From the NCBI GenBank assembly GCA_038231275.1, contig JBBRLQ010000003.1, positions 1 through 44,339 of the forward strand: 44,339 nucleotides of DNA, read 5' to 3'. A program made the position numbers and the translations under genes. Under the pieces are notes generated by a model. The model was not told where the DNA came from, searched no databases, and was given only the letters and a program-made list of their open reading frames with translations. Shown here one piece after another: positions 1 to 44,339 of this stretch (positions are counted from its first letter, which is position 1; every line of letters begins with the position of its first letter). This DNA comes from Polyangiales bacterium. Lineage in GTDB: Bacteria > Myxococcota_A > Polyangia > Polyangiales > Polyangiaceae.

Positions 1-914
1 TCCGCGCCGGCGATGGCGCCCGCCGCGCGCTCTTTGAGCAGCGGGAACCCCAGCGCCTCGCGCTGCGCGAGGTACGACTCGGCCACCGCCTTGGCGAGCC
101 CGCGCACGCGCCCGATGAAGCGCGCGCGCTCGGTCACGCCGATCGCACCACGCGCGTCGAGCACGTTGAACTGGTGCGCCGCCTTCGTGACGAAATCGTA
201 CGCCGGGAGGACGAGCTTCTTCATCGGATCGTCGGAGAGCGCGAGCAGGCGCTTGGCCTCGGCCTCGTAGTGATCGAACGCCGCGAAGTGCGCCTTCGTG
301 TCGGCCTGCTCGAAGTTGTACGTGCTCCACTCCCACTCGGCGCGCTTCGTCAGCTCGCCGTACGCGATGCCGGGCGCCCACATCACGTCGTACATGCTGT
401 CCTTGTCCTGCAGGTACATCGCGATGCGCTCGAGGCCGTACGTGAGCTCGCCGGAGACGGGGCGGCACTCGATCGAGCCGACCTGTTGGAAATACGTGAA
501 CTGGCTGATTTCAAGCCCATCCAGCCACACCTGCCAGCCGAGGCCCCACGCGCCGAGCGTCGGCGACTCCCAATCGTCCTCGATGAAACGGACGTCGTGC
601 TCTTCGGGCTTGGTGCCGAGCGCGCGGAGCGAGTCGAGGTATTGATCCTGGATGTCGAGCGGGCTCGGCTTCAGGATCACCTGGAACTGGTGGAACTGCT
701 GCGCGCGGTTCGGGTTGTCACCGTAGCGGCCGTCGGCGGGGCGGCGCGACGGCTCGACAAACGCGACATTCCACGGCTCGGGCCCGAGCGCGCGGAGGAA
801 CGTGGCGGGGTTGTACGTCCCGGCGCCGACCTCGGAGTTGTACGGCTGCACGAGGAGGCAGCCGCGCTTGGTCCAGAATTCCTGAAGGCCGAGGATGAGA
901 TCTTGGAAGTACAT
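1..914 (-). CDS. glyQ: Glycine--tRNA ligase alpha subunit; C-terminal end runs off the window start
   Basis: Reverse-strand translation from ATG (914-912) gives [85 protein letters not shown]..., which closely matches the conserved GlyQ core. There is no in-frame stop before position 1. The gene is absent from the ORF track because no stop falls inside the window. Confidence 0.9.
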
Positions 915-935
915 CCGGTCGAAGGAATTAGCACA

Positions 936-1006
936 TTCCGACTCCGACTCCGACTCCGACTCCGACTCCGACTCCGACTCCGACTCCGACTCCGACTCCG
1001 ACTCCG
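936..1006. repeat. Perfect hexanucleotide microsatellite (TCCGAC/CCGACT)n, ~12 copies, non-coding, immediately upstream of glyQ
   Basis: Direct read: ttccg(actccg)x~11 actccgaacc. It lies between the glyQ start (914) and the stop of the upstream lipoprotein gene (1201). Confidence 0.95.
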
Positions 1007-1200
1007 AACCCAGAGATGCCCACGGGCCCCGAGACCTCGGCACGCTCGCGGCCGACCAGGAGACGATTCGATCACCGCTTGCGAGCCCCGCCGTCGCCGC
1101 CGGGCCGTTCGGCGCGACCGCGATCCGCATGCTCGCCTCGTCGGTGACGAGACGCCCAGAACGACGGCGACCACGATGAGCAGGAGCCCGGTGAACATCC

Positions 1201-2556
1201 CTACTTGTCCCCTTCCCGCAGTTTGCGGCGCTCGAGGATCCTGCTCGTTTCGCCACCTTCGATGCCGCCGTCGGGGAGGGCCAGCATCGCGTCGTAGAGG
1301 TCGCGTGTCTTGCCGGTGACGACGGCGCCGGCGTGAAGATCGGTGACGTAGGCAGGGCTGTTCGCGAGGGCGCCGGTGATGCTTGCATCCTGCACGGACG
1401 CGACCTCCACCCACATCCACTCGGTCCCGGCGTCTCCGCCGATCGCGAAGGGCAGCTTCACGAGGAGCTTCGGGCGCGGCTCGGGGGTTTTCTTCCAGCG
1501 CGCCACCATCCCCGCGAACGCGGCGCGCGCGCGGGCGGTCGCGGCGGTGAGCTCCGCGTCGTCCGCGAGCTCGACGAGCTGCTCGGCGGCGCCGAAGAAC
1601 GCGGCCACCAGCTTGTCGTAGCCCGCCGCGCTCGCGCCGCCCTCCGGAACGACGCGCACGACGGTGTTGTCCGGATCGCCTTGCTGCATCGGCGGGACGA
1701 CCAGGTCCACGCTCGCTGACTTTCCCTTCGCCTTCGGATCGTCCAAGGCCAGCGTGAGCGGCGCCTCGTCCGCGCCCGCCGCGAGCCGCGCAGCGACGGC
1801 GTTCATGATCCCTCCGAGCGCGCGTCCGGCGCCGGCTTGTGCGCCTCGCACCTCCAGATCGGGCGCGCCGAAGCGGCGCATTCCGAGGGAGATCATGCGC
1901 GTCGTGCCGTCGTCTTGCTCGTAGCTCTGGATGAGGATGCGATCGTCGCGGAACGCCGCGTCGCCGAGCGGCGCCGTGATCGCGTGGCGTGAGAACTCGT
2001 CGGCGGTCTCGATCCGTCGCACCGTCTCGTCGTAGACGAACCCGCGAAGGCGCTCGGCGATCGCCGCGGTGAGCGCGAAGGCCGCGCGCGCGACGAGGTG
2101 CTCGGGGGACGGCTTTCCCGTCGCGCGGATCACCACCACGGTCGGCATCTTGGCGAGCCCGGCGCGCTCCTTCGGCGTGAGCCCCTTGGCGATCAGCGTG
2201 AGCGTGCTCTCGGCGGGCATGCCCCAGTCGGTCGTCGTGGACAGCGACACCTCCATGCGCCCCGGCGTCGCCACGAACGCGCGCACGGCGTCGCACGTGG
2301 CGACCGGCCCGCAGTGGCGCGCGTCGATCAGCGCGCCGAGCGACCTTGGCGCGATGAGAGCGTCGAGCTCCGGCCGCGGACGGTCGGTCACGACGCCGAG
2401 CTCGGCGATCGCGTCGTGCGGCCTTTTGATCGGATGGGTCGCGACGGCAGGGGTCGCGTCGACGGCCGCGGCGCCGGCGTCCGTGGACGGCTTCGCGTCG
2501 TTCTTCGGGCAGCCGACGAGCGCGAGCATCAGGCACGCGGCAGTCGCGGGACGCAT
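1201..2556 (-). CDS. Hypothetical lipoprotein (secreted, ~451 aa)
   Basis: ORF 1201..2610(-). The internal ATG at 2556 gives [16 protein letters not shown], a classic lipoprotein signal with an L-V-G-C lipobox. Composition is protein-like (K, N, Q, W, M, F, Y, I present). It is divergent from the Hsp70 gene. Confidence 0.7.
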
Positions 2557-2672
2557 TTCCCATGCATACCTTGAACGCGAGGTGGGGGGCGGCTCGCCGG
2601 TCTCCCACATGGTCCGCCCCGCGTCTTTCTTGCGACGGCGGCGGCCAATCCCGGCACAATGGCGGGCAGGCC

Positions 2673-5198
2673 ATGGGAACCGCCATCGGGATCGATCTGG
2701 GCACGACGAACACGGTCGTCGCCGCCGTCCGCGACGGACGAGCCGTGACGCTCGAGGACGAGCAAGGTCGCCGCCTCATCCCGTCGGTCGTGTCGTTCCA
2801 CCCCAACGGGGGGATCCTGGTCGGTCAACCTGCCAAGGAGCGCCGCTACAACGACGCCACGAACACGATCTACTCGGTGAAGCGCCTCATCGGTCGCCCC
2901 TGGAAGTCGCCGGAGGTGCAGGAGTCGTTGGTTCGTTTTCCCTTCGAGCTGCGCGAGGGGCCGAAGCAGTCGGTCATGGCCCTCGCGCGCGGCGAGGAGT
3001 ACGCGCTCCCCGAGATCAGCGCGTTCGTGCTTCGGCGCGCGAAGCAAATCGCAGAGGCGCGACTCGGCGAGACGGTCGACCGCGCCGTCATCACCGTGCC
3101 CGCGAACTTCAACGATCTGCAGCGCGCCGCCACCAAGGTCGCCGGACGGCTCGCCGGGCTCGAGGTGATGCGGATCCTGAACGAGCCGACCGCGGCGGCG
3201 CTGGCGTACGGCCAGTCGATCGCGCAGTCGGAGCGCATCGCCATCTACGATCTCGGCGGCGGCACGTTCGACATCACGCTCCTCGATCTGTCGGGCAGCG
3301 TCTTCGAAGTTCTCGCGACCGCCGGCGACACGGCGCTCGGCGGGGACGACATCGACGTCCTCGTCGCGGATCGAATCGCCGCACAATTCAGGGAGATCCA
3401 TCGCTTCGACGCGCGCTCGAGCCCGGAGGCGTTCGGCCGCCTCCGCCTCCTCGCCGAGGATCTCAAGATTCGCCTCTCGACCGAGGAGGAGGTCGCCGTC
3501 AACGTGACCGACCTCGCGTTCGGCGAGGGTGGCGCGGCGCTGTCGATCCGGTTCGTCATGAACCGCGCGCAGCTCGAGCACCTCGCCAAGCCGCTCATCG
3601 ACAAGACGATCGAGGTGACCCGCTTCGCGATCGACACCATCGGGCAGCGGCTCGAGGGCTTCGATCGCGTCATCCTCGTCGGCGGCTCGACGCGGATGCC
3701 GCTCGCCGCGCGCGCCGTCGAGGCCTATTTCGGCAAGCCTCCGTACTTGCGGGTGAACCCTGACGAGGTGGTGGCGCTCGGCGCGGCGATCCAAGCGTAC
3801 TCGCTGGAGGGCTCGAAGAAGACCACCACGGCGGTGGCGATGGACGCGCCGCGTCCTCGCATGGCGACGCTGATGGGCGTCAGCGAAACGGAGATCACCG
3901 GCGTCACCCAGGTCACGCAGATTACGGGCGTCACGCAGGTCACCCAGGTCACCCAGGTCACGCAGACCGGCATCACGTCGACGACGATGAGCGGCGGACC
4001 GCCATCGATCACGCGCTCGTCGCCGAGCATCTTGAAGGGCTCGGTCACCCAGATGGGGGCGCCGCCGCCCTTGCCGCTGCGCTCGAAGCCACCGCCGAAG
4101 TCGACGTCGGTGTCGGCGTCGACGACCCTCGAGGACGACGCGTTCGCGGGCTTCGAGAGCATGCCACGCGGCCCCGCCACGAGGCCCGACGCAGCGCCGG
4201 GCAACGAGGGATTCCAGCTCGACGAGCCAGGCGCAGGCGACGAGCGCGCCGCGGCGTTCAAGCAGCGTCAGCCGGAGCTCGACGAGATCACGTTCAGCAA
4301 GCGCTCGCCGTCGCTGGTGGGCGCGGACGCCGCGAAGACCGGCTCCAAGCCGCCGCTACCGCCAAAGGCGCAAGGGCGCCCCGCGCCGCCCGCTCCGCCG
4401 CGTTACGACAAAGAAGATCCGTCAATGTCGTTCAACGTGCCGGACGTTCCCATCATGGAGGACGAGCCCAGCGTCGCTCGCGCGCCCGCGCCGCCCGCGC
4501 CGCCGCAGCGCATCGTGCCGCCGCCGAAGCCGCCCGCGCCGCCCGAGGATCGCTCCATCCAGTCGTTCACGATGCCGCTCGGCAACCAACCGCCGCCGCC
4601 GCCCGAGGAAATGCACATCCCTCCGCCGGTGCCGCAGCCTCCGCCGTCGACGACGCTCCCGCTGCGCGCGAGCCCTCCCAACGCGCAGATGCGCTCGGCC
4701 GATCCGCCGCCGTGGGACGCTCCGTCGATCGCGGGCGTCGTGATGGCGGCGGACGTCCGCGAGGGCATCCAGACCACGGTTACACCGCTGCTCATCGACG
4801 TGACGCCGCTCAGCTTGGGGGTCGAGACGGTAGGCGGCTACTGCGACGTGCTGATCCCCGCCAACTCACCGGTGCCCTGCGACAGGACGCGAACGTTCCT
4901 CACCACGAGCGACGGCCAGACGCTCGTGTGCGTGAACGTGTCGCAAGGGGAGGGGCGGCGCTTCGGCGAGAACACGTTCCTCGGCCAGCTCGAGCTGTCG
5001 GGCCTCGAGCCCAAGCCGCGCGGGGAGCTCGCGATCGCAGTGACCTTCGAGATCGACGCCGACGGCATCTTGAACGTGCGCGCCAAGGAGGTGGCCAGCG
5101 GGCGCGAGCGCCAGGCCCGGATGCGCTTGCTCGGCGCGACCGCCACCGAGGACATGTCGGCCATGCTGGCGCGGCAAGCGCGCCACGAGGTACACTGA
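2673..5198 (+). CDS. Atypical Hsp70/DnaK-family ATPase: NBD, a ~320-aa proline-rich insertion, then SBD-beta; no alpha-helical lid
   Basis: ATG at 2673 gives MGTAIGIDLGTTNTVVAAV (phosphate-1 motif). DLGGGTFDITLLD (phosphate-2) and ILVGGSTRMP (adenosine motif) are present. NPDEVVALGAAIQAY marks the NBD end. A P/S/T/A-rich insert follows (~3805-4775). Then come the conserved linker and SBD-beta: TPLLIDVTPLSLGVETVGG ... VTFEIDADGILNVRAKEVASGRE. The protein stops ~27 aa later. Confidence 0.85.
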   Translation: MGTAIGIDLGTTNTVVAAVRDGRAVTLEDEQGRRLIPSVVSFHPNGGILVGQPAKERRYNDATNTIYSVKRLIGRPWKSPEVQESLVRFPFELREGPKQSVMALARGEEYALPEISAFVLRRAKQIAEARLGETVDRAVITVPANFNDLQRAATKVAGRLAGLEVMRILNEPTAAALAYGQSIAQSERIAIYDLGGGTFDITLLDLSGSVFEVLATAGDTALGGDDIDVLVADRIAAQFREIHRFDARSSPEAFGRLRLLAEDLKIRLSTEEEVAVNVTDLAFGEGGAALSIRFVMNRAQLEHLAKPLIDKTIEVTRFAIDTIGQRLEGFDRVILVGGSTRMPLAARAVEAYFGKPPYLRVNPDEVVALGAAIQAYSLEGSKKTTTAVAMDAPRPRMATLMGVSETEITGVTQVTQITGVTQVTQVTQVTQTGITSTTMSGGPPSITRSSPSILKGSVTQMGAPPPLPLRSKPPPKSTSVSASTTLEDDAFAGFESMPRGPATRPDAAPGNEGFQLDEPGAGDERAAAFKQRQPELDEITFSKRSPSLVGADAAKTGSKPPLPPKAQGRPAPPAPPRYDKEDPSMSFNVPDVPIMEDEPSVARAPAPPAPPQRIVPPPKPPAPPEDRSIQSFTMPLGNQPPPPPEEMHIPPPVPQPPPSTTLPLRASPPNAQMRSADPPPWDAPSIAGVVMAADVREGIQTTVTPLLIDVTPLSLGVETVGGYCDVLIPANSPVPCDRTRTFLTTSDGQTLVCVNVSQGEGRRFGENTFLGQLELSGLEPKPRGELAIAVTFEIDADGILNVRAKEVASGRERQARMRLLGATATEDMSAMLARQARHEVH
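3894..3965 (+). repeat. Coding 9-nt tandem repeat (GTCAC[C/G]CAG)n, ~8 units, giving (VTQ)n/ITG inside the Hsp70 insertion
   Basis: Direct read: atcaccggc gtcacccag gtcacgcag attacgggc gtcacgcag gtcacccag gtcacccag gtcacgcag. Protein: ITGVTQVTQITGVTQVTQVTQVTQ. Confidence 0.9.
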
Positions 5199-5204
5199 CG
5201 GCGC

Positions 5205-5729
5205 ATGCCGGCGGCGTCGACCTTCATGGCGTGGGCAGAGTCGCTCCCCACGCTCAGCTACTACGCGATCCTGCGCGTCGCGCAGAACGCGTCGCAGGCC
5301 CAAGTGAAGGCGGCCTTCCACTCGTTCGCGCTGCGCGCGCACCCCGATCGCTACGTCGACCACGAGCCGGAGGTAGCCCGCTCCGCGGCGGAGGTCTTCA
5401 AGCGCGGCGTCGAGGCGTACAACATCCTGTCGAAGCCCGACCTGCGCGACAAGTACGACGTCGGCCTCGCCAAGGGAAAGCTGCGGCTCGATCCCGACGC
5501 GCTCCCGAGCGTGCCGCCGCCCCCGCCGAGGGAGAAGACGATCGAAGAGAGCGCGCAGACGCCGAAGGGCAAGCAGATCGCCGCGAAGGCCGATCGCTTC
5601 ATCGCCATCGGCCGGCTCGAGGACGCGCGCATCCAGATCGTCAACGCTACCCTCGAGGAGCCGTTCAACGACGAGCTGAAGGAGCGGCTGGCGGCGCTGT
5701 ACCAGGCGCTGTGCTCCGAGCCTCTCTGA
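5205..5729 (+). CDS. J-domain co-chaperone (DnaJ-like, 174 aa)
   Basis: SYYAILRVAQNASQAQVKAAFHSFALRAHPDRYVD...AEVFKRGVEAYNILSKPDLRDKYD is a canonical J-domain with the HPD motif. The gene starts 7 nt after the Hsp70 stop. Confidence 0.8.
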   Translation: MPAASTFMAWAESLPTLSYYAILRVAQNASQAQVKAAFHSFALRAHPDRYVDHEPEVARSAAEVFKRGVEAYNILSKPDLRDKYDVGLAKGKLRLDPDALPSVPPPPPREKTIEESAQTPKGKQIAAKADRFIAIGRLEDARIQIVNATLEEPFNDELKERLAALYQALCSEPL

Positions 5730-5759
5730 CTTCGTGAGACCGTACCCACCGAGCCCATC

Positions 5760-6365
5760 ATGAGCCTCGCGCACATCAAGCGGTGCCTCGACATCGCGGA
5801 GAAGGACATCGCCGCGGCCGTCGAGACGCGCGAGGCGTGCAAGGTGCTGCTCGATCACATCTCCAAGATTGCCGCCGCGAACCAGGGGGCGCCGAAGCTC
5901 TTGCTCGTGCTCGCCCGGATGGCGACGACCGCGTGTGACTGGGTCGACGGCGAGCTGCGCATCGAGATGGTCGGCGACGGCGAGGTCACGGTCGTCGAGC
6001 TGATGAGCGAGCTCGGCGGGGGGATGCGCGAGCGCGTGCTCCCGTCCTTCTCGCTTAACGTGCCGCTCGCCGAGTTCACGCGCGCGGTCGAGCGCGTGCC
6101 GCACATGATCGAGCCGCTCACCACCAAGGTCGCGTCGCCGCGGCGGGTGGTGTTCACCGCGAGCCAGGACGTTCGGAAGAGCACCGTTCCGCCGCCGCCC
6201 GTCGAGATCGGCAAGAGCTCGCTCTACGAGGCGCCCAGCGGCTCGCGCCTGCCGTCGGCCGTGCCGGCCGCGCCGCCTGCGCCGACCCCCGCAGCCGGTC
6301 GTCCAGCGGGACCGGGCAAGCCTCCGCCGCTCCCCCCGCGCGCGTCGCCGAAGCCGAAGACCTAG
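5760..6365 (+). CDS. Hypothetical protein (201 aa) with a C-terminal proline-rich tail
   Basis: Third same-strand ORF of the Hsp70/J cluster with high GC3. The tail ...GRPAGPGKPPPLPPRASPKPKT echoes the KPPLPPKA / APPPLPLRSKPPPK motifs in the Hsp70 insertion. Confidence 0.5.
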   Translation: MSLAHIKRCLDIAEKDIAAAVETREACKVLLDHISKIAAANQGAPKLLLVLARMATTACDWVDGELRIEMVGDGEVTVVELMSELGGGMRERVLPSFSLNVPLAEFTRAVERVPHMIEPLTTKVASPRRVVFTASQDVRKSTVPPPPVEIGKSSLYEAPSGSRLPSAVPAAPPAPTPAAGRPAGPGKPPPLPPRASPKPKT

Positions 6366-6402
6366 AGCAATCGCCCCGACGTCGCGCTCCTGCGCTCGGC
6401 CC

Positions 6403-9400
6403 TCAGCCGTCGCGTTCGAGCTGCTCGAGGATCGCGCGCGCGCTGCCCAGCGTCGGATCATCGTCGATCGCGCGTTTGAGGAGCATGATCGCACGCTTCT
6501 TGTCGCCCTGCTGACGCGCGATCTCGCCGAGGTATTGGTACGCGAGCGCCTTGGACATCGGCGCGGCGGTCTTCAGCATCGTGATCGCGCGGAGCGCGCG
6601 CGTCGCGACCTCGTGCTGGCCGACGACCATCGCCACCGTGGCGAGCTCGCTCGCGACGACGCCGTTCTGGCTATCCATGTCGAGCGCGACCGAGAGGTGC
6701 GTGATCTCCTGCTGCGGATCTCCCTGCGCGCGCGCGATCTTCGCGAGGCGGTGGTAGAGCGGCGACTGTTCGCGGGACCGCCGCCCCTTGTTCTGCGCGA
6801 TGACCCCCATCACGAGCTCGCCGGCCTGCGGCGCGCGCCCGCTCAGGATGTACGCGTCGGCGAGGCGCACCAGGCAGTCGAGATCGGCGGGGCGGAGGGC
6901 GTGGGCCTCCTCGAGCGGCTGCACGGCCTCCTCGGGGTTGCCGCCTTGCTGAAGGAGAAGCGAGCCGGCGCGCATCAAGTGCGTGAAGCGGCCGGCCACC
7001 TCGAGCGACCCCTTGGCGTCCTCGAGGCTCATCTCGGCGAGCTCCTTGAACGCGGCGGTCTGCTCGTAGAGGAGCTCGAGGCGGCGGCGCAGCGCGGCGT
7101 TCGTCGGCGCGGTCATGCGCGCGCGTTCGAGGCCGCCTCGCGCGTCGCCGATCCTTCCCGCGCGCTCGCACGCGTCGGCGAGGCGGAGGGCGGTGTCCAC
7201 GACGTCGTCCCCTTCTTCGAGCGCGACGAGGCGCCGATACACGGCGCTCGCCGCGTCCCAGTGCTGCGCGACCTCCTCCAGCTGCGCGAGCGCGCGGAGG
7301 GCGTCCTTGTCCTTTCCGTCGTTCTTGAGGAGATCGCCGAGGAGCGAGCGCGCCCCGTCGTGATCGCCGATCTGAGGGAGCAGCTCGCCGAGGCGCAGCC
7401 GAACGGTGCGCCAGCGCGCGATGTCACCGGTCGCGGCGGCGCGCATTCCGATGCGCTCGAGGTACGACGCGAGGTCACGGATGTACGAGCTCCCGCCGGC
7501 GGTGTAGGCGAGCTCCATGTCGTCGAGCGCGCCGGCGTCGTCGCCAAGCTTGCTCCGCATGCCCGCGCGCTGGGCGAGGAGCGACGGAAGCGCGGGGTGG
7601 TTCGCGTCGCCTAGCCCGTCGATGGCGATGCTGAGCTCGTCGGAGGCGCCGCTGAAATCGCCGGCGGCCGTGAGCATCTGCACGAGCTCGCCGAGGAGCA
7701 CCTGATCGTCAGGTGCGATCGCGCGCGCCTCGCGGAGGATCCGCGCGCCGCTGACCGCGTCCTTTAGCTCGTTCTGGTAGATCGACGCGGCCTCTGCGAA
7801 GCGCGCGACCTTGTCGTCGGGATCGGTGCGCCCGCGCGCGTCGGTGACCGCCAGCTCGGCGAGCTTGGGCCACGAGCTCTTCTCGCGGTACGTCGACTCG
7901 AGGCGATCGCGGATCTGCGCGCTCTGTGGGCACGCTTTGAAGCCGAGCTCCAGCGCTCGCATCGCGCCCTCTTCGTCCCACGCGTCGGCGCGGAGCTGCG
8001 CGAGCTCCAGCGCGAGCTTCTCGGCCGCGGGGCCGGTCTCCAGCGCCAAGAGACGCTCGAGGATGTCCGCGCGATCTCCCGCCTCGCCTTCCACCGAGTG
8101 CAGGCGCGCCAGCGCCTCGAGCAGCGGCCGGTTCTGCGCGTCCCAGTCGAGGCCGACGTAGTAGACGTTCTTCGCCTCGATGCGATCGCGCTGCTCCAGC
8201 AGTGAGCCGAGCCGCACCGAGAGGGACGCGACGCTCGGGGCGTCGCTGCGGTCCTTCGCGCCCTCGAGCTGGCGCGCGAGGAGATCGGCGAGCTCGTCGG
8301 ATCGCCCGAGGCGCTCGAGGATGCTTGCGAGCTGGATCGCCGGCTCGAGCTGGCTCGGGTCCTCGTCGACGATCTCGCGAAGCGCGGGGATGGCCTCCTC
8401 GTCGCTCATTCCGAGCTCGCCCATCATCGCCTTCACCCGTTCGACACGGAGGCGCGAGCGCTCGGCAGGATCCTCCACGAGCTCGACGACGCGGCCCACG
8501 AGCTCGACGAGCTTCTGCGCGGCGCCCATCCGGCGGTAGACCGACAAGAGCGGGTCCCACGCCTCGCGGTCGGCCGGCTCGTTCTCGTGGAGCGCCTCGT
8601 ACGTCGCGGCGGCGAGCGGCAGGTCTCCGAGCTCCGCGGCGGCGAGGCGCGCGACGTCGAATCGAAGCTTGCGCGCCTCGTCGGGTTCGGCCAGCTCGGC
8701 GGCCGCGCGCTTGTGCTCGACCGCTTCGGTCAGATCACCCGCGGCCGCCCGCAGCTCCGACAGGCGCGACAACGCCCACGCGCGCGAGGCTTGATCCTCG
8801 TTGTCGCTCGCGAGGAGCTCGCGCAGGAGCGCCTCGGCCTGCGCGGCGTCCCCGAGCTTCTCGGCGGTCGCCACCGCCTCACGCAGCGCGTCCTCGGCGC
8901 CTCCGCTGGTCTGCCGCCATCTGCGGGCGAGGGCGTCAACGAGCGCGCGCTCGAAACCGGGCTCGCGTCCCACCTTCTCGTAGAGGGCGATCACCTGCGC
9001 GCTGTCCGGGTGAGCCTGCGCGGCGTCGCGGAGGATGCCCTCGGCGCGCGCCCAGTCCGCCTCACGATCGAGCGCCGCGACGAGGAGCTCGCACCCCTCC
9101 TCCGGCTTGCTCTTGCCCTTGAGGCGCAGGCTCGCGAGACGGAACAGAGGATCGCTGGTGAGCCGTCCTTCCCGCTCCTCGAGCTGCACACGCGCGGCGA
9201 GGATCCGCGCCTGGCTCTTTTCGTCACCGACGCGCTCGTAGATGCGATCGAGGGCGAAGAGCACGTCGGCCGAGCGCGTCCCGTGACGCTCCGCGCGCTC
9301 GTAGATCGCGGCGGCGCGCTTGTCGTCTTTCAGATCCTCTTCGACGACCGCGCCCATGCGGAGGAGCAGATCGCACGCGAGCTTCTGGCTTTTCGCCTCC

Positions 9401-12400
9401 TCGGCGCCGCCCGCCAGCTCGGCGAGGTGGTCGACGTATTTCAGCACGGCGCCCTGCTGCCGCGCGAGGCCGAGCGCGGCTTCGTGCGCGGCCGCCGAAT
9501 CGGGCGCGAGCTTCACGGCGCGGAGGCGTGCGGCGAGCGCGTCGTCGCGCCGACCCAGGTGCGTCTCCAGCACGCTCGCGAGCTCGCCCAGCCCTTCGGC
9601 GGCGGTGGCCGGCGGGATGCTCGCGCGCGCGAGGCGCCCTTCGAGCGAGCGCACCAGCGTCTGGTAATCGCCGCGCGCGCGCAATGCCGCCTCGAGCCGG
9701 CGGGCCTCGACCTCGCTGCCGATGGCGGTCTCGAGCGCGCTCTCGAGGATCTCCTTCGCGCGCTCGTTCTCCCCCTGACGCTCGGCGATGAACGAAAGCT
9801 CGAGGAGCACCTCGCTGCGGACGACGGGAGGATCCGGCCTGGTGCCCTCTTGTCGTCGCAGCACGGCGAGGAGGGCGCGGTAGGAGCGCTCGGCGCGCTC
9901 CAGCTGACCGTCGTCGCGCGCCAGCTCCGCGAGGGCGCGGAGGATCTCAGGGTTGGCCGGATCGATGCGCGTCGCCTGATCCAGCTCGACCAGCGCCCGC
10001 GCGCGATCGCCGACCGCGAGATCGAGGCGCGCCAGGTGGTAGTGGACCGGCGCGCGCTCCTTCGGGCGTCGCCCCGCGAAGCCGTCGATGAGCTTTCGCA
10101 GGAGATCGCGGGCTTCGTCGAAGCGCTGCGCGGCGCCGAGCGCGTCCCCGAGGGCAAGGCGGATCGCGCGATCCTCCGGCTCGAGGTCCGACGCTTGCTC
10201 GAGCAGTGGGATCGCCGCCTGCGGCTCGTCGCCGCGCATCTGGAGATCCGCGGCCTCACGGAGCCGCGCGAGGCGAGTCGCCTTGTCGGGCGCGTGGGCC
10301 GCGCCATCGGTGAGGAGCGCGGCGAGCGCCTTCCAGTCCGATTTGGCGCGGTAGACCTCGGCGAGTCGTGCGCGCACGCCCTCCGCGTCGGGATCGGCGG
10401 CGATCGCCTCCTCGAGGCGCGCGCGCGCCTGGTCGTCGTTGCCAGCCGACACGAGCGCCGCGGAGAGCCGCAGCGTGACCTCGGCGCGCGCCTCCGGTTT
10501 GCACGCCGTGTGGAGCTGCTCGAGGTAGCGCGCGGCGTCTTCGAAACTCTTCTTCTGGGTGGAGAGGCGCGCGAGCGCGTCGAGCGACTCGGGGCGCGCG
10601 TCGATCGCGATGACCTTCTGATGGTGGGCGATCGCGGCGTCGACGTCCTTCAGGTTCTCCTCGGCGACGCGCGCAGCCCGTGCCCATAGGTCGGCGGCGG
10701 ACGCCTGCTCCTCCGCCTTCTCGGCGCGCGTGGCCTGCGTCGCCAAGAGCTCCGCGAGCTCGTTGTGCCGCCGCTCGCGCTCGAGCACCGCCACCAGCTC
10801 CTGCACGGTCGCGGTGTGACGCGGATCCTCGTCGAGGCTCTCGCGGAGGATGCGAATGCACCCCTCGAGATCCCCGAGCAGCGTGAGGAGCGGCGCGGCC
10901 TCCAGGCGCAGATCGACGCGCTTCGAAGGGCTCTTGGCGGCGGCGATTTGCTTGCGCTTGAGAGCGAGAAGCTCGTCCTTCTGGCCCTTCGCCTCGTAGA
11001 GCTCGACGAGGTGATGGACCGCGCGAACGTCCTCGGCGTCCTCGGTGAAGAGCGCCATGTAGAGCGCCACCGCGCGATCGTGATCGCCGAGGCGCTCCGC
11101 CGCGATGCGCGCCGCGTCGTGACGCATTCCGCGCGACGTCTGGAGCCGGAACGGCAGGCGCGCCGTGTCGACCAGCAGCTCCACGATCCGCTCGGCGTCA
11201 CCCTCTTCGTCGTGAATTCGTACGAGCTCGCGCAGCGCCCACTCGACGGCGCCGCTCGGCGCGCCGGGGCTGCCGAGGGTCACCGGGCCGTCGGGATCGG
11301 AGCCAATCCAGCGCTCGGTCCCGAGCTTCAGCATCCGCTCGAGGATCGACTTGGCGAGAGAGCGATCGCCCACCGAGCTCGTCGTGATCTCGGCGGCCTC
11401 GCGGAGCAGATCGAGATCGCCGCCGGTCGCCGTCGACAGGCGCAGGAGGCTCTCGACGAGGGGGCGCCCCTTGCTGCGACGCTGGAGTTGCGCGAGCTCG
11501 AAGAGGAGATCGGCGTTCGCGGCGTCGTACGCGAGGGCGCGCACGAAGGCCGCCTCCGCCGCGTCCGGATCGCCGCGACGGTCGCGGTGCCATAGCGCCA
11601 CGCGCCCTTCGGCGTCGCGCGCGATCGCTGCGGGAAGGTCGGGCCTCTCGCCCACCGCCGCTGCGAACGCCGCCGTCGCTGCGTCCCATGCGCCGGGCGT
11701 GGTCGCGGCTTCTTCCACGGCTTCGACGAGGAGCGGCTCGAGGCGATCGGTGGCGCGCGACGACTCGAGGACGACCTTGGCCGCCGCGTCCCACCGCATC
11801 ACGCGCGCCGCGACCCGCACGGTCGCGCGCGCCGCGTCGAGATCGCGCGGCGCGTCTTGCGCCACGCGCTGGTACGCGACCAGGGCGGCGCGCGGATCGT
11901 CGAGCTTCGTCTCCAGGACCTCGGCCATGCGGAACCGCAGACCGGGCAGCCACGCCTCGACCGTCGAATGGACCTCGCGCGCCTCGATCGCCTCGCGCTG
12001 GGCTTCGGCGAGCGATCGCCACTGGCGGGTCGCGTCGGCCAGACGATGGAGCTGCGCCTCGACGTCGCGGGTCTGCGGGGCGACCAGGAACGCCCGGCGC
12101 GTCGCGGCGAACGCCCCCTCGAGGTCTCCTGCGCGTTCCTCGCTGATCTTCGCCGCCTCGAGCAGGACGACGACCTTGTCACCGTCGTCGACGGAGGTGC
12201 CGAGCCGGTGCTCGGTCAGCTCGAGGATGCGCGCCCACTCGTCGCACACACGATAGGCCTCGAGGAGCACCTCGACCGCCGCCGCGCGGTGCTCGGCGCG
12301 CGGCAGGAGCGCGTGCAGTCCGGCGCGGGCCCCCGCCTCGCGCGCGTCGGCGTGCAGCGCCGCGCCGTAGCTGTCAATCGCGTCCTTTGCGCCGTCGAGG

Positions 12401-15400
12401 TGCTCGCGCTGCACGTCGCCGAGCTCGCGGAGGAGCTGGGCGCGCGCGTCGGCCTCGGTCGTGCGATCGGCGGCGCGATCGAGGAGCTCCGCGAGCTCGC
12501 CCCACTTGCGCGCGCCCTTCAGGAGTCCGATCAGCGCGCGCGTGCTCTCGTCGGACTCGCCGAACTCGCTCTCGACCTCGCGCCAGGCGACGATGGCCTC
12601 ATCGATCTCGCCGAGCTCGCGGCTCTGGATGGTCGCGACGCGCACGCGGTCGGCGCGCGCATCCCCGCCGGGCAGTTGCGCGCTCGCCCGCTTCTTCAGG
12701 ATGTCGATGAGACGGCGCCAACGACCGTCCTTGCCGAGCAGCTCCACGAGCCCGTTCAGTGCTGCCTCGTCGGTCGGGAAGAGCTCGAGGAGCGACTCCC
12801 ACGCCCACACAGCGCGATCGGTCTCCGCCAGATCGGTCGCCAGGCGCGCCGCGGTGGACAGGACGCGACGGCGCCCCTCCGCCTCCGGCTCCAGGAGCGA
12901 GAGGCGCTCGAGGACGTCGAGCCGCTCGCGCACGCGACCGGCGTCCGCCAGGAGCGGCTCGATGCGGCGGCACGCGTGGTAGAGCGGCGTCTCCGCGACC
13001 GGCGACACGAGGAGGATGCGGAAAAATAGGTCGATCGCGCGATCGGCTTCGTGCAAGCGATCGGCGTGGACGACGCCCGCCTGCATCAACAGATCGACCC
13101 GCAGCGCGTCGTCGGTGCAATCGTCGGCGGCCGCGACGAGGACCTCGGCGAGCCGATCCTCGCGGTGCACGCGGGCGGCGATCTCGGCGAGCTTGTCGCG
13201 GTGCTCGGCCACGTCGGGCTCGAGGAGCACCAGCGCGACGTAGTGCTCCATCGCCTGCGGCTCGTTCGAGAGCTGCTGGTAGAGGGTCGCGATCTGCTGG
13301 TGACGTCGAATGCGCTCTTTGGCGTTCTTCACCGCCTCGAGCTCGACCTCCAGGATCCGCACGAGATCGGCGTCGCGCCCCTGCTCGACGTACCTCTCCT
13401 TGAGGAGGGCCGCGGCGCGCTGTCGGACGAGGGTGCGCTTCTGCCCGCCCACGGGGGGGAGCGAGTCGCGCCGCGAGACGGGCGGCCGGTCGCTGTCGGC
13501 GCTCGTCACCGGCGGCGCGACGACCGACTCGCGCAGCTCGGCGTGCGGCGGCGCGGCGGCGAGGACCCGCTCGAGGAGACGCGAAACGTCGAGCGGCGCG
13601 GCGTCGCTCTGCGTGTCGCGGGCCAGCATGTCCTCGACCACGATGAGCGCGTTGGTGGCGTCGCCCAGCTCGTCGAGCCATAGCGCCGCGATCCGCGCGC
13701 GCGACTCTTGCGAGGTCTTGTGCGGCATGCGCCCGAGCTGTCCCTGGAGGAGCTGGATCAGCTCGCGATGGCACCCGTGGCGCTCGTAGAGCCGCTCGAG
13801 CGACGCCGAGAGGCGCGCGTTGCCGGGCTTCAGCGCGAGGAGCTGCTCCAAATACCCGATGGCGCGCTTCGAGTGGTTGGCGAAATCCTTGGCGATCTGC
13901 GCGGCGTCTTCGAGCAGCTCCACCTTCTTCGCCTCGGTCGCGGCGACGAGCGCGCGATCGTAGAGCGCGAAGAGATCGTCCCAGCGCTCGGCCGCATCGA
14001 AGAGGAGCTTCAAACGATCGAAGGCCCACGCCTCGGTGGGATCGATCTCGAGGATGCGCTCGAGGATGCTGACGACGCGATCGGAGTCTTCGAACCACTC
14101 CTCGTAGAACGCGACGGCGCGCTTGCCGAGCTCGAGCGCCTCGTCTTTTTCCATCGGCGTCGCGAGCGCCTCGTGGAAGAGCTTGGCGACGCCGTCCGGC
14201 TCCTTGCGCGCGCGGGCCAGGCCCTCGGCGCGATCCCACAGCGCCGCCACGCCCGGCATCTCCGCCGCCGCGCGAAGCACGGCCTCGTACGCCTCGGCGT
14301 CACGGCTCTGATTCTCGAGCAGGTCGAGGAGGCGCTCGAACCAGTCTTGGCGCCGCTCGACCGGCGCGGCGCGATCACCGAGGAGGCAATCGAGGATGCG
14401 AACGCGCACTGCGTCGTCGGCGACGTCGAACGTCTTCTCGAGCATCTGCGCGGCCGGCGCGCGTGTCTGCGGCATCGCCAGGAGCCGACTCGCGAGCGCC
14501 AGCGCGGCGTCGTCGTTTGGCGCGCTCTCGAGGACGCTCGCCACGGACGCCAGCGCCTCCACCAGGCGCTCGGTGCGATCGAGGAGGATGGTCGCGATCT
14601 CCAGATCGAGGCGCGCGCGCGCTTCGCCGTCCGAGCGATCGCGTCGGGCCACGAGCGCGTCGATGGCCCCCTGCACGTCACCCGTCGCCAGCGCGAGCCG
14701 CGATACTGCGCCGAGCGACTCCGCGTTCTCCGGGTCGATGCCGAGCACGCGCTTGTGGAGCTCCAGCGCCGCCGGCAGATCGTGCAGGCGCGCCTCTTCC
14801 GTCTCCGCCCACGCCGCGAGCGCGTGGAGGCGTTCGCCTTCGGCGGCGTGATCGACGCGCCATTTGCACAGCCAGCGTCGATCGTCCGCCGTCCCGCCGT
14901 CGGGCCTCGCCGCGAGCAGCCCCTCGAACGCCGCCACCGCCGCGCGCGTCCGCGCCTCGTCGAGCCCGCCGGCGCCCAGGACGTCACGGTAGGCGGCGGC
15001 CGCGCGCTCATGGTTCCCCGGATCGGCGGAGAGCACGCGCGCCTTTGCCATTCGAAGCTCGGAGTGCAGGGCCTCCGCGTCGGCGTCGCCTTCGGTCGCC
15101 GCGATCGCAGCGTCCACAGCGTGCTCGAGATCGGTCGCCGCCCCCGCCGCGCCGGCCAGCCGTTCGAACGCGGCGAGCACCTCCCGGTCGCGCGGATCCA
15201 ACGCGAACGCCTGCGCGGTCGCGGCGACGGCCCCCGTCACGTCCCCCAGGTGCTCGGCGCGGACGCGCGCGACGCGCATGAGGAGCGCCGCGCGACCCTC
15301 GGCAGGACCGCTCGCGAGGAGCACGCGGAACAGCGCCGGTAGCTCGCCGAAATCGCCGGCGCGCTCGCACACCTCCGCGAGCCTCTCGGAGGCCTCGAGA

Positions 15401-18400
15401 TCGTCCGGCAGGAGCGCGCGTACTTTGGTGTAGAGTGCACGCGTCGCCTCGTCGTCCGCCGCGGCGACCGCGATCCGTGCCGCGCGCCGATAGGTCTCGC
15501 CTCCCGCGAGCCGGTCCTCGCCCTTCTCGGTCTCCACCACCGCGAGCTTCTCGAGCCACGCGATCTGATCGCGCGGATCGGCCGCCTCGAGGGCGCGACG
15601 CGAAAGCACGCGCTTCTCGAGATCGGGATCGCCGAGCGCGACGGCCACGTGCTCCACGGTCTCCAGCTCGGCGGTTTCGGTCGCCGGGTCATCCAGGAGG
15701 ATCGCCGCCTGCGCCGCTGCGCGCGCCTCCTGGCCGTGCGCCGCCGAGAGCTCCGCCAGCTGCGCGCGCGTGCGCAGCGCCTCTTCCGGCGTGACGCGCG
15801 CGAGGTGGCCTTCGAGCAGCTCGCCGAGCTCGCCCCACGCGGCGCCCTCCGTGTAGAGATCGACGAGCGCGGCGTAGGCCTTGCGATCGTCGGGCTCGTT
15901 CGCCAGCGCGGCGCGGTACGCCTCGATCGCCGCGGCGGGATTGCCCAGCTCGCCGCGCTCCAGGACGCCGATCGAATGGAGAAGCTCGCGCTTGCGCTTG
16001 TCGTCGACGCCGCGATCGAGCGCCGCGCGGTAGAGCGCCACGCGCTCGCCGGGGCTGCCCTGATCCTTCAAGAGCTCGTCGACGCGGCCGAGGATGTCGT
16101 GGTTGGAAGGCTCGAACGCCAGCGCCCGCCGCAGCGCAGCCAGCGCGCCCGCCACGTCTCCGCACTCCGCCAGCGCTTCGCCTGCCACGCGCGCGAGCAG
16201 CACGAGCTCTGCCGAGTCGATCGCCCGATCGCCGAGCGCCTTTGCCAGGAGCGCCGCGCGCCGCTTCGGATCGATCCCTGCGTTCGCGAGGCGCGCCATC
16301 CGCTCGAGCCACGGTCCGAGCGCCGCGCCTGTGGTCACCGCCTCGGCGAGCCCCTTGCCGGCGAAGTCGATCGCGCGCGCAAGGTACGCGGGGCTCTCCT
16401 CGGCGACCTGCGTGGCCTCTTCGAGCGCGCCGAGGCGCTCGTCCGCGCTCGAAGACAGCTGCGCGCGCATCTCGAGCACGCGGAGGAGGCCCTGCGTGTT
16501 CGCTTCCGCGCGGTACACCGGCTCGAGCACGCTGGCCGCGACGAGGCGCTGGTCGCCCACCGAGAGCATCTTTTCGAGCGCCGCACGCGACGTCTTCTCG
16601 GTAGGGTCGGCAGTGAGCGCGCGCCTGAACGCGTCGATCGCGAGGTCCACCTCGCGCGTGCGCTGAAGCCGCACCAGCGCGAGGCGCGCGTAGATCGCGG
16701 CGCGCTCCGCCTCGGGCGCGAGCTGCGCGTCGGCGGCGAGCGTCCCTGCCAGATCCGGCCACGCCTTCTGCTGCTCGAGGAGCGGCATCCACTGCACGAA
16801 CGCCTCGCGCGACGCGCCGTATTTTTCGACGACCGCGCGCCACGCGTGGCTGGCTCGCTCGACGTCCTGCGTCTTGGTCGTCAGCACCTCCGCGGCGCGC
16901 ACACACAGCTCGCGCGCCTCGCGGGGGCTCTCTGCGTCTTTGCCGCGCTCTTCGAGCACGTACGCCAGATCGAGCCAGCTCCCCGCCGCCTCGTAAAGCG
17001 GCTCCAGGGCAGCGAGCGCCCGAGGACGCGACGCCGTGTCGACGAGCGCGCGCCACGCCGCGATGGCCCGCGGCGCGTCCTTCAGCACCCGGAACGCCAG
17101 CTCCGCGAGGCGCTCGTTCGCCATGCGACGGCGCTCGAGATCGGGGTCGAGCTGTCCGACCTTCTCGAGCACGTCGGCGAGCGCGCGGTGGTCCCCTTCG
17201 CCCTCGTAAATCTCCGCGAGCGCGCGCGCCGCCTTGAGCGTCGCCGTCGCGTCGACCGCCGCCGCCGCGAGCACGCTGATGAAGGTCGCCTTCGCCTTCT
17301 TCACGTCGCCGCCGATCCGGTAGAGCTCGCCCATCTCCGCGGTCAACCGCGCGCGCACCGCGCTCTCTCGCGCCGCGGTGCCCACGCGCTGGAGCGTTCG
17401 CGCGGCGTCCAGGATCTTTCCGATCTGCAGCGCGAGCGAGCCGTAGCGAAGTCGCACGTCGTCGTCCGACGGATCGAGCGCGATCGCCTGCTCGAACGCC
17501 TCGAACGCGCCTTCGAGATCGTCGATCCGATCTTGCTTCAAAATGCCGATGCGCTTCAGCACGGCCAGCCGCTTGGGCCCCCGCGTGTGCTCGAGCTCGA
17601 TCGCGAGGAACTTTGCCACGTCGCTCGGGAGCCCGGTCTGCTCGTTGGCGTCCGCGAGCGCCGACGCCGCGCGCGCCGCGAGGCCCTTCACGCCGAGGAG
17701 CTTCGATGCGACGCGCCGCGCCTCGTCGTGGCCGGGCTCCTTCGCGAGGATCGCCTCGATGTGCGGCATCGTCCGCTCGGGCTCGTGCAGCTGCCCGGCA
17801 TAGAGCTCGACGAGCCGCGCGCGCAGGCGCAGCTGCTCGTCCTCGGGGAGCGGCGGCTCGGTCGTCAGCGCCTGCTCGAGGAGGCGCGCAACGTCGCGGT
17901 GACGGTTCGCCTTCACGTACTTCGCCTCGAGCATCTCGCGCGCGCCGGAGTCGGCGGGGTCGAGCTTGAGGAGCTGCTGGTAGAGCTCGATCGCCTTCTC
18001 GTCGCCGCCGGTCGTCTTCTCGTAGATCTCCGCGGCGCGCTTCAGGAGCGCGATCTGCTCGGGCTTCGCGCGGTGCTGCGCGGCGCTGGCGTAGAGATCG
18101 GCGACCTTCTTGGGATCACCGACCTTGGTGAGCAGCACCTCGAGCCGATCGAACGCCGCCGCGTGGGCCGGCAGCGCCGCGAGCGATCGTTCGAGGTAGC
18201 TCGTGGCGCCGAAGTCGTCGCCGAGCACGTCGCCAAAGAACGTCGCCGCGCGGTACAAGAACTCGGCGAGCACCGCCGGCGTCATCGTCTTCAGGCGCTT
18301 GCCTTGCGCCACCGACTCGTACGCGAACGCGAGCTCGCTCATGCGCTCGTCGCGCTGCGCGGCGCGATGCAGCTCCTCCCACGTGTCCGGTCGAAGCTGC

Positions 18401-18522
18401 CCGCGACTGAGCGCGAGCAGCATGGTGTCGAGGATCGACTCCTCGCCTTCGAGCTTCTTCTCGAAATCGAACGTCGCCTGGGGAGGGGGCATGGAGCCCC
18501 GTTGACGAGGAGGATTCTGCAT
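6403..18522 (-). CDS. Giant TPR-like alpha-solenoid repeat protein (4039 aa, single uninterrupted ORF)
   Basis: A 12,120-nt open frame on the - strand. Translation is Ala/Leu/Glu/Arg/Asp-rich but contains K, Y, W, F, Q, N, H, M throughout, with TPR-like periodicity (e.g. ...AIELYQQLLKLDPADSGAREMLEAKYVKANRHRDVARLLEQAL...). All overlapping + strand ORFs are R/L/G/V-only antisense artefacts. No catalytic motif was recognised. Confidence 0.8.
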   Translation of the reverse strand: MQNPPRQRGSMPPPQATFDFEKKLEGEESILDTMLLALSRGQLRPDTWEELHRAAQRDERMSELAFAYESVAQGKRLKTMTPAVLAEFLYRAATFFGDVLGDDFGATSYLERSLAALPAHAAAFDRLEVLLTKVGDPKKVADLYASAAQHRAKPEQIALLKRAAEIYEKTTGGDEKAIELYQQLLKLDPADSGAREMLEAKYVKANRHRDVARLLEQALTTEPPLPEDEQLRLRARLVELYAGQLHEPERTMPHIEAILAKEPGHDEARRVASKLLGVKGLAARAASALADANEQTGLPSDVAKFLAIELEHTRGPKRLAVLKRIGILKQDRIDDLEGAFEAFEQAIALDPSDDDVRLRYGSLALQIGKILDAARTLQRVGTAARESAVRARLTAEMGELYRIGGDVKKAKATFISVLAAAAVDATATLKAARALAEIYEGEGDHRALADVLEKVGQLDPDLERRRMANERLAELAFRVLKDAPRAIAAWRALVDTASRPRALAALEPLYEAAGSWLDLAYVLEERGKDAESPREARELCVRAAEVLTTKTQDVERASHAWRAVVEKYGASREAFVQWMPLLEQQKAWPDLAGTLAADAQLAPEAERAAIYARLALVRLQRTREVDLAIDAFRRALTADPTEKTSRAALEKMLSVGDQRLVAASVLEPVYRAEANTQGLLRVLEMRAQLSSSADERLGALEEATQVAEESPAYLARAIDFAGKGLAEAVTTGAALGPWLERMARLANAGIDPKRRAALLAKALGDRAIDSAELVLLARVAGEALAECGDVAGALAALRRALAFEPSNHDILGRVDELLKDQGSPGERVALYRAALDRGVDDKRKRELLHSIGVLERGELGNPAAAIEAYRAALANEPDDRKAYAALVDLYTEGAAWGELGELLEGHLARVTPEEALRTRAQLAELSAAHGQEARAAAQAAILLDDPATETAELETVEHVAVALGDPDLEKRVLSRRALEAADPRDQIAWLEKLAVVETEKGEDRLAGGETYRRAARIAVAAADDEATRALYTKVRALLPDDLEASERLAEVCERAGDFGELPALFRVLLASGPAEGRAALLMRVARVRAEHLGDVTGAVAATAQAFALDPRDREVLAAFERLAGAAGAATDLEHAVDAAIAATEGDADAEALHSELRMAKARVLSADPGNHERAAAAYRDVLGAGGLDEARTRAAVAAFEGLLAARPDGGTADDRRWLCKWRVDHAAEGERLHALAAWAETEEARLHDLPAALELHKRVLGIDPENAESLGAVSRLALATGDVQGAIDALVARRDRSDGEARARLDLEIATILLDRTERLVEALASVASVLESAPNDDAALALASRLLAMPQTRAPAAQMLEKTFDVADDAVRVRILDCLLGDRAAPVERRQDWFERLLDLLENQSRDAEAYEAVLRAAAEMPGVAALWDRAEGLARARKEPDGVAKLFHEALATPMEKDEALELGKRAVAFYEEWFEDSDRVVSILERILEIDPTEAWAFDRLKLLFDAAERWDDLFALYDRALVAATEAKKVELLEDAAQIAKDFANHSKRAIGYLEQLLALKPGNARLSASLERLYERHGCHRELIQLLQGQLGRMPHKTSQESRARIAALWLDELGDATNALIVVEDMLARDTQSDAAPLDVSRLLERVLAAAPPHAELRESVVAPPVTSADSDRPPVSRRDSLPPVGGQKRTLVRQRAAALLKERYVEQGRDADLVRILEVELEAVKNAKERIRRHQQIATLYQQLSNEPQAMEHYVALVLLEPDVAEHRDKLAEIAARVHREDRLAEVLVAAADDCTDDALRVDLLMQAGVVHADRLHEADRAIDLFFRILLVSPVAETPLYHACRRIEPLLADAGRVRERLDVLERLSLLEPEAEGRRRVLSTAARLATDLAETDRAVWAWESLLELFPTDEAALNGLVELLGKDGRWRRLIDILKKRASAQLPGGDARADRVRVATIQSRELGEIDEAIVAWREVESEFGESDESTRALIGLLKGARKWGELAELLDRAADRTTEADARAQLLRELGDVQREHLDGAKDAIDSYGAALHADAREAGARAGLHALLPRAEHRAAAVEVLLEAYRVCDEWARILELTEHRLGTSVDDGDKVVVLLEAAKISEERAGDLEGAFAATRRAFLVAPQTRDVEAQLHRLADATRQWRSLAEAQREAIEAREVHSTVEAWLPGLRFRMAEVLETKLDDPRAALVAYQRVAQDAPRDLDAARATVRVAARVMRWDAAAKVVLESSRATDRLEPLLVEAVEEAATTPGAWDAATAAFAAAVGERPDLPAAIARDAEGRVALWHRDRRGDPDAAEAAFVRALAYDAANADLLFELAQLQRRSKGRPLVESLLRLSTATGGDLDLLREAAEITTSSVGDRSLAKSILERMLKLGTERWIGSDPDGPVTLGSPGAPSGAVEWALRELVRIHDEEGDAERIVELLVDTARLPFRLQTSRGMRHDAARIAAERLGDHDRAVALYMALFTEDAEDVRAVHHLVELYEAKGQKDELLALKRKQIAAAKSPSKRVDLRLEAAPLLTLLGDLEGCIRILRESLDEDPRHTATVQELVAVLERERRHNELAELLATQATRAEKAEEQASAADLWARAARVAEENLKDVDAAIAHHQKVIAIDARPESLDALARLSTQKKSFEDAARYLEQLHTACKPEARAEVTLRLSAALVSAGNDDQARARLEEAIAADPDAEGVRARLAEVYRAKSDWKALAALLTDGAAHAPDKATRLARLREAADLQMRGDEPQAAIPLLEQASDLEPEDRAIRLALGDALGAAQRFDEARDLLRKLIDGFAGRRPKERAPVHYHLARLDLAVGDRARALVELDQATRIDPANPEILRALAELARDDGQLERAERSYRALLAVLRRQEGTRPDPPVVRSEVLLELSFIAERQGENERAKEILESALETAIGSEVEARRLEAALRARGDYQTLVRSLEGRLARASIPPATAAEGLGELASVLETHLGRRDDALAARLRAVKLAPDSAAAHEAALGLARQQGAVLKYVDHLAELAGGAEEAKSQKLACDLLLRMGAVVEEDLKDDKRAAAIYERAERHGTRSADVLFALDRIYERVGDEKSQARILAARVQLEEREGRLTSDPLFRLASLRLKGKSKPEEGCELLVAALDREADWARAEGILRDAAQAHPDSAQVIALYEKVGREPGFERALVDALARRWRQTSGGAEDALREAVATAEKLGDAAQAEALLRELLASDNEDQASRAWALSRLSELRAAAGDLTEAVEHKRAAAELAEPDEARKLRFDVARLAAAELGDLPLAAATYEALHENEPADREAWDPLLSVYRRMGAAQKLVELVGRVVELVEDPAERSRLRVERVKAMMGELGMSDEEAIPALREIVDEDPSQLEPAIQLASILERLGRSDELADLLARQLEGAKDRSDAPSVASLSVRLGSLLEQRDRIEAKNVYYVGLDWDAQNRPLLEALARLHSVEGEAGDRADILERLLALETGPAAEKLALELAQLRADAWDEEGAMRALELGFKACPQSAQIRDRLESTYREKSSWPKLAELAVTDARGRTDPDDKVARFAEAASIYQNELKDAVSGARILREARAIAPDDQVLLGELVQMLTAAGDFSGASDELSIAIDGLGDANHPALPSLLAQRAGMRSKLGDDAGALDDMELAYTAGGSSYIRDLASYLERIGMRAAATGDIARWRTVRLRLGELLPQIGDHDGARSLLGDLLKNDGKDKDALRALAQLEEVAQHWDAASAVYRRLVALEEGDDVVDTALRLADACERAGRIGDARGGLERARMTAPTNAALRRRLELLYEQTAAFKELAEMSLEDAKGSLEVAGRFTHLMRAGSLLLQQGGNPEEAVQPLEEAHALRPADLDCLVRLADAYILSGRAPQAGELVMGVIAQNKGRRSREQSPLYHRLAKIARAQGDPQQEITHLSVALDMDSQNGVVASELATVAMVVGQHEVATRALRAITMLKTAAPMSKALAYQYLGEIARQQGDKKRAIMLLKRAIDDDPTLGSARAILEQLERDG

Positions 18523-18613
18523 CCGCGCGGATCATGGAGGGTATCAATCCCCGCGGCGTTGGGAAGCCCATGGAAATGTGGGGAAAATGGCCTCCGGACC
18601 GCCCCTGCTCTGG

Positions 18614-18913
18614 TTACTTGTTGGTCGCCCCGTGGTAGACGCGCGTGATGTCGGCCTCGTCGAGGAAGCCGAGGATGTGGCCCGCGTCATCGACGACCAG
18701 AAGCTCGCGGACGTTGTTGGCGAGGGTGAACGCGCCGACGGATGACGTCGAAGATGAGATCGGCGCGGTGCGCGGGAGAGTCGCGGCGCGTGGGCACCTG
18801 CGCGGCGTAGAGAGAGCGATGGCGCAGCGCCACGAACGCGATTCCTTCGGCGAGCATGAGCGGGACGAGCAGCTCGTAGCTCCTGTGGAAGGCGTCGATG
18901 ATCGCGTCGGAGC
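18614..18913 (-). pseudogene. Remnant of a ClC-family chloride channel gene (last TM helix plus CBS-domain tail), frameshifted and 5'-truncated
   Basis: Frame A has ...DAIIDAFHRSYELLVPLMLAEGIAFVALRHRSLYAAQV, resembling ClC helix R (EcClC: [32 protein letters not shown]). Frame B ends ...VRELLVVDDAGHILGFLDEADITRVYHGATNK*, a typical CBS-domain C-terminus. The two halves are in different frames. The upstream ~1.2 kb expected for a ClC gene is absent, replaced by ctaB. Confidence 0.4.
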
Positions 18914-19091
18914 CGCGAGCTTGATCGAGACGATGCCGCCGAGGAGGGCGCCGACGAGAGGCGCGCGCAGGCCCGGCGAGCTCGGGGGAGATGGAGGGAC
19001 GACAGGAGGCTTTTCCTGGCTCATCCCCGCGGCCTGCGGTGCCCGTGCTTGACGGCGCCCGCTCCATTCCTTATACGCCTGCGGCTCCCCA

Positions 19092-20003
19092 ATGACACAG
19101 CTTGCCGACGGATTGGCCCCCGCAAAGATCGCGCAGCGCGTCCGTGTGGCGGATCTCATCGCCCTGACCAAGCCGCGAATCACGCTCATGGTCGTCATCA
19201 CGACGCTCGGCGGTCTCTTCCTCGCGCGTCGCGCCGAGGGGGCGGTCTTCACCGCGTGGATCGTGGGATGGGCCGTGCTCGGGACGGCGCTCGTCGTCGC
19301 CGGCGCGAACGCGCTCAACATGTACATCGAGCGCGAGATCGACGGGAAGATGGCGCGGACGCAGAATCGTCCGCTCCCCGCCGGCCGCCTGAACGCGCGC
19401 GTGGCGCTCTGGTTCGGCGTGATCCTCTCGGCGGTATCGGTGCCCATCCTCGCGATCGGCGTGAACCCGCTCACCGCCTTGCTCGCGGTGCTCGCGAACG
19501 TGAGCTACGTCCTCGCGTACACACCGATGAAGCAGCGATCGCACCACGCGCTCCTCGTCGGCGCGGTGCCTGGCGCGATCCCGCCGCTGCTCGGTTGGAC
19601 GGCGGCGACTGGGCGGATCGACGCGGCCGGCGTCGTGCTCTTCGCGGTGTTGTTCCTCTGGCAGGTGCCGCATTTCCTGGCCATCACGCTCTTCCGCCGC
19701 GAAGACTACGCGCGCGCGGGCCTCGTGGTGATGCCGAACGTGACCGGGACGCGGGACGTGAAGCACGCCATCGTGCGGTATTCGCTGGCGCTGGTGGGGG
19801 CGAGCCTGCTCCTCGTCCCGCTGCGCATCGCGCACGTCGGCTACTTCGTGGTGGCGGCGGCGCTGGGCGTGGCCTTCTTCGCGTTGGGCTGCTTCGGATT
19901 GCGGGAGGACGCGGGCCGCAAGTGGGCGCGCTCGCTGTTCGCGGCGTCGATCGTTTACCTGCTCCTCCTCTTCATCGCGGTCGCTGTCGACCCGCTCGCG
20001 TAG
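19092..20003 (+). CDS. ctaB: Protoheme IX farnesyltransferase (heme O synthase)
   Basis: UbiA-fold membrane prenyltransferase, 303 aa: ...ALNMYIEREIDGKMARTQNRPLPAGRL... and ...WQVPHFLAITLFRREDYARAG... are CtaB/CyoE hallmarks. Confidence 0.9.
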   Translation: MTQLADGLAPAKIAQRVRVADLIALTKPRITLMVVITTLGGLFLARRAEGAVFTAWIVGWAVLGTALVVAGANALNMYIEREIDGKMARTQNRPLPAGRLNARVALWFGVILSAVSVPILAIGVNPLTALLAVLANVSYVLAYTPMKQRSHHALLVGAVPGAIPPLLGWTAATGRIDAAGVVLFAVLFLWQVPHFLAITLFRREDYARAGLVVMPNVTGTRDVKHAIVRYSLALVGASLLLVPLRIAHVGYFVVAAALGVAFFALGCFGLREDAGRKWARSLFAASIVYLLLLFIAVAVDPLA

Positions 20004-20009
20004 CGCGCC

Positions 20010-20483
20010 GTGGCCTTCACGGCCCCTGCGAAAAAGACGGCGGTCGTCGCGCTCTTCGTCGTCGCCCTCGTGTCCGGCGTCGTGCTCGCGCGTTCGTGGA
20101 GCGGTCGCGACGGCCCCGAGCTTGGCGGCTTTCACGGCGTGCGTCTGGGGATGACCGCAAGCGCGGTGCGGGAGCGCTTCGAAGAACCGACGCTCGGGGC
20201 CTGGCGATCCTTACCGTCGACCGGCGCAGGTGACGTGGTCCTCGCGTGGACGGCCGCGAAGGGACCGGCGGAGGCGCAGTTCGAGCTTCACAACGGAATG
20301 CTCGTCGCAGTGCGCGCGGCGGTCGAGGTGACCGATCCCGACGCGAAGCGCCCGCCCGTGCAGAGCTCGCGCGCCGTCGTGCGTACGCGAACCGACGAGG
20401 GCGGGCACGTACGCGTCACGGTGCTGGCGCGCGATTGCCCGACGCACCACGACGAAGCGGAGCGGCTCGCGGCGGGAAAATGA
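20010..20483 (+). CDS. Hypothetical membrane-anchored protein (157 aa)
   Basis: Starts 6 nt after the ctaB stop with an N-terminal hydrophobic helix (TAVVALFVVALVSGVVLA). No recognised domain. Confidence 0.45.
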   Translation: MAFTAPAKKTAVVALFVVALVSGVVLARSWSGRDGPELGGFHGVRLGMTASAVRERFEEPTLGAWRSLPSTGAGDVVLAWTAAKGPAEAQFELHNGMLVAVRAAVEVTDPDAKRPPVQSSRAVVRTRTDEGGHVRVTVLARDCPTHHDEAERLAAGK

Positions 20484-20498
20484 GCGCTCCGCCGAGCC

Positions 20499-22187
20499 TT
20501 ACGGCATGCGGCGCTCGCGGATGCGCTGGATGAGCTCGAGGATGCGGGCGTCGCCGGGGAGGAGGCGTCGCGCGATCGAGGCCTCGTGCTCCGCGTCGTC
20601 GATCGCGTCACGGGCGAGCAGCGCCTCGGCGAGGCCAGTGCGCGCGCGGAACGATCCGGGATCGCGGGCCAGCGCGCGACGGTAGGCCTCGGTGGCCGCC
20701 TGGGCGTCACCGCGCGCAAGAAGCGCGCTGCCGATCGCGACGCGCGCGCCGGTGTCGGCGAAGAGAGCGTCGGCGCGGCGCAGATCGGGGAGCGCGCGGT
20801 CCGCTTCGCCGAGGGCGAGCTCGTGAAGTCCGAGCTCCAGCGCCGCCTCTCCCGAGCTGGGATCGATGCGGCACGCCCTCAGGAGCGCGGCGAGGCGCGC
20901 GTCGGGAGCGAGATCGACGGCGCGCGAACGCTCACGCGTCGAGAGCCACCCACGCGTCGCGGGGACGAGGAGCCACGCGACGGCGGCAAGGCCCACCAGT
21001 GCCGCCGTCACGTGACGTGATCGATGCCGACGCGGAGCGCGAACGTCCATCGTCGGGACCCCGAGCGCGAAGCCCGCGAGGAGCAGGATCGCCGGTTGCC
21101 GAAGCGGCGAGTCGCCAAAGCACGCGACGCCGAGCGCGGCGACCGACGCTGCACCCCCGATCCACCCCGCGCGCGCGTGAGCACGGACCCCGAGCAAGAT
21201 CGTCCACACCAGGAGGAGTGCCGCGAACGGGCCCGACTCGACCGCGACCTGGAGGTACTCGTCGTGCGCCGTCGTCGCGTTCACGAAGCGCCGCGCGGCC
21301 TCGGGCGGGGTCATTCGCGCAAGCTCCTGGCCTTGCGCGTCGAGGTACGCGTGACCGAAGCGCCCGAGGCCCACGCCGAACGGCGCGCTCGCCGACGCCG
21401 CGCGCGCCGCACCATGCCAGATCCACGCGCGCCCGCGGAGCGCGAGATCGGCAGGCACGTCGCCTTCGGCGGCCGCGCCACGGGCCGCGAGCAGGACCAC
21501 GACCGTCGTGGCCACAGCGGCGACCCTTCGGGTCCATCGCCCGCGCACCGACGCGAAGAACATCCACGCGCACGCGACGAACGCCGCGGCCCACCCCACC
21601 CGCGAGTGCGAGAGGAGGAGGCCCACCGCCGCCGCCGCGCATGCGATCCCGGCGATCGCGCGCCCTCGTCCCCGCCACGCGCGCGCCGCATCGATGCACA
21701 GCGGGAGCGCGCACGCGAGCAGCAGGCCGAGCCAGTTCGGGTTTCCTTGGCCGCCGTGGAGCGCGAGCCCGCGTGCGCCGTGCAGCGCCGCGGCGATCGC
21801 CACCGCGCCCGACACCATGCCGACCGCGACCGCCAAGGCCCGCGCGGCGTGTCGTCCGACGCGAACGCCGAGCTGCGAGGCGAGCACACCCGCGCCGAGC
21901 GCGCCGACCAGCGCCCCGAGATCGCGCGCACCTTGCGGCAGTCCCCATCCGAGGCTCAGCGCAGACATCGCGACGAACGCCACGCCTGCGCGCGCCCCCC
22001 AGCTCGTCGCCGCGCCGCGCGACCGCCGCACGAGAACGAGCGCGAACGCCGCCGCCGCGACGAGCAGTCCAAGCACACGCTTCGGATCCGCCGCTTCGGC
22101 GCGCGGATCGTACGCGAGCGAGGCGGTCACCAGCGCCGCGCCGAAGCCGCCCAAGAGCCAGGCCGCACCTCGCCGCGCGGCGGTCAC
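20499..22187 (-). CDS. O-antigen ligase (Wzy_C) family polytopic membrane protein with C-terminal TPR repeats
   Basis: Multiple TM helices. The Wzy_C-like motif FGVGLGRFGHAYL...AHDEYLQVAVESG is present. The C-terminal ~150 aa are TPR-like (ALELGLHELALGEADRALPDLRRADALF...). Confidence 0.7.
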   Translation of the reverse strand: MTAARRGAAWLLGGFGAALVTASLAYDPRAEAADPKRVLGLLVAAAAFALVLVRRSRGAATSWGARAGVAFVAMSALSLGWGLPQGARDLGALVGALGAGVLASQLGVRVGRHAARALAVAVGMVSGAVAIAAALHGARGLALHGGQGNPNWLGLLLACALPLCIDAARAWRGRGRAIAGIACAAAAVGLLLSHSRVGWAAAFVACAWMFFASVRGRWTRRVAAVATTVVVLLAARGAAAEGDVPADLALRGRAWIWHGAARAASASAPFGVGLGRFGHAYLDAQGQELARMTPPEAARRFVNATTAHDEYLQVAVESGPFAALLLVWTILLGVRAHARAGWIGGAASVAALGVACFGDSPLRQPAILLLAGFALGVPTMDVRAPRRHRSRHVTAALVGLAAVAWLLVPATRGWLSTRERSRAVDLAPDARLAALLRACRIDPSSGEAALELGLHELALGEADRALPDLRRADALFADTGARVAIGSALLARGDAQAATEAYRRALARDPGSFRARTGLAEALLARDAIDDAEHEASIARRLLPGDARILELIQRIRERRMP

Positions 22188-24268
22188 GGCCGCTTGGCGG
22201 CGGCGCGATCCGCGCGGACGTCGAGGATGCGGCGCAGCTGATCGCGCACGGCGCCGCGTCCCTCCCGCGCCAGCGCGCGTCGAAGGAGCTCCGTCGTCAC
22301 CGCACGCTCGTCACGAACCAGGTATTTTTCAGCCAGATCGCGCTCCGCGCGCGTCGCCCCGCCGAGCGCCGCGAGCATGCGGAAGACCGCCTTCTCCGGC
22401 TCCCACGCGAAACGGATCGCCGCCGCCGCCATCGCGATCGGCACGTCGGCGCCCTTCGCGCGCGTCTCGAGCTCCGGTGTCATTCGCGCGCGCGCCTTCG
22501 GCTCCGAGACCCGCGACGCGAGGCGCACGAAGCTCGGCAGCTGGTCTTGCGGCAGGTTGTCGAGATCGCGAAACACCTGCGCCGCGCCCGCCGGATCGTC
22601 CGCACGCGCGAGCGCGAGGGCCGCGTGGATGCGCAGGCGCGTGTTCTCGTGCGCGAGGAGCTGCCCGAGGATCTCGCCGGCCTGCGCGTCGGTCAGCTCG
22701 CCCGCGAGATCGATCGCCGAGAGCGTCCGCAAGATCGTCTTGTGCGCCAGCGACGCTTGGATCTCGCTCCGCGCGAGCGGCCCCGCGCCGGCGGGCTTCA
22801 TCGTCGCCACGAGATCCGTCAGCTCGCTCCGCCCTTTGCTCCACGCGAGGAGCGTTCGGCCTGGCACGTCGGGGGACTTCGACGCGCGCATGAAGTTCTC
22901 GACGTCGCCCAAGTGGCACTGCGACAGCTCGAGGCAAAGCAGCAGATCCTGCGTGACCCGCGGATCGTTTCCGCGCCCGAGCAGGATCGCCGCCTCGGCC
23001 TTGGTCTCGGGCACGGCGTAGAGCTTGTCCCACACGAGATCGGTCCGCGTGTTGCCGCTGAGCGCGTAGATGGCGTAGATCGCCGCGCGCTTGAGGCTGG
23101 GGTTCGGATCGTCGACGTACTTCTCGAGGACCGCGGCGCCTTCCTTCGCGTCGAGCTTGCCGATCGCCGTCACGGCAGAGAGGCGGACCATGTCGTTCTT
23201 GTCGTCGAGGGCCGCGCGGAGGAGCGGCAGCCCCTCGGGCCGGCGCACGTCGCCGAGCACGAACGCGGCGTTCATCCGGATCTGCGCCTGCTTGTGCCCG
23301 ACCAGATCGCGCGCGGTGCCGTAGAACGCCTGCGGATCGAGGCGCTCCAGCGCGAACGCGATGTTGTTCAGCATCCGCGACTCGCGCACGTGCGGCACTT
23401 GCTCGAGCAGCGCGCGCGTCGCGGTCTTGTCGCCGATCTTTCCGAGCGCGTACACGGCGCGGTTGCGGATGCGCGTGTCGGCGTTCTTCATCAGCTTCAC
23501 GAGCGCGGGGCCGAGCTCGGGCGCGCGCAGCTCACCGGCCGCGAAGGTCGCCGCCATGACGAGGCCAGGATCGTTGCTCCCGAGCGCGTACGACACGTCG
23601 CCGACGAGCACTGAGCGATCGACGAGGTGACGGCTCTTCCACAGCCCCCGAAACGCCGAGACGCGGAGCGTCGCGAGCTCCTCCTTGGGCTGGTGGAGCG
23701 CGTCGCGAAGGACCTTCACCGCGCGCCCGCTGTTCTGCGAGCCGAGCGCGTCTAGGGCAGCGCCGCGGTTTTGCTCCTCTTCATCCTCACGCGCGAGGAT
23801 CTTCTCGAGCGGCGCGACGTTGCTGGGGTCCGGGATCTTCCTCAGCGCGGCGACCGCGGTCCCTCGAACGCCCGGATCCCACGCCTCGAGCGCGCCTTGA
23901 AGCGCCGGCAGCGCGCTCTTGTCGCCGAGGCGCCCGAGCATCTCCGCGCACGTCGCGCGCAGGTGATCGTCCACGTTGTCGGAGACGCAGCGCGCGAGCG
24001 CTTTGGTCGAGCGGCGGCCGAGGTTCAGCACGTCGGGGCTCGCCGGCATGTCGCGCCGGATCACGTTGATGAGGACCGCCTCGTCCTTCGGGATCGCGAG
24101 CAGCACCTCGCGCTTCTTCTTGGAGAGCTGATCGCTCGAGAGCGCCTCGCCAGCCTGCGGCGCGTCGTCCTCTTCTTCGTCGGCGAAGGCCGTGCGCACG
24201 ACCGCCGCGCTCGGCAGCGCCGCCGCGAGGACCAGGAGAGCGAGGAGCGTGCCTCTTCGCGGCTTCAT
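22184..24268 (-). CDS. Secreted HEAT/PBS-lyase-like repeat protein (694 aa)
   Basis: Signal peptide MKPRRGTLLALLVLAAALPSAAV. Repeated HEAT-like units (DPGVRGTAVAALRKI, DTRIRNRAVYALGKIGD, NDMVRLSAVTAIGKL, NPSLKRAAIYAIYAL). Its stop overlaps the start of the downstream ligase gene by 4 nt. Confidence 0.75.
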   Translation of the reverse strand: MKPRRGTLLALLVLAAALPSAAVVRTAFADEEEDDAPQAGEALSSDQLSKKKREVLLAIPKDEAVLINVIRRDMPASPDVLNLGRRSTKALARCVSDNVDDHLRATCAEMLGRLGDKSALPALQGALEAWDPGVRGTAVAALRKIPDPSNVAPLEKILAREDEEEQNRGAALDALGSQNSGRAVKVLRDALHQPKEELATLRVSAFRGLWKSRHLVDRSVLVGDVSYALGSNDPGLVMAATFAAGELRAPELGPALVKLMKNADTRIRNRAVYALGKIGDKTATRALLEQVPHVRESRMLNNIAFALERLDPQAFYGTARDLVGHKQAQIRMNAAFVLGDVRRPEGLPLLRAALDDKNDMVRLSAVTAIGKLDAKEGAAVLEKYVDDPNPSLKRAAIYAIYALSGNTRTDLVWDKLYAVPETKAEAAILLGRGNDPRVTQDLLLCLELSQCHLGDVENFMRASKSPDVPGRTLLAWSKGRSELTDLVATMKPAGAGPLARSEIQASLAHKTILRTLSAIDLAGELTDAQAGEILGQLLAHENTRLRIHAALALARADDPAGAAQVFRDLDNLPQDQLPSFVRLASRVSEPKARARMTPELETRAKGADVPIAMAAAAIRFAWEPEKAVFRMLAALGGATRAERDLAEKYLVRDERAVTTELLRRALAREGRGAVRDQLRRILDVRADRAAAKRP

Positions 24269-24612
24269 GAGGCGTTCGCCTTTCGCGTGAGCTCGCGCAG
24301 ACGCCGGAGGACCGCGTCCTTCGTCGTGCGCCGAGACAGATACCTAATCTCGACCTTGCGACCGGCGCACCCACGCGCCTGGTCCCACGTGACAAGCTCC
24401 ACCGCGCGGTCCTCGTAGACCGCGAGATCGAAGCGCTCGTCGCAGTCGCTCGATGCTTCGAGATCGACGGTGGCCGACAGCGTCGCGCGCGGCTCGGCGT
24501 CGGGCACCGGCGTATCCCACGTCGCCACACGCGGTCGGCCGCTCCCGCACGCGACGAGCGCAGGGACGCAGGCCGAGAGAGCGATCGTGGCGAGGAGGTG
24601 TCGCGCGTTCAT
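24265..24612 (-). CDS. Small lipoprotein (115 aa), first gene of the envelope operon
   Basis: ATG at 24612 gives MNARHLLATIALSACVPALVACGSG (signal plus lipobox). Its stop overlaps the HEAT protein start (ATGA). The longer upstream part of ORF 24265..25062 is R-rich junk. Confidence 0.5.
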   Translation of the reverse strand: MNARHLLATIALSACVPALVACGSGRPRVATWDTPVPDAEPRATLSATVDLEASSDCDERFDLAVYEDRAVELVTWDQARGCAGRKVEIRYLSRRTTKDAVLRRLRELTRKANAS

Positions 24613-24711
24613 CGGTCGACGACGTTGTACGCCGCTGGCCTTCGTTTCTATTCCAATTCGTCTCCCGGGGCGCGACGAATCCCGCGTAGAGGGCGTGCTA
24701 CCGTCGGCGTG

Positions 24712-25080
24712 ATGAGGTGGGTTCGACAAGACCCGGTGACCGAAGACTCGTGTGGGCAATGCTGCGCCGCGATGCTCCTGGCGATTCGCAAGCGCGACGC
24801 CATCGCGCGCGTCGGCCACGACCTGGGGACGACGACTCGCGAGATGGCCAAGGTGCTGCGTGACGGCGGGCTTCGTGTGGCGCCGCGTTTGAAGAAGCTC
24901 CACACGTTCGACGCGATCCCGACGGCGCGCGCGCTCCTGCTCGGCACGTGGCGGCGGTACCCGCACTGGATGGTGTGGAACCGCGGGCGCGTCCTCGATC
25001 CGGTCGAGGGTGTCCTCCCGGTGCAGCCGAAGGGCCTCCCGCGCTGGATTCGCGTCACGCACTACCTCGCGGTCGAGTGA
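24712..25080 (+). CDS. Stand-alone papain-fold C39-like cysteine peptidase domain protein (~122 aa)
   Basis: From ATG 24712: MRWVRQDPVTEDSCGQCCAAMLLAIRKRD carries the Q...CG.A.L.M oxyanion/Cys motif of C39-type peptidases. ...RRYPHWMVWNRGRVLDPVEG carries the H-hydrophobic...DP..G catalytic His/Asp block. Confidence 0.55.
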   Translation: MRWVRQDPVTEDSCGQCCAAMLLAIRKRDAIARVGHDLGTTTREMAKVLRDGGLRVAPRLKKLHTFDAIPTARALLLGTWRRYPHWMVWNRGRVLDPVEGVLPVQPKGLPRWIRVTHYLAVE

Positions 25081-25082
25081 CG

Positions 25083-25757
25083 ATGAGCCGCCGCGACAAC
25101 GCCGCGTTTCGGTGCGCGCGCTGCCGCATGCACGCGAGCCTCTGCGTGTGCCCGCTCGTCACGAACGTCGAGACCCGAACGCGCTTGCTCCTCGTCGTCC
25201 ACCGGCGCGAGGACGGCAAGCCCACCAACACCGGCCGGCTCGCCGCCGCGTGCCTCACCAACAGCGCCGTCGTCGTGCGTGGCCACATTCCCGTGGACGA
25301 CGCGGAGGGCGAGCCCGCGCTCGAATTTCCGACCGATTCGCAGCCGCTCCTTCTCTATCCGGCCGACGACGCGGTCCCGATTACGCGCTTCGCCGGCTCC
25401 GCGCGACCGGTGGTCCTCGTCGTTCCCGACGGCAACTGGCGGCAAGCGTCGAAGGTGCGAAAGCGCGTCCCCGGCCTGGACGGCGTCCCGTGCGTCTCGC
25501 TCCCTCCCGGCGCCGCCACGTCGTACCGCCTCCGCTTCGAGCCGCAGAAAGACGGGCTCGCCACGCTCGAGGCGATCGCCCGCGCGTTCGGTGTCCTCGA
25601 AGGCCCGCACGTCGAGGAGGCGCTCCTGCGGCCGTTCCGCGCGATGGTGGAGCGAACGCTGTGGGCGCGCGGCGCGATCGATCGCGCGGCCGTTCACGAC
25701 GGCATTCCCGAGGGAGCGATGCGCCACGATCCGAAGAGCGGCGCCGGCGTCCGATGA
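25083..25757 (+). CDS. DTW-domain protein (TapT/TuaA-like aminocarboxypropyltransferase family)
   Basis: Starts 3 nt after the peptidase stop. N-terminal CxxC-x6-CxC (CARCRMHASLCVC) and a central VVPDGNWRQASK, a DTW-like motif (DGTW in canonical members). Confidence 0.65.
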   Translation: MSRRDNAAFRCARCRMHASLCVCPLVTNVETRTRLLLVVHRREDGKPTNTGRLAAACLTNSAVVVRGHIPVDDAEGEPALEFPTDSQPLLLYPADDAVPITRFAGSARPVVLVVPDGNWRQASKVRKRVPGLDGVPCVSLPPGAATSYRLRFEPQKDGLATLEAIARAFGVLEGPHVEEALLRPFRAMVERTLWARGAIDRAAVHDGIPEGAMRHDPKSGAGVR

Positions 25758-26506
25758 GCGACGACGACGAAATCACGATCGACGGCCTCACGCGCGACTT
25801 CACGATCGCGCAGCGAAAGCGCGGCCACCGCCACTCGACCGACGATCTGCTCACCGGCTGGTACGCCGCCGAGAAGGCGCCGGGGGCCACGCGCGTGCTC
25901 GACCTCGGGAGCGGCATCGGTTCCGTCGGCCTCCTCGTCCTCTGGCGCGCACCTCCTTCGGCGACGCTCACCGCGGTGGAGGCGCAAGACGTGAGCTTCG
26001 CGCTGCTCGAACGCAACGTCGCGATGAACGCCCTGGAAAAACGCGTACGCGCGGTGCACGGCGATCTTCGAGACGTTCGCTTCGCCGGCGAGACGTTCGA
26101 CCTCGTCACCGGCAGCCCGCCGTACTTCGACGTGAACGACGGCATCGTCCCGAAGGACTCGCAAAAGGCGCACGCGCGCTTCGAGCTCCGCGGCGACGTG
26201 CGCGACTACTGCGCCGCCGCCCGCGCTGCGATGGCGGCAGAGGCGCGCTTCGTCTTTTGCTTCCCCACGGCGCAGCGAAAGCGCGCCGAACGCGCCTGCG
26301 ACGAGGCGCGCCTCCCGATCGTCACGGCCCGAGACGTCGTCCCTCGCCGCGGCGCTCCTGCGCTCTTCTCGCTCTTCTGCTGCCGCCGCGCCGAAGATCC
26401 CGGACCCGCGTTCGTGGAGGAGCCGACGTACTTCGTCCGCGACGAGCACGGCGCGCAAACCGCCGAGCACGCCGCTGCCCGCGCCTCGTTCGGCATGGGC
26501 GTCTAG
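25754..26506 (+). CDS. Class I SAM-dependent methyltransferase, MTS / amino-methyltransferase type (TrmN6/YfiC-like)
   Basis: Its ATG overlaps the DTW stop (ATGA). Motif I is VLDLGSGIGSVGL and motif IV is GSPPYF ([S/N/D]PPY, N6-A/N4-C amino-MTase signature). Confidence 0.65.
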   Translation: MSDDDEITIDGLTRDFTIAQRKRGHRHSTDDLLTGWYAAEKAPGATRVLDLGSGIGSVGLLVLWRAPPSATLTAVEAQDVSFALLERNVAMNALEKRVRAVHGDLRDVRFAGETFDLVTGSPPYFDVNDGIVPKDSQKAHARFELRGDVRDYCAAARAAMAAEARFVFCFPTAQRKRAERACDEARLPIVTARDVVPRRGAPALFSLFCCRRAEDPGPAFVEEPTYFVRDEHGAQTAEHAAARASFGMGV

Positions 26507-26510
26507 TCCC

Positions 26511-27560
26511 CTAGAAATTCTTCTTCAGCACGAGCCCCGCGCGCGTCGCGTCGACGAAGTCCATCGCGAGGACGCCGTAGCGCCCCTTTCCGTGCGCCGG
26601 ATCCGAGAAGTACGCCTGGAGCTTCGGGTTGATGGAATTCGAGACGTCGCCGATGCTCGGCACGCCGAGGAGCAGCGGCGCGTAGCCGCTCGTGTAGTCG
26701 AGGTACAGCGTCGCTGCGTCCCCGCGCAACGCTTCGCCGAAGAGCGCGGTGATGGCGGTCCACTTCGCGGCGTTGTCGCTGACCTCGTACTCGTCTTGGA
26801 CTCGGAGGCGCGGAGGACCATCGACCGTGAACGTCGCCTTGTCGGCCCACTTCGTCGCGTCGATGCCCTTTGGCCCGGTGGCCGCGAACCGTCGCACGAG
26901 GACGATCTTGCCGCGCGCGTCCGACAGCGCGGGCACGGCCGTCCCCAGGCTCCAGGAGCTCGGCGCCTTCTTCACGTACGCGTCGAACGTCTGCTCGAAC
27001 GTCCGCGTGTTTCCGCTCGCCGTGTACTCCTCTTTGACGCTCATCAGGATCGTCTCGGTCGGGTGCGCCTTCATGAACGCGCCGGTCGCCGCGAGGACCT
27101 CGTCGAACGTCATCTGTTGGAAGATCGGGCCGTGGTGGATCTGGAAGGTGTCGTTGAAGTGGCGGCACCGAACGTCGAAGTAACGGACGCCCGCGGCGAG
27201 CTGCTCGGCGAGCGAGAGGGTCTGGCACTGCGCGGTCCCCGGCACCGGCTCGTGGCGGGCGCACGACTCGTGCGTGCCGGGGATCGTGAGCGCGGTGAGG
27301 CTGTCGCTGTCGGGCAGCGCGCCCATCCACGACGACGCGTCGTAGCTTGGCGTCGCGGCGTCATGCGGCTCCAACGCTCCAGCGTCGCCTCCGTCGAGGG
27401 GCGTGTCACCGAGCGGAGGGATGGGCACAGGCGATCCGGGCGGAGCCGCCGCGACGTCACCGGTCTGGTCGCTCGTTCCTGCGCCGTCGCCGCCTCCGCA
27501 GTGAGCGCATGCCATCGCCAGGGCGAGCGGGGCGAGTCGCGCGAGCAGCGTGCGGAGCAT
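26511..27560 (-). CDS. Secreted phosphatidylinositol-specific phospholipase C (PI-PLC X-domain, Bacillus-type)
   Basis: Block-by-block match to bacterial PI-PLC: LTIPGTHES (IPGTHDSG), RYFDVRCRH (RIFDIRGR), FQIHHGP, ETILMSVKEEY, SDARGKIVLVRRF, VQDEYEV, GVLAMDF. The N-terminus MLRTLLARLAPLALAMA is a signal peptide. A GTG alternative start lies at 27581. Confidence 0.85.
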   Translation of the reverse strand: MLRTLLARLAPLALAMACAHCGGGDGAGTSDQTGDVAAAPPGSPVPIPPLGDTPLDGGDAGALEPHDAATPSYDASSWMGALPDSDSLTALTIPGTHESCARHEPVPGTAQCQTLSLAEQLAAGVRYFDVRCRHFNDTFQIHHGPIFQQMTFDEVLAATGAFMKAHPTETILMSVKEEYTASGNTRTFEQTFDAYVKKAPSSWSLGTAVPALSDARGKIVLVRRFAATGPKGIDATKWADKATFTVDGPPRLRVQDEYEVSDNAAKWTAITALFGEALRGDAATLYLDYTSGYAPLLLGVPSIGDVSNSINPKLQAYFSDPAHGKGRYGVLAMDFVDATRAGLVLKKNF

Positions 27561-27664
27561 CCACGTTCCCGTTAGCACCAAGCGTGCCCACGGGAGATCG
27601 ATGCCTTAGCCCGCTCTCCCTCGCGGCCGGCTGCGGTGGATCGCGAGCGCGCCACCGCGGCGAC

Positions 27665-28547
27665 TCATGCCGCGGGCGGCGAGGTCGCGAGCACGTCCGC
27701 GAGCGAGGTGCTGGGCAACGTCGGAAAGCGCGCACGCACCCGCTCTGCGAAGGTCATGTCGATCGTGCTCATGACGACCGCCGCCCTCGCTTGCCGCGCG
27801 AACGTCGGCGAGAAAGGACGCGCGAGGACCGACATCGCGCGAAGGACCGGCAGCGGGATGTGCTTGATGCGCCCGGGCTTGCCGCTCGCGAGGATGAGCC
27901 GCTCCGCGACGGTCGCGAGGCCGAGGTTCTCGGGGCCGCCGATCTCGAGGGTCTCGCCCACCAGGGCGTCGTCGCGCACCGCGAGGGCCACCAGCGCCGC
28001 GACGTCGCGGACGGACACCAAGTTGACCGGGTTCCGCCCCGGTCCGAACACGAGCGCCTCTCCCTTCGACGCGAGCGGGCCGCCGATGACCCCGATCCAC
28101 GTCTCTAGGAACGCCGTGGGGCGGAGGATCGTGAACGCGAGGCCGCTCTGGCGCAGCGCCTCTTCTGCGGCGTGCTTCGCGCGGTGGAGGGACATCGGAT
28201 GATCGGGCGCGGCGCCTTGCACCGAGAGGAGCACGAAGCGCTTCACGTTCGCCTCCGCCGCGGCACGCGCGAGGGCGCGGTTGGCATCGCGATCGATCGA
28301 CTCCGGGCTCGGGCTCCCTGAGCCCACGAACCCGTGCACTGCGGAGACGACCGTGGTGCAGCCGCGCACCGCCGCCGCCAGGCTCGCGGCGTCGCGCACG
28401 TCGCCCGTCAGCACCTCGACCGACGCTGGCAGCGCGCGTGCGCGCGCCGCGTCGCGCGTCAGCACGCGAACGGTCCGGCCCTCGTCCACCAGGAGCGGGA
28501 CCAGCCGCGCGCCGAGCGTTCCCGTCCCTCCGACGACGAGGATCACG
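27665..28547 (-). CDS. NmrA-like / atypical SDR NAD(P)-binding protein
   Basis: Probable GTG start at 28547 gives (M)ILVVGGTGTLGARLVPLLVDEGRTVRVLTRD (Rossmann GxxGxxG). It begins 2 nt after the upstream SnoaL gene stop. Confidence 0.7.
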
Positions 28548-28977
28548 TGCCGCCCCGCGACGGCTCGAGGTGGCCTCGCAGCGCCGCGTTCATGTCGCCG
28601 CCCGCTTCTTCGACGGGCTCGAGGAACATTCGGCCCGAGCGAATCACGCCGCCCGTGACCTCGAAGATGAAGACCCCACGCATGCGGTGCGCGCCACCGT
28701 CGCGCCGCGTGCCGTTCATCTCCCACTCCGTCCACACGGCCTCGCCGTCGACCGCGGAACGCAGCAGGCGCGCCTCGAGGTCGGGCACCGCGGCGAAGAT
28801 CTGCGTCCAGTTGCGCCTTACCTGCGCCACGCCGCGGAAGGATCGCTGCGGGTGGGCCGGCGACTCGAGCGCGTAGTCGACGGCGAAGCACGCGACGAGC
28901 GCCTCCACGTCGTGCGCGTTGGTCGCCGCGACGAGCCGCTCGACCGCCGCGCCTGGCCCGATTCCCGTGTTCGTCAT
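28543..28977 (-). CDS. SnoaL/NTF2-like fold protein (144 aa)
   Basis: ATG at 28977 gives MTNTGIGPGAAVERLVAATNAHDVEALVACFAVDYALESP...VWTEWEMNGT...GVFIFEVTGGVIRSGRMFLEPV, a typical NTF2-like cone fold. The longer ORF upstream of this ATG is junk. Confidence 0.6.
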   Translation of the reverse strand: MTNTGIGPGAAVERLVAATNAHDVEALVACFAVDYALESPAHPQRSFRGVAQVRRNWTQIFAAVPDLEARLLRSAVDGEAVWTEWEMNGTRRDGGAHRMRGVFIFEVTGGVIRSGRMFLEPVEEAGGDMNAALRGHLEPSRGGT

Positions 28978-28994
28978 GCCATCCTCCAATTCAG

Positions 28995-29022
28995 ATACAG
29001 TTGACCGTAACCAATACTGTAC
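28995..29022. promoter_or_regulatory. Candidate TetR operator: inverted repeat TACAGT-N14-ACTGTA in the AT-rich divergent intergenic region
   Basis: Direct read: aTACAGTtgaccgtaaccaaTACTGTAct. It lies between the SnoaL start (28977, -) and the TetR start (29029, +). The surrounding ~60 nt are unusually AT-rich for this genome. Confidence 0.4.
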
Positions 29023-29028
29023 TATGGA

Positions 29029-29682
29029 ATGAATATGCCGCAGGTCAAGAAGAGTCGCCCCTACGACGCGCGCGGACGCCAGGAGCAGGCGCGACGGAGC
29101 CGCGAGGCCATCCTCGACGTCGCGCGGGGGGAGCTCTTGCGCGCCGGGTACGCGGCCACGACCATCGCCGCCATCGCGCGCGGTGCGGGCGTCTCGGTGG
29201 AGACCATCTACAAGGGGTTCGGCGGCAAGCCAGGCCTGGTCCGCGCGATCTACGAGCGAGGGCTCGCGGGGCGCGGTCCCGTTCCCGCGCCACAGCGCTC
29301 CGACGCGATGGCGGCGCGCGAGCTCGACGCGCGCGTCATCCTCCGCGAGTGGGGAAGGCTCGCCGCCGAGGTGTCGCCCCGCGTGTCCCCCATCTTGCTC
29401 CTCGTCAGGGACGCCGCCGCGGCCGAGCCGGAGCTGGCGGCGCTGCTCGACCAGAGCAACGCCGAGCGCCTGGCGCGCATGCGCCACAACGCGCGCAGCC
29501 TGGCCGACCGAGGCTTCCTTCGTCGAGGCGTCACCGTCGAGCGCGCCGCGGACGTCATGTGGGCGGCCGTCTCGCCGGAGCTCTACGAGCTGCTCGTCGT
29601 GCGGCGCGGCTGGACGGCGGAGCGCTTCGGCGAGCACGTGGCGATCACGATGATCGCGGCGCTGCTCCCGCCGAAGCGGTGA
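29029..29682 (+). CDS. TetR/AcrR-family transcriptional regulator
   Basis: N-terminal HTH RRSREAILDVARGELLRAGYAATTIAAIARGAGVSVETIYKGFGGKPGL with a ligand-binding C-terminal domain. Divergent from the SnoaL-NmrA pair. Confidence 0.85.
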   Translation: MNMPQVKKSRPYDARGRQEQARRSREAILDVARGELLRAGYAATTIAAIARGAGVSVETIYKGFGGKPGLVRAIYERGLAGRGPVPAPQRSDAMAARELDARVILREWGRLAAEVSPRVSPILLLVRDAAAAEPELAALLDQSNAERLARMRHNARSLADRGFLRRGVTVERAADVMWAAVSPELYELLVVRRGWTAERFGEHVAITMIAALLPPKR

Positions 29683-29706
29683 CGCCAGTCCTGCGGCAGT
29701 CCTGCG

Positions 29707-29844
29707 CTACTTGCTCTTCTTGGCCGAGGTGGCCGCGCTCGAGTTGGAGTTCGCCTTCGCGTTCGCTGCGGCCGCCTTCTGGTTCTTGTCGGCCGAGTGT
29801 TGCTTCTTCGACTTGTCTTTTGCTTTCGGAGATTTGTCGCCCAT
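29707..29844 (-). CDS. Possible small lysine-rich basic protein (45 aa)
   Basis: ATG at 29844 gives MGDKSPKAKDKSKKQHSADKNQKAAAANAKANSNSSAATSAKKSK. It sits in a locally AT-rich island downstream of the YkgJ gene. No SD sequence. Low-complexity. Confidence 0.35.
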   Translation of the reverse strand: MGDKSPKAKDKSKKQHSADKNQKAAAANAKANSNSSAATSAKKSK

Positions 29845-29925
29845 GAGGAGGTCACCGTCCGTGGTTCGGGGTTTCGAGATCGCAGATCCACCCGTCACGG
29901 TAGGCCCATCGCGACGTCGCCTCCG

Positions 29926-30486
29926 TCATTTCGACGCGAACATCGCGCGAAGGGACGTTCGACCCGCGCCGGACGGACGGGCGTGGAGCTCCAGCTTGGA
30001 GAGGCGCTCCTCGATCGGGCCGAGCGTCCAGCAGTCTTCGCTCGGCAGATCGTCGATCGGCGGGCCGTTGTCGTTGAGCGGACAGATGTCGCGGAGCTCG
30101 ACCGTGCCCTCCTCTTGCTCGGCGAGCCACCGCAGCGGAAGCCCCTGCGTCCGGCAGACGTAGGGTCGGTCCTCGTAGATTCGGCACGCCCCCTCGCCAT
30201 CGAGAAACGCGCACGCGCCAACGGCGTGCGGGCGCCCCGCGGTGAGGAGCGCGCCGTGACGCCGTCGGATTGGCTCCGCCTCCACTTCGAAGACGGTGAG
30301 GTCGTCGACGCAGCACGCGCTGCACCCTTTGCGGCACACCGTGCGCGCCGCGTGGAGTCGATGGAGGCGCCGCGCGTCGACGTCGACGTCGGCGTGGAGC
30401 GCGTCGATGCCGGCGTCGTCCAAGGAACGAGCGTACGCTTTCGGGCGCCTCCGCGAGGGAAGATGCGCGGGAGGGCCCCGTATCAT
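29926..30486 (-). CDS. YkgJ-family putative Fe/Zn-binding protein (CxxCxxCC domain, UPF0153)
   Basis: CRKGCSACCVDDLTVFEVEA...GACAFLDGEGACRIYEDRPYVCR matches the CxxCxxCC Fe-S/Zn-chelating family. Confidence 0.75.
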   Translation of the reverse strand: MIRGPPAHLPSRRRPKAYARSLDDAGIDALHADVDVDARRLHRLHAARTVCRKGCSACCVDDLTVFEVEAEPIRRRHGALLTAGRPHAVGACAFLDGEGACRIYEDRPYVCRTQGLPLRWLAEQEEGTVELRDICPLNDNGPPIDDLPSEDCWTLGPIEERLSKLELHARPSGAGRTSLRAMFASK

Positions 30487-30491
30487 CCGCC

Positions 30492-32783
30492 GTGAAACCG
30501 CGCCGCTCCGCTGCCTTCGTCACGTCCATCGTCGGTCTCGTCGCTCTCGTCGGTCTCGCCGCCGCGTGCAGCGGATCGAAGAGCGACGGCGGGCTGAGCT
30601 CCAATCCTGGTGGCGGCCCCGGCGGCGGCCCGGGCGCGGATGGTGGTCCCGGCAGCGAAGGGGGACCCGGCGCCTGCGTGCCCAAGTGCGGCGGGAAGAA
30701 ATGCGGCGATGACGGGTGCGGCGGCAGCTGCGGCGCGTGCGGCGTCTACCAGCGCTGCGACGACAAGGCGGGCGCCTGCATCGCCGCGTGCGATCTCACC
30801 CCGCTCGACACCTCCAAGACGATCGACCTGAACCTCGCCGTCGCGAGCGTCACCGGCAAAATCACGTGGAACGGCGCCGCGCCGCCCGCCGGAATCGGCA
30901 GCGCCACCGTGCGCTTCGTCGACAAGAAATCGAGCTCCGTCATCACGGTCCCCCTCGCCGGCACCTACTCGACGCGCCTCTACGCCGGCACCTACTCGAT
31001 CGCGATCGACACGCGCAACGCCACCGATTCGAGCTTGCCGCAGCAGATCGTGCTCGTGAAGGACGACGTCGCGATCGGCGCCGACACCGCCATCGATCTC
31101 GCGGTGACGACGGCCACGCTTTCCGGGGCCGTGAGCATCGACGGCGCCGCGCCTCCTTCGGGAGGAAGCACGCGCGGGCGCGTCTACGTGAAGAGCCTCG
31201 GCGGCGACCAGATCTCGGCGACCCTCCCCGCGACCGGTCCCGCGGCGTATTCGGTTCCCGTCTTCGCGGGAACGTACGACGTCTCGTACGACTCGCGCGG
31301 CCTCGACACGACGGTGCCCGACCAGTCCGCGCTCGTGAAGAAGGGCGTCGCGGTCACGGGGGCGGCGACGTTCGATCTCGCGCTCGCCACCGCGACTGTG
31401 ACCGGTACGATCACGCAGAACGGCGCGGCCCTGCCCGCGGAGACGTCACGCGGACGCGTCGTCCTCAGCGCGCCCGATTTTTCGACGACCGAAACATCCG
31501 TCGCGGCGAGCGGCCCCGCTACGTACACCGCGCGCGTCTACGCCGGATCGTACGATCTCGCCTTCGACTCGCGGAGCTCCACGTCGCTCCCCGATCAGTC
31601 CGTCTCGCTCGCGAAGGCGCGCGCCGTCTCGGGCGCGCTGAGCGCCAGCTTCGACGTGAAGGTCATCGACGTGACCGGCGCGGTGACCCTGAACGGCGCC
31701 GCGCTCCCGGCGTCCACGTACTCGCGCGGGAGCATCGACTTCGCATCGCCGACGGGCTCGGGAACGGTCAGCGCTCCGCTCGCGACGACCGGCGCCGGCA
31801 GCTACAGCGCGCACCTCTACGCCGGCACCTACGACGTCCGCGTCCGCGCGGGCTCGCAACAGACGGTAATTCCGCAGCAGACCGCGACGATCAAGAAGGC
31901 CGTGGCGCTCGCCGCGACGGGGCCGCTCGATCTCGACCTGACGACGACACACGTGCACGGATCGATCACGGTGGACGGCGGTCCGCTCGCCGACGAGGCG
32001 CAGTCCCGCGGGAGCGCCGTCTTCGTCGAGCGTTCGACCGGCGATCGCTTCGACGTCCCCGCCGGCACCAAGGGACCGGCGACCTACGACGTCGTCCTCT
32101 TCACCGGCACCTACGGCGTCGAGTTCCGCACGTCGTCCGCCAGCACCACGCTCCCGCAGCAGAGCACCCACGTCCTCGACAAGAAGCTCGCCGGCGACGT
32201 CGGCCTCGACATCCCGCTCAAGACCCTCACCGCCAGCGGCGCCGTGAAGGTGAACGGCGCGGATCTCCCCAACGCCACGTCCGGCTCGCGCGGCCGCGTC
32301 GTCTTCATGGACAAGCTCACCGGCTCGCGCGTCGAGCAGAGCCTCGGCGCGACCGGACCCGGGAGCTACGCGCTTCGCCTCTTCGCAGGCGGCTTCGACG
32401 TCCACTTCGACTCGAACACCGCGCAGACAGTGCTCCCGGAGGCCGACGATCGCGTCCTCGGCGGCTGCGTGCCGGTCGACACTGCGTGTTCGCTCCCCGA
32501 CAAGGATCTCGGCGGCGCGTGGCTCCTCGACTTCCCCGGCTGGGGCACCATGGATCTGACGCTGACGCAGACCGGCAACGCGCTCGGCGGCTTCGCGACC
32601 GCGTCGTGGGGCTCCGGCCCGATCGCCGACGGAACGCGCACCGCCTCGGGCGTGAAGCTTACCGCCACCTCCGGCGTCGACATCTTCATGACCGGCGACA
32701 TCGCGAACGGGTGCGTGATGAGCGGTCACGCCGTCGCGTCGACCGGCTACACCGCCGACTGGGTCGGGCAGCGGCTCGAGTAG
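30492..32783 (+). CDS. Large lipoprotein (763 aa): Gly-rich and Cys-rich N-terminal module, six tandem ~90-aa beta-type repeats, and a distinct C-terminal domain
   Basis: Signal and lipobox MKPRRSAAFVTSIVGLVALVGLAAAC. Cys-rich module CVPKCGGKKCGDDGCGGSCGACGVYQRCDDKAGACIAAC (myxobacterial cysteine-rich-repeat-like). Repeats (~30840-32412) have the pattern TG.I..NGAA(P/L)P...RG.V......Y....YAGTYD......LP.Q. Confidence 0.75.
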   Translation: MKPRRSAAFVTSIVGLVALVGLAAACSGSKSDGGLSSNPGGGPGGGPGADGGPGSEGGPGACVPKCGGKKCGDDGCGGSCGACGVYQRCDDKAGACIAACDLTPLDTSKTIDLNLAVASVTGKITWNGAAPPAGIGSATVRFVDKKSSSVITVPLAGTYSTRLYAGTYSIAIDTRNATDSSLPQQIVLVKDDVAIGADTAIDLAVTTATLSGAVSIDGAAPPSGGSTRGRVYVKSLGGDQISATLPATGPAAYSVPVFAGTYDVSYDSRGLDTTVPDQSALVKKGVAVTGAATFDLALATATVTGTITQNGAALPAETSRGRVVLSAPDFSTTETSVAASGPATYTARVYAGSYDLAFDSRSSTSLPDQSVSLAKARAVSGALSASFDVKVIDVTGAVTLNGAALPASTYSRGSIDFASPTGSGTVSAPLATTGAGSYSAHLYAGTYDVRVRAGSQQTVIPQQTATIKKAVALAATGPLDLDLTTTHVHGSITVDGGPLADEAQSRGSAVFVERSTGDRFDVPAGTKGPATYDVVLFTGTYGVEFRTSSASTTLPQQSTHVLDKKLAGDVGLDIPLKTLTASGAVKVNGADLPNATSGSRGRVVFMDKLTGSRVEQSLGATGPGSYALRLFAGGFDVHFDSNTAQTVLPEADDRVLGGCVPVDTACSLPDKDLGGAWLLDFPGWGTMDLTLTQTGNALGGFATASWGSGPIADGTRTASGVKLTATSGVDIFMTGDIANGCVMSGHAVASTGYTADWVGQRLE
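30840..32412 (+). repeat. Six in-frame tandem repeats of ~270 nt (~90 aa) within the lipoprotein gene
   Basis: Protein-level periodicity is visible by eye (NGAAPP / NGAALP / DGAAPP ... YAGTYD ... LPQQ / LPDQ recurring every ~90 aa). Confidence 0.7.
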
Positions 32784-32795
32784 TAGCATCGCGGG

Positions 32796-34130
32796 GTGAC
32801 CGGATCGCCGTCGCCATCGCGGGGAAATAAGCTCGGCTTCTGGCCGCTGGTCGGCGCGCTCTACTTCATGGTCTCCGGCGGCCCGTTCGGCCTCGAGGAG
32901 CTCGTGCAGAAGCTCGGCTTCGGCGGCGCCATCGCGTGCCTCGTCGCGACGCCGATCGTGTGGAGCCTCCCGACCGCGCTCATGGTCGGGGAGCTCGGCG
33001 CCGCGCTGCCGCTCGAGGGCGGCTACTACGCGTGGGTGCGCCGCGCGCTCGGCCCGTTCTGGGGATTTCAAGAGGCGTGGCTGTCGATGGCGGCGAGCGT
33101 CTTCGACATGGCGATCTATCCGACGCTCTTCGTCTCCTACATCGGTCGCCTCTGGCCGGCGGCGCACGCCTACGCGTTTCCGATCGAGATCGTCTTCATC
33201 GCCGGGTGCGTCGCCTGGAATCTCCGTGGCGCGAAGGCGGTCGGCGACGGTTCGGTGATGCTCTCCGTCGTCCTGCTCGCGCCGTTCGCGATCCTGTCGC
33301 TCGTCGCGTTCGCGCACCGGAGCCCCGATCCGGTGCCTGCGCACCCGTCGGGCGGGGATCTCCTGGGAGGTCTGCTCATCGCGATGTGGAACTACATGGG
33401 GTGGGACAACGCCTCGACGATCGCCGCCGAGGTCGATCGCCCCGAGCGCACGTATGCGCGCGCCGCGCTGGTCGCGGTGGGGCTCGTCGCGATCACGTAC
33501 ATCGTCCCCGTCGCGGCGGTGGCAGCGACCGGCGCGGATCCATCGACGTGGACCACCGGCGCGTGGGTCGACGTCGCAGGCACCCTCGCGGGCCGAGGCC
33601 TCGCCGTCGCGATCGCGGTCTCTGGCGCGGTGAGCGCGGTCGGCATGTGGAGCGCGCTCCTCCTCTCGTATTCGCGCGTCCCATCCGCGCTCGCCGCCGA
33701 CGGCTACTTGCCCAAGATCTTCGGCCGTCACTCCCCGAAGACCGGCGCGCCTCACGCGTCGATCGTCGCCTGCGCGGTCCTCTGGACCCTGTCGCTCGGC
33801 CTCAGCTTCGAGCGCCTGGTGCTCCTCGACATCCTCTTTTACGGCACCAGCCTGCTGCTTGAGTTCGTCGCCCTCGCGTGGCTCCGGCACACCGAGCCGG
33901 GCCTCGCGCGCCCGTATCGAATCCGCGGCGGCCGAATCGGCGCGTGGCTCGTCGGCGTCCCGCCCGCCGCGCTGATCCTGCTCGCGATCGTGCGAAACTG
34001 GGACGAGCGCATGTCGCTCTTCGGGCTGGAGATTGGCGCCCTCGTCTTCGGCGTGCTCGTGATCGCCCTTGGCCCGCTGATTTATTTCGGCAGCGAGCGC
34101 GCGAGGAGCTTCCGCGCGTTGCCGAAGTAA
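32796..34130 (+). CDS. APC-superfamily amino acid/polyamine permease
   Basis: 444 aa with 12 predicted TM helices. The N-terminus WPLVGALYFMVSGGPFGLEELV is a typical APC-family consensus. Confidence 0.85.
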   Translation: MTGSPSPSRGNKLGFWPLVGALYFMVSGGPFGLEELVQKLGFGGAIACLVATPIVWSLPTALMVGELGAALPLEGGYYAWVRRALGPFWGFQEAWLSMAASVFDMAIYPTLFVSYIGRLWPAAHAYAFPIEIVFIAGCVAWNLRGAKAVGDGSVMLSVVLLAPFAILSLVAFAHRSPDPVPAHPSGGDLLGGLLIAMWNYMGWDNASTIAAEVDRPERTYARAALVAVGLVAITYIVPVAAVAATGADPSTWTTGAWVDVAGTLAGRGLAVAIAVSGAVSAVGMWSALLLSYSRVPSALAADGYLPKIFGRHSPKTGAPHASIVACAVLWTLSLGLSFERLVLLDILFYGTSLLLEFVALAWLRHTEPGLARPYRIRGGRIGAWLVGVPPAALILLAIVRNWDERMSLFGLEIGALVFGVLVIALGPLIYFGSERARSFRALPK

Positions 34131-35227
34131 ATCTTCTCGAGCACCTCGTTCGGCAGGCCGATCCCGCTGATCGTCCAGTCCCCCTGAATCGGCGTCATGT
34201 GTGGGAATTTTTCGTCCCACGTCTCGAGCCACCGCCAGTGCTTCTGGAAGAACACGATCGCGTCTGCCTCGGTCGGCGATGGCCCGCTCCCGCCGCTGCC
34301 GAGGATGAGGCGGCTGCCGACCTGGAAGTCCGTCGCGAAGAGAATGCGATCCTGATGCTTCACGAAGAGCTCGTGAACCTGCTTGGGATCGTGCCGCCCG
34401 ATCTCCGGAACGCGCGCCGCGATGTCGGCCATCATGTTCGGGTGCTTCGTGAGCTGCGCGTCGACCCACGCGAGGTCCTCGGCGTTATTTGCAAAGTGCA
34501 CACAAACGAACGTCGTCTCGGGGTGGCGCGTGATCACACGCTCGAGCGCGGCGAGGAGCTCTTCGCGCGGCGGATACTTCGCGGCGTCGCCGAACCACCA
34601 GCCCTTGTGATCCTTGAGCTCCGTCCATCGCTCGTTCGAGGAGTCGTAGGGTGACCAGAACGCCTTCGGATCGGCGACGTGGATCGAGATGGGCATGCCG
34701 AGCTCGCCGGCCTTCTTCCATGCGCGATCGAGCTTCGGATCGTCGATGGCGATGAGCTTGCCCTTCTTGTCCTTGAGGTTGAGGCCGAGGCGCTTGAACT
34801 CTTTCCAGCCCGCCGCGCCGAGGCGGTGGCCTTCCTCGATTTGCTTCTCCGCCTTCTCGGGAAAATCAGGGGTGTCCCACTCCGAGTAGTCGAGGTTCAT
34901 GTACTCGAGGAAGCGGCCGGGGTGCCCGTAGTCGGCGGCGCGCTTGGTGAGCTCGAATTCGCTGGTCTGCCCGGGCGCGTGCGTGACGTAGCCGCCGCTC
35001 AAGTTGACGGCGACACCGATGCCCGAGGCGTCCATGACGCGGACGGCGAGGGCGAGGCGATCGGGCGCAGGGTCGATGTGCTGGTGGAGATCGATCAGGC
35101 GATGCTCCGACCGCCAGCGATCCGGACTCGGCGTCGGCGTCGGAGTCGGAGTCGGCGTCGGCGTCGGCGTCGGCGAAGCCGCGCAGGCGGCGAGGAAGAG
35201 GAGAGCTGCGGCGCGGAGTAGGATCAC
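34082..35227 (-). CDS. Amidohydrolase-2 (TIM-barrel metal-dependent hydrolase) lipoprotein with an N-terminal (Thr-Pro)n linker
   Basis: Signal and lipobox MILLRAAALLFLAAC, then [18 protein letters not shown], then IDLHQHI (HxH metal ligands) ... ILFATDFQ. Its 3' end overlaps the convergent APC permease gene by 49 nt. Confidence 0.75.
   Translation of the reverse strand: MILLRAAALLFLAACAASPTPTPTPTPTPTPTPSPDRWRSEHRLIDLHQHIDPAPDRLALAVRVMDASGIGVAVNLSGGYVTHAPGQTSEFELTKRAADYGHPGRFLEYMNLDYSEWDTPDFPEKAEKQIEEGHRLGAAGWKEFKRLGLNLKDKKGKLIAIDDPKLDRAWKKAGELGMPISIHVADPKAFWSPYDSSNERWTELKDHKGWWFGDAAKYPPREELLAALERVITRHPETTFVCVHFANNAEDLAWVDAQLTKHPNMMADIAARVPEIGRHDPKQVHELFVKHQDRILFATDFQVGSRLILGSGGSGPSPTEADAIVFFQKHWRWLETWDEKFPHMTPIQGDWTISGIGLPNEVLEKIYFGNARKLLARSLPK
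35124..35171 (-). repeat. Coding hexanucleotide repeat (GGCGTC/GGAGTC)n, the reverse complement of CCGAC[G/T], encoding the (TP)n linker
   Basis: Direct read: ggactcggcgtcggcgtcggagtcggagtcggcgtcggcgtcggcgtc. The unit is the same as, or one base off from, the non-coding microsatellite at 936-1006. Confidence 0.9.
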
Positions 35228-35580
35228 GGATCCAGAGTACAGCCGCTTCCGTCGACGAAGTGGGCCGTGCGCTTCGCGCTGAGGAACGTTCCGCTGACGG
35301 AATTTCCCGCATGGTCGATCGTGAGGTGAACCTCGAGGTACGACGCCGGCGCGCCGTACGAGGCGCAGTACGCGTCCGACTGCTGGACGATGAAGACGCA
35401 GGAGCAGCCCTCCTTCACCGCGAGGCCGGCCGCGAGGTCGTCGACGATGGCGTTGGGCGGGCCGGGATCGACGACGGCGCCGTCGTCTCCCGCGTCGGGC
35501 ACGCCCGCTTCGGCGCGCGCGTCGGGGACCGACAAGAGCGCGAGAGGGAGCGCGAGGATGAGGAGGCGCGACGTCTTCAT
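35224..35580 (-). CDS. Small secreted protein (118 aa, signal peptide)
   Basis: MKTSRLLILALPLALLSVPDARA signal. Translationally coupled on both sides (4-nt overlaps with the upstream beta-lactamase-family gene and the downstream amidohydrolase gene). Confidence 0.5.
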   Translation of the reverse strand: MKTSRLLILALPLALLSVPDARAEAGVPDAGDDGAVVDPGPPNAIVDDLAAGLAVKEGCSCVFIVQQSDAYCASYGAPASYLEVHLTIDHAGNSVSGTFLSAKRTAHFVDGSGCTLDP

Positions 35581-36740
35581 TGTCCTTTCACTCCCTTGTC
35601 GATCGCCGCCACCGTCTTGCCCACCATCGGCCCCGGCTGGAACACGACGTCGCGGTCGAAGCCGGTCCGCGCGATGACGAGCTTGCGCGACGGCACCATG
35701 AAGACCTTCTGCCCCCAGTGCCCTTCGAACGAATACGTGTCGACCGGGGCCTCTGCGTACATGAACGTGTCGGGCGTGGCCGTGGGCGTCGCAGAATTAA
35801 GCCAAATTCCCGCGCCGTACGAGCCGCCGTCGGGGCGATAGCCGCCGCCGTCGGGAGACTTGGGCGACGGCTGCGACACCGGCGCGGACGGCGCGATCGA
35901 GTACTTCACCCACCCCTCGGGCAGGACGCGCACGCCTTTGTACACGCCGTCGTCGAGGTAGAGCTGGCCGAACTTGGCCATGTCGCGCGGGGTCATGAAG
36001 CACGACGACGAAAAGATGAGCGTGCCGGTCTGATCGGACTCGAAGACCGCGCTCGCGAGGCCCGCCGGATCGAAGAGCTTCTCCTTCGCCCACGCGCGCT
36101 CGTCCTTGCCGATGTTGGCGAGCGCGCCGCGCAGCACGCGCGAGAGGAGCGTGCTGTCGCCGCTCGAGTAGTTGAAGAGCGTATCGGGCGCGGCCTTGCG
36201 CTTTCGCCGCTGCACGTACGCGCCCATGTCGTTCTGGTGGCCGTAGAGCATCTGGAGCACGTTCGACGTCGCCGGATCGGAGCCGTAGTCCTCCGCCCAC
36301 TCGAGGCCGCTCGTCATGTGGAGCAGGTGCTCGACGGTCGTGTCGCAGAGCGTGGGGTCGGCGCCGGAGGGCGGGGGCGCGTATTTGCAGAGGCTGTCCT
36401 TCAGCGCGAGGACGCCGTCGTGGATGGCGATGCCGACGAGCGCCGCGCCGATCGACTTCGAGGCGGAGTACAAAATATGCCTATTTTGTGCGGTGAATCC
36501 CGCCGCGTACTCCTCGTAGACGAGCTGTCCCTGGTAGAAGATGACGAGTCCCTCGCTCTTCCAGCTTCCGGCGAAGATCTCGTCGTGCACCGCCGAAAAA
36601 TCGAACGAAGGAGTCGTGGGGCCGCTGTCTGCGGGCGGCGTCGTGTCGGCGTCGGGACCCGGCGCGGGTGTCGCCGTCGACGACGACGACTTGCAACCGA
36701 CCGCCACCGCCAGCGCCGCGAGCGCGAGCCTCATCCGCAT
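35577..36740 (-). CDS. Serine hydrolase of the beta-lactamase / penicillin-binding (class C / DD-peptidase) family; lipoprotein
   Basis: Strong SD (aggaggagg) 8 nt upstream of ATG 36740. Signal and lipobox MRMRLALAALAVAVGC. SxxK active-site motif in ...NRHILYSASKSIGAALVGIAI.... Confidence 0.8.
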   Translation of the reverse strand: MRMRLALAALAVAVGCKSSSSTATPAPGPDADTTPPADSGPTTPSFDFSAVHDEIFAGSWKSEGLVIFYQGQLVYEEYAAGFTAQNRHILYSASKSIGAALVGIAIHDGVLALKDSLCKYAPPPSGADPTLCDTTVEHLLHMTSGLEWAEDYGSDPATSNVLQMLYGHQNDMGAYVQRRKRKAAPDTLFNYSSGDSTLLSRVLRGALANIGKDERAWAKEKLFDPAGLASAVFESDQTGTLIFSSSCFMTPRDMAKFGQLYLDDGVYKGVRVLPEGWVKYSIAPSAPVSQPSPKSPDGGGYRPDGGSYGAGIWLNSATPTATPDTFMYAEAPVDTYSFEGHWGQKVFMVPSRKLVIARTGFDRDVVFQPGPMVGKTVAAIDKGVKGQ

Positions 36741-36792
36741 CGCAAGCCTCCTCCTAGAAAGAGCGCTTCGCTCCGCTCCGCTTCGGTCCGCT

Positions 36793-37287
36793 TCAATACG
36801 GGAAGCCGCACTTCTTGAAGACGTCCGCCAGGAGGGCGGGATCGCAGGTCGGGCACATGCCCGGCTCGGTGACCGTGATGGCGAGGCCGTTGTTCATCAC
36901 GCAGCTGCAGCCGCGGTCGATGGCGTTGCACTGGCACGTGACGTCGTACTGATCGTTGACGGTGCCGGGGGCGCCGCACTGGACGCTGTCGTAGACGGTG
37001 CAGTTGTTCGAGGCGCCCTTCGACGAGACGTTGTGCGAGCCGCACACGACCTTGCCTGTGGAGCCGCTCGTGGTGCTGCCGGTGGTGCCGCTCGTCCCGC
37101 TCGTGCCGCTCGTCCCCGTCGAGCCGCCGTCTTTGCCGGACGCGCCGCTGGTTCCGCTCGCGCCGCTGGTCCCACTGCTGCCGCCGCCCTCGGCGCCCCC
37201 GTCGGTTGTGCTCACCGAGCTCCCGCCACAGGCGAACCCAAGAAACGTCATCGTACAAAAGATGATCCGCGCTTTCGCCCAGCTCAT
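36793..37287 (-). CDS. Small secreted Cys-rich protein with a Gly/Ser/Thr linker (~164 aa)
   Basis: MSWAKARIIFCTMTFLGFACGGS signal/lipobox-like. Then (SGT/SGA)n low complexity. Then a 10-Cys C-terminal domain (...VVCGSHNVSSKGASNNCTVYDSVQCGAPGTVNDQYDVTCQCNAIDRGCSCVMN...MCPTCDP...KKCGFPY). Confidence 0.55.
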   Translation of the reverse strand: MSWAKARIIFCTMTFLGFACGGSSVSTTDGGAEGGGSSGTSGASGTSGASGKDGGSTGTSGTSGTSGTTGSTTSGSTGKVVCGSHNVSSKGASNNCTVYDSVQCGAPGTVNDQYDVTCQCNAIDRGCSCVMNNGLAITVTEPGMCPTCDPALLADVFKKCGFPY

Positions 37288-37540
37288 GGGCCTCACCGTA
37301 CCGCCCCTTTGGCGGCGCGCGAGCGCGATTTAACGCCGCGCTGTGACCCTCGCCAACGTCGCGCAACATTTTCGCGAAATCCCATGCGCACTTGCCACCG
37401 ATAACGGGGGTTGTACGAGCGGGATGGCTTCCTCTATAAAGCCCCCGCTCGCCCCCGCATTTCCTCGCGAGCAATCGCCCCTTGCCCGCGCCCCGCCCTT
37501 CTGGGGAGGGGCCGCGCGTGCAAACGGAAAGCAACCGAGA

Positions 37541-38167
37541 ATGCAGATATTCCCTCGATCGCTCAACAAGCTCCCCATCGTGGCGGCCCTCGGCGGCGGC
37601 GTGCTCGTGGGCGGGCTGACGCTCGGCATCTGGTACTACGCGTCGCCCAAGAACACGCAGGTCGGCTACGCGCCGACGCAGCCCGTGCCCTACAGCCATC
37701 GGCTCCACGCCGGCCAAATGGGCATGGATTGCCGCTATTGCCACTCGAACATCGAGAAGTCGGCGAAGGCGATGATCCCGCCGACGCAGGTCTGCATGGG
37801 CTGCCACTCGATCGTCCGCGCGGAGTCGGCGCGCATCGCTCCGCTCAAGAAGAGCTGGGAGACGAACATGCCGGTCGAGTGGGTGCAGCTCCACAAGCTG
37901 CCCGACCACGCGTACTTCGATCACTCGGCGCACCTGGCCGCCGGCGTCGGCTGCGTGACGTGTCACGGCCGCATCGACCAGATGGACGTCGTACGCATCG
38001 ACCAGCCCATCGCCATGGGCTGGTGCCTCGAGTGCCACCGCGATCCGGTGAAGAACCTGCGTCCCAAGGACCAGGTCACCAACATGACGTGGACCCCCGA
38101 TCAGTCGCCGACGTTCAAGGCGCCTGACGTCCACCCCCCCGAACACTGCTCCGGGTGCCACCGATGA
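37541..38167 (+). CDS. actA: Alternative complex III subunit A, pentaheme cytochrome c
   Basis: Five CxxCH motifs (CRYCH, CMGCH, CVTCH, CLECH, CSGCH) after an N-terminal TM anchor. Confidence 0.85.
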   Translation: MQIFPRSLNKLPIVAALGGGVLVGGLTLGIWYYASPKNTQVGYAPTQPVPYSHRLHAGQMGMDCRYCHSNIEKSAKAMIPPTQVCMGCHSIVRAESARIAPLKKSWETNMPVEWVQLHKLPDHAYFDHSAHLAAGVGCVTCHGRIDQMDVVRIDQPIAMGWCLECHRDPVKNLRPKDQVTNMTWTPDQSPTFKAPDVHPPEHCSGCHR

Positions 38168-41100
38168 GTAAGCGCGACGCGTACGAGTTTGCGAAGCCCC
38201 GTGAGGCGGCGCCGCAGTTCTGGAAGAGCCTCGAAGAGAAGGCCGAGCCGGAAGCGGCGAAGAAGCGCGCGGAGGCTGAATTTCCCTTCAATTTGACGAA
38301 AGACGAGGAGCCCGGGCTCGGACGCCGTGGCTTCATGATGTTCGCCGGGATCACCGCCGCGATCGCCGGGCTCGAGGGGTGCGCGCGCCGGCCGGTCGAG
38401 AAGATCGTGCCGTACACGCGGATGCCGGAGTACTCGCTCCCCGGCATCTCGTACCACTACGCCACCGTCCGCCACGAGCGCGGCGAGGCGATCGGCCTCC
38501 TGGTCGAGACGCACGAGGGTCGCCCGACGAAGATCGAGGGCAACCCCGATCACCCGGCCAGCCTCGGCGCGACCGACGTGCGCACGCAGGCGTCCATCTT
38601 CGATCTCTACGATCCCGATCGCTCGACCAGCGTGAAGCACAAGAGCGGCGGCGCGCTCGAAGCGGCGAAGCTCGCCGAATTCGACGCGTGGCTCGCAGGC
38701 AAAATCAAGGCGTACGAGGCCGATCAGGGCGCGAAGCTTCGCTTCCTCTCGCCACCGACCAACAGCCCGACGTACCTCCGCCTCCGCGAGGCCATCCGCG
38801 CGAAGCTCCCGCACGCGCGCTTCCACACGTTCACGCCGGTGAGCGAGACGAACGCGCGGGAAGGCGCGCGCATCGCATTCGGCCAGGCCGTCAGCACGAT
38901 CAACGACTACCAGCACGCGAAGGTCATCCTCGCGCTCGACTCGGACTTCCTCCAGACCGAGCCCGGCATGATCCGCGCGACGCGCCAGTTCGCGCGCGGC
39001 CGCCGCCTCAACACGCCGAACGAGCCGATCAGCCGGCTCTACGTCGTCGAGCCGTCGTACACGACGACGGGCGCCAACGCCGATCACCGCCTTCGTCTCC
39101 CGGCGCGTGACGTCGAGCGGTACCTCGCCGCGCTCGCCACCGAGCTCTCCACGAAGCACGGCCTCTCGCTCGGCGCGGTCGCGACGCCGCTCGCGGGGAT
39201 CAAGGTCGAGGGCGTCCCCGAGAAATGGATCAAGGTCGTCGCCGCGGAGCTCGCGGGGGCCAAGAACCGCAGCGTCATCGCCGTCGGCTCGCGCCAGCCC
39301 GCCCGTGTCCACGCCCTCGCGCATGCGCTCAACGCCGCGCTCGGCAACGCCGGGCAGACCGTGCAGCACTTCCCGGTCGCCGATCCGGAGGAGACCGAAC
39401 AGATCGCCGATTTGAAGGCGCTCCTCTCGGACCTGGACGCGAAGCGCGTCGAGACGCTCATCGTCCTCGGTGGCAACCCCGTCTACGACGTCCCTGCGGA
39501 CCTGAAGTTCGGCGATCGCCTCGCGACCAGCGGCGCGACGCTCGTGCAGCTCTCCTCGCACGAGGACGAGACGACGGCGAAAGCCGCCTGGCACGTCCCG
39601 CTCGCGCACGAGTACGAGACCTGGGGAGACCAGCGCGGCCTCGACGGCACGTACAGCGTGCAGCAGCCGCTCATCGCCCCGCTCCACGGCGGGCTCTCGC
39701 CGATCGAAATTCTGGGCCGTATCGCCGGGGAAGCTCCCGGCGGCTACGCGCTCGTCCAGGGCACGCTCCGCGCGAGCTACCCGCAGCCGCTGACGCTCGA
39801 TCGCGAGTGGAAGAAGGCGCTTCAGCGCGGCGTCGTCACCGGCGCGGTCACCCGTCCGTTCCCGGCGATGGCGGTCCGTGAGGCCGACGTCGCGGCGGCG
39901 GCGGCGCAAATCAAGCCCGGCAAGGCGCTCGGCACCGACAACCTCGAGATCAACTTCGCGCCCGATCCGAAGATCTTCGACGGCCGCCACGCCAACAACG
40001 CGTGGTTGATGGAGCTGCCCGATCCCATGACGAAGATCGTCTGGGACAACGCCGCGTACTTCTCGCCGACCACAGCGGCCGCCCTCGGCATCGTCAGTGG
40101 GGACGTCGTCGAGATCGCGCGCGAGGGCAACAAGATCGAGATCGCGGCGTGGATCCTCCCGGGCCACGCCGACAACTCGGTCACGCTGCACCTCGGCTGG
40201 GGCCGCACCCACGCCGGCCGCTTCGGCGGCAACGAAGCCGAGCGCGACTGGGGCAAGGGCATCGACACCTACCCCATCACGCAGAAGCTGCCCGAGAACG
40301 GCAAGATGCGCGGCTTCAACGTGGGCCCGCTCCGCACGAGCGATACGCTCGGCTACGGCGAGGGCGCCAAGGTCACCAAGACCGGCAAGACCTACCAGCT
40401 CACGCAGACGCAAGAGCACCACTCGATGGAAGGCCGCCCGGTCGCCATCGACGCGACGCTTGCAGAATACAAGCAAACCCCGAGCTTCCCGCAGTACCGG
40501 ACGCCGGACCCCAAGGTCCTGCCGCTCTGGACGCCCGTCGATTACACGAAGGGCCACCGCTGGGGCATGTCTATTGATCTGAACGCGTGCACGGGCTGCA
40601 ACGCCTGCGTCATCGCGTGCCAGAGCGAGAACAACATCCCCGTCGTCGGCAAGGACCAAGTCCAGCGCGGTCGCGAGATGCACTGGATCCGCATCGATCG
40701 GTACTACCGCAACGGCTACGCCACGACGAAGGACGGCAACCTCGACGAGAAGGACCCGCTCGTCGCCGTGCAGCCGGTCGCGTGCGTGCAGTGCGAAGAA
40801 GCGCCGTGCGAGAACGTCTGCCCGGTCAACGCGACCGAGCACAGCCCCGAGGGGTTGAACGACATGGCGTACAACCGCTGCATCGGCACGCGCTACTGCG
40901 CGAACAACTGCCCGTACAAGGTCCGCCGCTTCAACTACCTCGAGTTCCAGGGCGAGCCGATGTACGGCGACCTGCCGGAAGTCACGAAGATGGCGAACAA
41001 CCCCAACGTCACCGTGCGCATGCGCGGCGTCATGGAGAAGTGCACGTACTGCGTGCAGCGCATCCAGGAGGGGAAGATCGCCAGCAAGCGCGACAGCCGG

Positions 41101-41306
41101 CCCATGAAGGACGGCGACGTTGTCACCGCGTGCCAGCAGGCGTGCCCGGCGGAGGCGATCGTTTTCGGCGACCTGAACGATCCGACGGCCCGCGTCACGC
41201 GCGCGCAAAAGCGTGACCGCGGCTACCGCCTCTTGAGCGAGCTCGGGACGCACCCGCGCACCACGCACCTCGCGAAGATCCGCAACCCGAACACGGAGAT
41301 GGTCTG

Positions 41307-41307
<1 letters not shown>
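38164..41307 (+). CDS. actB: Alternative complex III subunit B (molybdopterin-oxidoreductase-like domain fused to a 4x[Fe-S] ferredoxin domain)
   Basis: ATGA overlap with actA. Tat-like [17 protein letters not shown]-terminal Cys clusters [49 protein letters not shown]. 1047 aa is the typical ActB size. Confidence 0.85.
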
Positions 41308-42761
<1,454 letters not shown>

Positions 42762-42762
42762 C

Positions 42763-43344
42763 ATGAGCGCCGAGAAACCGACCTCTAGTACGGCTGCCAA
42801 GACGGCGATGACGCGCAACGCGCTCTACCTGGCGGAGTTCAGCGAGCCGGGGGCGTGCCTTCACGCCGCCGAGAAGCTGCGCGACGCCGGGTACAAAAAC
42901 TTCGACGCCCACACCCCGTTCCCGGTCCACGGCATGGACAAGGCGATGGGCATGAGCGACAGCAAGCTCGGCTGGATCACCCTCGCGTGCGGCATCACCG
43001 GCGTGTCGGCCGGCTGGCTCATGATGTGGTGGATGAACGGCGTCGACTACGCGCTCGTCATCGGCGGCAAGCCCCCGTACTCGCTGCCGTCGCAGATCCC
43101 GATCATGTTCGAGCTCACCGTCCTCTTCTCGTGCATCGGCACGGTGATCGGGATGCTGCACCTCAACAAGCTCCCGCGTCACCACCACCCGATCTTCGAG
43201 TCGGACCGGTTCGCGGGGTTCTCGGACGACAAGTTCTTCGTCTCCGTCGCCGCCGACGATCCGAAGTTCAGCGTCGAGAAGACCAAGGCGCTGCTCAAGG
43301 CGTGCAGCCCCGACGGCATCGAGCTCCTGAAGGAGGAAATCTGA
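42763..43344 (+). CDS. actD: Alternative complex III subunit D
   Basis: ~193 aa with one TM segment, positioned between actC and actE as in ACIII operons. The ActD assignment rests on gene order; I did not match a family motif. Confidence 0.7.
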   Translation: MSAEKPTSSTAAKTAMTRNALYLAEFSEPGACLHAAEKLRDAGYKNFDAHTPFPVHGMDKAMGMSDSKLGWITLACGITGVSAGWLMMWWMNGVDYALVIGGKPPYSLPSQIPIMFELTVLFSCIGTVIGMLHLNKLPRHHHPIFESDRFAGFSDDKFFVSVAADDPKFSVEKTKALLKACSPDGIELLKEEI

Positions 43345-43976
43345 TGCGCAGCGCGACGCTGACCACCGCGGTGCTCGCCGCCGCAGTCCTCTTCGGAGGG
43401 CTCGCCGGCTGCCGCGGGCAGACGACGAAGGAGACGCCGGTCACCTTCATCCGCAACATGTACGACCAGCCCAAATACGAGATCCAGGGCTACTCGGACT
43501 TCTTCGCCGACCACCGCACGATGCGGTTGCCGGTCGAAGGCGTCGTCTCGCGCGAGGCGGAGATCGATCCGCGCATCGCGAAGGGGCGCACTGAGGACGA
43601 CGCGGGCTGGGTCCTCACCATCCCGCAAGAGGTCACCGATCGCGCGGGCGGGATGAGCGCGCTGCTCGAGCGCGGCCGCGGTCGCTACACCATCTTCTGC
43701 GTCCCGTGCCACGACGCGACGGGAAGCGGCAACGGAATGGTCGCCAAGCGCGCCGCGGTCATCCCCGGCGCCAGCGCACTCGCGCCGACGAACCTGCACC
43801 TCGAGCGGCTCCGCCACATCCCCGATGGGCAGCTGTACGGGACCATCACCAACGGCATCCGCAACATGCCGCCGTACGGCCCGCAGACCACGGTGAGCGA
43901 TCGCTGGGCGATCGTCGCCTACGTGCGCGCGCTCCAGCTGAGCCAGTCCACCTTCGCGCCGGAGCAGAAGCTGTGA
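43344..43976 (+). CDS. actE: Alternative complex III subunit E, monoheme cytochrome c lipoprotein
   Basis: Lipobox LAGC, single CVPCH heme motif, ATGA overlap with actD. Confidence 0.8.
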   Translation: MRSATLTTAVLAAAVLFGGLAGCRGQTTKETPVTFIRNMYDQPKYEIQGYSDFFADHRTMRLPVEGVVSREAEIDPRIAKGRTEDDAGWVLTIPQEVTDRAGGMSALLERGRGRYTIFCVPCHDATGSGNGMVAKRAAVIPGASALAPTNLHLERLRHIPDGQLYGTITNGIRNMPPYGPQTTVSDRWAIVAYVRALQLSQSTFAPEQKL

Positions 43977-44339
43977 GCGACGAGAAAAAGACCACCAAGG
44001 ACGCGGGCAAGACCACGCTGCCCGGCACCAAGACGGTGAAGAACGACTACCGCATCCCGGAGTCGAGCGCCTGGGCCGGGTACTGGAAGATCTTCGCGGG
44101 CGTCGGCGTGCTCGGCCTCGCCGCGGCGGGTTTCGGCTACACGCAGGATCCGGAGCGCTTCGCGTTCTCGTACCTGTTCGCGTTCTTCCTCTTCTTGACG
44201 CTCGCGTTCGGCGGCACGTTCTTCGTGCTCATCGAGCGGCTCACGAGCGCGCACTGGAGCGTCGCGCTCCGTCGAACGGCGGAGTTTTTCATGGGCGGCA
44301 TGCCCGTGTTCGTCGTCCTCTTCATCCCGGTGGTCCTCA
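43973..44339 (+). CDS. actF: Alternative complex III subunit F (NrfD-like), 5' part only; runs off the window end
   Basis: GTG start overlapping the actE stop. (M)SDEKKTTKDAGKTTLPGTKTVKNDYRIPE... is followed by hydrophobic helices. Position and topology match actF. Confidence 0.65.
   Translation, partial: MSDEKKTTKDAGKTTLPGTKTVKNDYRIPESSAWAGYWKIFAGVGVLGLAAAGFGYTQDPERFAFSYLFAFFLFLTLAFGGTFFVLIERLTSAHWSVALRRTAEFFMGGMPVFVVLFIPVVL

Follow-up and report, generated by a model that had tools for sequence, protein, structure and literature searches.

A conserved Hsp70 of Polyangia with a long, predicted disordered insertion before the interdomain linker and without lid helices B-E

Hsp70 allostery rests on a short linker that lets the beta basket of the substrate-binding domain (SBD-beta) dock on the nucleotide-binding domain (NBD). 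Canonical DnaK joins its NBD directly to its SBD by such a linker (DVLLLD) and possesses lid helices A-E and a C-terminal tail. For lidless DnaK, the work of Buczynski (2001), Mayer (2000) and Moro (2004), as summarised in PMC4595643 and PMC8215388, indicates that allosteric coupling is kept and that peptide on- and off-rates are raised. Specialised Hsp70s co-evolve with dedicated J-proteins (PMC8215388). HscA/HscB and HscC/DjlC follow the same logic as the pair described here, in that each couples a diverged, lid-modified Hsp70 to an adjacent, dedicated small J-protein (PMC8215388). HscC is marked by a deletion of NBD residues 76-101, a loop L1,2 insertion and a length of 550-580 aa (PMC8215388). 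Myxococcota also encode 'DnaK derivates' (M. xanthus MXAN_2747 and MXAN_3016, among others), DnaK-derived paralogues which, like the protein described here, have shortened or deleted lids and some of which likewise adjoin their own J-proteins (MXAN_2745, MXAN_3015).

The window, the whole stretch of 44,339 nucleotides of Polyangiales DNA that was analysed, encodes an Hsp70 that departs from this canonical form. Its NBD and SBD lie about 322 aa apart, lid helices B-E and the DnaK-type tail are absent, and its partner is a 174-aa J-protein rather than the full DnaJ that serves canonical DnaK. The following features were assigned:

2673..5198, + strand: atypical Hsp70 gene, 841 aa (ORF; Pfam HSP70, E=1.4e-156; DnaK alignment; GC3 about 0.90)
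2673..3821, + strand: NBD, aa 1-383 (collinear with E. coli DnaK 1-387, phmmer against PDB chains; pLDDT about 90+)
3822..4787, + strand: proline-rich, hypervariable insertion of about 322 aa (aa 384-705) with predicted disorder (without DnaK match; 20% Pro; pLDDT <50)
3888..3965, + strand: 9/27-nt tandem repeat encoding ITGVTQVTQITGVTQVTQVTQVTQ (Tandem Repeats Finder)
4137..4175, + strand: conserved island 1, DAFAGFESMPRGP (near-identical in the three closest homologues, with variable flanks)
4272..4322, + strand: conserved island 2, PELDEITFSKRSPSLVG (related to the 'TF.K.AP.[LI][ST]F' motif of relatives)
4401..4475, + strand: conserved island 3, RYDKEDPSMSFNVPDVPIMEDEPSV (window copy of the family motif [LIVM]-[ST]-F-[DEN]-x-P)
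4545..4583, + strand: conserved island 4, EDRSIQSFTMPLG (comparison of close homologues)
4785..5138, + strand: interdomain linker (PLLID) and SBD-beta basket, aa 705-822 (aligned to DnaK 390-506; pLDDT 79-96)
5139..5195, + strand: short C-terminal tail whose single helix (aa 825-837) corresponds to lid helix A; B-E absent (DnaK alignment, AlphaFold2)
5205..5729, + strand: small J-domain protein, 174 aa (Pfam DnaJ, E=1e-14; starts 6 nt past the Hsp70 stop)
5760..6365, + strand: 201-aa protein with a Pro-rich C-terminus, between the J-protein and TPR genes (accessory, variably present)
6403..18522, - strand: giant TPR protein, 4039 aa, convergent (ORF; TPR-type NCBIfam matches)

The open ORF around the Hsp70 gene extends over 2562-5198 (+) and closes with a TGA stop at 5196-5198; the ATG at 2673 was taken as the start because the family consensus N-terminus reads 'M..AVGIDLGTTN'. 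The Pfam HSP70 match to the 841-aa protein is split into two stretches. Behind the NBD, the phmmer comparison with PDB chains aligned aa 706-834 to DnaK 390-517, which comprises the linker, SBD-beta and helix A. Within the NBD, residues D8, K70, P143, R151, K155, R167, E171, D193, T198 and D200 are invariant in a 108-sequence alignment, from which the AlphaFold2 model of the Hsp70 was also built. The linker aspartate D709 corresponds to DnaK D393, and L706, L707, D709, F742 (=F426), Q749 (=Q433) and V752 (=V436) are invariant across the family. The SBD-beta arch positions M404 and A429 of DnaK are V and T in the window Hsp70. The original prediction had described the nucleotide-binding motifs and the canonical linker/SBD-beta (TPLLIDVTPLSLGVE...VTFEIDADGILNV) as intact, and both the DnaK alignment and the invariant residues uphold this.

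Alignment to DnaK likewise bore out the boundaries of the insertion and the loss of the lid. The insertion had been estimated at ~970 nt (~3805-4775) and was found to measure 966 nt at 3822-4787. Its Pro content of 20% compares with 4% in the remainder of the Hsp70. In the Hsp70 frame, its GC3 is 0.89 and stops are lacking altogether, and it is therefore taken to be translated in frame. An antisense ORF with high GC3 (3725-4261) was regarded as a side effect of GC-rich coding on the opposite strand and gained no further support. The disorder proposed for the insertion agrees with the AlphaFold2 model, in which about aa 391-712 have a pLDDT <50 and no secondary structure; no structured domain was found by AlphaFold2 within the insertion, and neither the linker nor any insertion motif was docked onto a domain of the Hsp70. 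The protein runs on for 39 aa past DADGILNV and 23 aa past the last beta-strand and stops near the equivalent of DnaK residue 524, at the point where a lid would continue into helix B. As had been claimed, helices B-E are missing, and only helix A is left in the DnaK alignment and the AlphaFold2 model. There is also no room for a lid, since the J-protein gene begins 6 nt past the stop. The tail after D.DGIL.V measures 39-50 aa in 116 homologues (exactly 40 in 91) and has a conserved ending, '..M.aRQa.h.v'.

A survey of homologues verified that the insertion is conserved family-wide. An insertion of 79-581 aa together with a tail of 20-52 aa was found in 116/116 measurable top protein homologues and in 57/57 genomic loci, all of them from Polyangia-type Myxococcota. 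The ordinary dnaK loci from the same scan served as a control and showed a 7-8 aa insertion and a tail of 136-218 aa. The relatives are Polyangiaceae, Labilithrix or Sorangium-type records, and no Myxococcia genome was among the 57 family loci of the species-representative scan. The lidless, insertion-bearing proteins are monophyletic in a neighbor-joining tree, and no member has reverted to a short NBD-linker junction. The family was defined by four features, all of which the window Hsp70 displays: at least ~80 aa inserted between the GAAIQA helix and the LLIDVTP linker, no more than 52 aa of tail behind D.DGIL.V, a PVPC in SBD-beta that is invariant, and a small J-protein encoded downstream. 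Two lidless Hsp70s without an insertion (L082 and L085) were considered as ancestors and rejected, as they sit among ordinary DnaKs on long branches with no clear link to the family. By these sequence comparisons, the gene is a genuine member of a conserved Polyangia Hsp70 family derived from DnaK.

The J-protein gene lies directly downstream of the Hsp70 in 50/57 informative family loci and is missing from this position in the other 7/57. The 174-aa protein consists of an N-terminal helix, a J domain with HPD, a short Pro-rich linker and a C-terminal three-helix module, which is conserved and confidently folded in the AlphaFold2 model (mean pLDDT 88). This layout of a J domain and a C-terminal helical bundle resembles that of HscB (about 171-174 aa). 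Foldseek comparison with HscB structures gave a weak full-length alignment (TM about 0.4, high rmsd, E = 0.03-0.17), and the NCBIfam HscB match covers the J domain alone and scores 21.9 against a cut-off of 198. The likeness to HscB is thus one of architecture, an analogy and not membership. In the window, as in the first three contigs inspected, the Hsp70 and J-protein genes lie in one frame. Fusion of the two products by stop-codon read-through was considered and discarded, as across the family the genes share a frame in 15/50 loci, which is the chance level. The 201-aa protein encoded next gave no Pfam, NCBIfam or PADLOC match, and a homologue occupies the equivalent position in about 10 related loci. 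No PADLOC matches pointing to an anti-phage defence role were obtained.

Conserved short motifs of the form [LI]-[ST]-F-[DE]-x-P occur within the otherwise hypervariable insertion. A regular expression for the motif matched 80/116 family insertions versus about 7 expected from shuffles, and a motif HMM reached at least 5 bits in 95/155 insertions versus 0/155 shuffled ones, although the sequences are related and the seeds came from the same set, which means that these figures overstate independence. One subclade carries 'EFDAELxLP' in place of the motif, and some family members have neither. Degenerate copies of the ITGVTQVTQITGVTQVTQVTQVTQ repeat are present in two homologues (P0001 and P0002). 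The conserved motifs probably dock the chaperone on a partner.

Downstream of the operon, proteins of 4032-4041 aa hold the same position as the giant TPR protein in unrelated contigs with differing upstream neighbours. The TPR gene is convergent in 20/22 informative loci of the window's subclade and neighbours the Hsp70 in 0/28 other informative family loci; it was not found within 10 kb of the Labilithrix luteola family locus. As the Hsp70 operon and the TPR gene are convergent, they are not co-transcribed, and their adjacency could be explained by inherited synteny. Cluster look-ups of the giant protein returned Polyangiaceae names only. GltI/AgmK (M. xanthus MXAN_4863) is, as compared by description, of comparable size (3822 or 4132 aa by annotation) and TPR content (PMC3169522, PMC11761067). 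A glt gliding cluster in the window was excluded, as the genes beyond the TPR gene encode UbiA, Wzy_C-TPR and HEAT proteins. A motif common to the TPR N-terminus ('ATFDFEKKLE') and the insertion was likewise not supported, because the HMM reached at least 5 bits in just 1/30 TPR N-termini. The original prediction was silent on the insertion motifs, on the J-protein as part of the unit and on the recurrent giant TPR gene.

Taken as a whole, the locus is suggested to encode a working, specialised Hsp70/J-protein pair with ATP-driven, lidless, fast-exchange client binding and a motif-bearing tether, for which the TPR protein is a possible partner or client. A probability of roughly one half is assigned to this reading. 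The Hsp70 cycle would still be driven by ATP and the J-protein, since an insertion that loops out would leave the linker and SBD-beta free to dock on the NBD. With so long a spacer, the effective concentration of NBD and SBD relative to each other would fall; a rough polymer estimate puts it at about 0.1 mM with 320 residues. Lidless binding would let clients enter and leave rapidly, and bulky or folded clients would not be sterically excluded. The insertion would be more than a spacer, with [LI]-[ST]-F-[DE]-x-P and related short linear motifs serving as the docking sites, and the C-terminal three-helix module of the J-protein would pick the client, as that of HscB does for IscU. In the lineage of the window, the likeliest partner or client would be the convergent ~4040-aa TPR protein; that it may act in this way is the most speculative step of the proposal. 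In light of the published work on lidless DnaK, a specialised and probably low-affinity client interaction, as first suggested, appears reasonable. The accompanying term 'holdase-like' was the weaker part of that suggestion: the invariant catalytic, J-interface and linker residues, together with the dedicated J-protein encoded in the same operon, favour a cycle powered by ATP and the J-protein over passive holding.

A rather unlikely alternative is that the protein is a generic helper, a redundant DnaK derivative with a weak role in stress tolerance, whose spacer drifts neutrally and whose TPR neighbour reflects inherited synteny. The insertion is indeed hypervariable in length (79-581 aa) as well as in sequence, and the TPR neighbour is confined to one subclade. 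Up to 15 DnaK-related genes occur in Myxococcota (PMC13580251), and deletions of non-canonical Hsp70s in M. xanthus led only to mild sporulation and oxidative-stress phenotypes (PMC8265645). Against this alternative stand an insertion that no member of the deep, monophyletic family has lost and that contains conserved islands and motifs, a tail length constant at about 40 aa, and the upkeep of a dedicated J-protein that includes a conserved non-J module. Less likely still is a self-regulating Hsp70, whose insertion motifs (K/R-x-A-P-x-[LI]-[ST]-F) or linker would bind in cis to the lidless SBD, as a pseudo-substrate on a tether, and so replace the lid or inhibit the protein until displaced by clients or the J-protein. 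The motifs place a hydrophobic core after a basic residue, roughly like DnaK-binding peptides, and the pocket is otherwise uncovered in the absence of a lid; the DnaK SBD is known to accept proline-rich peptides as substrates (PMC8215388), and Hsp70 linkers can fill the SBD of a neighbouring protomer (PMC3696110, PMC4608358). AlphaFold2, on the other hand, puts no insertion segment in the pocket and assigns a pLDDT <50 to every insertion block, the acidic residues after the Phe are disfavoured in DnaK-binding sites, and the motifs vary between subclades while the pocket residues are invariant. A frameshift, mis-assembly or decaying dnaK that mimics an insertion and a premature stop has next to no probability, the sole hint being that tandemly repeated, low-complexity sequence can lead to assembly errors; against it stand the same layout in >150 independent homologues from many assemblies, all lidless rather than lid-encoding, the stop-free frame with its GC3 of 0.89, a J-protein gene so close to the stop that a lid is not encodable, and the conserved sequence of the tail.

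In this natural, conserved family, hundreds of residues predicted to be disordered precede the linker and the lid is removed, yet the allosteric residues and a dedicated J-protein are kept. Nature has thereby set up an experiment on the extent to which the Hsp70 cycle depends on interdomain tethering and on closure of the lid. A tractable example is available in the cultured Labilithrix luteola DSM 27648, and it comes from a group, the DnaK derivates of complex bacteria, that is largely unexplored (PMC13580251). Should the link to the TPR protein, of about 440 kDa, prove true, the two would form a new pair of dedicated chaperone and client.

Compared with known systems, the window Hsp70 shares with canonical DnaK (E. 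coli; M. xanthus MXAN_3192 and MXAN_6671) an NBD collinear with DnaK 1-387, the catalytic, J-interface and allosteric residues, a hydrophobic linker that includes the key Asp, and F426, V436 and Q433 of the peptide pocket. Its best NCBIfam matches are DnaK models (PRK00290 / TIGR02350), but its scores stay below the DnaK equivalog cut-offs (528.6 versus 648; 515.8 versus 822.55) and also below those of HscA (492.8 versus 620; 489.2 versus 708.55). The N-terminal extension of HscA is absent, and no isc genes were found near the window Hsp70, next to which a non-HscB J-protein and a TPR protein are encoded. As its NBD and SBD-beta are collinear with DnaK and the NBD aligns without any large gap, it carries neither the HscC deletion nor the L1,2 insertion, and at 841 aa it is longer than HscC (550-580 aa). 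Neither HscA nor HscC has an NBD-linker insertion or a complete loss of helices B-E. It is improbable, if conceivable, that a fourth kind of bacterial Hsp70 beside DnaK, HscA and HscC is represented here, a long-reach chaperone with an 80-580-residue, motif-bearing tether between ATPase and lidless client-binding domain and with an HscB-like J-protein, devoted to the assembly or remodelling of a ~4000-aa cytoplasmic TPR scaffold that is possibly the Polyangia counterpart of the GltI focal-adhesion (gliding) protein. Engineered lidless proteins such as DnaK(1-507) are truncated at a similar point, after SBD-beta and helix A; the window Hsp70 differs from DnaK(1-507) in being natural and conserved and in combining the truncation with a long disordered insertion and a J-protein of its own. 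Hsp110/Grp170 are members of the Hsp70 superfamily that also have long disordered insertions (PMC13580251), but these lie inside SBD-beta and the lid and are combined with a degenerate linker and an extended lid, whereas the window Hsp70 has a canonical linker and no lid. The features of Myxococcota DnaK derivates, namely a DnaK-like NBD, a shortened or deleted lid and a complex myxobacterium as host (PMC13580251), are all found in the window Hsp70. Published descriptions of these derivates mention N- or C-terminal additions and not an NBD-linker insertion, which sets the window Hsp70 apart by description. Judged from sequence and predicted architecture, it is a new variant among the little-studied myxobacterial DnaK derivates.

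The Hsp70 gene lies in an open plus-strand reading frame that spans 2562-5198 (ORF scan). The ATG at 2673 was assigned as the start of an 841-aa product because of the family consensus N-terminus 'M..AVGIDLGTTN' (108-sequence alignment) and because the DUF2314 gene begins at 2610 on the opposite strand. The genes of this region are:

1201-2610, minus strand: DUF2314 protein, divergent from the Hsp70 gene across a 62-nt intergenic region
2673-5198, plus strand: Hsp70, 841 aa
5205-5729, plus strand: J-domain protein, 174 aa
5760-6365, plus strand: 201-aa protein with Pro-rich C-terminus, between the J-protein and TPR genes
6403-18522, minus strand: TPR protein, 4039 aa, next gene after the 201-aa one and convergent with the Hsp70 and J-protein genes

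Pfam detected two separate HSP70 stretches in the Hsp70 product (E=1.4e-156). A phmmer search against all PDB chains aligned aa 1-383 with E. coli DnaK 1-387 and aa 706-834 with DnaK 390-517, and the residues between these parts had no match. The gap in the DnaK alignment delimits the insertion as aa 384-705 (nt 3822-4787), directly after AIQAYSLEGSKK, which closes the last NBD helix, and directly before the hydrophobic linker PLLIDVTPLSLG. Proline makes up 20% of the insertion versus 4% of the rest of the protein, GC3 is 0.89 in the Hsp70 frame with zero stops, and an internal 9/27-nt tandem repeat encodes (VTQ)n. As the protein ends at about DnaK residue 524, only lid helix A is left, and the J-protein gene, which starts 6 nt past the TGA, leaves no downstream room for an encoded lid. 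In an AlphaFold2 model built on the 108-sequence alignment, the NBD and SBD-beta were predicted confidently (pLDDT about 80-97), residues 391-712 had pLDDT below 50 and no secondary structure, and a single terminal helix was placed at 825-837. The alignment and the predicted disorder bear out the insertion between NBD and linker that had been proposed from the sequence alone, and the early C-terminus with its single helix bears out the loss of lid helices B-E. The original prediction was upheld in every detail of this architecture; its functional guess of a specialised, possibly low-affinity or holdase-like client interaction is plausible, if incomplete.

Among 5.8 billion proteins, the best 120 matches were 587-859 aa long with NBD identities of about 65-78%. 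Measurements were made on the 116 of these in which both landmark motifs could be located. In all 116, the NBD ended at about residue 375, the SBD-beta spacing was constant, an insertion of 86-344 aa (median 198) was present, and the tail past D.DGIL.V measured 39-50 aa (exactly 40 aa in 91/116). The insertion, whose conservation the original prediction had left to a homologue survey, is thus a regular feature of these proteins. A scan with family-specific patterns, covering a single genome for each GTDB species, gave 57 family loci with insertions of 79-581 aa and tails of 20-52 aa, all from Polyangiaceae, Labilithrix, Sorangium or unclassified 'Myxococcales' records, including the cultured Labilithrix luteola DSM 27648; none came from Myxococcia genomes. 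The same scan gave 23 lower-identity Hsp70 loci, most of them ordinary dnaK-dnaJ operons, which were measured identically as an internal control and had insertions of 7-8 aa and tails of 136-218 aa. Two of the 23 encode lidless Hsp70s that have no insertion (526-532 aa, tails of 44-51 aa, ranges for both):

L082, 7596-9206: lidless Hsp70 without insertion
L085, 8834-10426: lidless Hsp70 without insertion

Both stem from uncultured delta-proteobacterial and Myxococcales MAGs and lie on long branches near ordinary DnaKs; downstream of one of the two lies a small J-protein gene. Neighbour-joining on NBD plus SBD-beta places all proteins with insertion and short tail in a single clade apart from ordinary DnaKs, so both features go back to the ancestor of a sizeable family. 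The layout is not an accident of one sequence, and a frameshift or assembly error that disguises a normal DnaK is excluded.

Residue conservation was scored on 108 family members or on 18 diverse C-terminal regions. Invariant or nearly so were the catalytic and phosphate-binding residues D8, K70, E171, D193, T198 and D200, the proline switch and allosteric residues P143, R151 and K155, the J-domain contact R167, linker residues L706, L707 and D709 (DnaK D393), pocket residues F742, Q749 and V752 (DnaK F426, Q433 and V436) and D797 (DnaK D481). The arch residues are changed (M404 to V, A429 to T/A). A family-specific invariant cysteine, C736 in PVPC of SBD-beta (window 4878-4880), occupies the position of DnaK T420. 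A second cysteine, in 'GGYCD', is frequent, and the window protein also contains C724 and C753. The SBD-beta cysteines could be redox-sensitive; M. xanthus mutants in non-canonical Hsp70s are oxidant-sensitive (PMC8265645).

The J-protein directly after the Hsp70 gene has an intact HPD (Pfam DnaJ), and a homologue of 156-189 aa (most 172-180) lies immediately downstream in 50/57 informative family loci, in both major subclades. Past the J domain, a conserved 'GKLRLD' and a short Pro-rich linker lead into a conserved C-terminal region (consensus '..KADRLI..G.L..AR.QL.SA.Q.EP.N.EL.ERL..LYEALALEP'), predicted to form three helices at 120-171 (AlphaFold2, mean pLDDT 88). In Foldseek, J domains ranked first and the only full-length alignments were to HscB (4it5, 1fpo, 3bvo); the layout is thus HscB-like, but these alignments (TM about 0.4) are too poor to support membership. 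The 201-aa protein had zero matches in Pfam, NCBIfam and PADLOC. About 10 related loci carry a homologue in the same position, and the protein may belong to the module as well.

The insertion (23% Pro, 16% Ala) is unalignable between family members. A short Phe-centred motif, '[AP]-x-[LIVM]-[ST]-F-[DENS]-x-P', recurs within it (RGAPQLTFDPP, KAPAVISFS, GKPLVFDVP; EDPSMSFNVPDVP in the window), and another subclade carries 'P-[TE]-EFDAELxLP'. A simple regex matched 80/116 insertions versus about 7 expected from composition-preserving shuffles, and a motif HMM reached at least 5 bits in 95/155 insertions versus 0/155 shuffled, figures that overstate the enrichment, since relatedness links the sequences and the seeds were drawn from the same set. 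In the three closest homologues, four islands are near-identical and the Pro-rich spacers between them diverge:

Island 1: DAFAGF..PRGP
Island 2: PELDEITFSKRSPSL
Island 3: PRYD.EDPSMSFNVPDVP...DEPSV
Island 4: PEDRSIQSFTMPLG

Despite the inflated counts, the qualitative picture holds, and the sequences point to a disordered chain that carries linear motifs.

In three contigs, all with different upstream neighbours, the position of the giant TPR protein is taken by proteins of 4032, 4041 and 4040 aa. The convergent TPR gene is present in 20/22 informative loci of the window's subclade and in 0/28 elsewhere in the family; L. luteola has none within 10 kb. The TPR family is large: at E<=1e-3 it numbers 2894 cluster representatives, and at E<=1e-30 it still comprises 720 50%-identity clusters. 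It falls into sharp length classes of 4000-4060, 3880-3910 and 2570-2650 aa (near 4040, 3890 and 2600), which share the C-terminal ~1200 aa. Such tight length conservation is unusual for a ~4000-aa repeat protein. One 3888-aa member stands without a neighbouring Hsp70 or J-protein gene, and this and the other loci make the association lineage-specific. A possible counterpart of the TPR protein is GltI/AgmK of M. xanthus, a very large cytoplasmic TPR protein that serves as a scaffold in the gliding machinery and is annotated at either 3822 or 4132 aa (PMC3169522, PMC11761067); no glt genes occur within the window. The TPR N-termini (homologues P0122-P0264) share [ST]-F-[DE]-x-x-L-E-x-E-E (window 18400-18522, minus strand, aa 1-40: ATFDFEKKLEGEE). 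This motif is alike by eye to the Phe motifs of the insertions, but the insertion HMM lent the link no support, reaching at least 5 bits in only 1/30 N-termini. On a groundwater contig (L087, 1-2646 and 8001-15839), an ordinary Hsp70 gene is followed by two full-length DnaJ genes and, about 7 kb downstream of the Hsp70 gene, by a 2612-aa TPR family member, which may be a second Hsp70-TPR neighbourhood or a coincidence.

Downstream of the DUF2314 gene, there is a perfect tandem repeat, (TCCGAC) x 11.8 (937-1007), which overlapping ORFs would translate as (SD)n or (RL)n. It may be a contingency tract or one prone to slippage, or else a piece of an unannotated repeat protein. In Myxococcales bacterium 68-20, a DUF2314 gene is also near the Hsp70 gene, with gltB and gltD between.

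The protein thus keeps its ATPase and allosteric core intact and its linker and pocket canonical; it lacks the lid, and has a disordered motif-bearing insertion and an operonic, dedicated J-protein. On the basis of established Hsp70 biology (PMC4595643, PMC8215388), its cycle probably remains ATP- and J-protein-driven. Because the insertion leaves at the last NBD helix and re-enters at the linker, it can bulge out as a loop and leave linker and SBD-beta free to dock. Without the lid, on- and off-rates of clients should rise, and bulky or folded clients should no longer meet a steric limit. The spacer, about 320 residues long, would cut the effective NBD-SBD concentration to roughly 0.1 mM (our random-coil estimate, not tool output), which should weaken interdomain coupling or make it conditional. 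Most plausibly, the conserved motifs dock the chaperone on a partner and the C-terminal module of the J-protein selects the client, much as HscB selects IscU. In the window's lineage the giant TPR protein stands out as the candidate partner or client, but this step is considered less likely than not, since its gene is convergent and is associated with the pair in a single subclade.

A generic helper paralogue with a neutral spacer would fit the hypervariable insertion and the mild effects of mutating non-canonical Hsp70s in M. xanthus (PMC8265645), but leaves unexplained why every member retains the insertion, as well as the fixed tail, the motifs and the dedicated J-protein. An attractive second possibility is that the insertion acts as a tethered pseudo-substrate or surrogate lid, as the SBD is known to bind proline-rich peptides and Hsp70 linkers (PMC8215388, PMC3696110, PMC4608358); the AlphaFold2 model, however, gave no hint of such docking. 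An artefact or pseudogene is ruled out by the conservation data, and a read-through fusion with the J-protein was also ruled out.

In the literature searched, the NBD-linker insertion, the family, its J-protein and the TPR neighbourhood are undescribed. Three prokaryotic Hsp70 types are recognised, DnaK, HscA and HscC (Mayer 2021 review, PMC8215388), and the top NCBIfam matches were DnaK and HscA models, every one under its curated cut-off. HscC is marked by deletion of NBD residues 76-101 and HscA by an N-terminal extension (PMC8215388); as the NBD here is collinear with DnaK, it keeps the former residues and is without the latter extension. Judged by its sequence, this Hsp70 is a DnaK derivative and not DnaK, HscA or HscC. 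According to a 2026 review, M. xanthus and its relatives have many 'DnaK derivates' in which the lid is shortened or deleted and N- or C-terminal regions are added, and which it terms unexplored 'dark matter' (PMC13580251); in MXAN_2747, SBD-alpha is much shorter (Pan et al., PMC8265645). The family is well-defined, conserved and uncharacterised, neither a single-sequence anomaly nor categorically new. It represents a machine that is otherwise understood very well, re-wired here in an unusual and conserved way, with an inferred function and a testable partner hypothesis.

Follow-up and report, generated by a model that had tools for sequence, protein, structure and literature searches.

The 12.1-kb open reading frame (ORF) in the DNA analysed here, a stretch of 44,339 nucleotides from a bacterium of the Polyangiales (hereafter the window), encodes a giant protein which we consider, with a probability of about 70%, to be a 4039-residue cytoplasmic docking scaffold made of tetratricopeptide repeats (TPRs), belonging to a Polyangia family that forms one branch of the superfamily of GltI-type proteins. 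The analyses described below established that the gene is real, what fold, family and architecture its product has and how it is related to GltI-type proteins; the docking role was proposed by analogy. The features of the locus are collected in Table 1.

Table 1. Features of the giant TPR gene and its neighbours (nucleotide positions in the window; aa, residues of the giant protein).
Feature	Position	Strand	Description
Atypical Hsp70 gene	2562-5198	plus	Pfam HSP70 1.7e-156; convergent with the giant gene
J-domain protein gene	5205-5729	plus	Pfam DnaJ 1e-14; convergent with the giant gene
201-aa ORF	5760..6365	plus	no Pfam family; convergent, its stop 37 nt apart from that of the giant gene
Giant TPR gene, complete	6403..18522	minus	4039 codons plus stop, ATG start; predicted cytoplasmic TPR solenoid protein
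Conserved core, aa 1405-4039	6403..14310	minus	counterpart of the entire protein in Nannocystis, Kofleriaceae, Sandaracinaceae and other Polyangia
C-terminal 1000 aa, aa 3040-4039	6406..9405	minus	AlphaFold2 model: 54 helices in hairpins, mean pLDDT 90.8
Second non-helical loop, aa 2407-2423	11254..11304	minus	inter-helix coil, model residues 1003-1019, pLDDT 54-60
Best-preserved ~330-aa super-repeat copy, aa 1901-2230	11833..12822	minus	170 bits, HMM 2-327
Disordered Pro/Ser-rich loop, aa 1666-1693	13444..13527	minus	pLDDT <50 (model residues 262-289), P/S/G-rich window
N-terminal extension, aa 1-1404	14311..18522	minus	old internal duplication of the core start; only in the ~4000-aa form
UbiA-family prenyltransferase gene	19092..20003	plus	upstream, divergent; Pfam UbiA 2.8e-54

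An earlier note on this DNA had regarded the uninterrupted frame as far beyond chance. The base composition of 6403..18522 indeed gives a chance of only about 1e-30 for 4039 codons without a stop, but the length of an ORF is by itself weak evidence at 70% GC because the Sorangium homologue carries an antisense ORF of 3696 aa; an antisense ORF of 999 aa also lies inside the window. Such spurious frames, together with the existence of fragmented homologues, could suggest that the frame is an artefact of assembly, a pseudogene or an open stretch without coding function that arose from high GC content. Against this stand the coding-type GC contents of the three codon positions (0.80/0.47/0.90), the alignment of all 4039 codons with the closest relative (L003) without any indels, and dN/dS values of 0.09-0.18 in each block of 500 codons in the same comparison. 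Furthermore, intact and collinear long-form orthologues of 4009-4242 aa were found in 29 other genomes, including those of Labilithrix luteola, Sorangium cellulosum and Chondromyces apiculatus; together with 20 short-form proteins the intact orthologues amount to 49, three of them from cultured strains (two with complete genomes). In L. luteola the gene occupies about 4,479,279-4,491,653 of CP012333.1 on the complementary strand. Broken-up homologues occurred in long-read contigs only, where the pieces switch frame yet stay collinear and are therefore frameshift artefacts; a splitting of homologues into genes of ordinary size everywhere, which the earlier note had considered, was thus not found. 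Splitting into genes of about 1000 aa, considered on the basis of segment searches, was also rejected, as the matches reached only about 1.75 times the query length and the contigs were short. Judged from these properties the frame is a real single gene, as claimed before, and the artefact explanation, which we credit with next to no probability, is already refuted as far as sequence analysis reaches. The annotated ATG is supported by a conserved N-terminal motif, MQxPP..R. Promoter and terminator scans at both ends of the gene revealed nothing.

Pfam families above threshold in the giant protein were exclusively of the TPR type, namely TPR_19 (97.6 bits, cut-off 25), TPR_11 (78.6), TPR_17 (63.7), TPR_8 (52.9), TPR_1 (49.1), TPR_2 (45.6) and TPR_14 (45.6), all of which place it in the TPR clan, defined by tandem helix-turn-helix repeats of about 34 aa that exceed the gathering scores of TPR profile HMMs. 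The profile ARM_TT21_5th matched with 40 bits, and the autocorrelation of the sequence peaked at lags of 17, 34-38 and 71-72 residues. An AlphaFold2 model of aa 1405-2500 contained 59 helices, all arranged in helical hairpins (pLDDT 88.5); with the C-terminal model (pLDDT 90.8) it covers 2096 residues or 52% of the protein, over which the protein is predicted to be an all-helical TPR solenoid. Outside these residues, TPR Pfam and super-repeat matches tile the remainder, which makes a small non-TPR insert unlikely there. The earlier description of the protein as TPR-like and all-helical is thereby confirmed; the picture of a featureless solenoid had to be replaced, since two short disordered loops and an architecture of core plus duplication were found. 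The Pro/Ser-rich loop shows low occupancy and low conservation across the family, and the other loop is spanned by a G/P/S-rich window at aa 2395-2430.

The protein is strongly acidic and its N-terminus is hydrophilic. Neither a hydropathy scan (maximal value over 19 residues, 1.48) nor inspection of the N-terminus revealed a transmembrane segment or a signal peptide, and the protein was therefore placed in the cytoplasm. No Walker A or CxxC motif was found in the 4039 aa. A STAND/NLR-type NTPase with a TPR sensor arm was rejected because Walker A and any NTPase family in Pfam or NCBIfam were missing; peptidase and kinase identities were rejected for want of a matching domain, and the secreted or lipoprotein TPR identities PrsT, PilW and LapB because no signal peptide was found and the scores lay below the family cut-offs. 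In fact, none of the named TPR families of NCBIfam (PrsT, MamA, PilW, LapB, YbgF) passed its curated cut-off, the best scores being 133.7 for PrsT (cut-off 312.2), 133.1 for MamA (200) and 71.7 for PilW (154), which indicates generic TPR similarity only. A sequence search of the PDB returned only designed consensus TPRs and OGT with E values of 1e-7 to 1e-4. The negative statements of the earlier note (no P-loop, kinase, peptidase or signal peptide) consequently hold.

A profile HMM made from orthologues of about 2600 aa, the short class, matched the giant protein end to end (HMM 29-2608 on aa 1405-4036, score 2600), and in tblastn searches the query region of about 1410-4035 mapped onto ORFs of 2480-2850 aa. 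Identity within this core is even, amounting to 34-62% per 100 aa in a 50-sequence alignment, in which the N-terminal extension is occupied in about 60% of the sequences. The same HMM also matched aa 26-728 (HMM 31-731, E 4e-72) and, further on, aa 754-1005, 1043-1197 and 1220-1368. A second HMM, for a super-repeat of about 330 aa, was built from proteins encoded next to gltJ; besides the best-preserved copy it recognised weaker full copies at aa 109-427, 490-810, 877-1183 and 1230-1497 (60-105 bits), while the remaining matches are half-units of 15-72 bits that tile the rest of the protein. The mapping of internal repeats proposed in the earlier note thus resolved the N-terminal part of about 1400 aa as a duplicated core start and revealed diverged copies of the 330-aa module throughout. 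The ancestral form comprises about 2600 aa (aa 1405-4036 here), and the lineage of Labilithrix, Sorangium, Chondromyces and the source organism gained its roughly 1400 N-terminal residues when the initial ~930 core positions were duplicated. Self-BLAST for internal repeats returned nothing at E 1e-3; the duplication was visible only with the profile from short-form orthologues.

On the basis of sequence comparison the giant protein represents an orthologous family across the myxobacterial class Polyangia, and this family is one of the branches of a huge Myxococcota superfamily made up of giant TPR proteins. A single search yielded 2403 relatives at E<=1e-30, the best 150 of which were mostly 3300-4230 aa long, and relatives of this size fell into more than 100 clusters at 50% identity; such scaffolds can hence not be called rare in bacteria, as had been supposed. 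The search for representatives was queried with P0073, a fragment from the Myxococcaceae, and it yielded the giant families; P0073 itself was rejected as a GltI fragment as it belongs to a TPR family of about 1680 aa. Collinear clustering separated the window family, a family of about 3750 aa termed G1, a family of about 1690 aa and two groups linked to gltJ, and the superfamily members are all assembled from the same ~160/330-aa module. The uncharacterised G1 proteins (e.g. MCD6497835.1, MBU0553488.1) share this module with the window protein and are likewise encoded by stand-alone genes with housekeeping neighbours and no operon partner. Unlike the window protein, they contain 8-9 well-preserved tandem super-repeats; they are collinear with GltI-type proteins (P0214 versus P0193: 1152 bits over 3496 aa) and match the window family with at most 341 bits and out of register. 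G1 includes fragments labelled Sandaracinaceae and Polyangiaceae, and metagenome-assembled genomes (MAGs) of Sandaracinaceae also carry the window family, so that these lineages hold more than one giant family. We found nothing specific on the window family in Polyangia in the literature.

An experimentally studied relative is GltI (AgmK, MXAN_4863, YP_633022) of Myxococcus xanthus, a giant cytosolic TPR protein of 3822 aa (PMC4508894, PMC11761067) which serves as a scaffold in the focal-adhesion complex of Agl-Glt gliding, is found at focal adhesions and is needed for gliding (PMC4508894, PMC11761067, PMC3169522). Six FHA-binding sites have been predicted in GltI (PMC4508894, PMC11761067, PMC3169522), and for M. 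xanthus only it is known to bind the FHA domain of GltG and the GYF domain of GltJ (PMC4508894, PMC11761067), the latter protein consisting of a Zn-ribbon and GYF (PMC11761067). Its orthologues comprise 4074-4104 aa in Anaeromyxobacter and 4089 aa in Stigmatella (PMC3169522 Table S3). The records of 20 giant relatives are named merely 'tetratricopeptide repeat protein', and GltI-type proteins were therefore recognised by a gltJ-like neighbour: P0214 and P0312 are each directly followed by a gene for a Zn_ribbon_4 plus GYF_2 protein. The GltI-type proteins compared here are thus proxies chosen by size and adjacency to gltJ rather than MXAN_4863 itself.

Could the window protein be the GltI/AgmK orthologue of its organism, relocated from the glt cluster and docking GltG-FHA and GltJ-GYF within the Agl-Glt machinery? 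Both are giant TPR proteins (about 3800-4130 aa in the GltI class, 4039 aa here) without signal peptide or membrane segment and of matching predicted cytoplasmic location (PMC4508894), the ~330-aa module common to the proxies is detectable along the window protein, and Sorangium and Haliangium are examples of Polyangia with Glt-type genes (PMC3169522 Table S3). However, the proxies match the window protein out of register and with no more than 157-178 bits (22-24% identity), whereas collinear matches of 768-2768 bits were obtained among the proxies themselves (800-2768 bits in the comparison that includes G1). They carry 6-8 nearly identical tandem super-repeats of 330-410 bits each, in contrast to the single good copy of 170 bits in the window family, whose other copies are strongly diverged and each conserved in its own position. 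Unlike gltI, the window gene never adjoins gltJ or any further gene of the glt set: across 30-odd loci with 92 flanking genes, neighbours of the Zn-ribbon/GYF or FHA-TonB type did not recur, nor does the window contain one, and glt neighbours are absent at the Sorangium and Chondromyces loci. The glt cluster of Sorangium So ce56 moreover contains separate GltI homologues, sce2920 and sce2921, next to the FHA protein sce2918, while the orthologue of the window protein from Sorangium (L057) is flanked by GAF/PAS, beta-helix and HU genes; the presence of more than one giant family in lineages that hold the window family (Sandaracinaceae and Polyangiaceae labels) points in the same direction. Orthology to GltI is thus very unlikely, and by these sequence proxies the window protein is a distant cousin instead.

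A different partnership was hinted at by the earlier note, which had correctly described the giant gene as immediately convergent on an Hsp70/J-protein module: its stop lies close to that of the 201-aa ORF, which is preceded by the DnaJ and Hsp70 genes. The giant protein might act as a platform that recruits this module or be a huge client of a dedicated Hsp70. TPR domains are classic partners of Hsp70 and Hsp90 in eukaryotes, and 18 of 52 loci, from distinct MAG species (44-90% identity), have a DnaJ and Hsp70 pair downstream of the giant gene; the 201-aa ORF is kept in the same position at 9 related loci among these. The pair is nevertheless always convergent and hence not co-transcribed with the giant gene, its distance ranges between 29 and 3291 nt, further genes intervening, and it is absent at L. 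luteola, Sorangium, Chondromyces and every locus of the 2600-aa form among those compared. In L020 and L022, glyQ directly follows the giant gene, so that the gene order suggests shared ancestry rather than a functional unit. The neighbouring Hsp70, composed of a nucleotide-binding domain, a Pro/Thr-rich insert and a substrate-binding beta domain, ends in ...ARQARHEVH and not in EEVD. The three-TPR carboxylate clamp of the Hop/CHIP type recognises the acidic EEVD-type end of a partner Hsp70, which this Hsp70 lacks; EEVD is absent from the giant protein as well. The synteny proposed as a check therefore exists in part of the long-form loci, and a functional link with the chaperones appears unlikely. 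The UbiA gene occupies a matching position at 14 related loci, including L. luteola, and no neighbour is conserved family-wide among the 92 flanking genes.

When the model of the C-terminal 1000 aa was compared with the PDB by Foldseek, the top hits were IFT139/TTC21B, Ski3/TTC37, Ctr9, Prp6, Naa15, TTC7 and OGT (E 3e-16 to 1e-8). The best of these, IFT139/TTC21B, Ski3/TTC37, Ctr9, Naa15 and the TPR domain of OGT, are passive superhelical platforms that hold subunits of complexes. They differ from the window protein in being three- to fourfold shorter, with identities of 11-17% and TM-scores of 0.12-0.24, the low scores being expected because solenoids are flexible; the likeness implies no homology beyond the TPR fold.

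The most likely role of the giant protein, suggested by its TPR fold and by analogy with GltI, is that of a multivalent cytoplasmic docking scaffold. Built, as far as the evidence goes, wholly of about 110 TPR-like helical hairpins and broken by the two short loops, it would form a long docking rail, as GltI does, which may keep several copies of partner proteins, or several machines, fixed relative to one another. This rail probably bears many different, position-specific binding sites, because each position of the core is conserved by itself and not as a homogenised repeat. The earlier note had deemed the function not inferable and had mentioned an assembly platform; the platform idea is a reasonable reading of a TPR solenoid without catalytic or signalling domain, and by analogy with GltI/AgmK (PMC4508894, PMC11761067) the function can in part be inferred. 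The core of about 2600 aa is conserved position by position in the sampled Polyangia lineages and lacks an operon partner. One can also speculate, at a low probability, that it is a hitherto unrecognised structural element of the cytoplasm independent of the Agl-Glt motor, e.g. a fixed-length rail or ruler organising cell-envelope or polarity machinery. If true, a rail or ruler about 0.1 micrometre long with dozens of distinct docking sites would exist in these bacteria, and one sub-lineage might assemble or remodel it using the neighbouring dedicated lid-less Hsp70/J-protein pair.

Compared with the earlier interpretation, of which the gene, the TPR solenoid and the scaffold reading stood, the rarity fell and the Hsp70/J link proved weak (18/52 loci), the new elements are the core-plus-duplication architecture and the finding that giant TPR proteins of the same repeat type, GltI/AgmK included, are common in Myxococcota. 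The result by itself opens no new class of biology. For genome annotation, a defined family and architecture takes the place of entries like 'Exonuclease SbcC' or 'hypothetical protein', and a caution follows for long-read metagenomes, in which fragmented calls are frameshift artefacts. No part of the Myxococcus gliding machinery is understood less well than GltI; structure prediction left it unplaced, suggesting only that several motors are clustered by GltI. It now appears as one branch among many giant TPR proteins of the Myxococcota, for which a Polyangia-wide family with a non-repetitive core of 2600 aa provides comparative material. Such a comparison could reveal which parts of the 330-aa module every family has retained, and it offers a contrast between homogenised multi-copy rails (GltI, G1) and a rail that is individually conserved at every position (the window family).

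The base composition of the ORF stretch predicts stop codons at 1.7% of codons and a chance probability of ~1e-30 for an open frame of 4039 codons. Length by itself is an unsafe gene criterion at 70–72% GC, because the window itself has an antisense ORF of 999 aa and the Sorangium homologue carries an antisense ORF of 3696 aa (locus L057, 3812-14902, minus strand). The latter shows that a GC3-rich repeat gene can yield very long open frames on the wrong strand. The GC content of the giant ORF at the three codon positions (0.80/0.47/0.90) follows the pattern of real genes in the window. All 4039 codons align without gaps to those of its closest relative, L003 from an uncultured Myxococcales MAG, with dN/dS values of 0.09–0.18 in each 500-codon block, the N-terminal third included. 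The annotated ATG start is supported by the N-terminus MQxPP..R, which is kept among relatives. Together with the numerous intact orthologues, these results settle on sequence grounds that the single 12.1-kb ORF is a real gene, in agreement with the earlier note; an artefact or pseudogene, for which the long antisense frames could be taken to speak, is extremely improbable.

Features of the window around the giant TPR gene
Feature	Position (nt)	Strand	Remarks
glyQ (glycyl-tRNA synthetase alpha)	3-1457	minus	Pfam E 1e-137; frame open ~180 codons upstream of conserved domain, true start probably internal
Atypical Hsp70, 878 aa	2562-5198	+	convergent with giant gene
Small J-domain protein	5205-5729	+	convergent with giant gene
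201-aa ORF	5760-6365	+	without Pfam family; Pro-rich tail; convergent, stop 37 nt from stop of giant gene
Giant TPR gene	6403-18522	minus	ATG start, 4039 codons (ORF list, translation)
Short ORF	18614-19474	minus	just upstream of giant gene; ends in weak CBS-like motif, E 0.005
HEAT-repeat protein, 694 aa	22184-24268	minus	HEAT_2, E 1.5e-40; 3.7 kb from giant gene; second helical-repeat protein near it
Row resembling alternative complex III operon	37343-43344	+	contains the four genes below
Multihaem cytochrome c	37343-38167	+	
Molybdopterin/4Fe-4S subunit	38155-41307	+	
NrfD-type membrane subunit	41307-42761	+	
ActD	42676-43344	+	Pfam E 6e-65

A scan of one genome per bacterial or archaeal species, with an alignment of the middle part of the protein as query, yielded 131 relatives, and the loci of 80 of them were examined. 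Among these 80, all lineage-named loci belong to the myxobacterial class Polyangia; 29 loci contain a single intact ORF of 4009–4242 aa and 20 further loci (Nannocystis, Kofleriaceae, Sandaracinaceae, other Polyangia) an intact ORF of 2480–2850 aa. The three long-form loci checked by tblastn were all collinear with the window protein, namely those of Labilithrix luteola DSM 27648 (4124 aa, 54% identity over residues 4-4039), Sorangium cellulosum So ceGT47 (4185 aa) and Chondromyces apiculatus (4047 aa). Fragmented homologues sit in long-read metagenome contigs, in which the homologous 12 kb are collinear yet switch frame, as expected from indel errors. The homologues are thus not everywhere split into ordinary-size TPR genes, an outcome considered in the earlier note. 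Two MAGs each contributed two different window-family loci (L025/L036 and L053/L056), which may reflect paralogy within the family or a mixture of strains in the bins; L036 is shorter (1806-aa ORF) and adjoins an FHA/sigma-54 activator.

Above-threshold Pfam matches of the window protein were confined to TPR families and the TT21 (IFT139) repeat family, and every NCBIfam match fell far under its cut-off. The protein has a net charge of -153 and contains neither a Walker A motif nor CxxC; hydrophobic segments are lacking too (19-residue hydropathy at most 1.48). Autocorrelation of the sequence peaks at 17, 34–38 and 71–72 residues, the respective periods of a single helix, a hairpin and a double hairpin. 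AlphaFold2 models calculated with family alignments contain 54 helices in residues 3040-4039 (pLDDT 90.8) and 59 helices in residues 1405-2500 (pLDDT 88.5), and loops at residues 1666-1693 and 2407-2423 are the sole non-hairpin parts of both models. Extrapolation of the modelled helix density predicts roughly 110 hairpins for the whole protein. Among solved structures, the closest are the long TPR scaffolds IFT139/TTC21B, Ski3/TTC37, Ctr9, Prp6, Naa15, TTC7 and the OGT TPR domain. A scaffold-type solenoid lacking an enzymatic domain, as suggested previously, was therefore borne out, but its rarity had been overstated, as 1.84 billion representative proteins, searched with a Myxococcaceae TPR fragment, yielded 2403 relatives at E<=1e-30.

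The solenoid is composed of a core and an N-terminal addition. A profile built from the 2480–2850 aa orthologues, which correspond to residues ~1405-4036, aligned from end to end with residues 1405-4036 (score 2600). Its positions 31-731 aligned a second time, with residues 26-728 (E 4e-72), and there were further matches at residues 754-1005, 1043-1197 and 1220-1368. These additional matches identify the N-terminal ~1400 residues as an old internal duplicate of the core's start, gained in the lineage including Labilithrix, Sorangium and Chondromyces.

GltI (AgmK, MXAN_4863) of Myxococcus xanthus is the one experimentally studied protein of the giant TPR kind (PMC4508894, PMC11761067). It is needed for gliding, depends on MglA for its localisation to focal adhesions and was proposed to link the Agl-Glt machinery to AglZ and MglA (PMC4508894); its predicted structure suggests a rail of ~1100 Å with six sites for the GltG FHA domain and two for the GltJ GYF domain (PMC11761067). 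The gene adjoins gltJ within the gltD-J cluster (PMC3169522), and orthologues of 4074–4104 aa in Anaeromyxobacter and 4089 aa in Stigmatella were listed, as were the homologues sce2920 (1774 aa) and sce2921 (2081 aa) of Sorangium So ce56 beside the FHA protein sce2918 (PMC3169522 Table S3).

Most of the best 150 of the 2403 relatives comprise 3300–4230 aa. Grouping these 150 and the window family by collinear similarity gave a cluster of ~3750-aa proteins, here named G1 (112 representatives), one ~1690-aa family and two small groups of 4076–4175 aa; the window family clustered separately and included none of the 150. In one representative of each 4100-aa group (P0214, P0312) the gene directly following encodes the GltJ-type combination of Zn-ribbon and GYF domains, and both groups were therefore taken as GltI-type, that is, as proxies for MXAN_4863. 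Outside Myxococcota, a 2914-aa relative was found in the planctomycete Candidatus Uabimicrobium (WP_372365294.1), and one metagenomic relative reaches 7720 aa (P0276/P0317 entries). Sandaracinaceae- and Polyangiaceae-labelled fragments fall in G1 and Sandaracinaceae MAGs carry the window family too; several of the giant TPR families thus occur within Polyangia. In one Illumina contig (L083, 9940-9972), a G1 gene is split into 2680 and 1168 aa by a single in-frame TAG interrupting a normal TPR motif (..YERALEL*PDSAF..); a sequencing error, read-through or a recent pseudogene could each explain this, and sce2920/sce2921 of So ce56 may be a similar case.

A profile of 330 aa built from the tandem super-repeats of GltI-type proteins matched these in 6–8 copies (330–410 bits each) and G1 proteins in 8–9 copies (200–275 bits). 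In the window protein a single good copy, scoring 170 bits, covers residues 1901-2230. Full-length but weaker copies occupy 109-427, 490-810, 877-1183 and 1230-1497, and half-units fill the remainder; the copies in this family are old, strongly diverged from each other and each conserved at its own position. The shared module shows that the whole superfamily grew through amplification of one unit. Given this kinship, the window protein might be regarded as a GltI orthologue that was relocated. GltI-type proteins are collinear with each other and with G1 (768–2768 bits), whereas the window protein aligns with the GltI-type proxies out of register, with 22–24% identity and 157–178 bits. The genes flanking its Sorangium orthologue encode GAF/PAS, beta-helix and HU proteins and include no glt genes. 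Register and neighbours thus mark the window protein, by comparison with the proxies, as a distant paralogue of GltI rather than its orthologue, and relocation of an orthologue is quite improbable.

Alternatively, the giant protein could be a partner or client of the Hsp70/J module. The window Hsp70 consists of a nucleotide-binding domain, a ~330-aa insert that is rich in Pro, Thr and Gln and carries VTQ(V/I)TG-like repeats, and a substrate-binding beta domain, lacks the helical lid and ends in ...RHEVH. The trio of Hsp70, J-domain protein and 201-aa ORF was found again in related Polyangia loci. Of 52 related loci, each covering 3 kb or more of 3' sequence, 18 contained the DnaJ and Hsp70 pair, convergent in all and 29–3291 nt from the giant gene, with the 201-aa ORF in 9 of them. 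L. luteola, Sorangium, Chondromyces and all short-form loci among the 52 lacked the pair. This distribution looks more like gene order inherited in one sub-clade than a functional unit, and a partner or client relationship seems unlikely. In L020 and L022, the giant gene is followed immediately by glyQ, and the Hsp70 module is absent.

No Pfam family occurred in more than three loci among 92 genes flanking more distant orthologues, and the giant gene is thus effectively stand-alone; G1 members are likewise stand-alone genes. A divergent UbiA-family gene lies upstream in the window, and UbiA is upstream in 14 related loci. Upstream of a GltI-type gene linked to gltJ, at a distance of ~6.4 kb and beyond a Che cluster, there is likewise a UbiA-family gene (L088, 1719-2594, minus strand), an echo that may be a coincidence. 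In L002 the giant-gene homologue is preceded, a few genes away, by a complete CLC channel/CBS gene, and the short ORF upstream of the giant gene in the window may be what is left of a gene of this type.

The former view, in which no function could be derived from motifs, missed the internal core with its duplication and the known relative GltI. Conservation along the core is even (50 full-length orthologues, 34–62% identical to the window protein in each 100-residue stretch), with no single hot spot among these orthologues. Beyond the gene, its fold, its family and its relationship to GltI, which the data demonstrate, we infer by analogy with the role proposed for GltI that the window protein would most likely serve as a long, multivalent docking rail in the cytoplasm. 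Its even, position-specific conservation over 2600 residues suggests that such a rail would offer many distinct putative binding sites rather than one site repeated.

Follow-up and report, generated by a model that had tools for sequence, protein, structure and literature searches.

The window, by which we mean the whole stretch of 44,339 nucleotides that was analysed, contains three co-directional open reading frames on the forward strand, here called ORF1, ORF2 and ORF3, which follow each other almost without spacing (Table 1). Their base composition is a coding signature in all three cases (GC3 0.87–0.88, GC2 0.50–0.53, in a window of 70% GC), and the translationally coupled triplet that the initial annotation had described at 24712–26506 is indeed present, with its coordinates, the 2-nt gap, the ATGA overlap and the coding GC3. 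In orthologous loci the gap between ORF1 and the DTW gene (ORF2) is 31, 59 or 3 nt, and that between the DTW gene and the methyltransferase gene (ORF3) is 13, 20 or 9 nt. Stop/start packing of this kind is ordinary among genes on the same strand and unremarkable per se, and tight coupling alone is no sign of a shared pathway.

Table 1. Genes, junctions and putative promoter element of the three-gene locus (positions in the window)
Feature	Position	Strand	Description
TACCGT	24699..24704	+	-10-like hexamer (TAnnnT), 13 nt before the start codon of ORF1; putative promoter
ORF1	24712..25080	+	122 aa; stand-alone C39-like (papain-fold, clan CA) putative cysteine peptidase, cytoplasmic
ORF1/ORF2 junction	25078..25085	+	TGAcgATG, 2-nt spacer; reads ...GAGTGAcgATGAGC
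ORF2	25083..25757	+	224 aa; DTW-domain protein, TapT/TuaA-type tRNA uridine 3-amino-3-carboxypropyl transferase
ORF2/ORF3 junction	25754..25757	+	ATGA stop/start overlap, 4 nt; reads ...TCCGATGAGC
ORF3	25754..26506	+	250 aa; class I SAM-dependent amino-methyltransferase, TrmN6/YfiC (COG4123) kind

The clearest domain assignment is that of ORF2, which matches the Pfam DTW profile from position 2 to 194 of 195 (E=2.3e-43, 148.7 bits against a cut-off of 33.7). It also matches the structure of E. coli TapT (PDB 9kyt, E=1.1e-16), and a direct alignment of the two proteins gives 28% identity over 179 residues (E=1e-22). In this alignment the N-terminal Cys4 zinc finger of ORF2 (C11, C14, C21 and C23) coincides with C31, C34, C41 and C43 of TapT, and D116 of the DGNW motif with D137 of TapT. 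The D137A and D137N mutants of TapT keep less than 10% of its activity (PMC12630136, which describes the roles of the TapT residues). The assignment of this gene as a DTW-domain enzyme was therefore correct, as judged from both the Pfam score and the aligned zinc-binding and Asp residues.

ORF3 is matched by the Pfam families MTS (2.9e-8) and Methyltransf_25, and contains a motif I (LDLGSGIG, residues 49–56) and a motif IV (SPPY, residues 120–123). Its best NCBIfam model is TrmN (9.4e-14; protein 10–186 on model positions 10–184 of 244), with a score of 51.7 bits that falls far short of the equivalog cut-off of 350, so that the target base and target RNA are uncertain. The identity to E. coli YfiC is 25% over 196 aa (E=1e-14), and the 3340 homologues that were found carry the JGI label TrmN6. 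Among PDB entries the top matches are 7wm5/7wm6, 3lpm and HemK; a literature search on 7WM5/7WM6 returned nothing specific. The SPPY motif, the best NCBIfam model and the identity to YfiC uphold the earlier description of ORF3 as a TrmN6-kind methyltransferase with an [S/N]PPY motif.

The first protein is far more divergent. Direct searches of Pfam, NCBIfam and PDB sequences with ORF1 gave no usable match; a sub-threshold match to DUF7259 (E=0.02) was judged spurious, and the Pfam C39 profile (PF03412) did not match ORF1 itself at E<=1, nor was its gathering threshold reached. The C39-like nature of the first gene, proposed initially from the sequence, was confirmed solely through structure and remote homology: the direct profile check was empty, and it was the fold and the remote relatives that bore the proposal out. 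The compact papain-like alpha+beta fold of ORF1 superposes on solved C39 domains, and the Pfam C39 profile matches 24 of 71 remote relatives at E<=0.1 (best E 7e-6), albeit weakly, since of ten relatives checked individually two barely exceed 22 bits. In all 71 remote relatives C14, G15, H85 and W86 are invariant and conservation is 90% or more at Q6 and P97; D96 reaches this level within the close subfamily. The putative catalytic set would consist of Gln6 as oxyanion residue, Cys14 as nucleophile, His85, and Asp96-Pro97, these residues having been equated with those of C39 peptidases by colinear Pfam alignments and motif similarity rather than by residue-level superposition. An enzyme of this fold might also catalyse acyl or amide transfer (BtrH-like or NAT-like), or serve as a non-catalytic binding domain like the C39-like domains of HlyB, which lack the catalytic Cys. 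We regard such a non-peptidase role as quite improbable, as conserved Gln, Cys, His and Asp-Pro set ORF1 apart from HlyB, and as the best structural matches are the active GG-proteases ComA, PCAT1 and LahT.

ORF1 is a member of a large uncharacterised family of stand-alone C39-like proteins of about 125 aa (763 representative clusters), some of which are phage-borne. Members of phrog_4049 are found in phage replication-gene regions, and 29 of the 71 remote relatives match this phrog. One family member (P0031) lies on a phage contig with SPP1 portal, HNH and ParB genes, and another (P0036) within an integrase/AAA_24/RusA region. Among proteins of solved structure, the one nearest in sequence to the family profile is the Cpe1-type T6SS toxin 9l5u, a marginal match (E=0.014); toxins of this type cleave at GG (PMC12136450). 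Together with the variable neighbourhoods of ORF1 in Polyangia, these findings speak for a domesticated phage or mobile-element gene, encoding a protease that would cleave host proteins at GG motifs, on the model of the Cpe1 toxin acting on GyrB and ParE, or act against defence systems, its proximity to tRNA genes being incidental. This origin is conceivable but rather unlikely in our estimate. No phage genes were present among the scanned ORFs of the window, the GC3 of ORF1 is native-like, and the Polyangia subfamily is well conserved (59–82% identity) and partly syntenic, suggesting a long-resident cellular gene; moreover, a conserved immunity-like partner is lacking. A tblastn search against GenBank phages yielded one unannotated match for ORF1 and none for P0036, and nothing specific was found in the literature on phage C39 proteins or anti-defence roles. 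Two further functions were considered and discarded for ORF1, namely a part in a defence system, as PADLOC found no match in 71 family members, and a toxin-immunity pair, as there is no conserved downstream partner. It is also conceivable, though extremely improbable in our view, that these small proteins, those of phages among them, target RNA-linked or ubiquitin-like Gly-Gly conjugates rather than leader peptides.

On sequence grounds, the true start of ORF1 is the ATG at 24712, because residues 1–20, including the Cys, are conserved across 19 full-length homologues and because a TAnnnT hexamer precedes the start by 12–14 nt in six of seven ORF1 contexts (window background 0.0007 per nt). 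The NCBI gene call (P0002, 102 aa) begins at Met21; this model is too short and loses the catalytic Cys. A longer form starting at GTG-24598 was ruled out, since the N-terminal extensions of homologues are not conserved. We infer that the TACCGT hexamer is a putative promoter, which would give a triplet transcript with little or no leader. A generic sigma-70 consensus scan of 24200–26900 detected no promoter, the TACCGT site included, and a terminator consensus scan of the same region gave one chance-level match only, on the wrong strand. In the orthologous loci with 31- and 59-nt gaps the DTW start is preceded by a TAnnnT hexamer, and the DTW gene of L010 and L011 has a -10-like hexamer of its own.

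Conservation of the triplet was evaluated in 80 species-level DTW loci, 76 of which had enough upstream and 72 enough downstream sequence. ORF1 lies near the DTW gene in only two of the 76 evaluable loci, and the methyltransferase gene in only two of the 72 (L010 and L011 in both cases); as the comparison genomes are mostly fragmented MAGs, absence within 5 kb does not equal absence from the genome. An HMM search across all DTW loci found no remote ORF1-like genes. Conversely, six of the 11 contexts of ORF1 homologues have neither the DTW nor the methyltransferase gene (L002, L003-5, L006/7, the P0007 contig, L097 and L098), and the methyltransferase orthologues of L091 and L092 stand alone; kinship to ORF1 of a 148-aa ORF that overlaps the L092 orthologue was ruled out by HMM search. 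All triplet loci, L010, L011, L090 and L096 among them, go back to one syntenic region, UbiA-p160-…-ORF1-DTW-MT, of which close relatives carry orthologous copies, and the shared upstream UbiA-p160 synteny therefore indicates a single ancestral arrangement. L006, from the same clade and with the same HEAT/lipoprotein block, has neither a DTW nor a methyltransferase gene downstream of ORF1. Co-conservation elsewhere thus essentially fails, being confined to one myxobacterial clade. Within this clade ORF1 directly precedes the DTW gene in five sampled lineages (the window, L010, L008/L011, L090 and L096), and given that five lineages keep it, some selection for this arrangement is possible. The spacing of 2–3 nt in the window and L090 implies real co-expression. 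Of the single operon claimed initially, co-transcription in the genome of the window is plausible, whereas the dedicated modification cassette that the gene combination had hinted at does not hold, as the genes are essentially not co-conserved elsewhere. The partner that does recur is a TruC-like pseudouridine synthase gene, directly upstream of the DTW gene in 25 of 73 evaluable loci, and this recurrent TruC-like/TapT pair in Polyangia supports a tRNA role of the DTW gene.

These data bear on the proposal, made in the initial annotation, of a peptide/RNA modification cassette. In such a cassette, the C39 protein would strip a Gly-Gly leader from a peptide or trim an amide-linked group, and the DTW protein and methyltransferase would add aminocarboxypropyl and N-methyl groups to the product; alternatively, all three would jointly make a hypermodified RNA base. 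The tight coupling in the window, its retention in five closely related lineages, and a chemistry of all three enzymes that could suit one amine- or amide-bearing substrate speak for such a cassette, but we consider it very improbable, given the lack of co-conservation beyond one clade and the occurrence of ORF1 and the methyltransferase gene by themselves. The DTW protein and the methyltransferase align colinearly with their E. coli orthologues, TapT and YfiC, and have kept the catalytic and zinc-binding residues intact, and the DTW gene appears to own a promoter in L010 and L011. The search for a short precursor-peptide gene near the triplet was also negative; neither flank of the triplet could accommodate such a gene, as the gaps there measure 99 nt and 4 nt. 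The peptidase does lack an ABC-transporter context, as had been noted at the outset: Pfam scans of the large ORFs in the window detected neither an ABC transporter nor an HlyD-like gene, the gene calls of contig L001 (100% identical) include no ABC transporter, and no transporter of the C39-associated type lies near ORF1 homologues in the seven contexts with called genes. A tRNA scan and an Rfam scan of the window found nothing. Were the mini-C39 a true partner of both tRNA enzymes in this clade, hydrolysing or transferring a group amide-linked to the acp3U side chain or controlling TapT proteolytically, the lineage would possess its own step of tRNA hypermodification or regulation; we hold this to be extremely improbable.

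We propose that the three genes probably function independently of each other, in an operon-like arrangement specific to their lineage, on the chromosome of an uncultured member of the Polyangia (Myxococcota). The analysis itself shows that the genes are real, which domains and folds they encode, that catalytic residues are conserved, and that the genes are not co-conserved; what each enzyme acts upon we infer. ORF2 would be a TapT/TuaA orthologue with a SPOUT fold, transferring the aminocarboxypropyl group of SAM to a tRNA uridine, U47 by analogy, to give acp3U. ORF3, with a Rossmann fold, most likely N6-methylates a tRNA adenine, by analogy A37. Both would be housekeeping tRNA-modification genes, which appear to lie far apart in most related genomes. 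ORF1 is presumably a catalytically competent mini-C39 peptidase, as suggested by its conserved Gln-Cys-His-Asp residues, and its most likely substrate is a protein or peptide inside the cell, cut behind a Gly-Gly-type motif of small residues. A single promoter immediately ahead of ORF1 probably drives all three genes in this genome, and translation of the DTW and methyltransferase genes would be coupled, an arrangement that may well reflect gene packing and not a shared pathway.

As it stands, the region is of little importance, adding divergent members to three known kinds of enzymes. By-products of the analysis are a corrected gene model for ORF1, which restores the catalytic Cys dropped by the NCBI start, the recurrent TruC-like/TapT gene pair in Polyangia, and the identification of a family of stand-alone C39-like proteins of about 125 aa that is large but lacks annotation, the only mildly novel element. 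If mini-C39 proteins do cut at Gly-Gly in cellular or defence proteins like Cpe1, they would be relevant to phage-host biology.

Of the known systems, the DTW protein most resembles E. coli TapT/TuaA (YfiP), the tRNA acp3U47 transferase, with which its DTW/SPOUT domain, Cys4 zinc finger and catalytic Asp align and which is nearly equal in size (232 aa, against 224 aa for ORF2). It differs by an Asn in DGNW where TapT has a Thr (DGTW), and by lacking the Arg-rich N-terminal patch of about 20 residues that precedes the zinc finger of TapT, because the alignment begins at TapT residue 24. ORF3 is colinear over its full length with E. coli TrmN6/YfiC (TrmM), the tRNA1Val m6A37 methyltransferase (COG4123), sharing motif I (GxGxG) and [N/S]PPY at a nearly equal length (250 aa against 245 aa), with Ser in motif IV where TrmN6/YfiC has Asn.

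The C39 domains of the PCAT/AMS transporters (ComA, PCAT1, LahT150; PF03412) form the N-terminus of ABC exporters, whereas ORF1 is a stand-alone cytoplasmic protein of 122 aa that has no GG-leader substrate gene or transporter detected nearby and that scores below every Pfam threshold. The Cpe1-type (Tox-PL-C39) toxins (9l5u; CdiA-CT 8ssm/8ssk) form the C-terminus of large secreted effectors, each with a cognate immunity gene behind it, whereas ORF1 is free-standing, with neither a delivery domain nor a conserved downstream partner.

In the window (GC content 70%), ORF1 (a stand-alone C39-like peptidase gene), ORF2 (a DTW/TapT-type gene, here also DTW gene) and ORF3 (a TrmN6/YfiC-like methyltransferase gene) each have a GC3 of 0.87–0.88 and a GC2 of 0.50–0.53, the codon-position pattern of this genome's real genes. 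ORF1 and ORF2 are separated by a 2-nt spacer (TGAcgATG), and ORF2 and ORF3 overlap by 4 nt (ATGA). The gene upstream of this triplet, encoding a lipoprotein, is divergent and the PI-PLC-like gene downstream is convergent, with stop codons of the latter and ORF3 4 nt apart; the triplet is therefore a discrete same-strand unit. This confirms the initial annotation on this point, and the three genes are probably co-transcribed.

Coordinates of the features and compared regions
Feature	Locus	Position	Strand	Length
ORF1	window	24712-25080	+	122 aa
ORF2	window	25083-25757	+	224 aa
ORF3	window	25754-26506	+	250 aa
Lipoprotein gene	window	24265-24612	-	
Part of ORF1 omitted from NCBI model	window	24712-24771		
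TAnnnT hexamer before start codon	window	24699-24704		
TAnnnT hexamers before start codons	L010	4589-4594, 4989-4994		
TAnnnT hexamer before start codon	L011	2922-2927		
Hsp70, DnaJ and 211-aa protein genes	window	2430-6365	+	
TPR-rich ORF	window	6403-18531	-	~4042 aa
Alternative complex III-like set	window	37334-43344	+	
Synteny region	window	19053-24612		
Synteny region (UbiA and p160)	L011	1052-2506		
Synteny region	L006	1-6000		
TruC-like gene upstream of DTW	L013	4300-5001		
ORF overlapping methyltransferase start	L092	4558-5004		148 aa
Remote ORF1 relative P0031	L094	3545-3931		
Remote ORF1 relative P0036	L095	4372-4776		

No match to ORF1 was found in Pfam, NCBIfam or the PDB sequences, and its 28 homologues from a word-indexed search, all at least 59% identical, are without exception annotated as hypothetical. 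When aligned, they share a conserved N-terminal stretch, MRWxRQxPxTEDxCGQC..AMLL, and the likewise conserved segment PHWMVW…DPVEG. The NCBI gene call (P0002) is a 102-residue model starting at Met21, which lacks both Gln6, a conserved residue, and the catalytic Cys14; the same N-terminal truncation is found in several metagenomic calls (101–111 residues). The conservation of residues 1–20 speaks against a start at Met21, which would remove the cysteine, and in favour of the ATG at 24712. So does a -10-like TAnnnT hexamer, found 12–14 nt before the ORF1 ATG in six out of seven contexts against a background of 0.0007 per nt.

Among 1.84 billion representatives, a profile search identified 763 relatives of ORF1 (E≤1e-3), nearly all of them single-domain proteins of 115–145 residues. 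In an alignment of 71 remote relatives, C14, G15, T40, H85 and W86 are invariant, and Q6, A20 and P97 nearly so. Pfam Peptidase_C39 was matched by 24 of these 71 (best E=7e-6), in colinear alignments from the N-terminus to about position 94 of the 133 profile positions, and two out of ten relatives looked at singly just exceeded the Pfam gathering score. The AF2 model built on the homologue alignment is confident (pLDDT 88.3, pTM 0.82). Taken together, this places ORF1 as a divergent stand-alone member of the C39 superfamily, probably active, and bears out the C39-like assignment originally made from Cys/His spacing.

Twenty-nine of the 71 remote relatives match phrog_4049, to which no function is assigned. 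A phage-like setting was established for the two looked up directly: P0031 lies on a contig with VRR_NUC, HNH, ParB (ParB_N) and an SPP1-type portal, and P0036 in a region with integrase, AAA_24 and RusA. The Polyangia subfamily is chromosomal, of native composition and well conserved, and no conserved partner gene was found in its gene contexts; PADLOC defence models gave no match to ORF1 family members. Among solved structures, the sequence closest to the family profile, at a marginal E=0.014, is 9l5u, "Papain-like cysteine protease toxin/immunity pair", which we take to be the Cpe1-Cpi1 T6SS pair. In GyrB and ParE, the toxin Cpe1 cuts at a Gly-Gly motif (PMC12136450). Most likely, ORF1 would cut an intracellular protein or peptide at a GG-like site of small residues, in a reaction that depends on Cys14.

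Neighbourhood conservation, a check put forward in the initial annotation, was examined starting from each of the three genes. Among 80 DTW loci (one genome per species; 45–77% identical; Polyangia-type Myxococcota and a few relatives), an ORF1 homologue lies beside DTW only in L010 and L011 (2 of the 76 loci that extend 500 nt or more upstream), as does the methyltransferase (2 of the 72 that extend 1 kb or more downstream); searching the remaining DTW loci with an HMM from the remote ORF1 family turned up no ORF1-like gene. In 25 of 73 evaluable loci (L013–L082), the gene immediately preceding DTW, in the same orientation, encodes a TruC-like RluA-family pseudouridine synthase; this tRNA-modification pairing with the TapT orthologue is more widespread in Polyangia than that of the window. 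Starting from ORF1, DTW follows in the window (and the identical contig L001), L010, L008/L011, L090 and L096, but not in L006/L007 (82% identical), the contig of homologue P0007, L002, L003–5, L097 and L098, where the neighbours differ from one context to another and are unrelated. The methyltransferase occurs without either partner in L091 (76% identical) and L092 (70%). In L092, an ORF without family matches overlaps the start of the methyltransferase orthologue by 4 nt; an HMM search ruled it out as ORF1-like.

The window and the three triplet loci that reach far enough upstream (L010, L011 and L090; L096 is a 1-kb contig) share an upstream UbiA gene (85–89% identical) and p160, a gene of about 160 codons without known function. 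In L011, p160 directly adjoins ORF1; in the window the two are separated by three minus-strand genes (Wzy_C/TPR, HEAT-repeat, lipoprotein), a block of 4.1 kb. L006 has the same block and ORF1, with a 335-residue uncharacterised gene and VanW in the place of DTW and the methyltransferase. The shared UbiA–p160 synteny and the break in L006 thus mark the triplet as one ancestral arrangement, inherited in a narrow clade and already disrupted within it, not as a recurrent association. Gaps in the window, L010, L011 and L090 are 2, 31, 59 and 3 nt between ORF1 and DTW, and -4, 13, 20 and 9 nt between DTW and methyltransferase. Only where the former is long, in L010 and L011, does a TAnnnT hexamer precede the DTW GTG start (by 12 nt), which suggests a separate leaderless-type promoter for DTW in these two loci. 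Start codons preceded by such hexamers in the window, L010 and L011 have no Shine-Dalgarno sequence, again suggesting leaderless transcripts.

The adjacent gaps of 99 and 4 nt leave no room for a precursor-peptide gene beside the triplet. Pfam scans of the window's larger ORFs and the called genes of L001 yielded no ABC/PCAT transporter or RiPP enzyme, upholding the view that ORF1 lacks a transporter context; they recognised Hsp70, DnaJ, a 4042-residue TPR protein, UbiA, Wzy_C/TPR, a HEAT-repeat protein, PI-PLC, NmrA, SnoaL, TetR, an amino-acid permease, a beta-lactamase-fold protein and alternative complex III genes. The window contains no tRNA genes or Rfam elements. In the TPR-rich ORF, which has a strongly coding-type GC3 (0.90), no other domain was recognised. 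The alternative complex III-like set consists of genes for a multihaem cytochrome c7-like protein, a molybdopterin/4Fe-4S subunit, an NrfD-like membrane subunit and ActD. A possible specialised chaperone set starts with an exceptionally long Hsp70-family protein (up to 922 residues), followed by a DnaJ-domain protein and a 211-residue protein without family match. A dedicated modification cassette, at which the initial annotation hinted, is not supported, given the rare co-occurrence, the separate contexts, the lack of room for a precursor gene and the lack of a transporter among the scanned ORFs. The region is best read as a lineage-specific arrangement in which a TapT orthologue and a TrmN6-like methyltransferase are packed behind a mini-C39 peptidase gene unrelated to them. 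What is new is limited to divergent members of known enzyme kinds, and only the stand-alone mini-C39 family, as yet uncharacterised, stands out as a lead.

All three domain assignments of the initial annotation proved correct. Owing to their TapT-type and TrmN6/YfiC-type matches, ORF2 and ORF3 look like housekeeping tRNA-modification genes, with exact targets presumed by analogy. ORF2 matches the whole Pfam DTW domain (E=2.3e-43) and the E. coli TapT structure 9kyt (E=1.1e-16). ORF3 belongs to the class I methyltransferases (MTS, Methyltransf_25), and its motif IV reads SPPY; among NCBIfam families TrmN scores best (E=9.4e-14), though far under the equivalog cut-off, and in the PDB the top matches are HemK and small methyltransferases of the YfiC-like kind. 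Of the more than 3,300 homologues of ORF3, the best 120 are at least 66% identical, many being labelled TrmN6 by JGI. ORF3 is 25% identical to E. coli YfiC across 196 colinear residues (E=1e-14), and ORF2 is 28% identical to E. coli TapT across 179 residues (E=1e-22). Four N-terminal cysteines of ORF2 align with the zinc-finger residues C31, C34, C41 and C43 of TapT, and its Asp116, in a DGNW motif, with Asp137, which is essential for TapT activity (PMC12630136).
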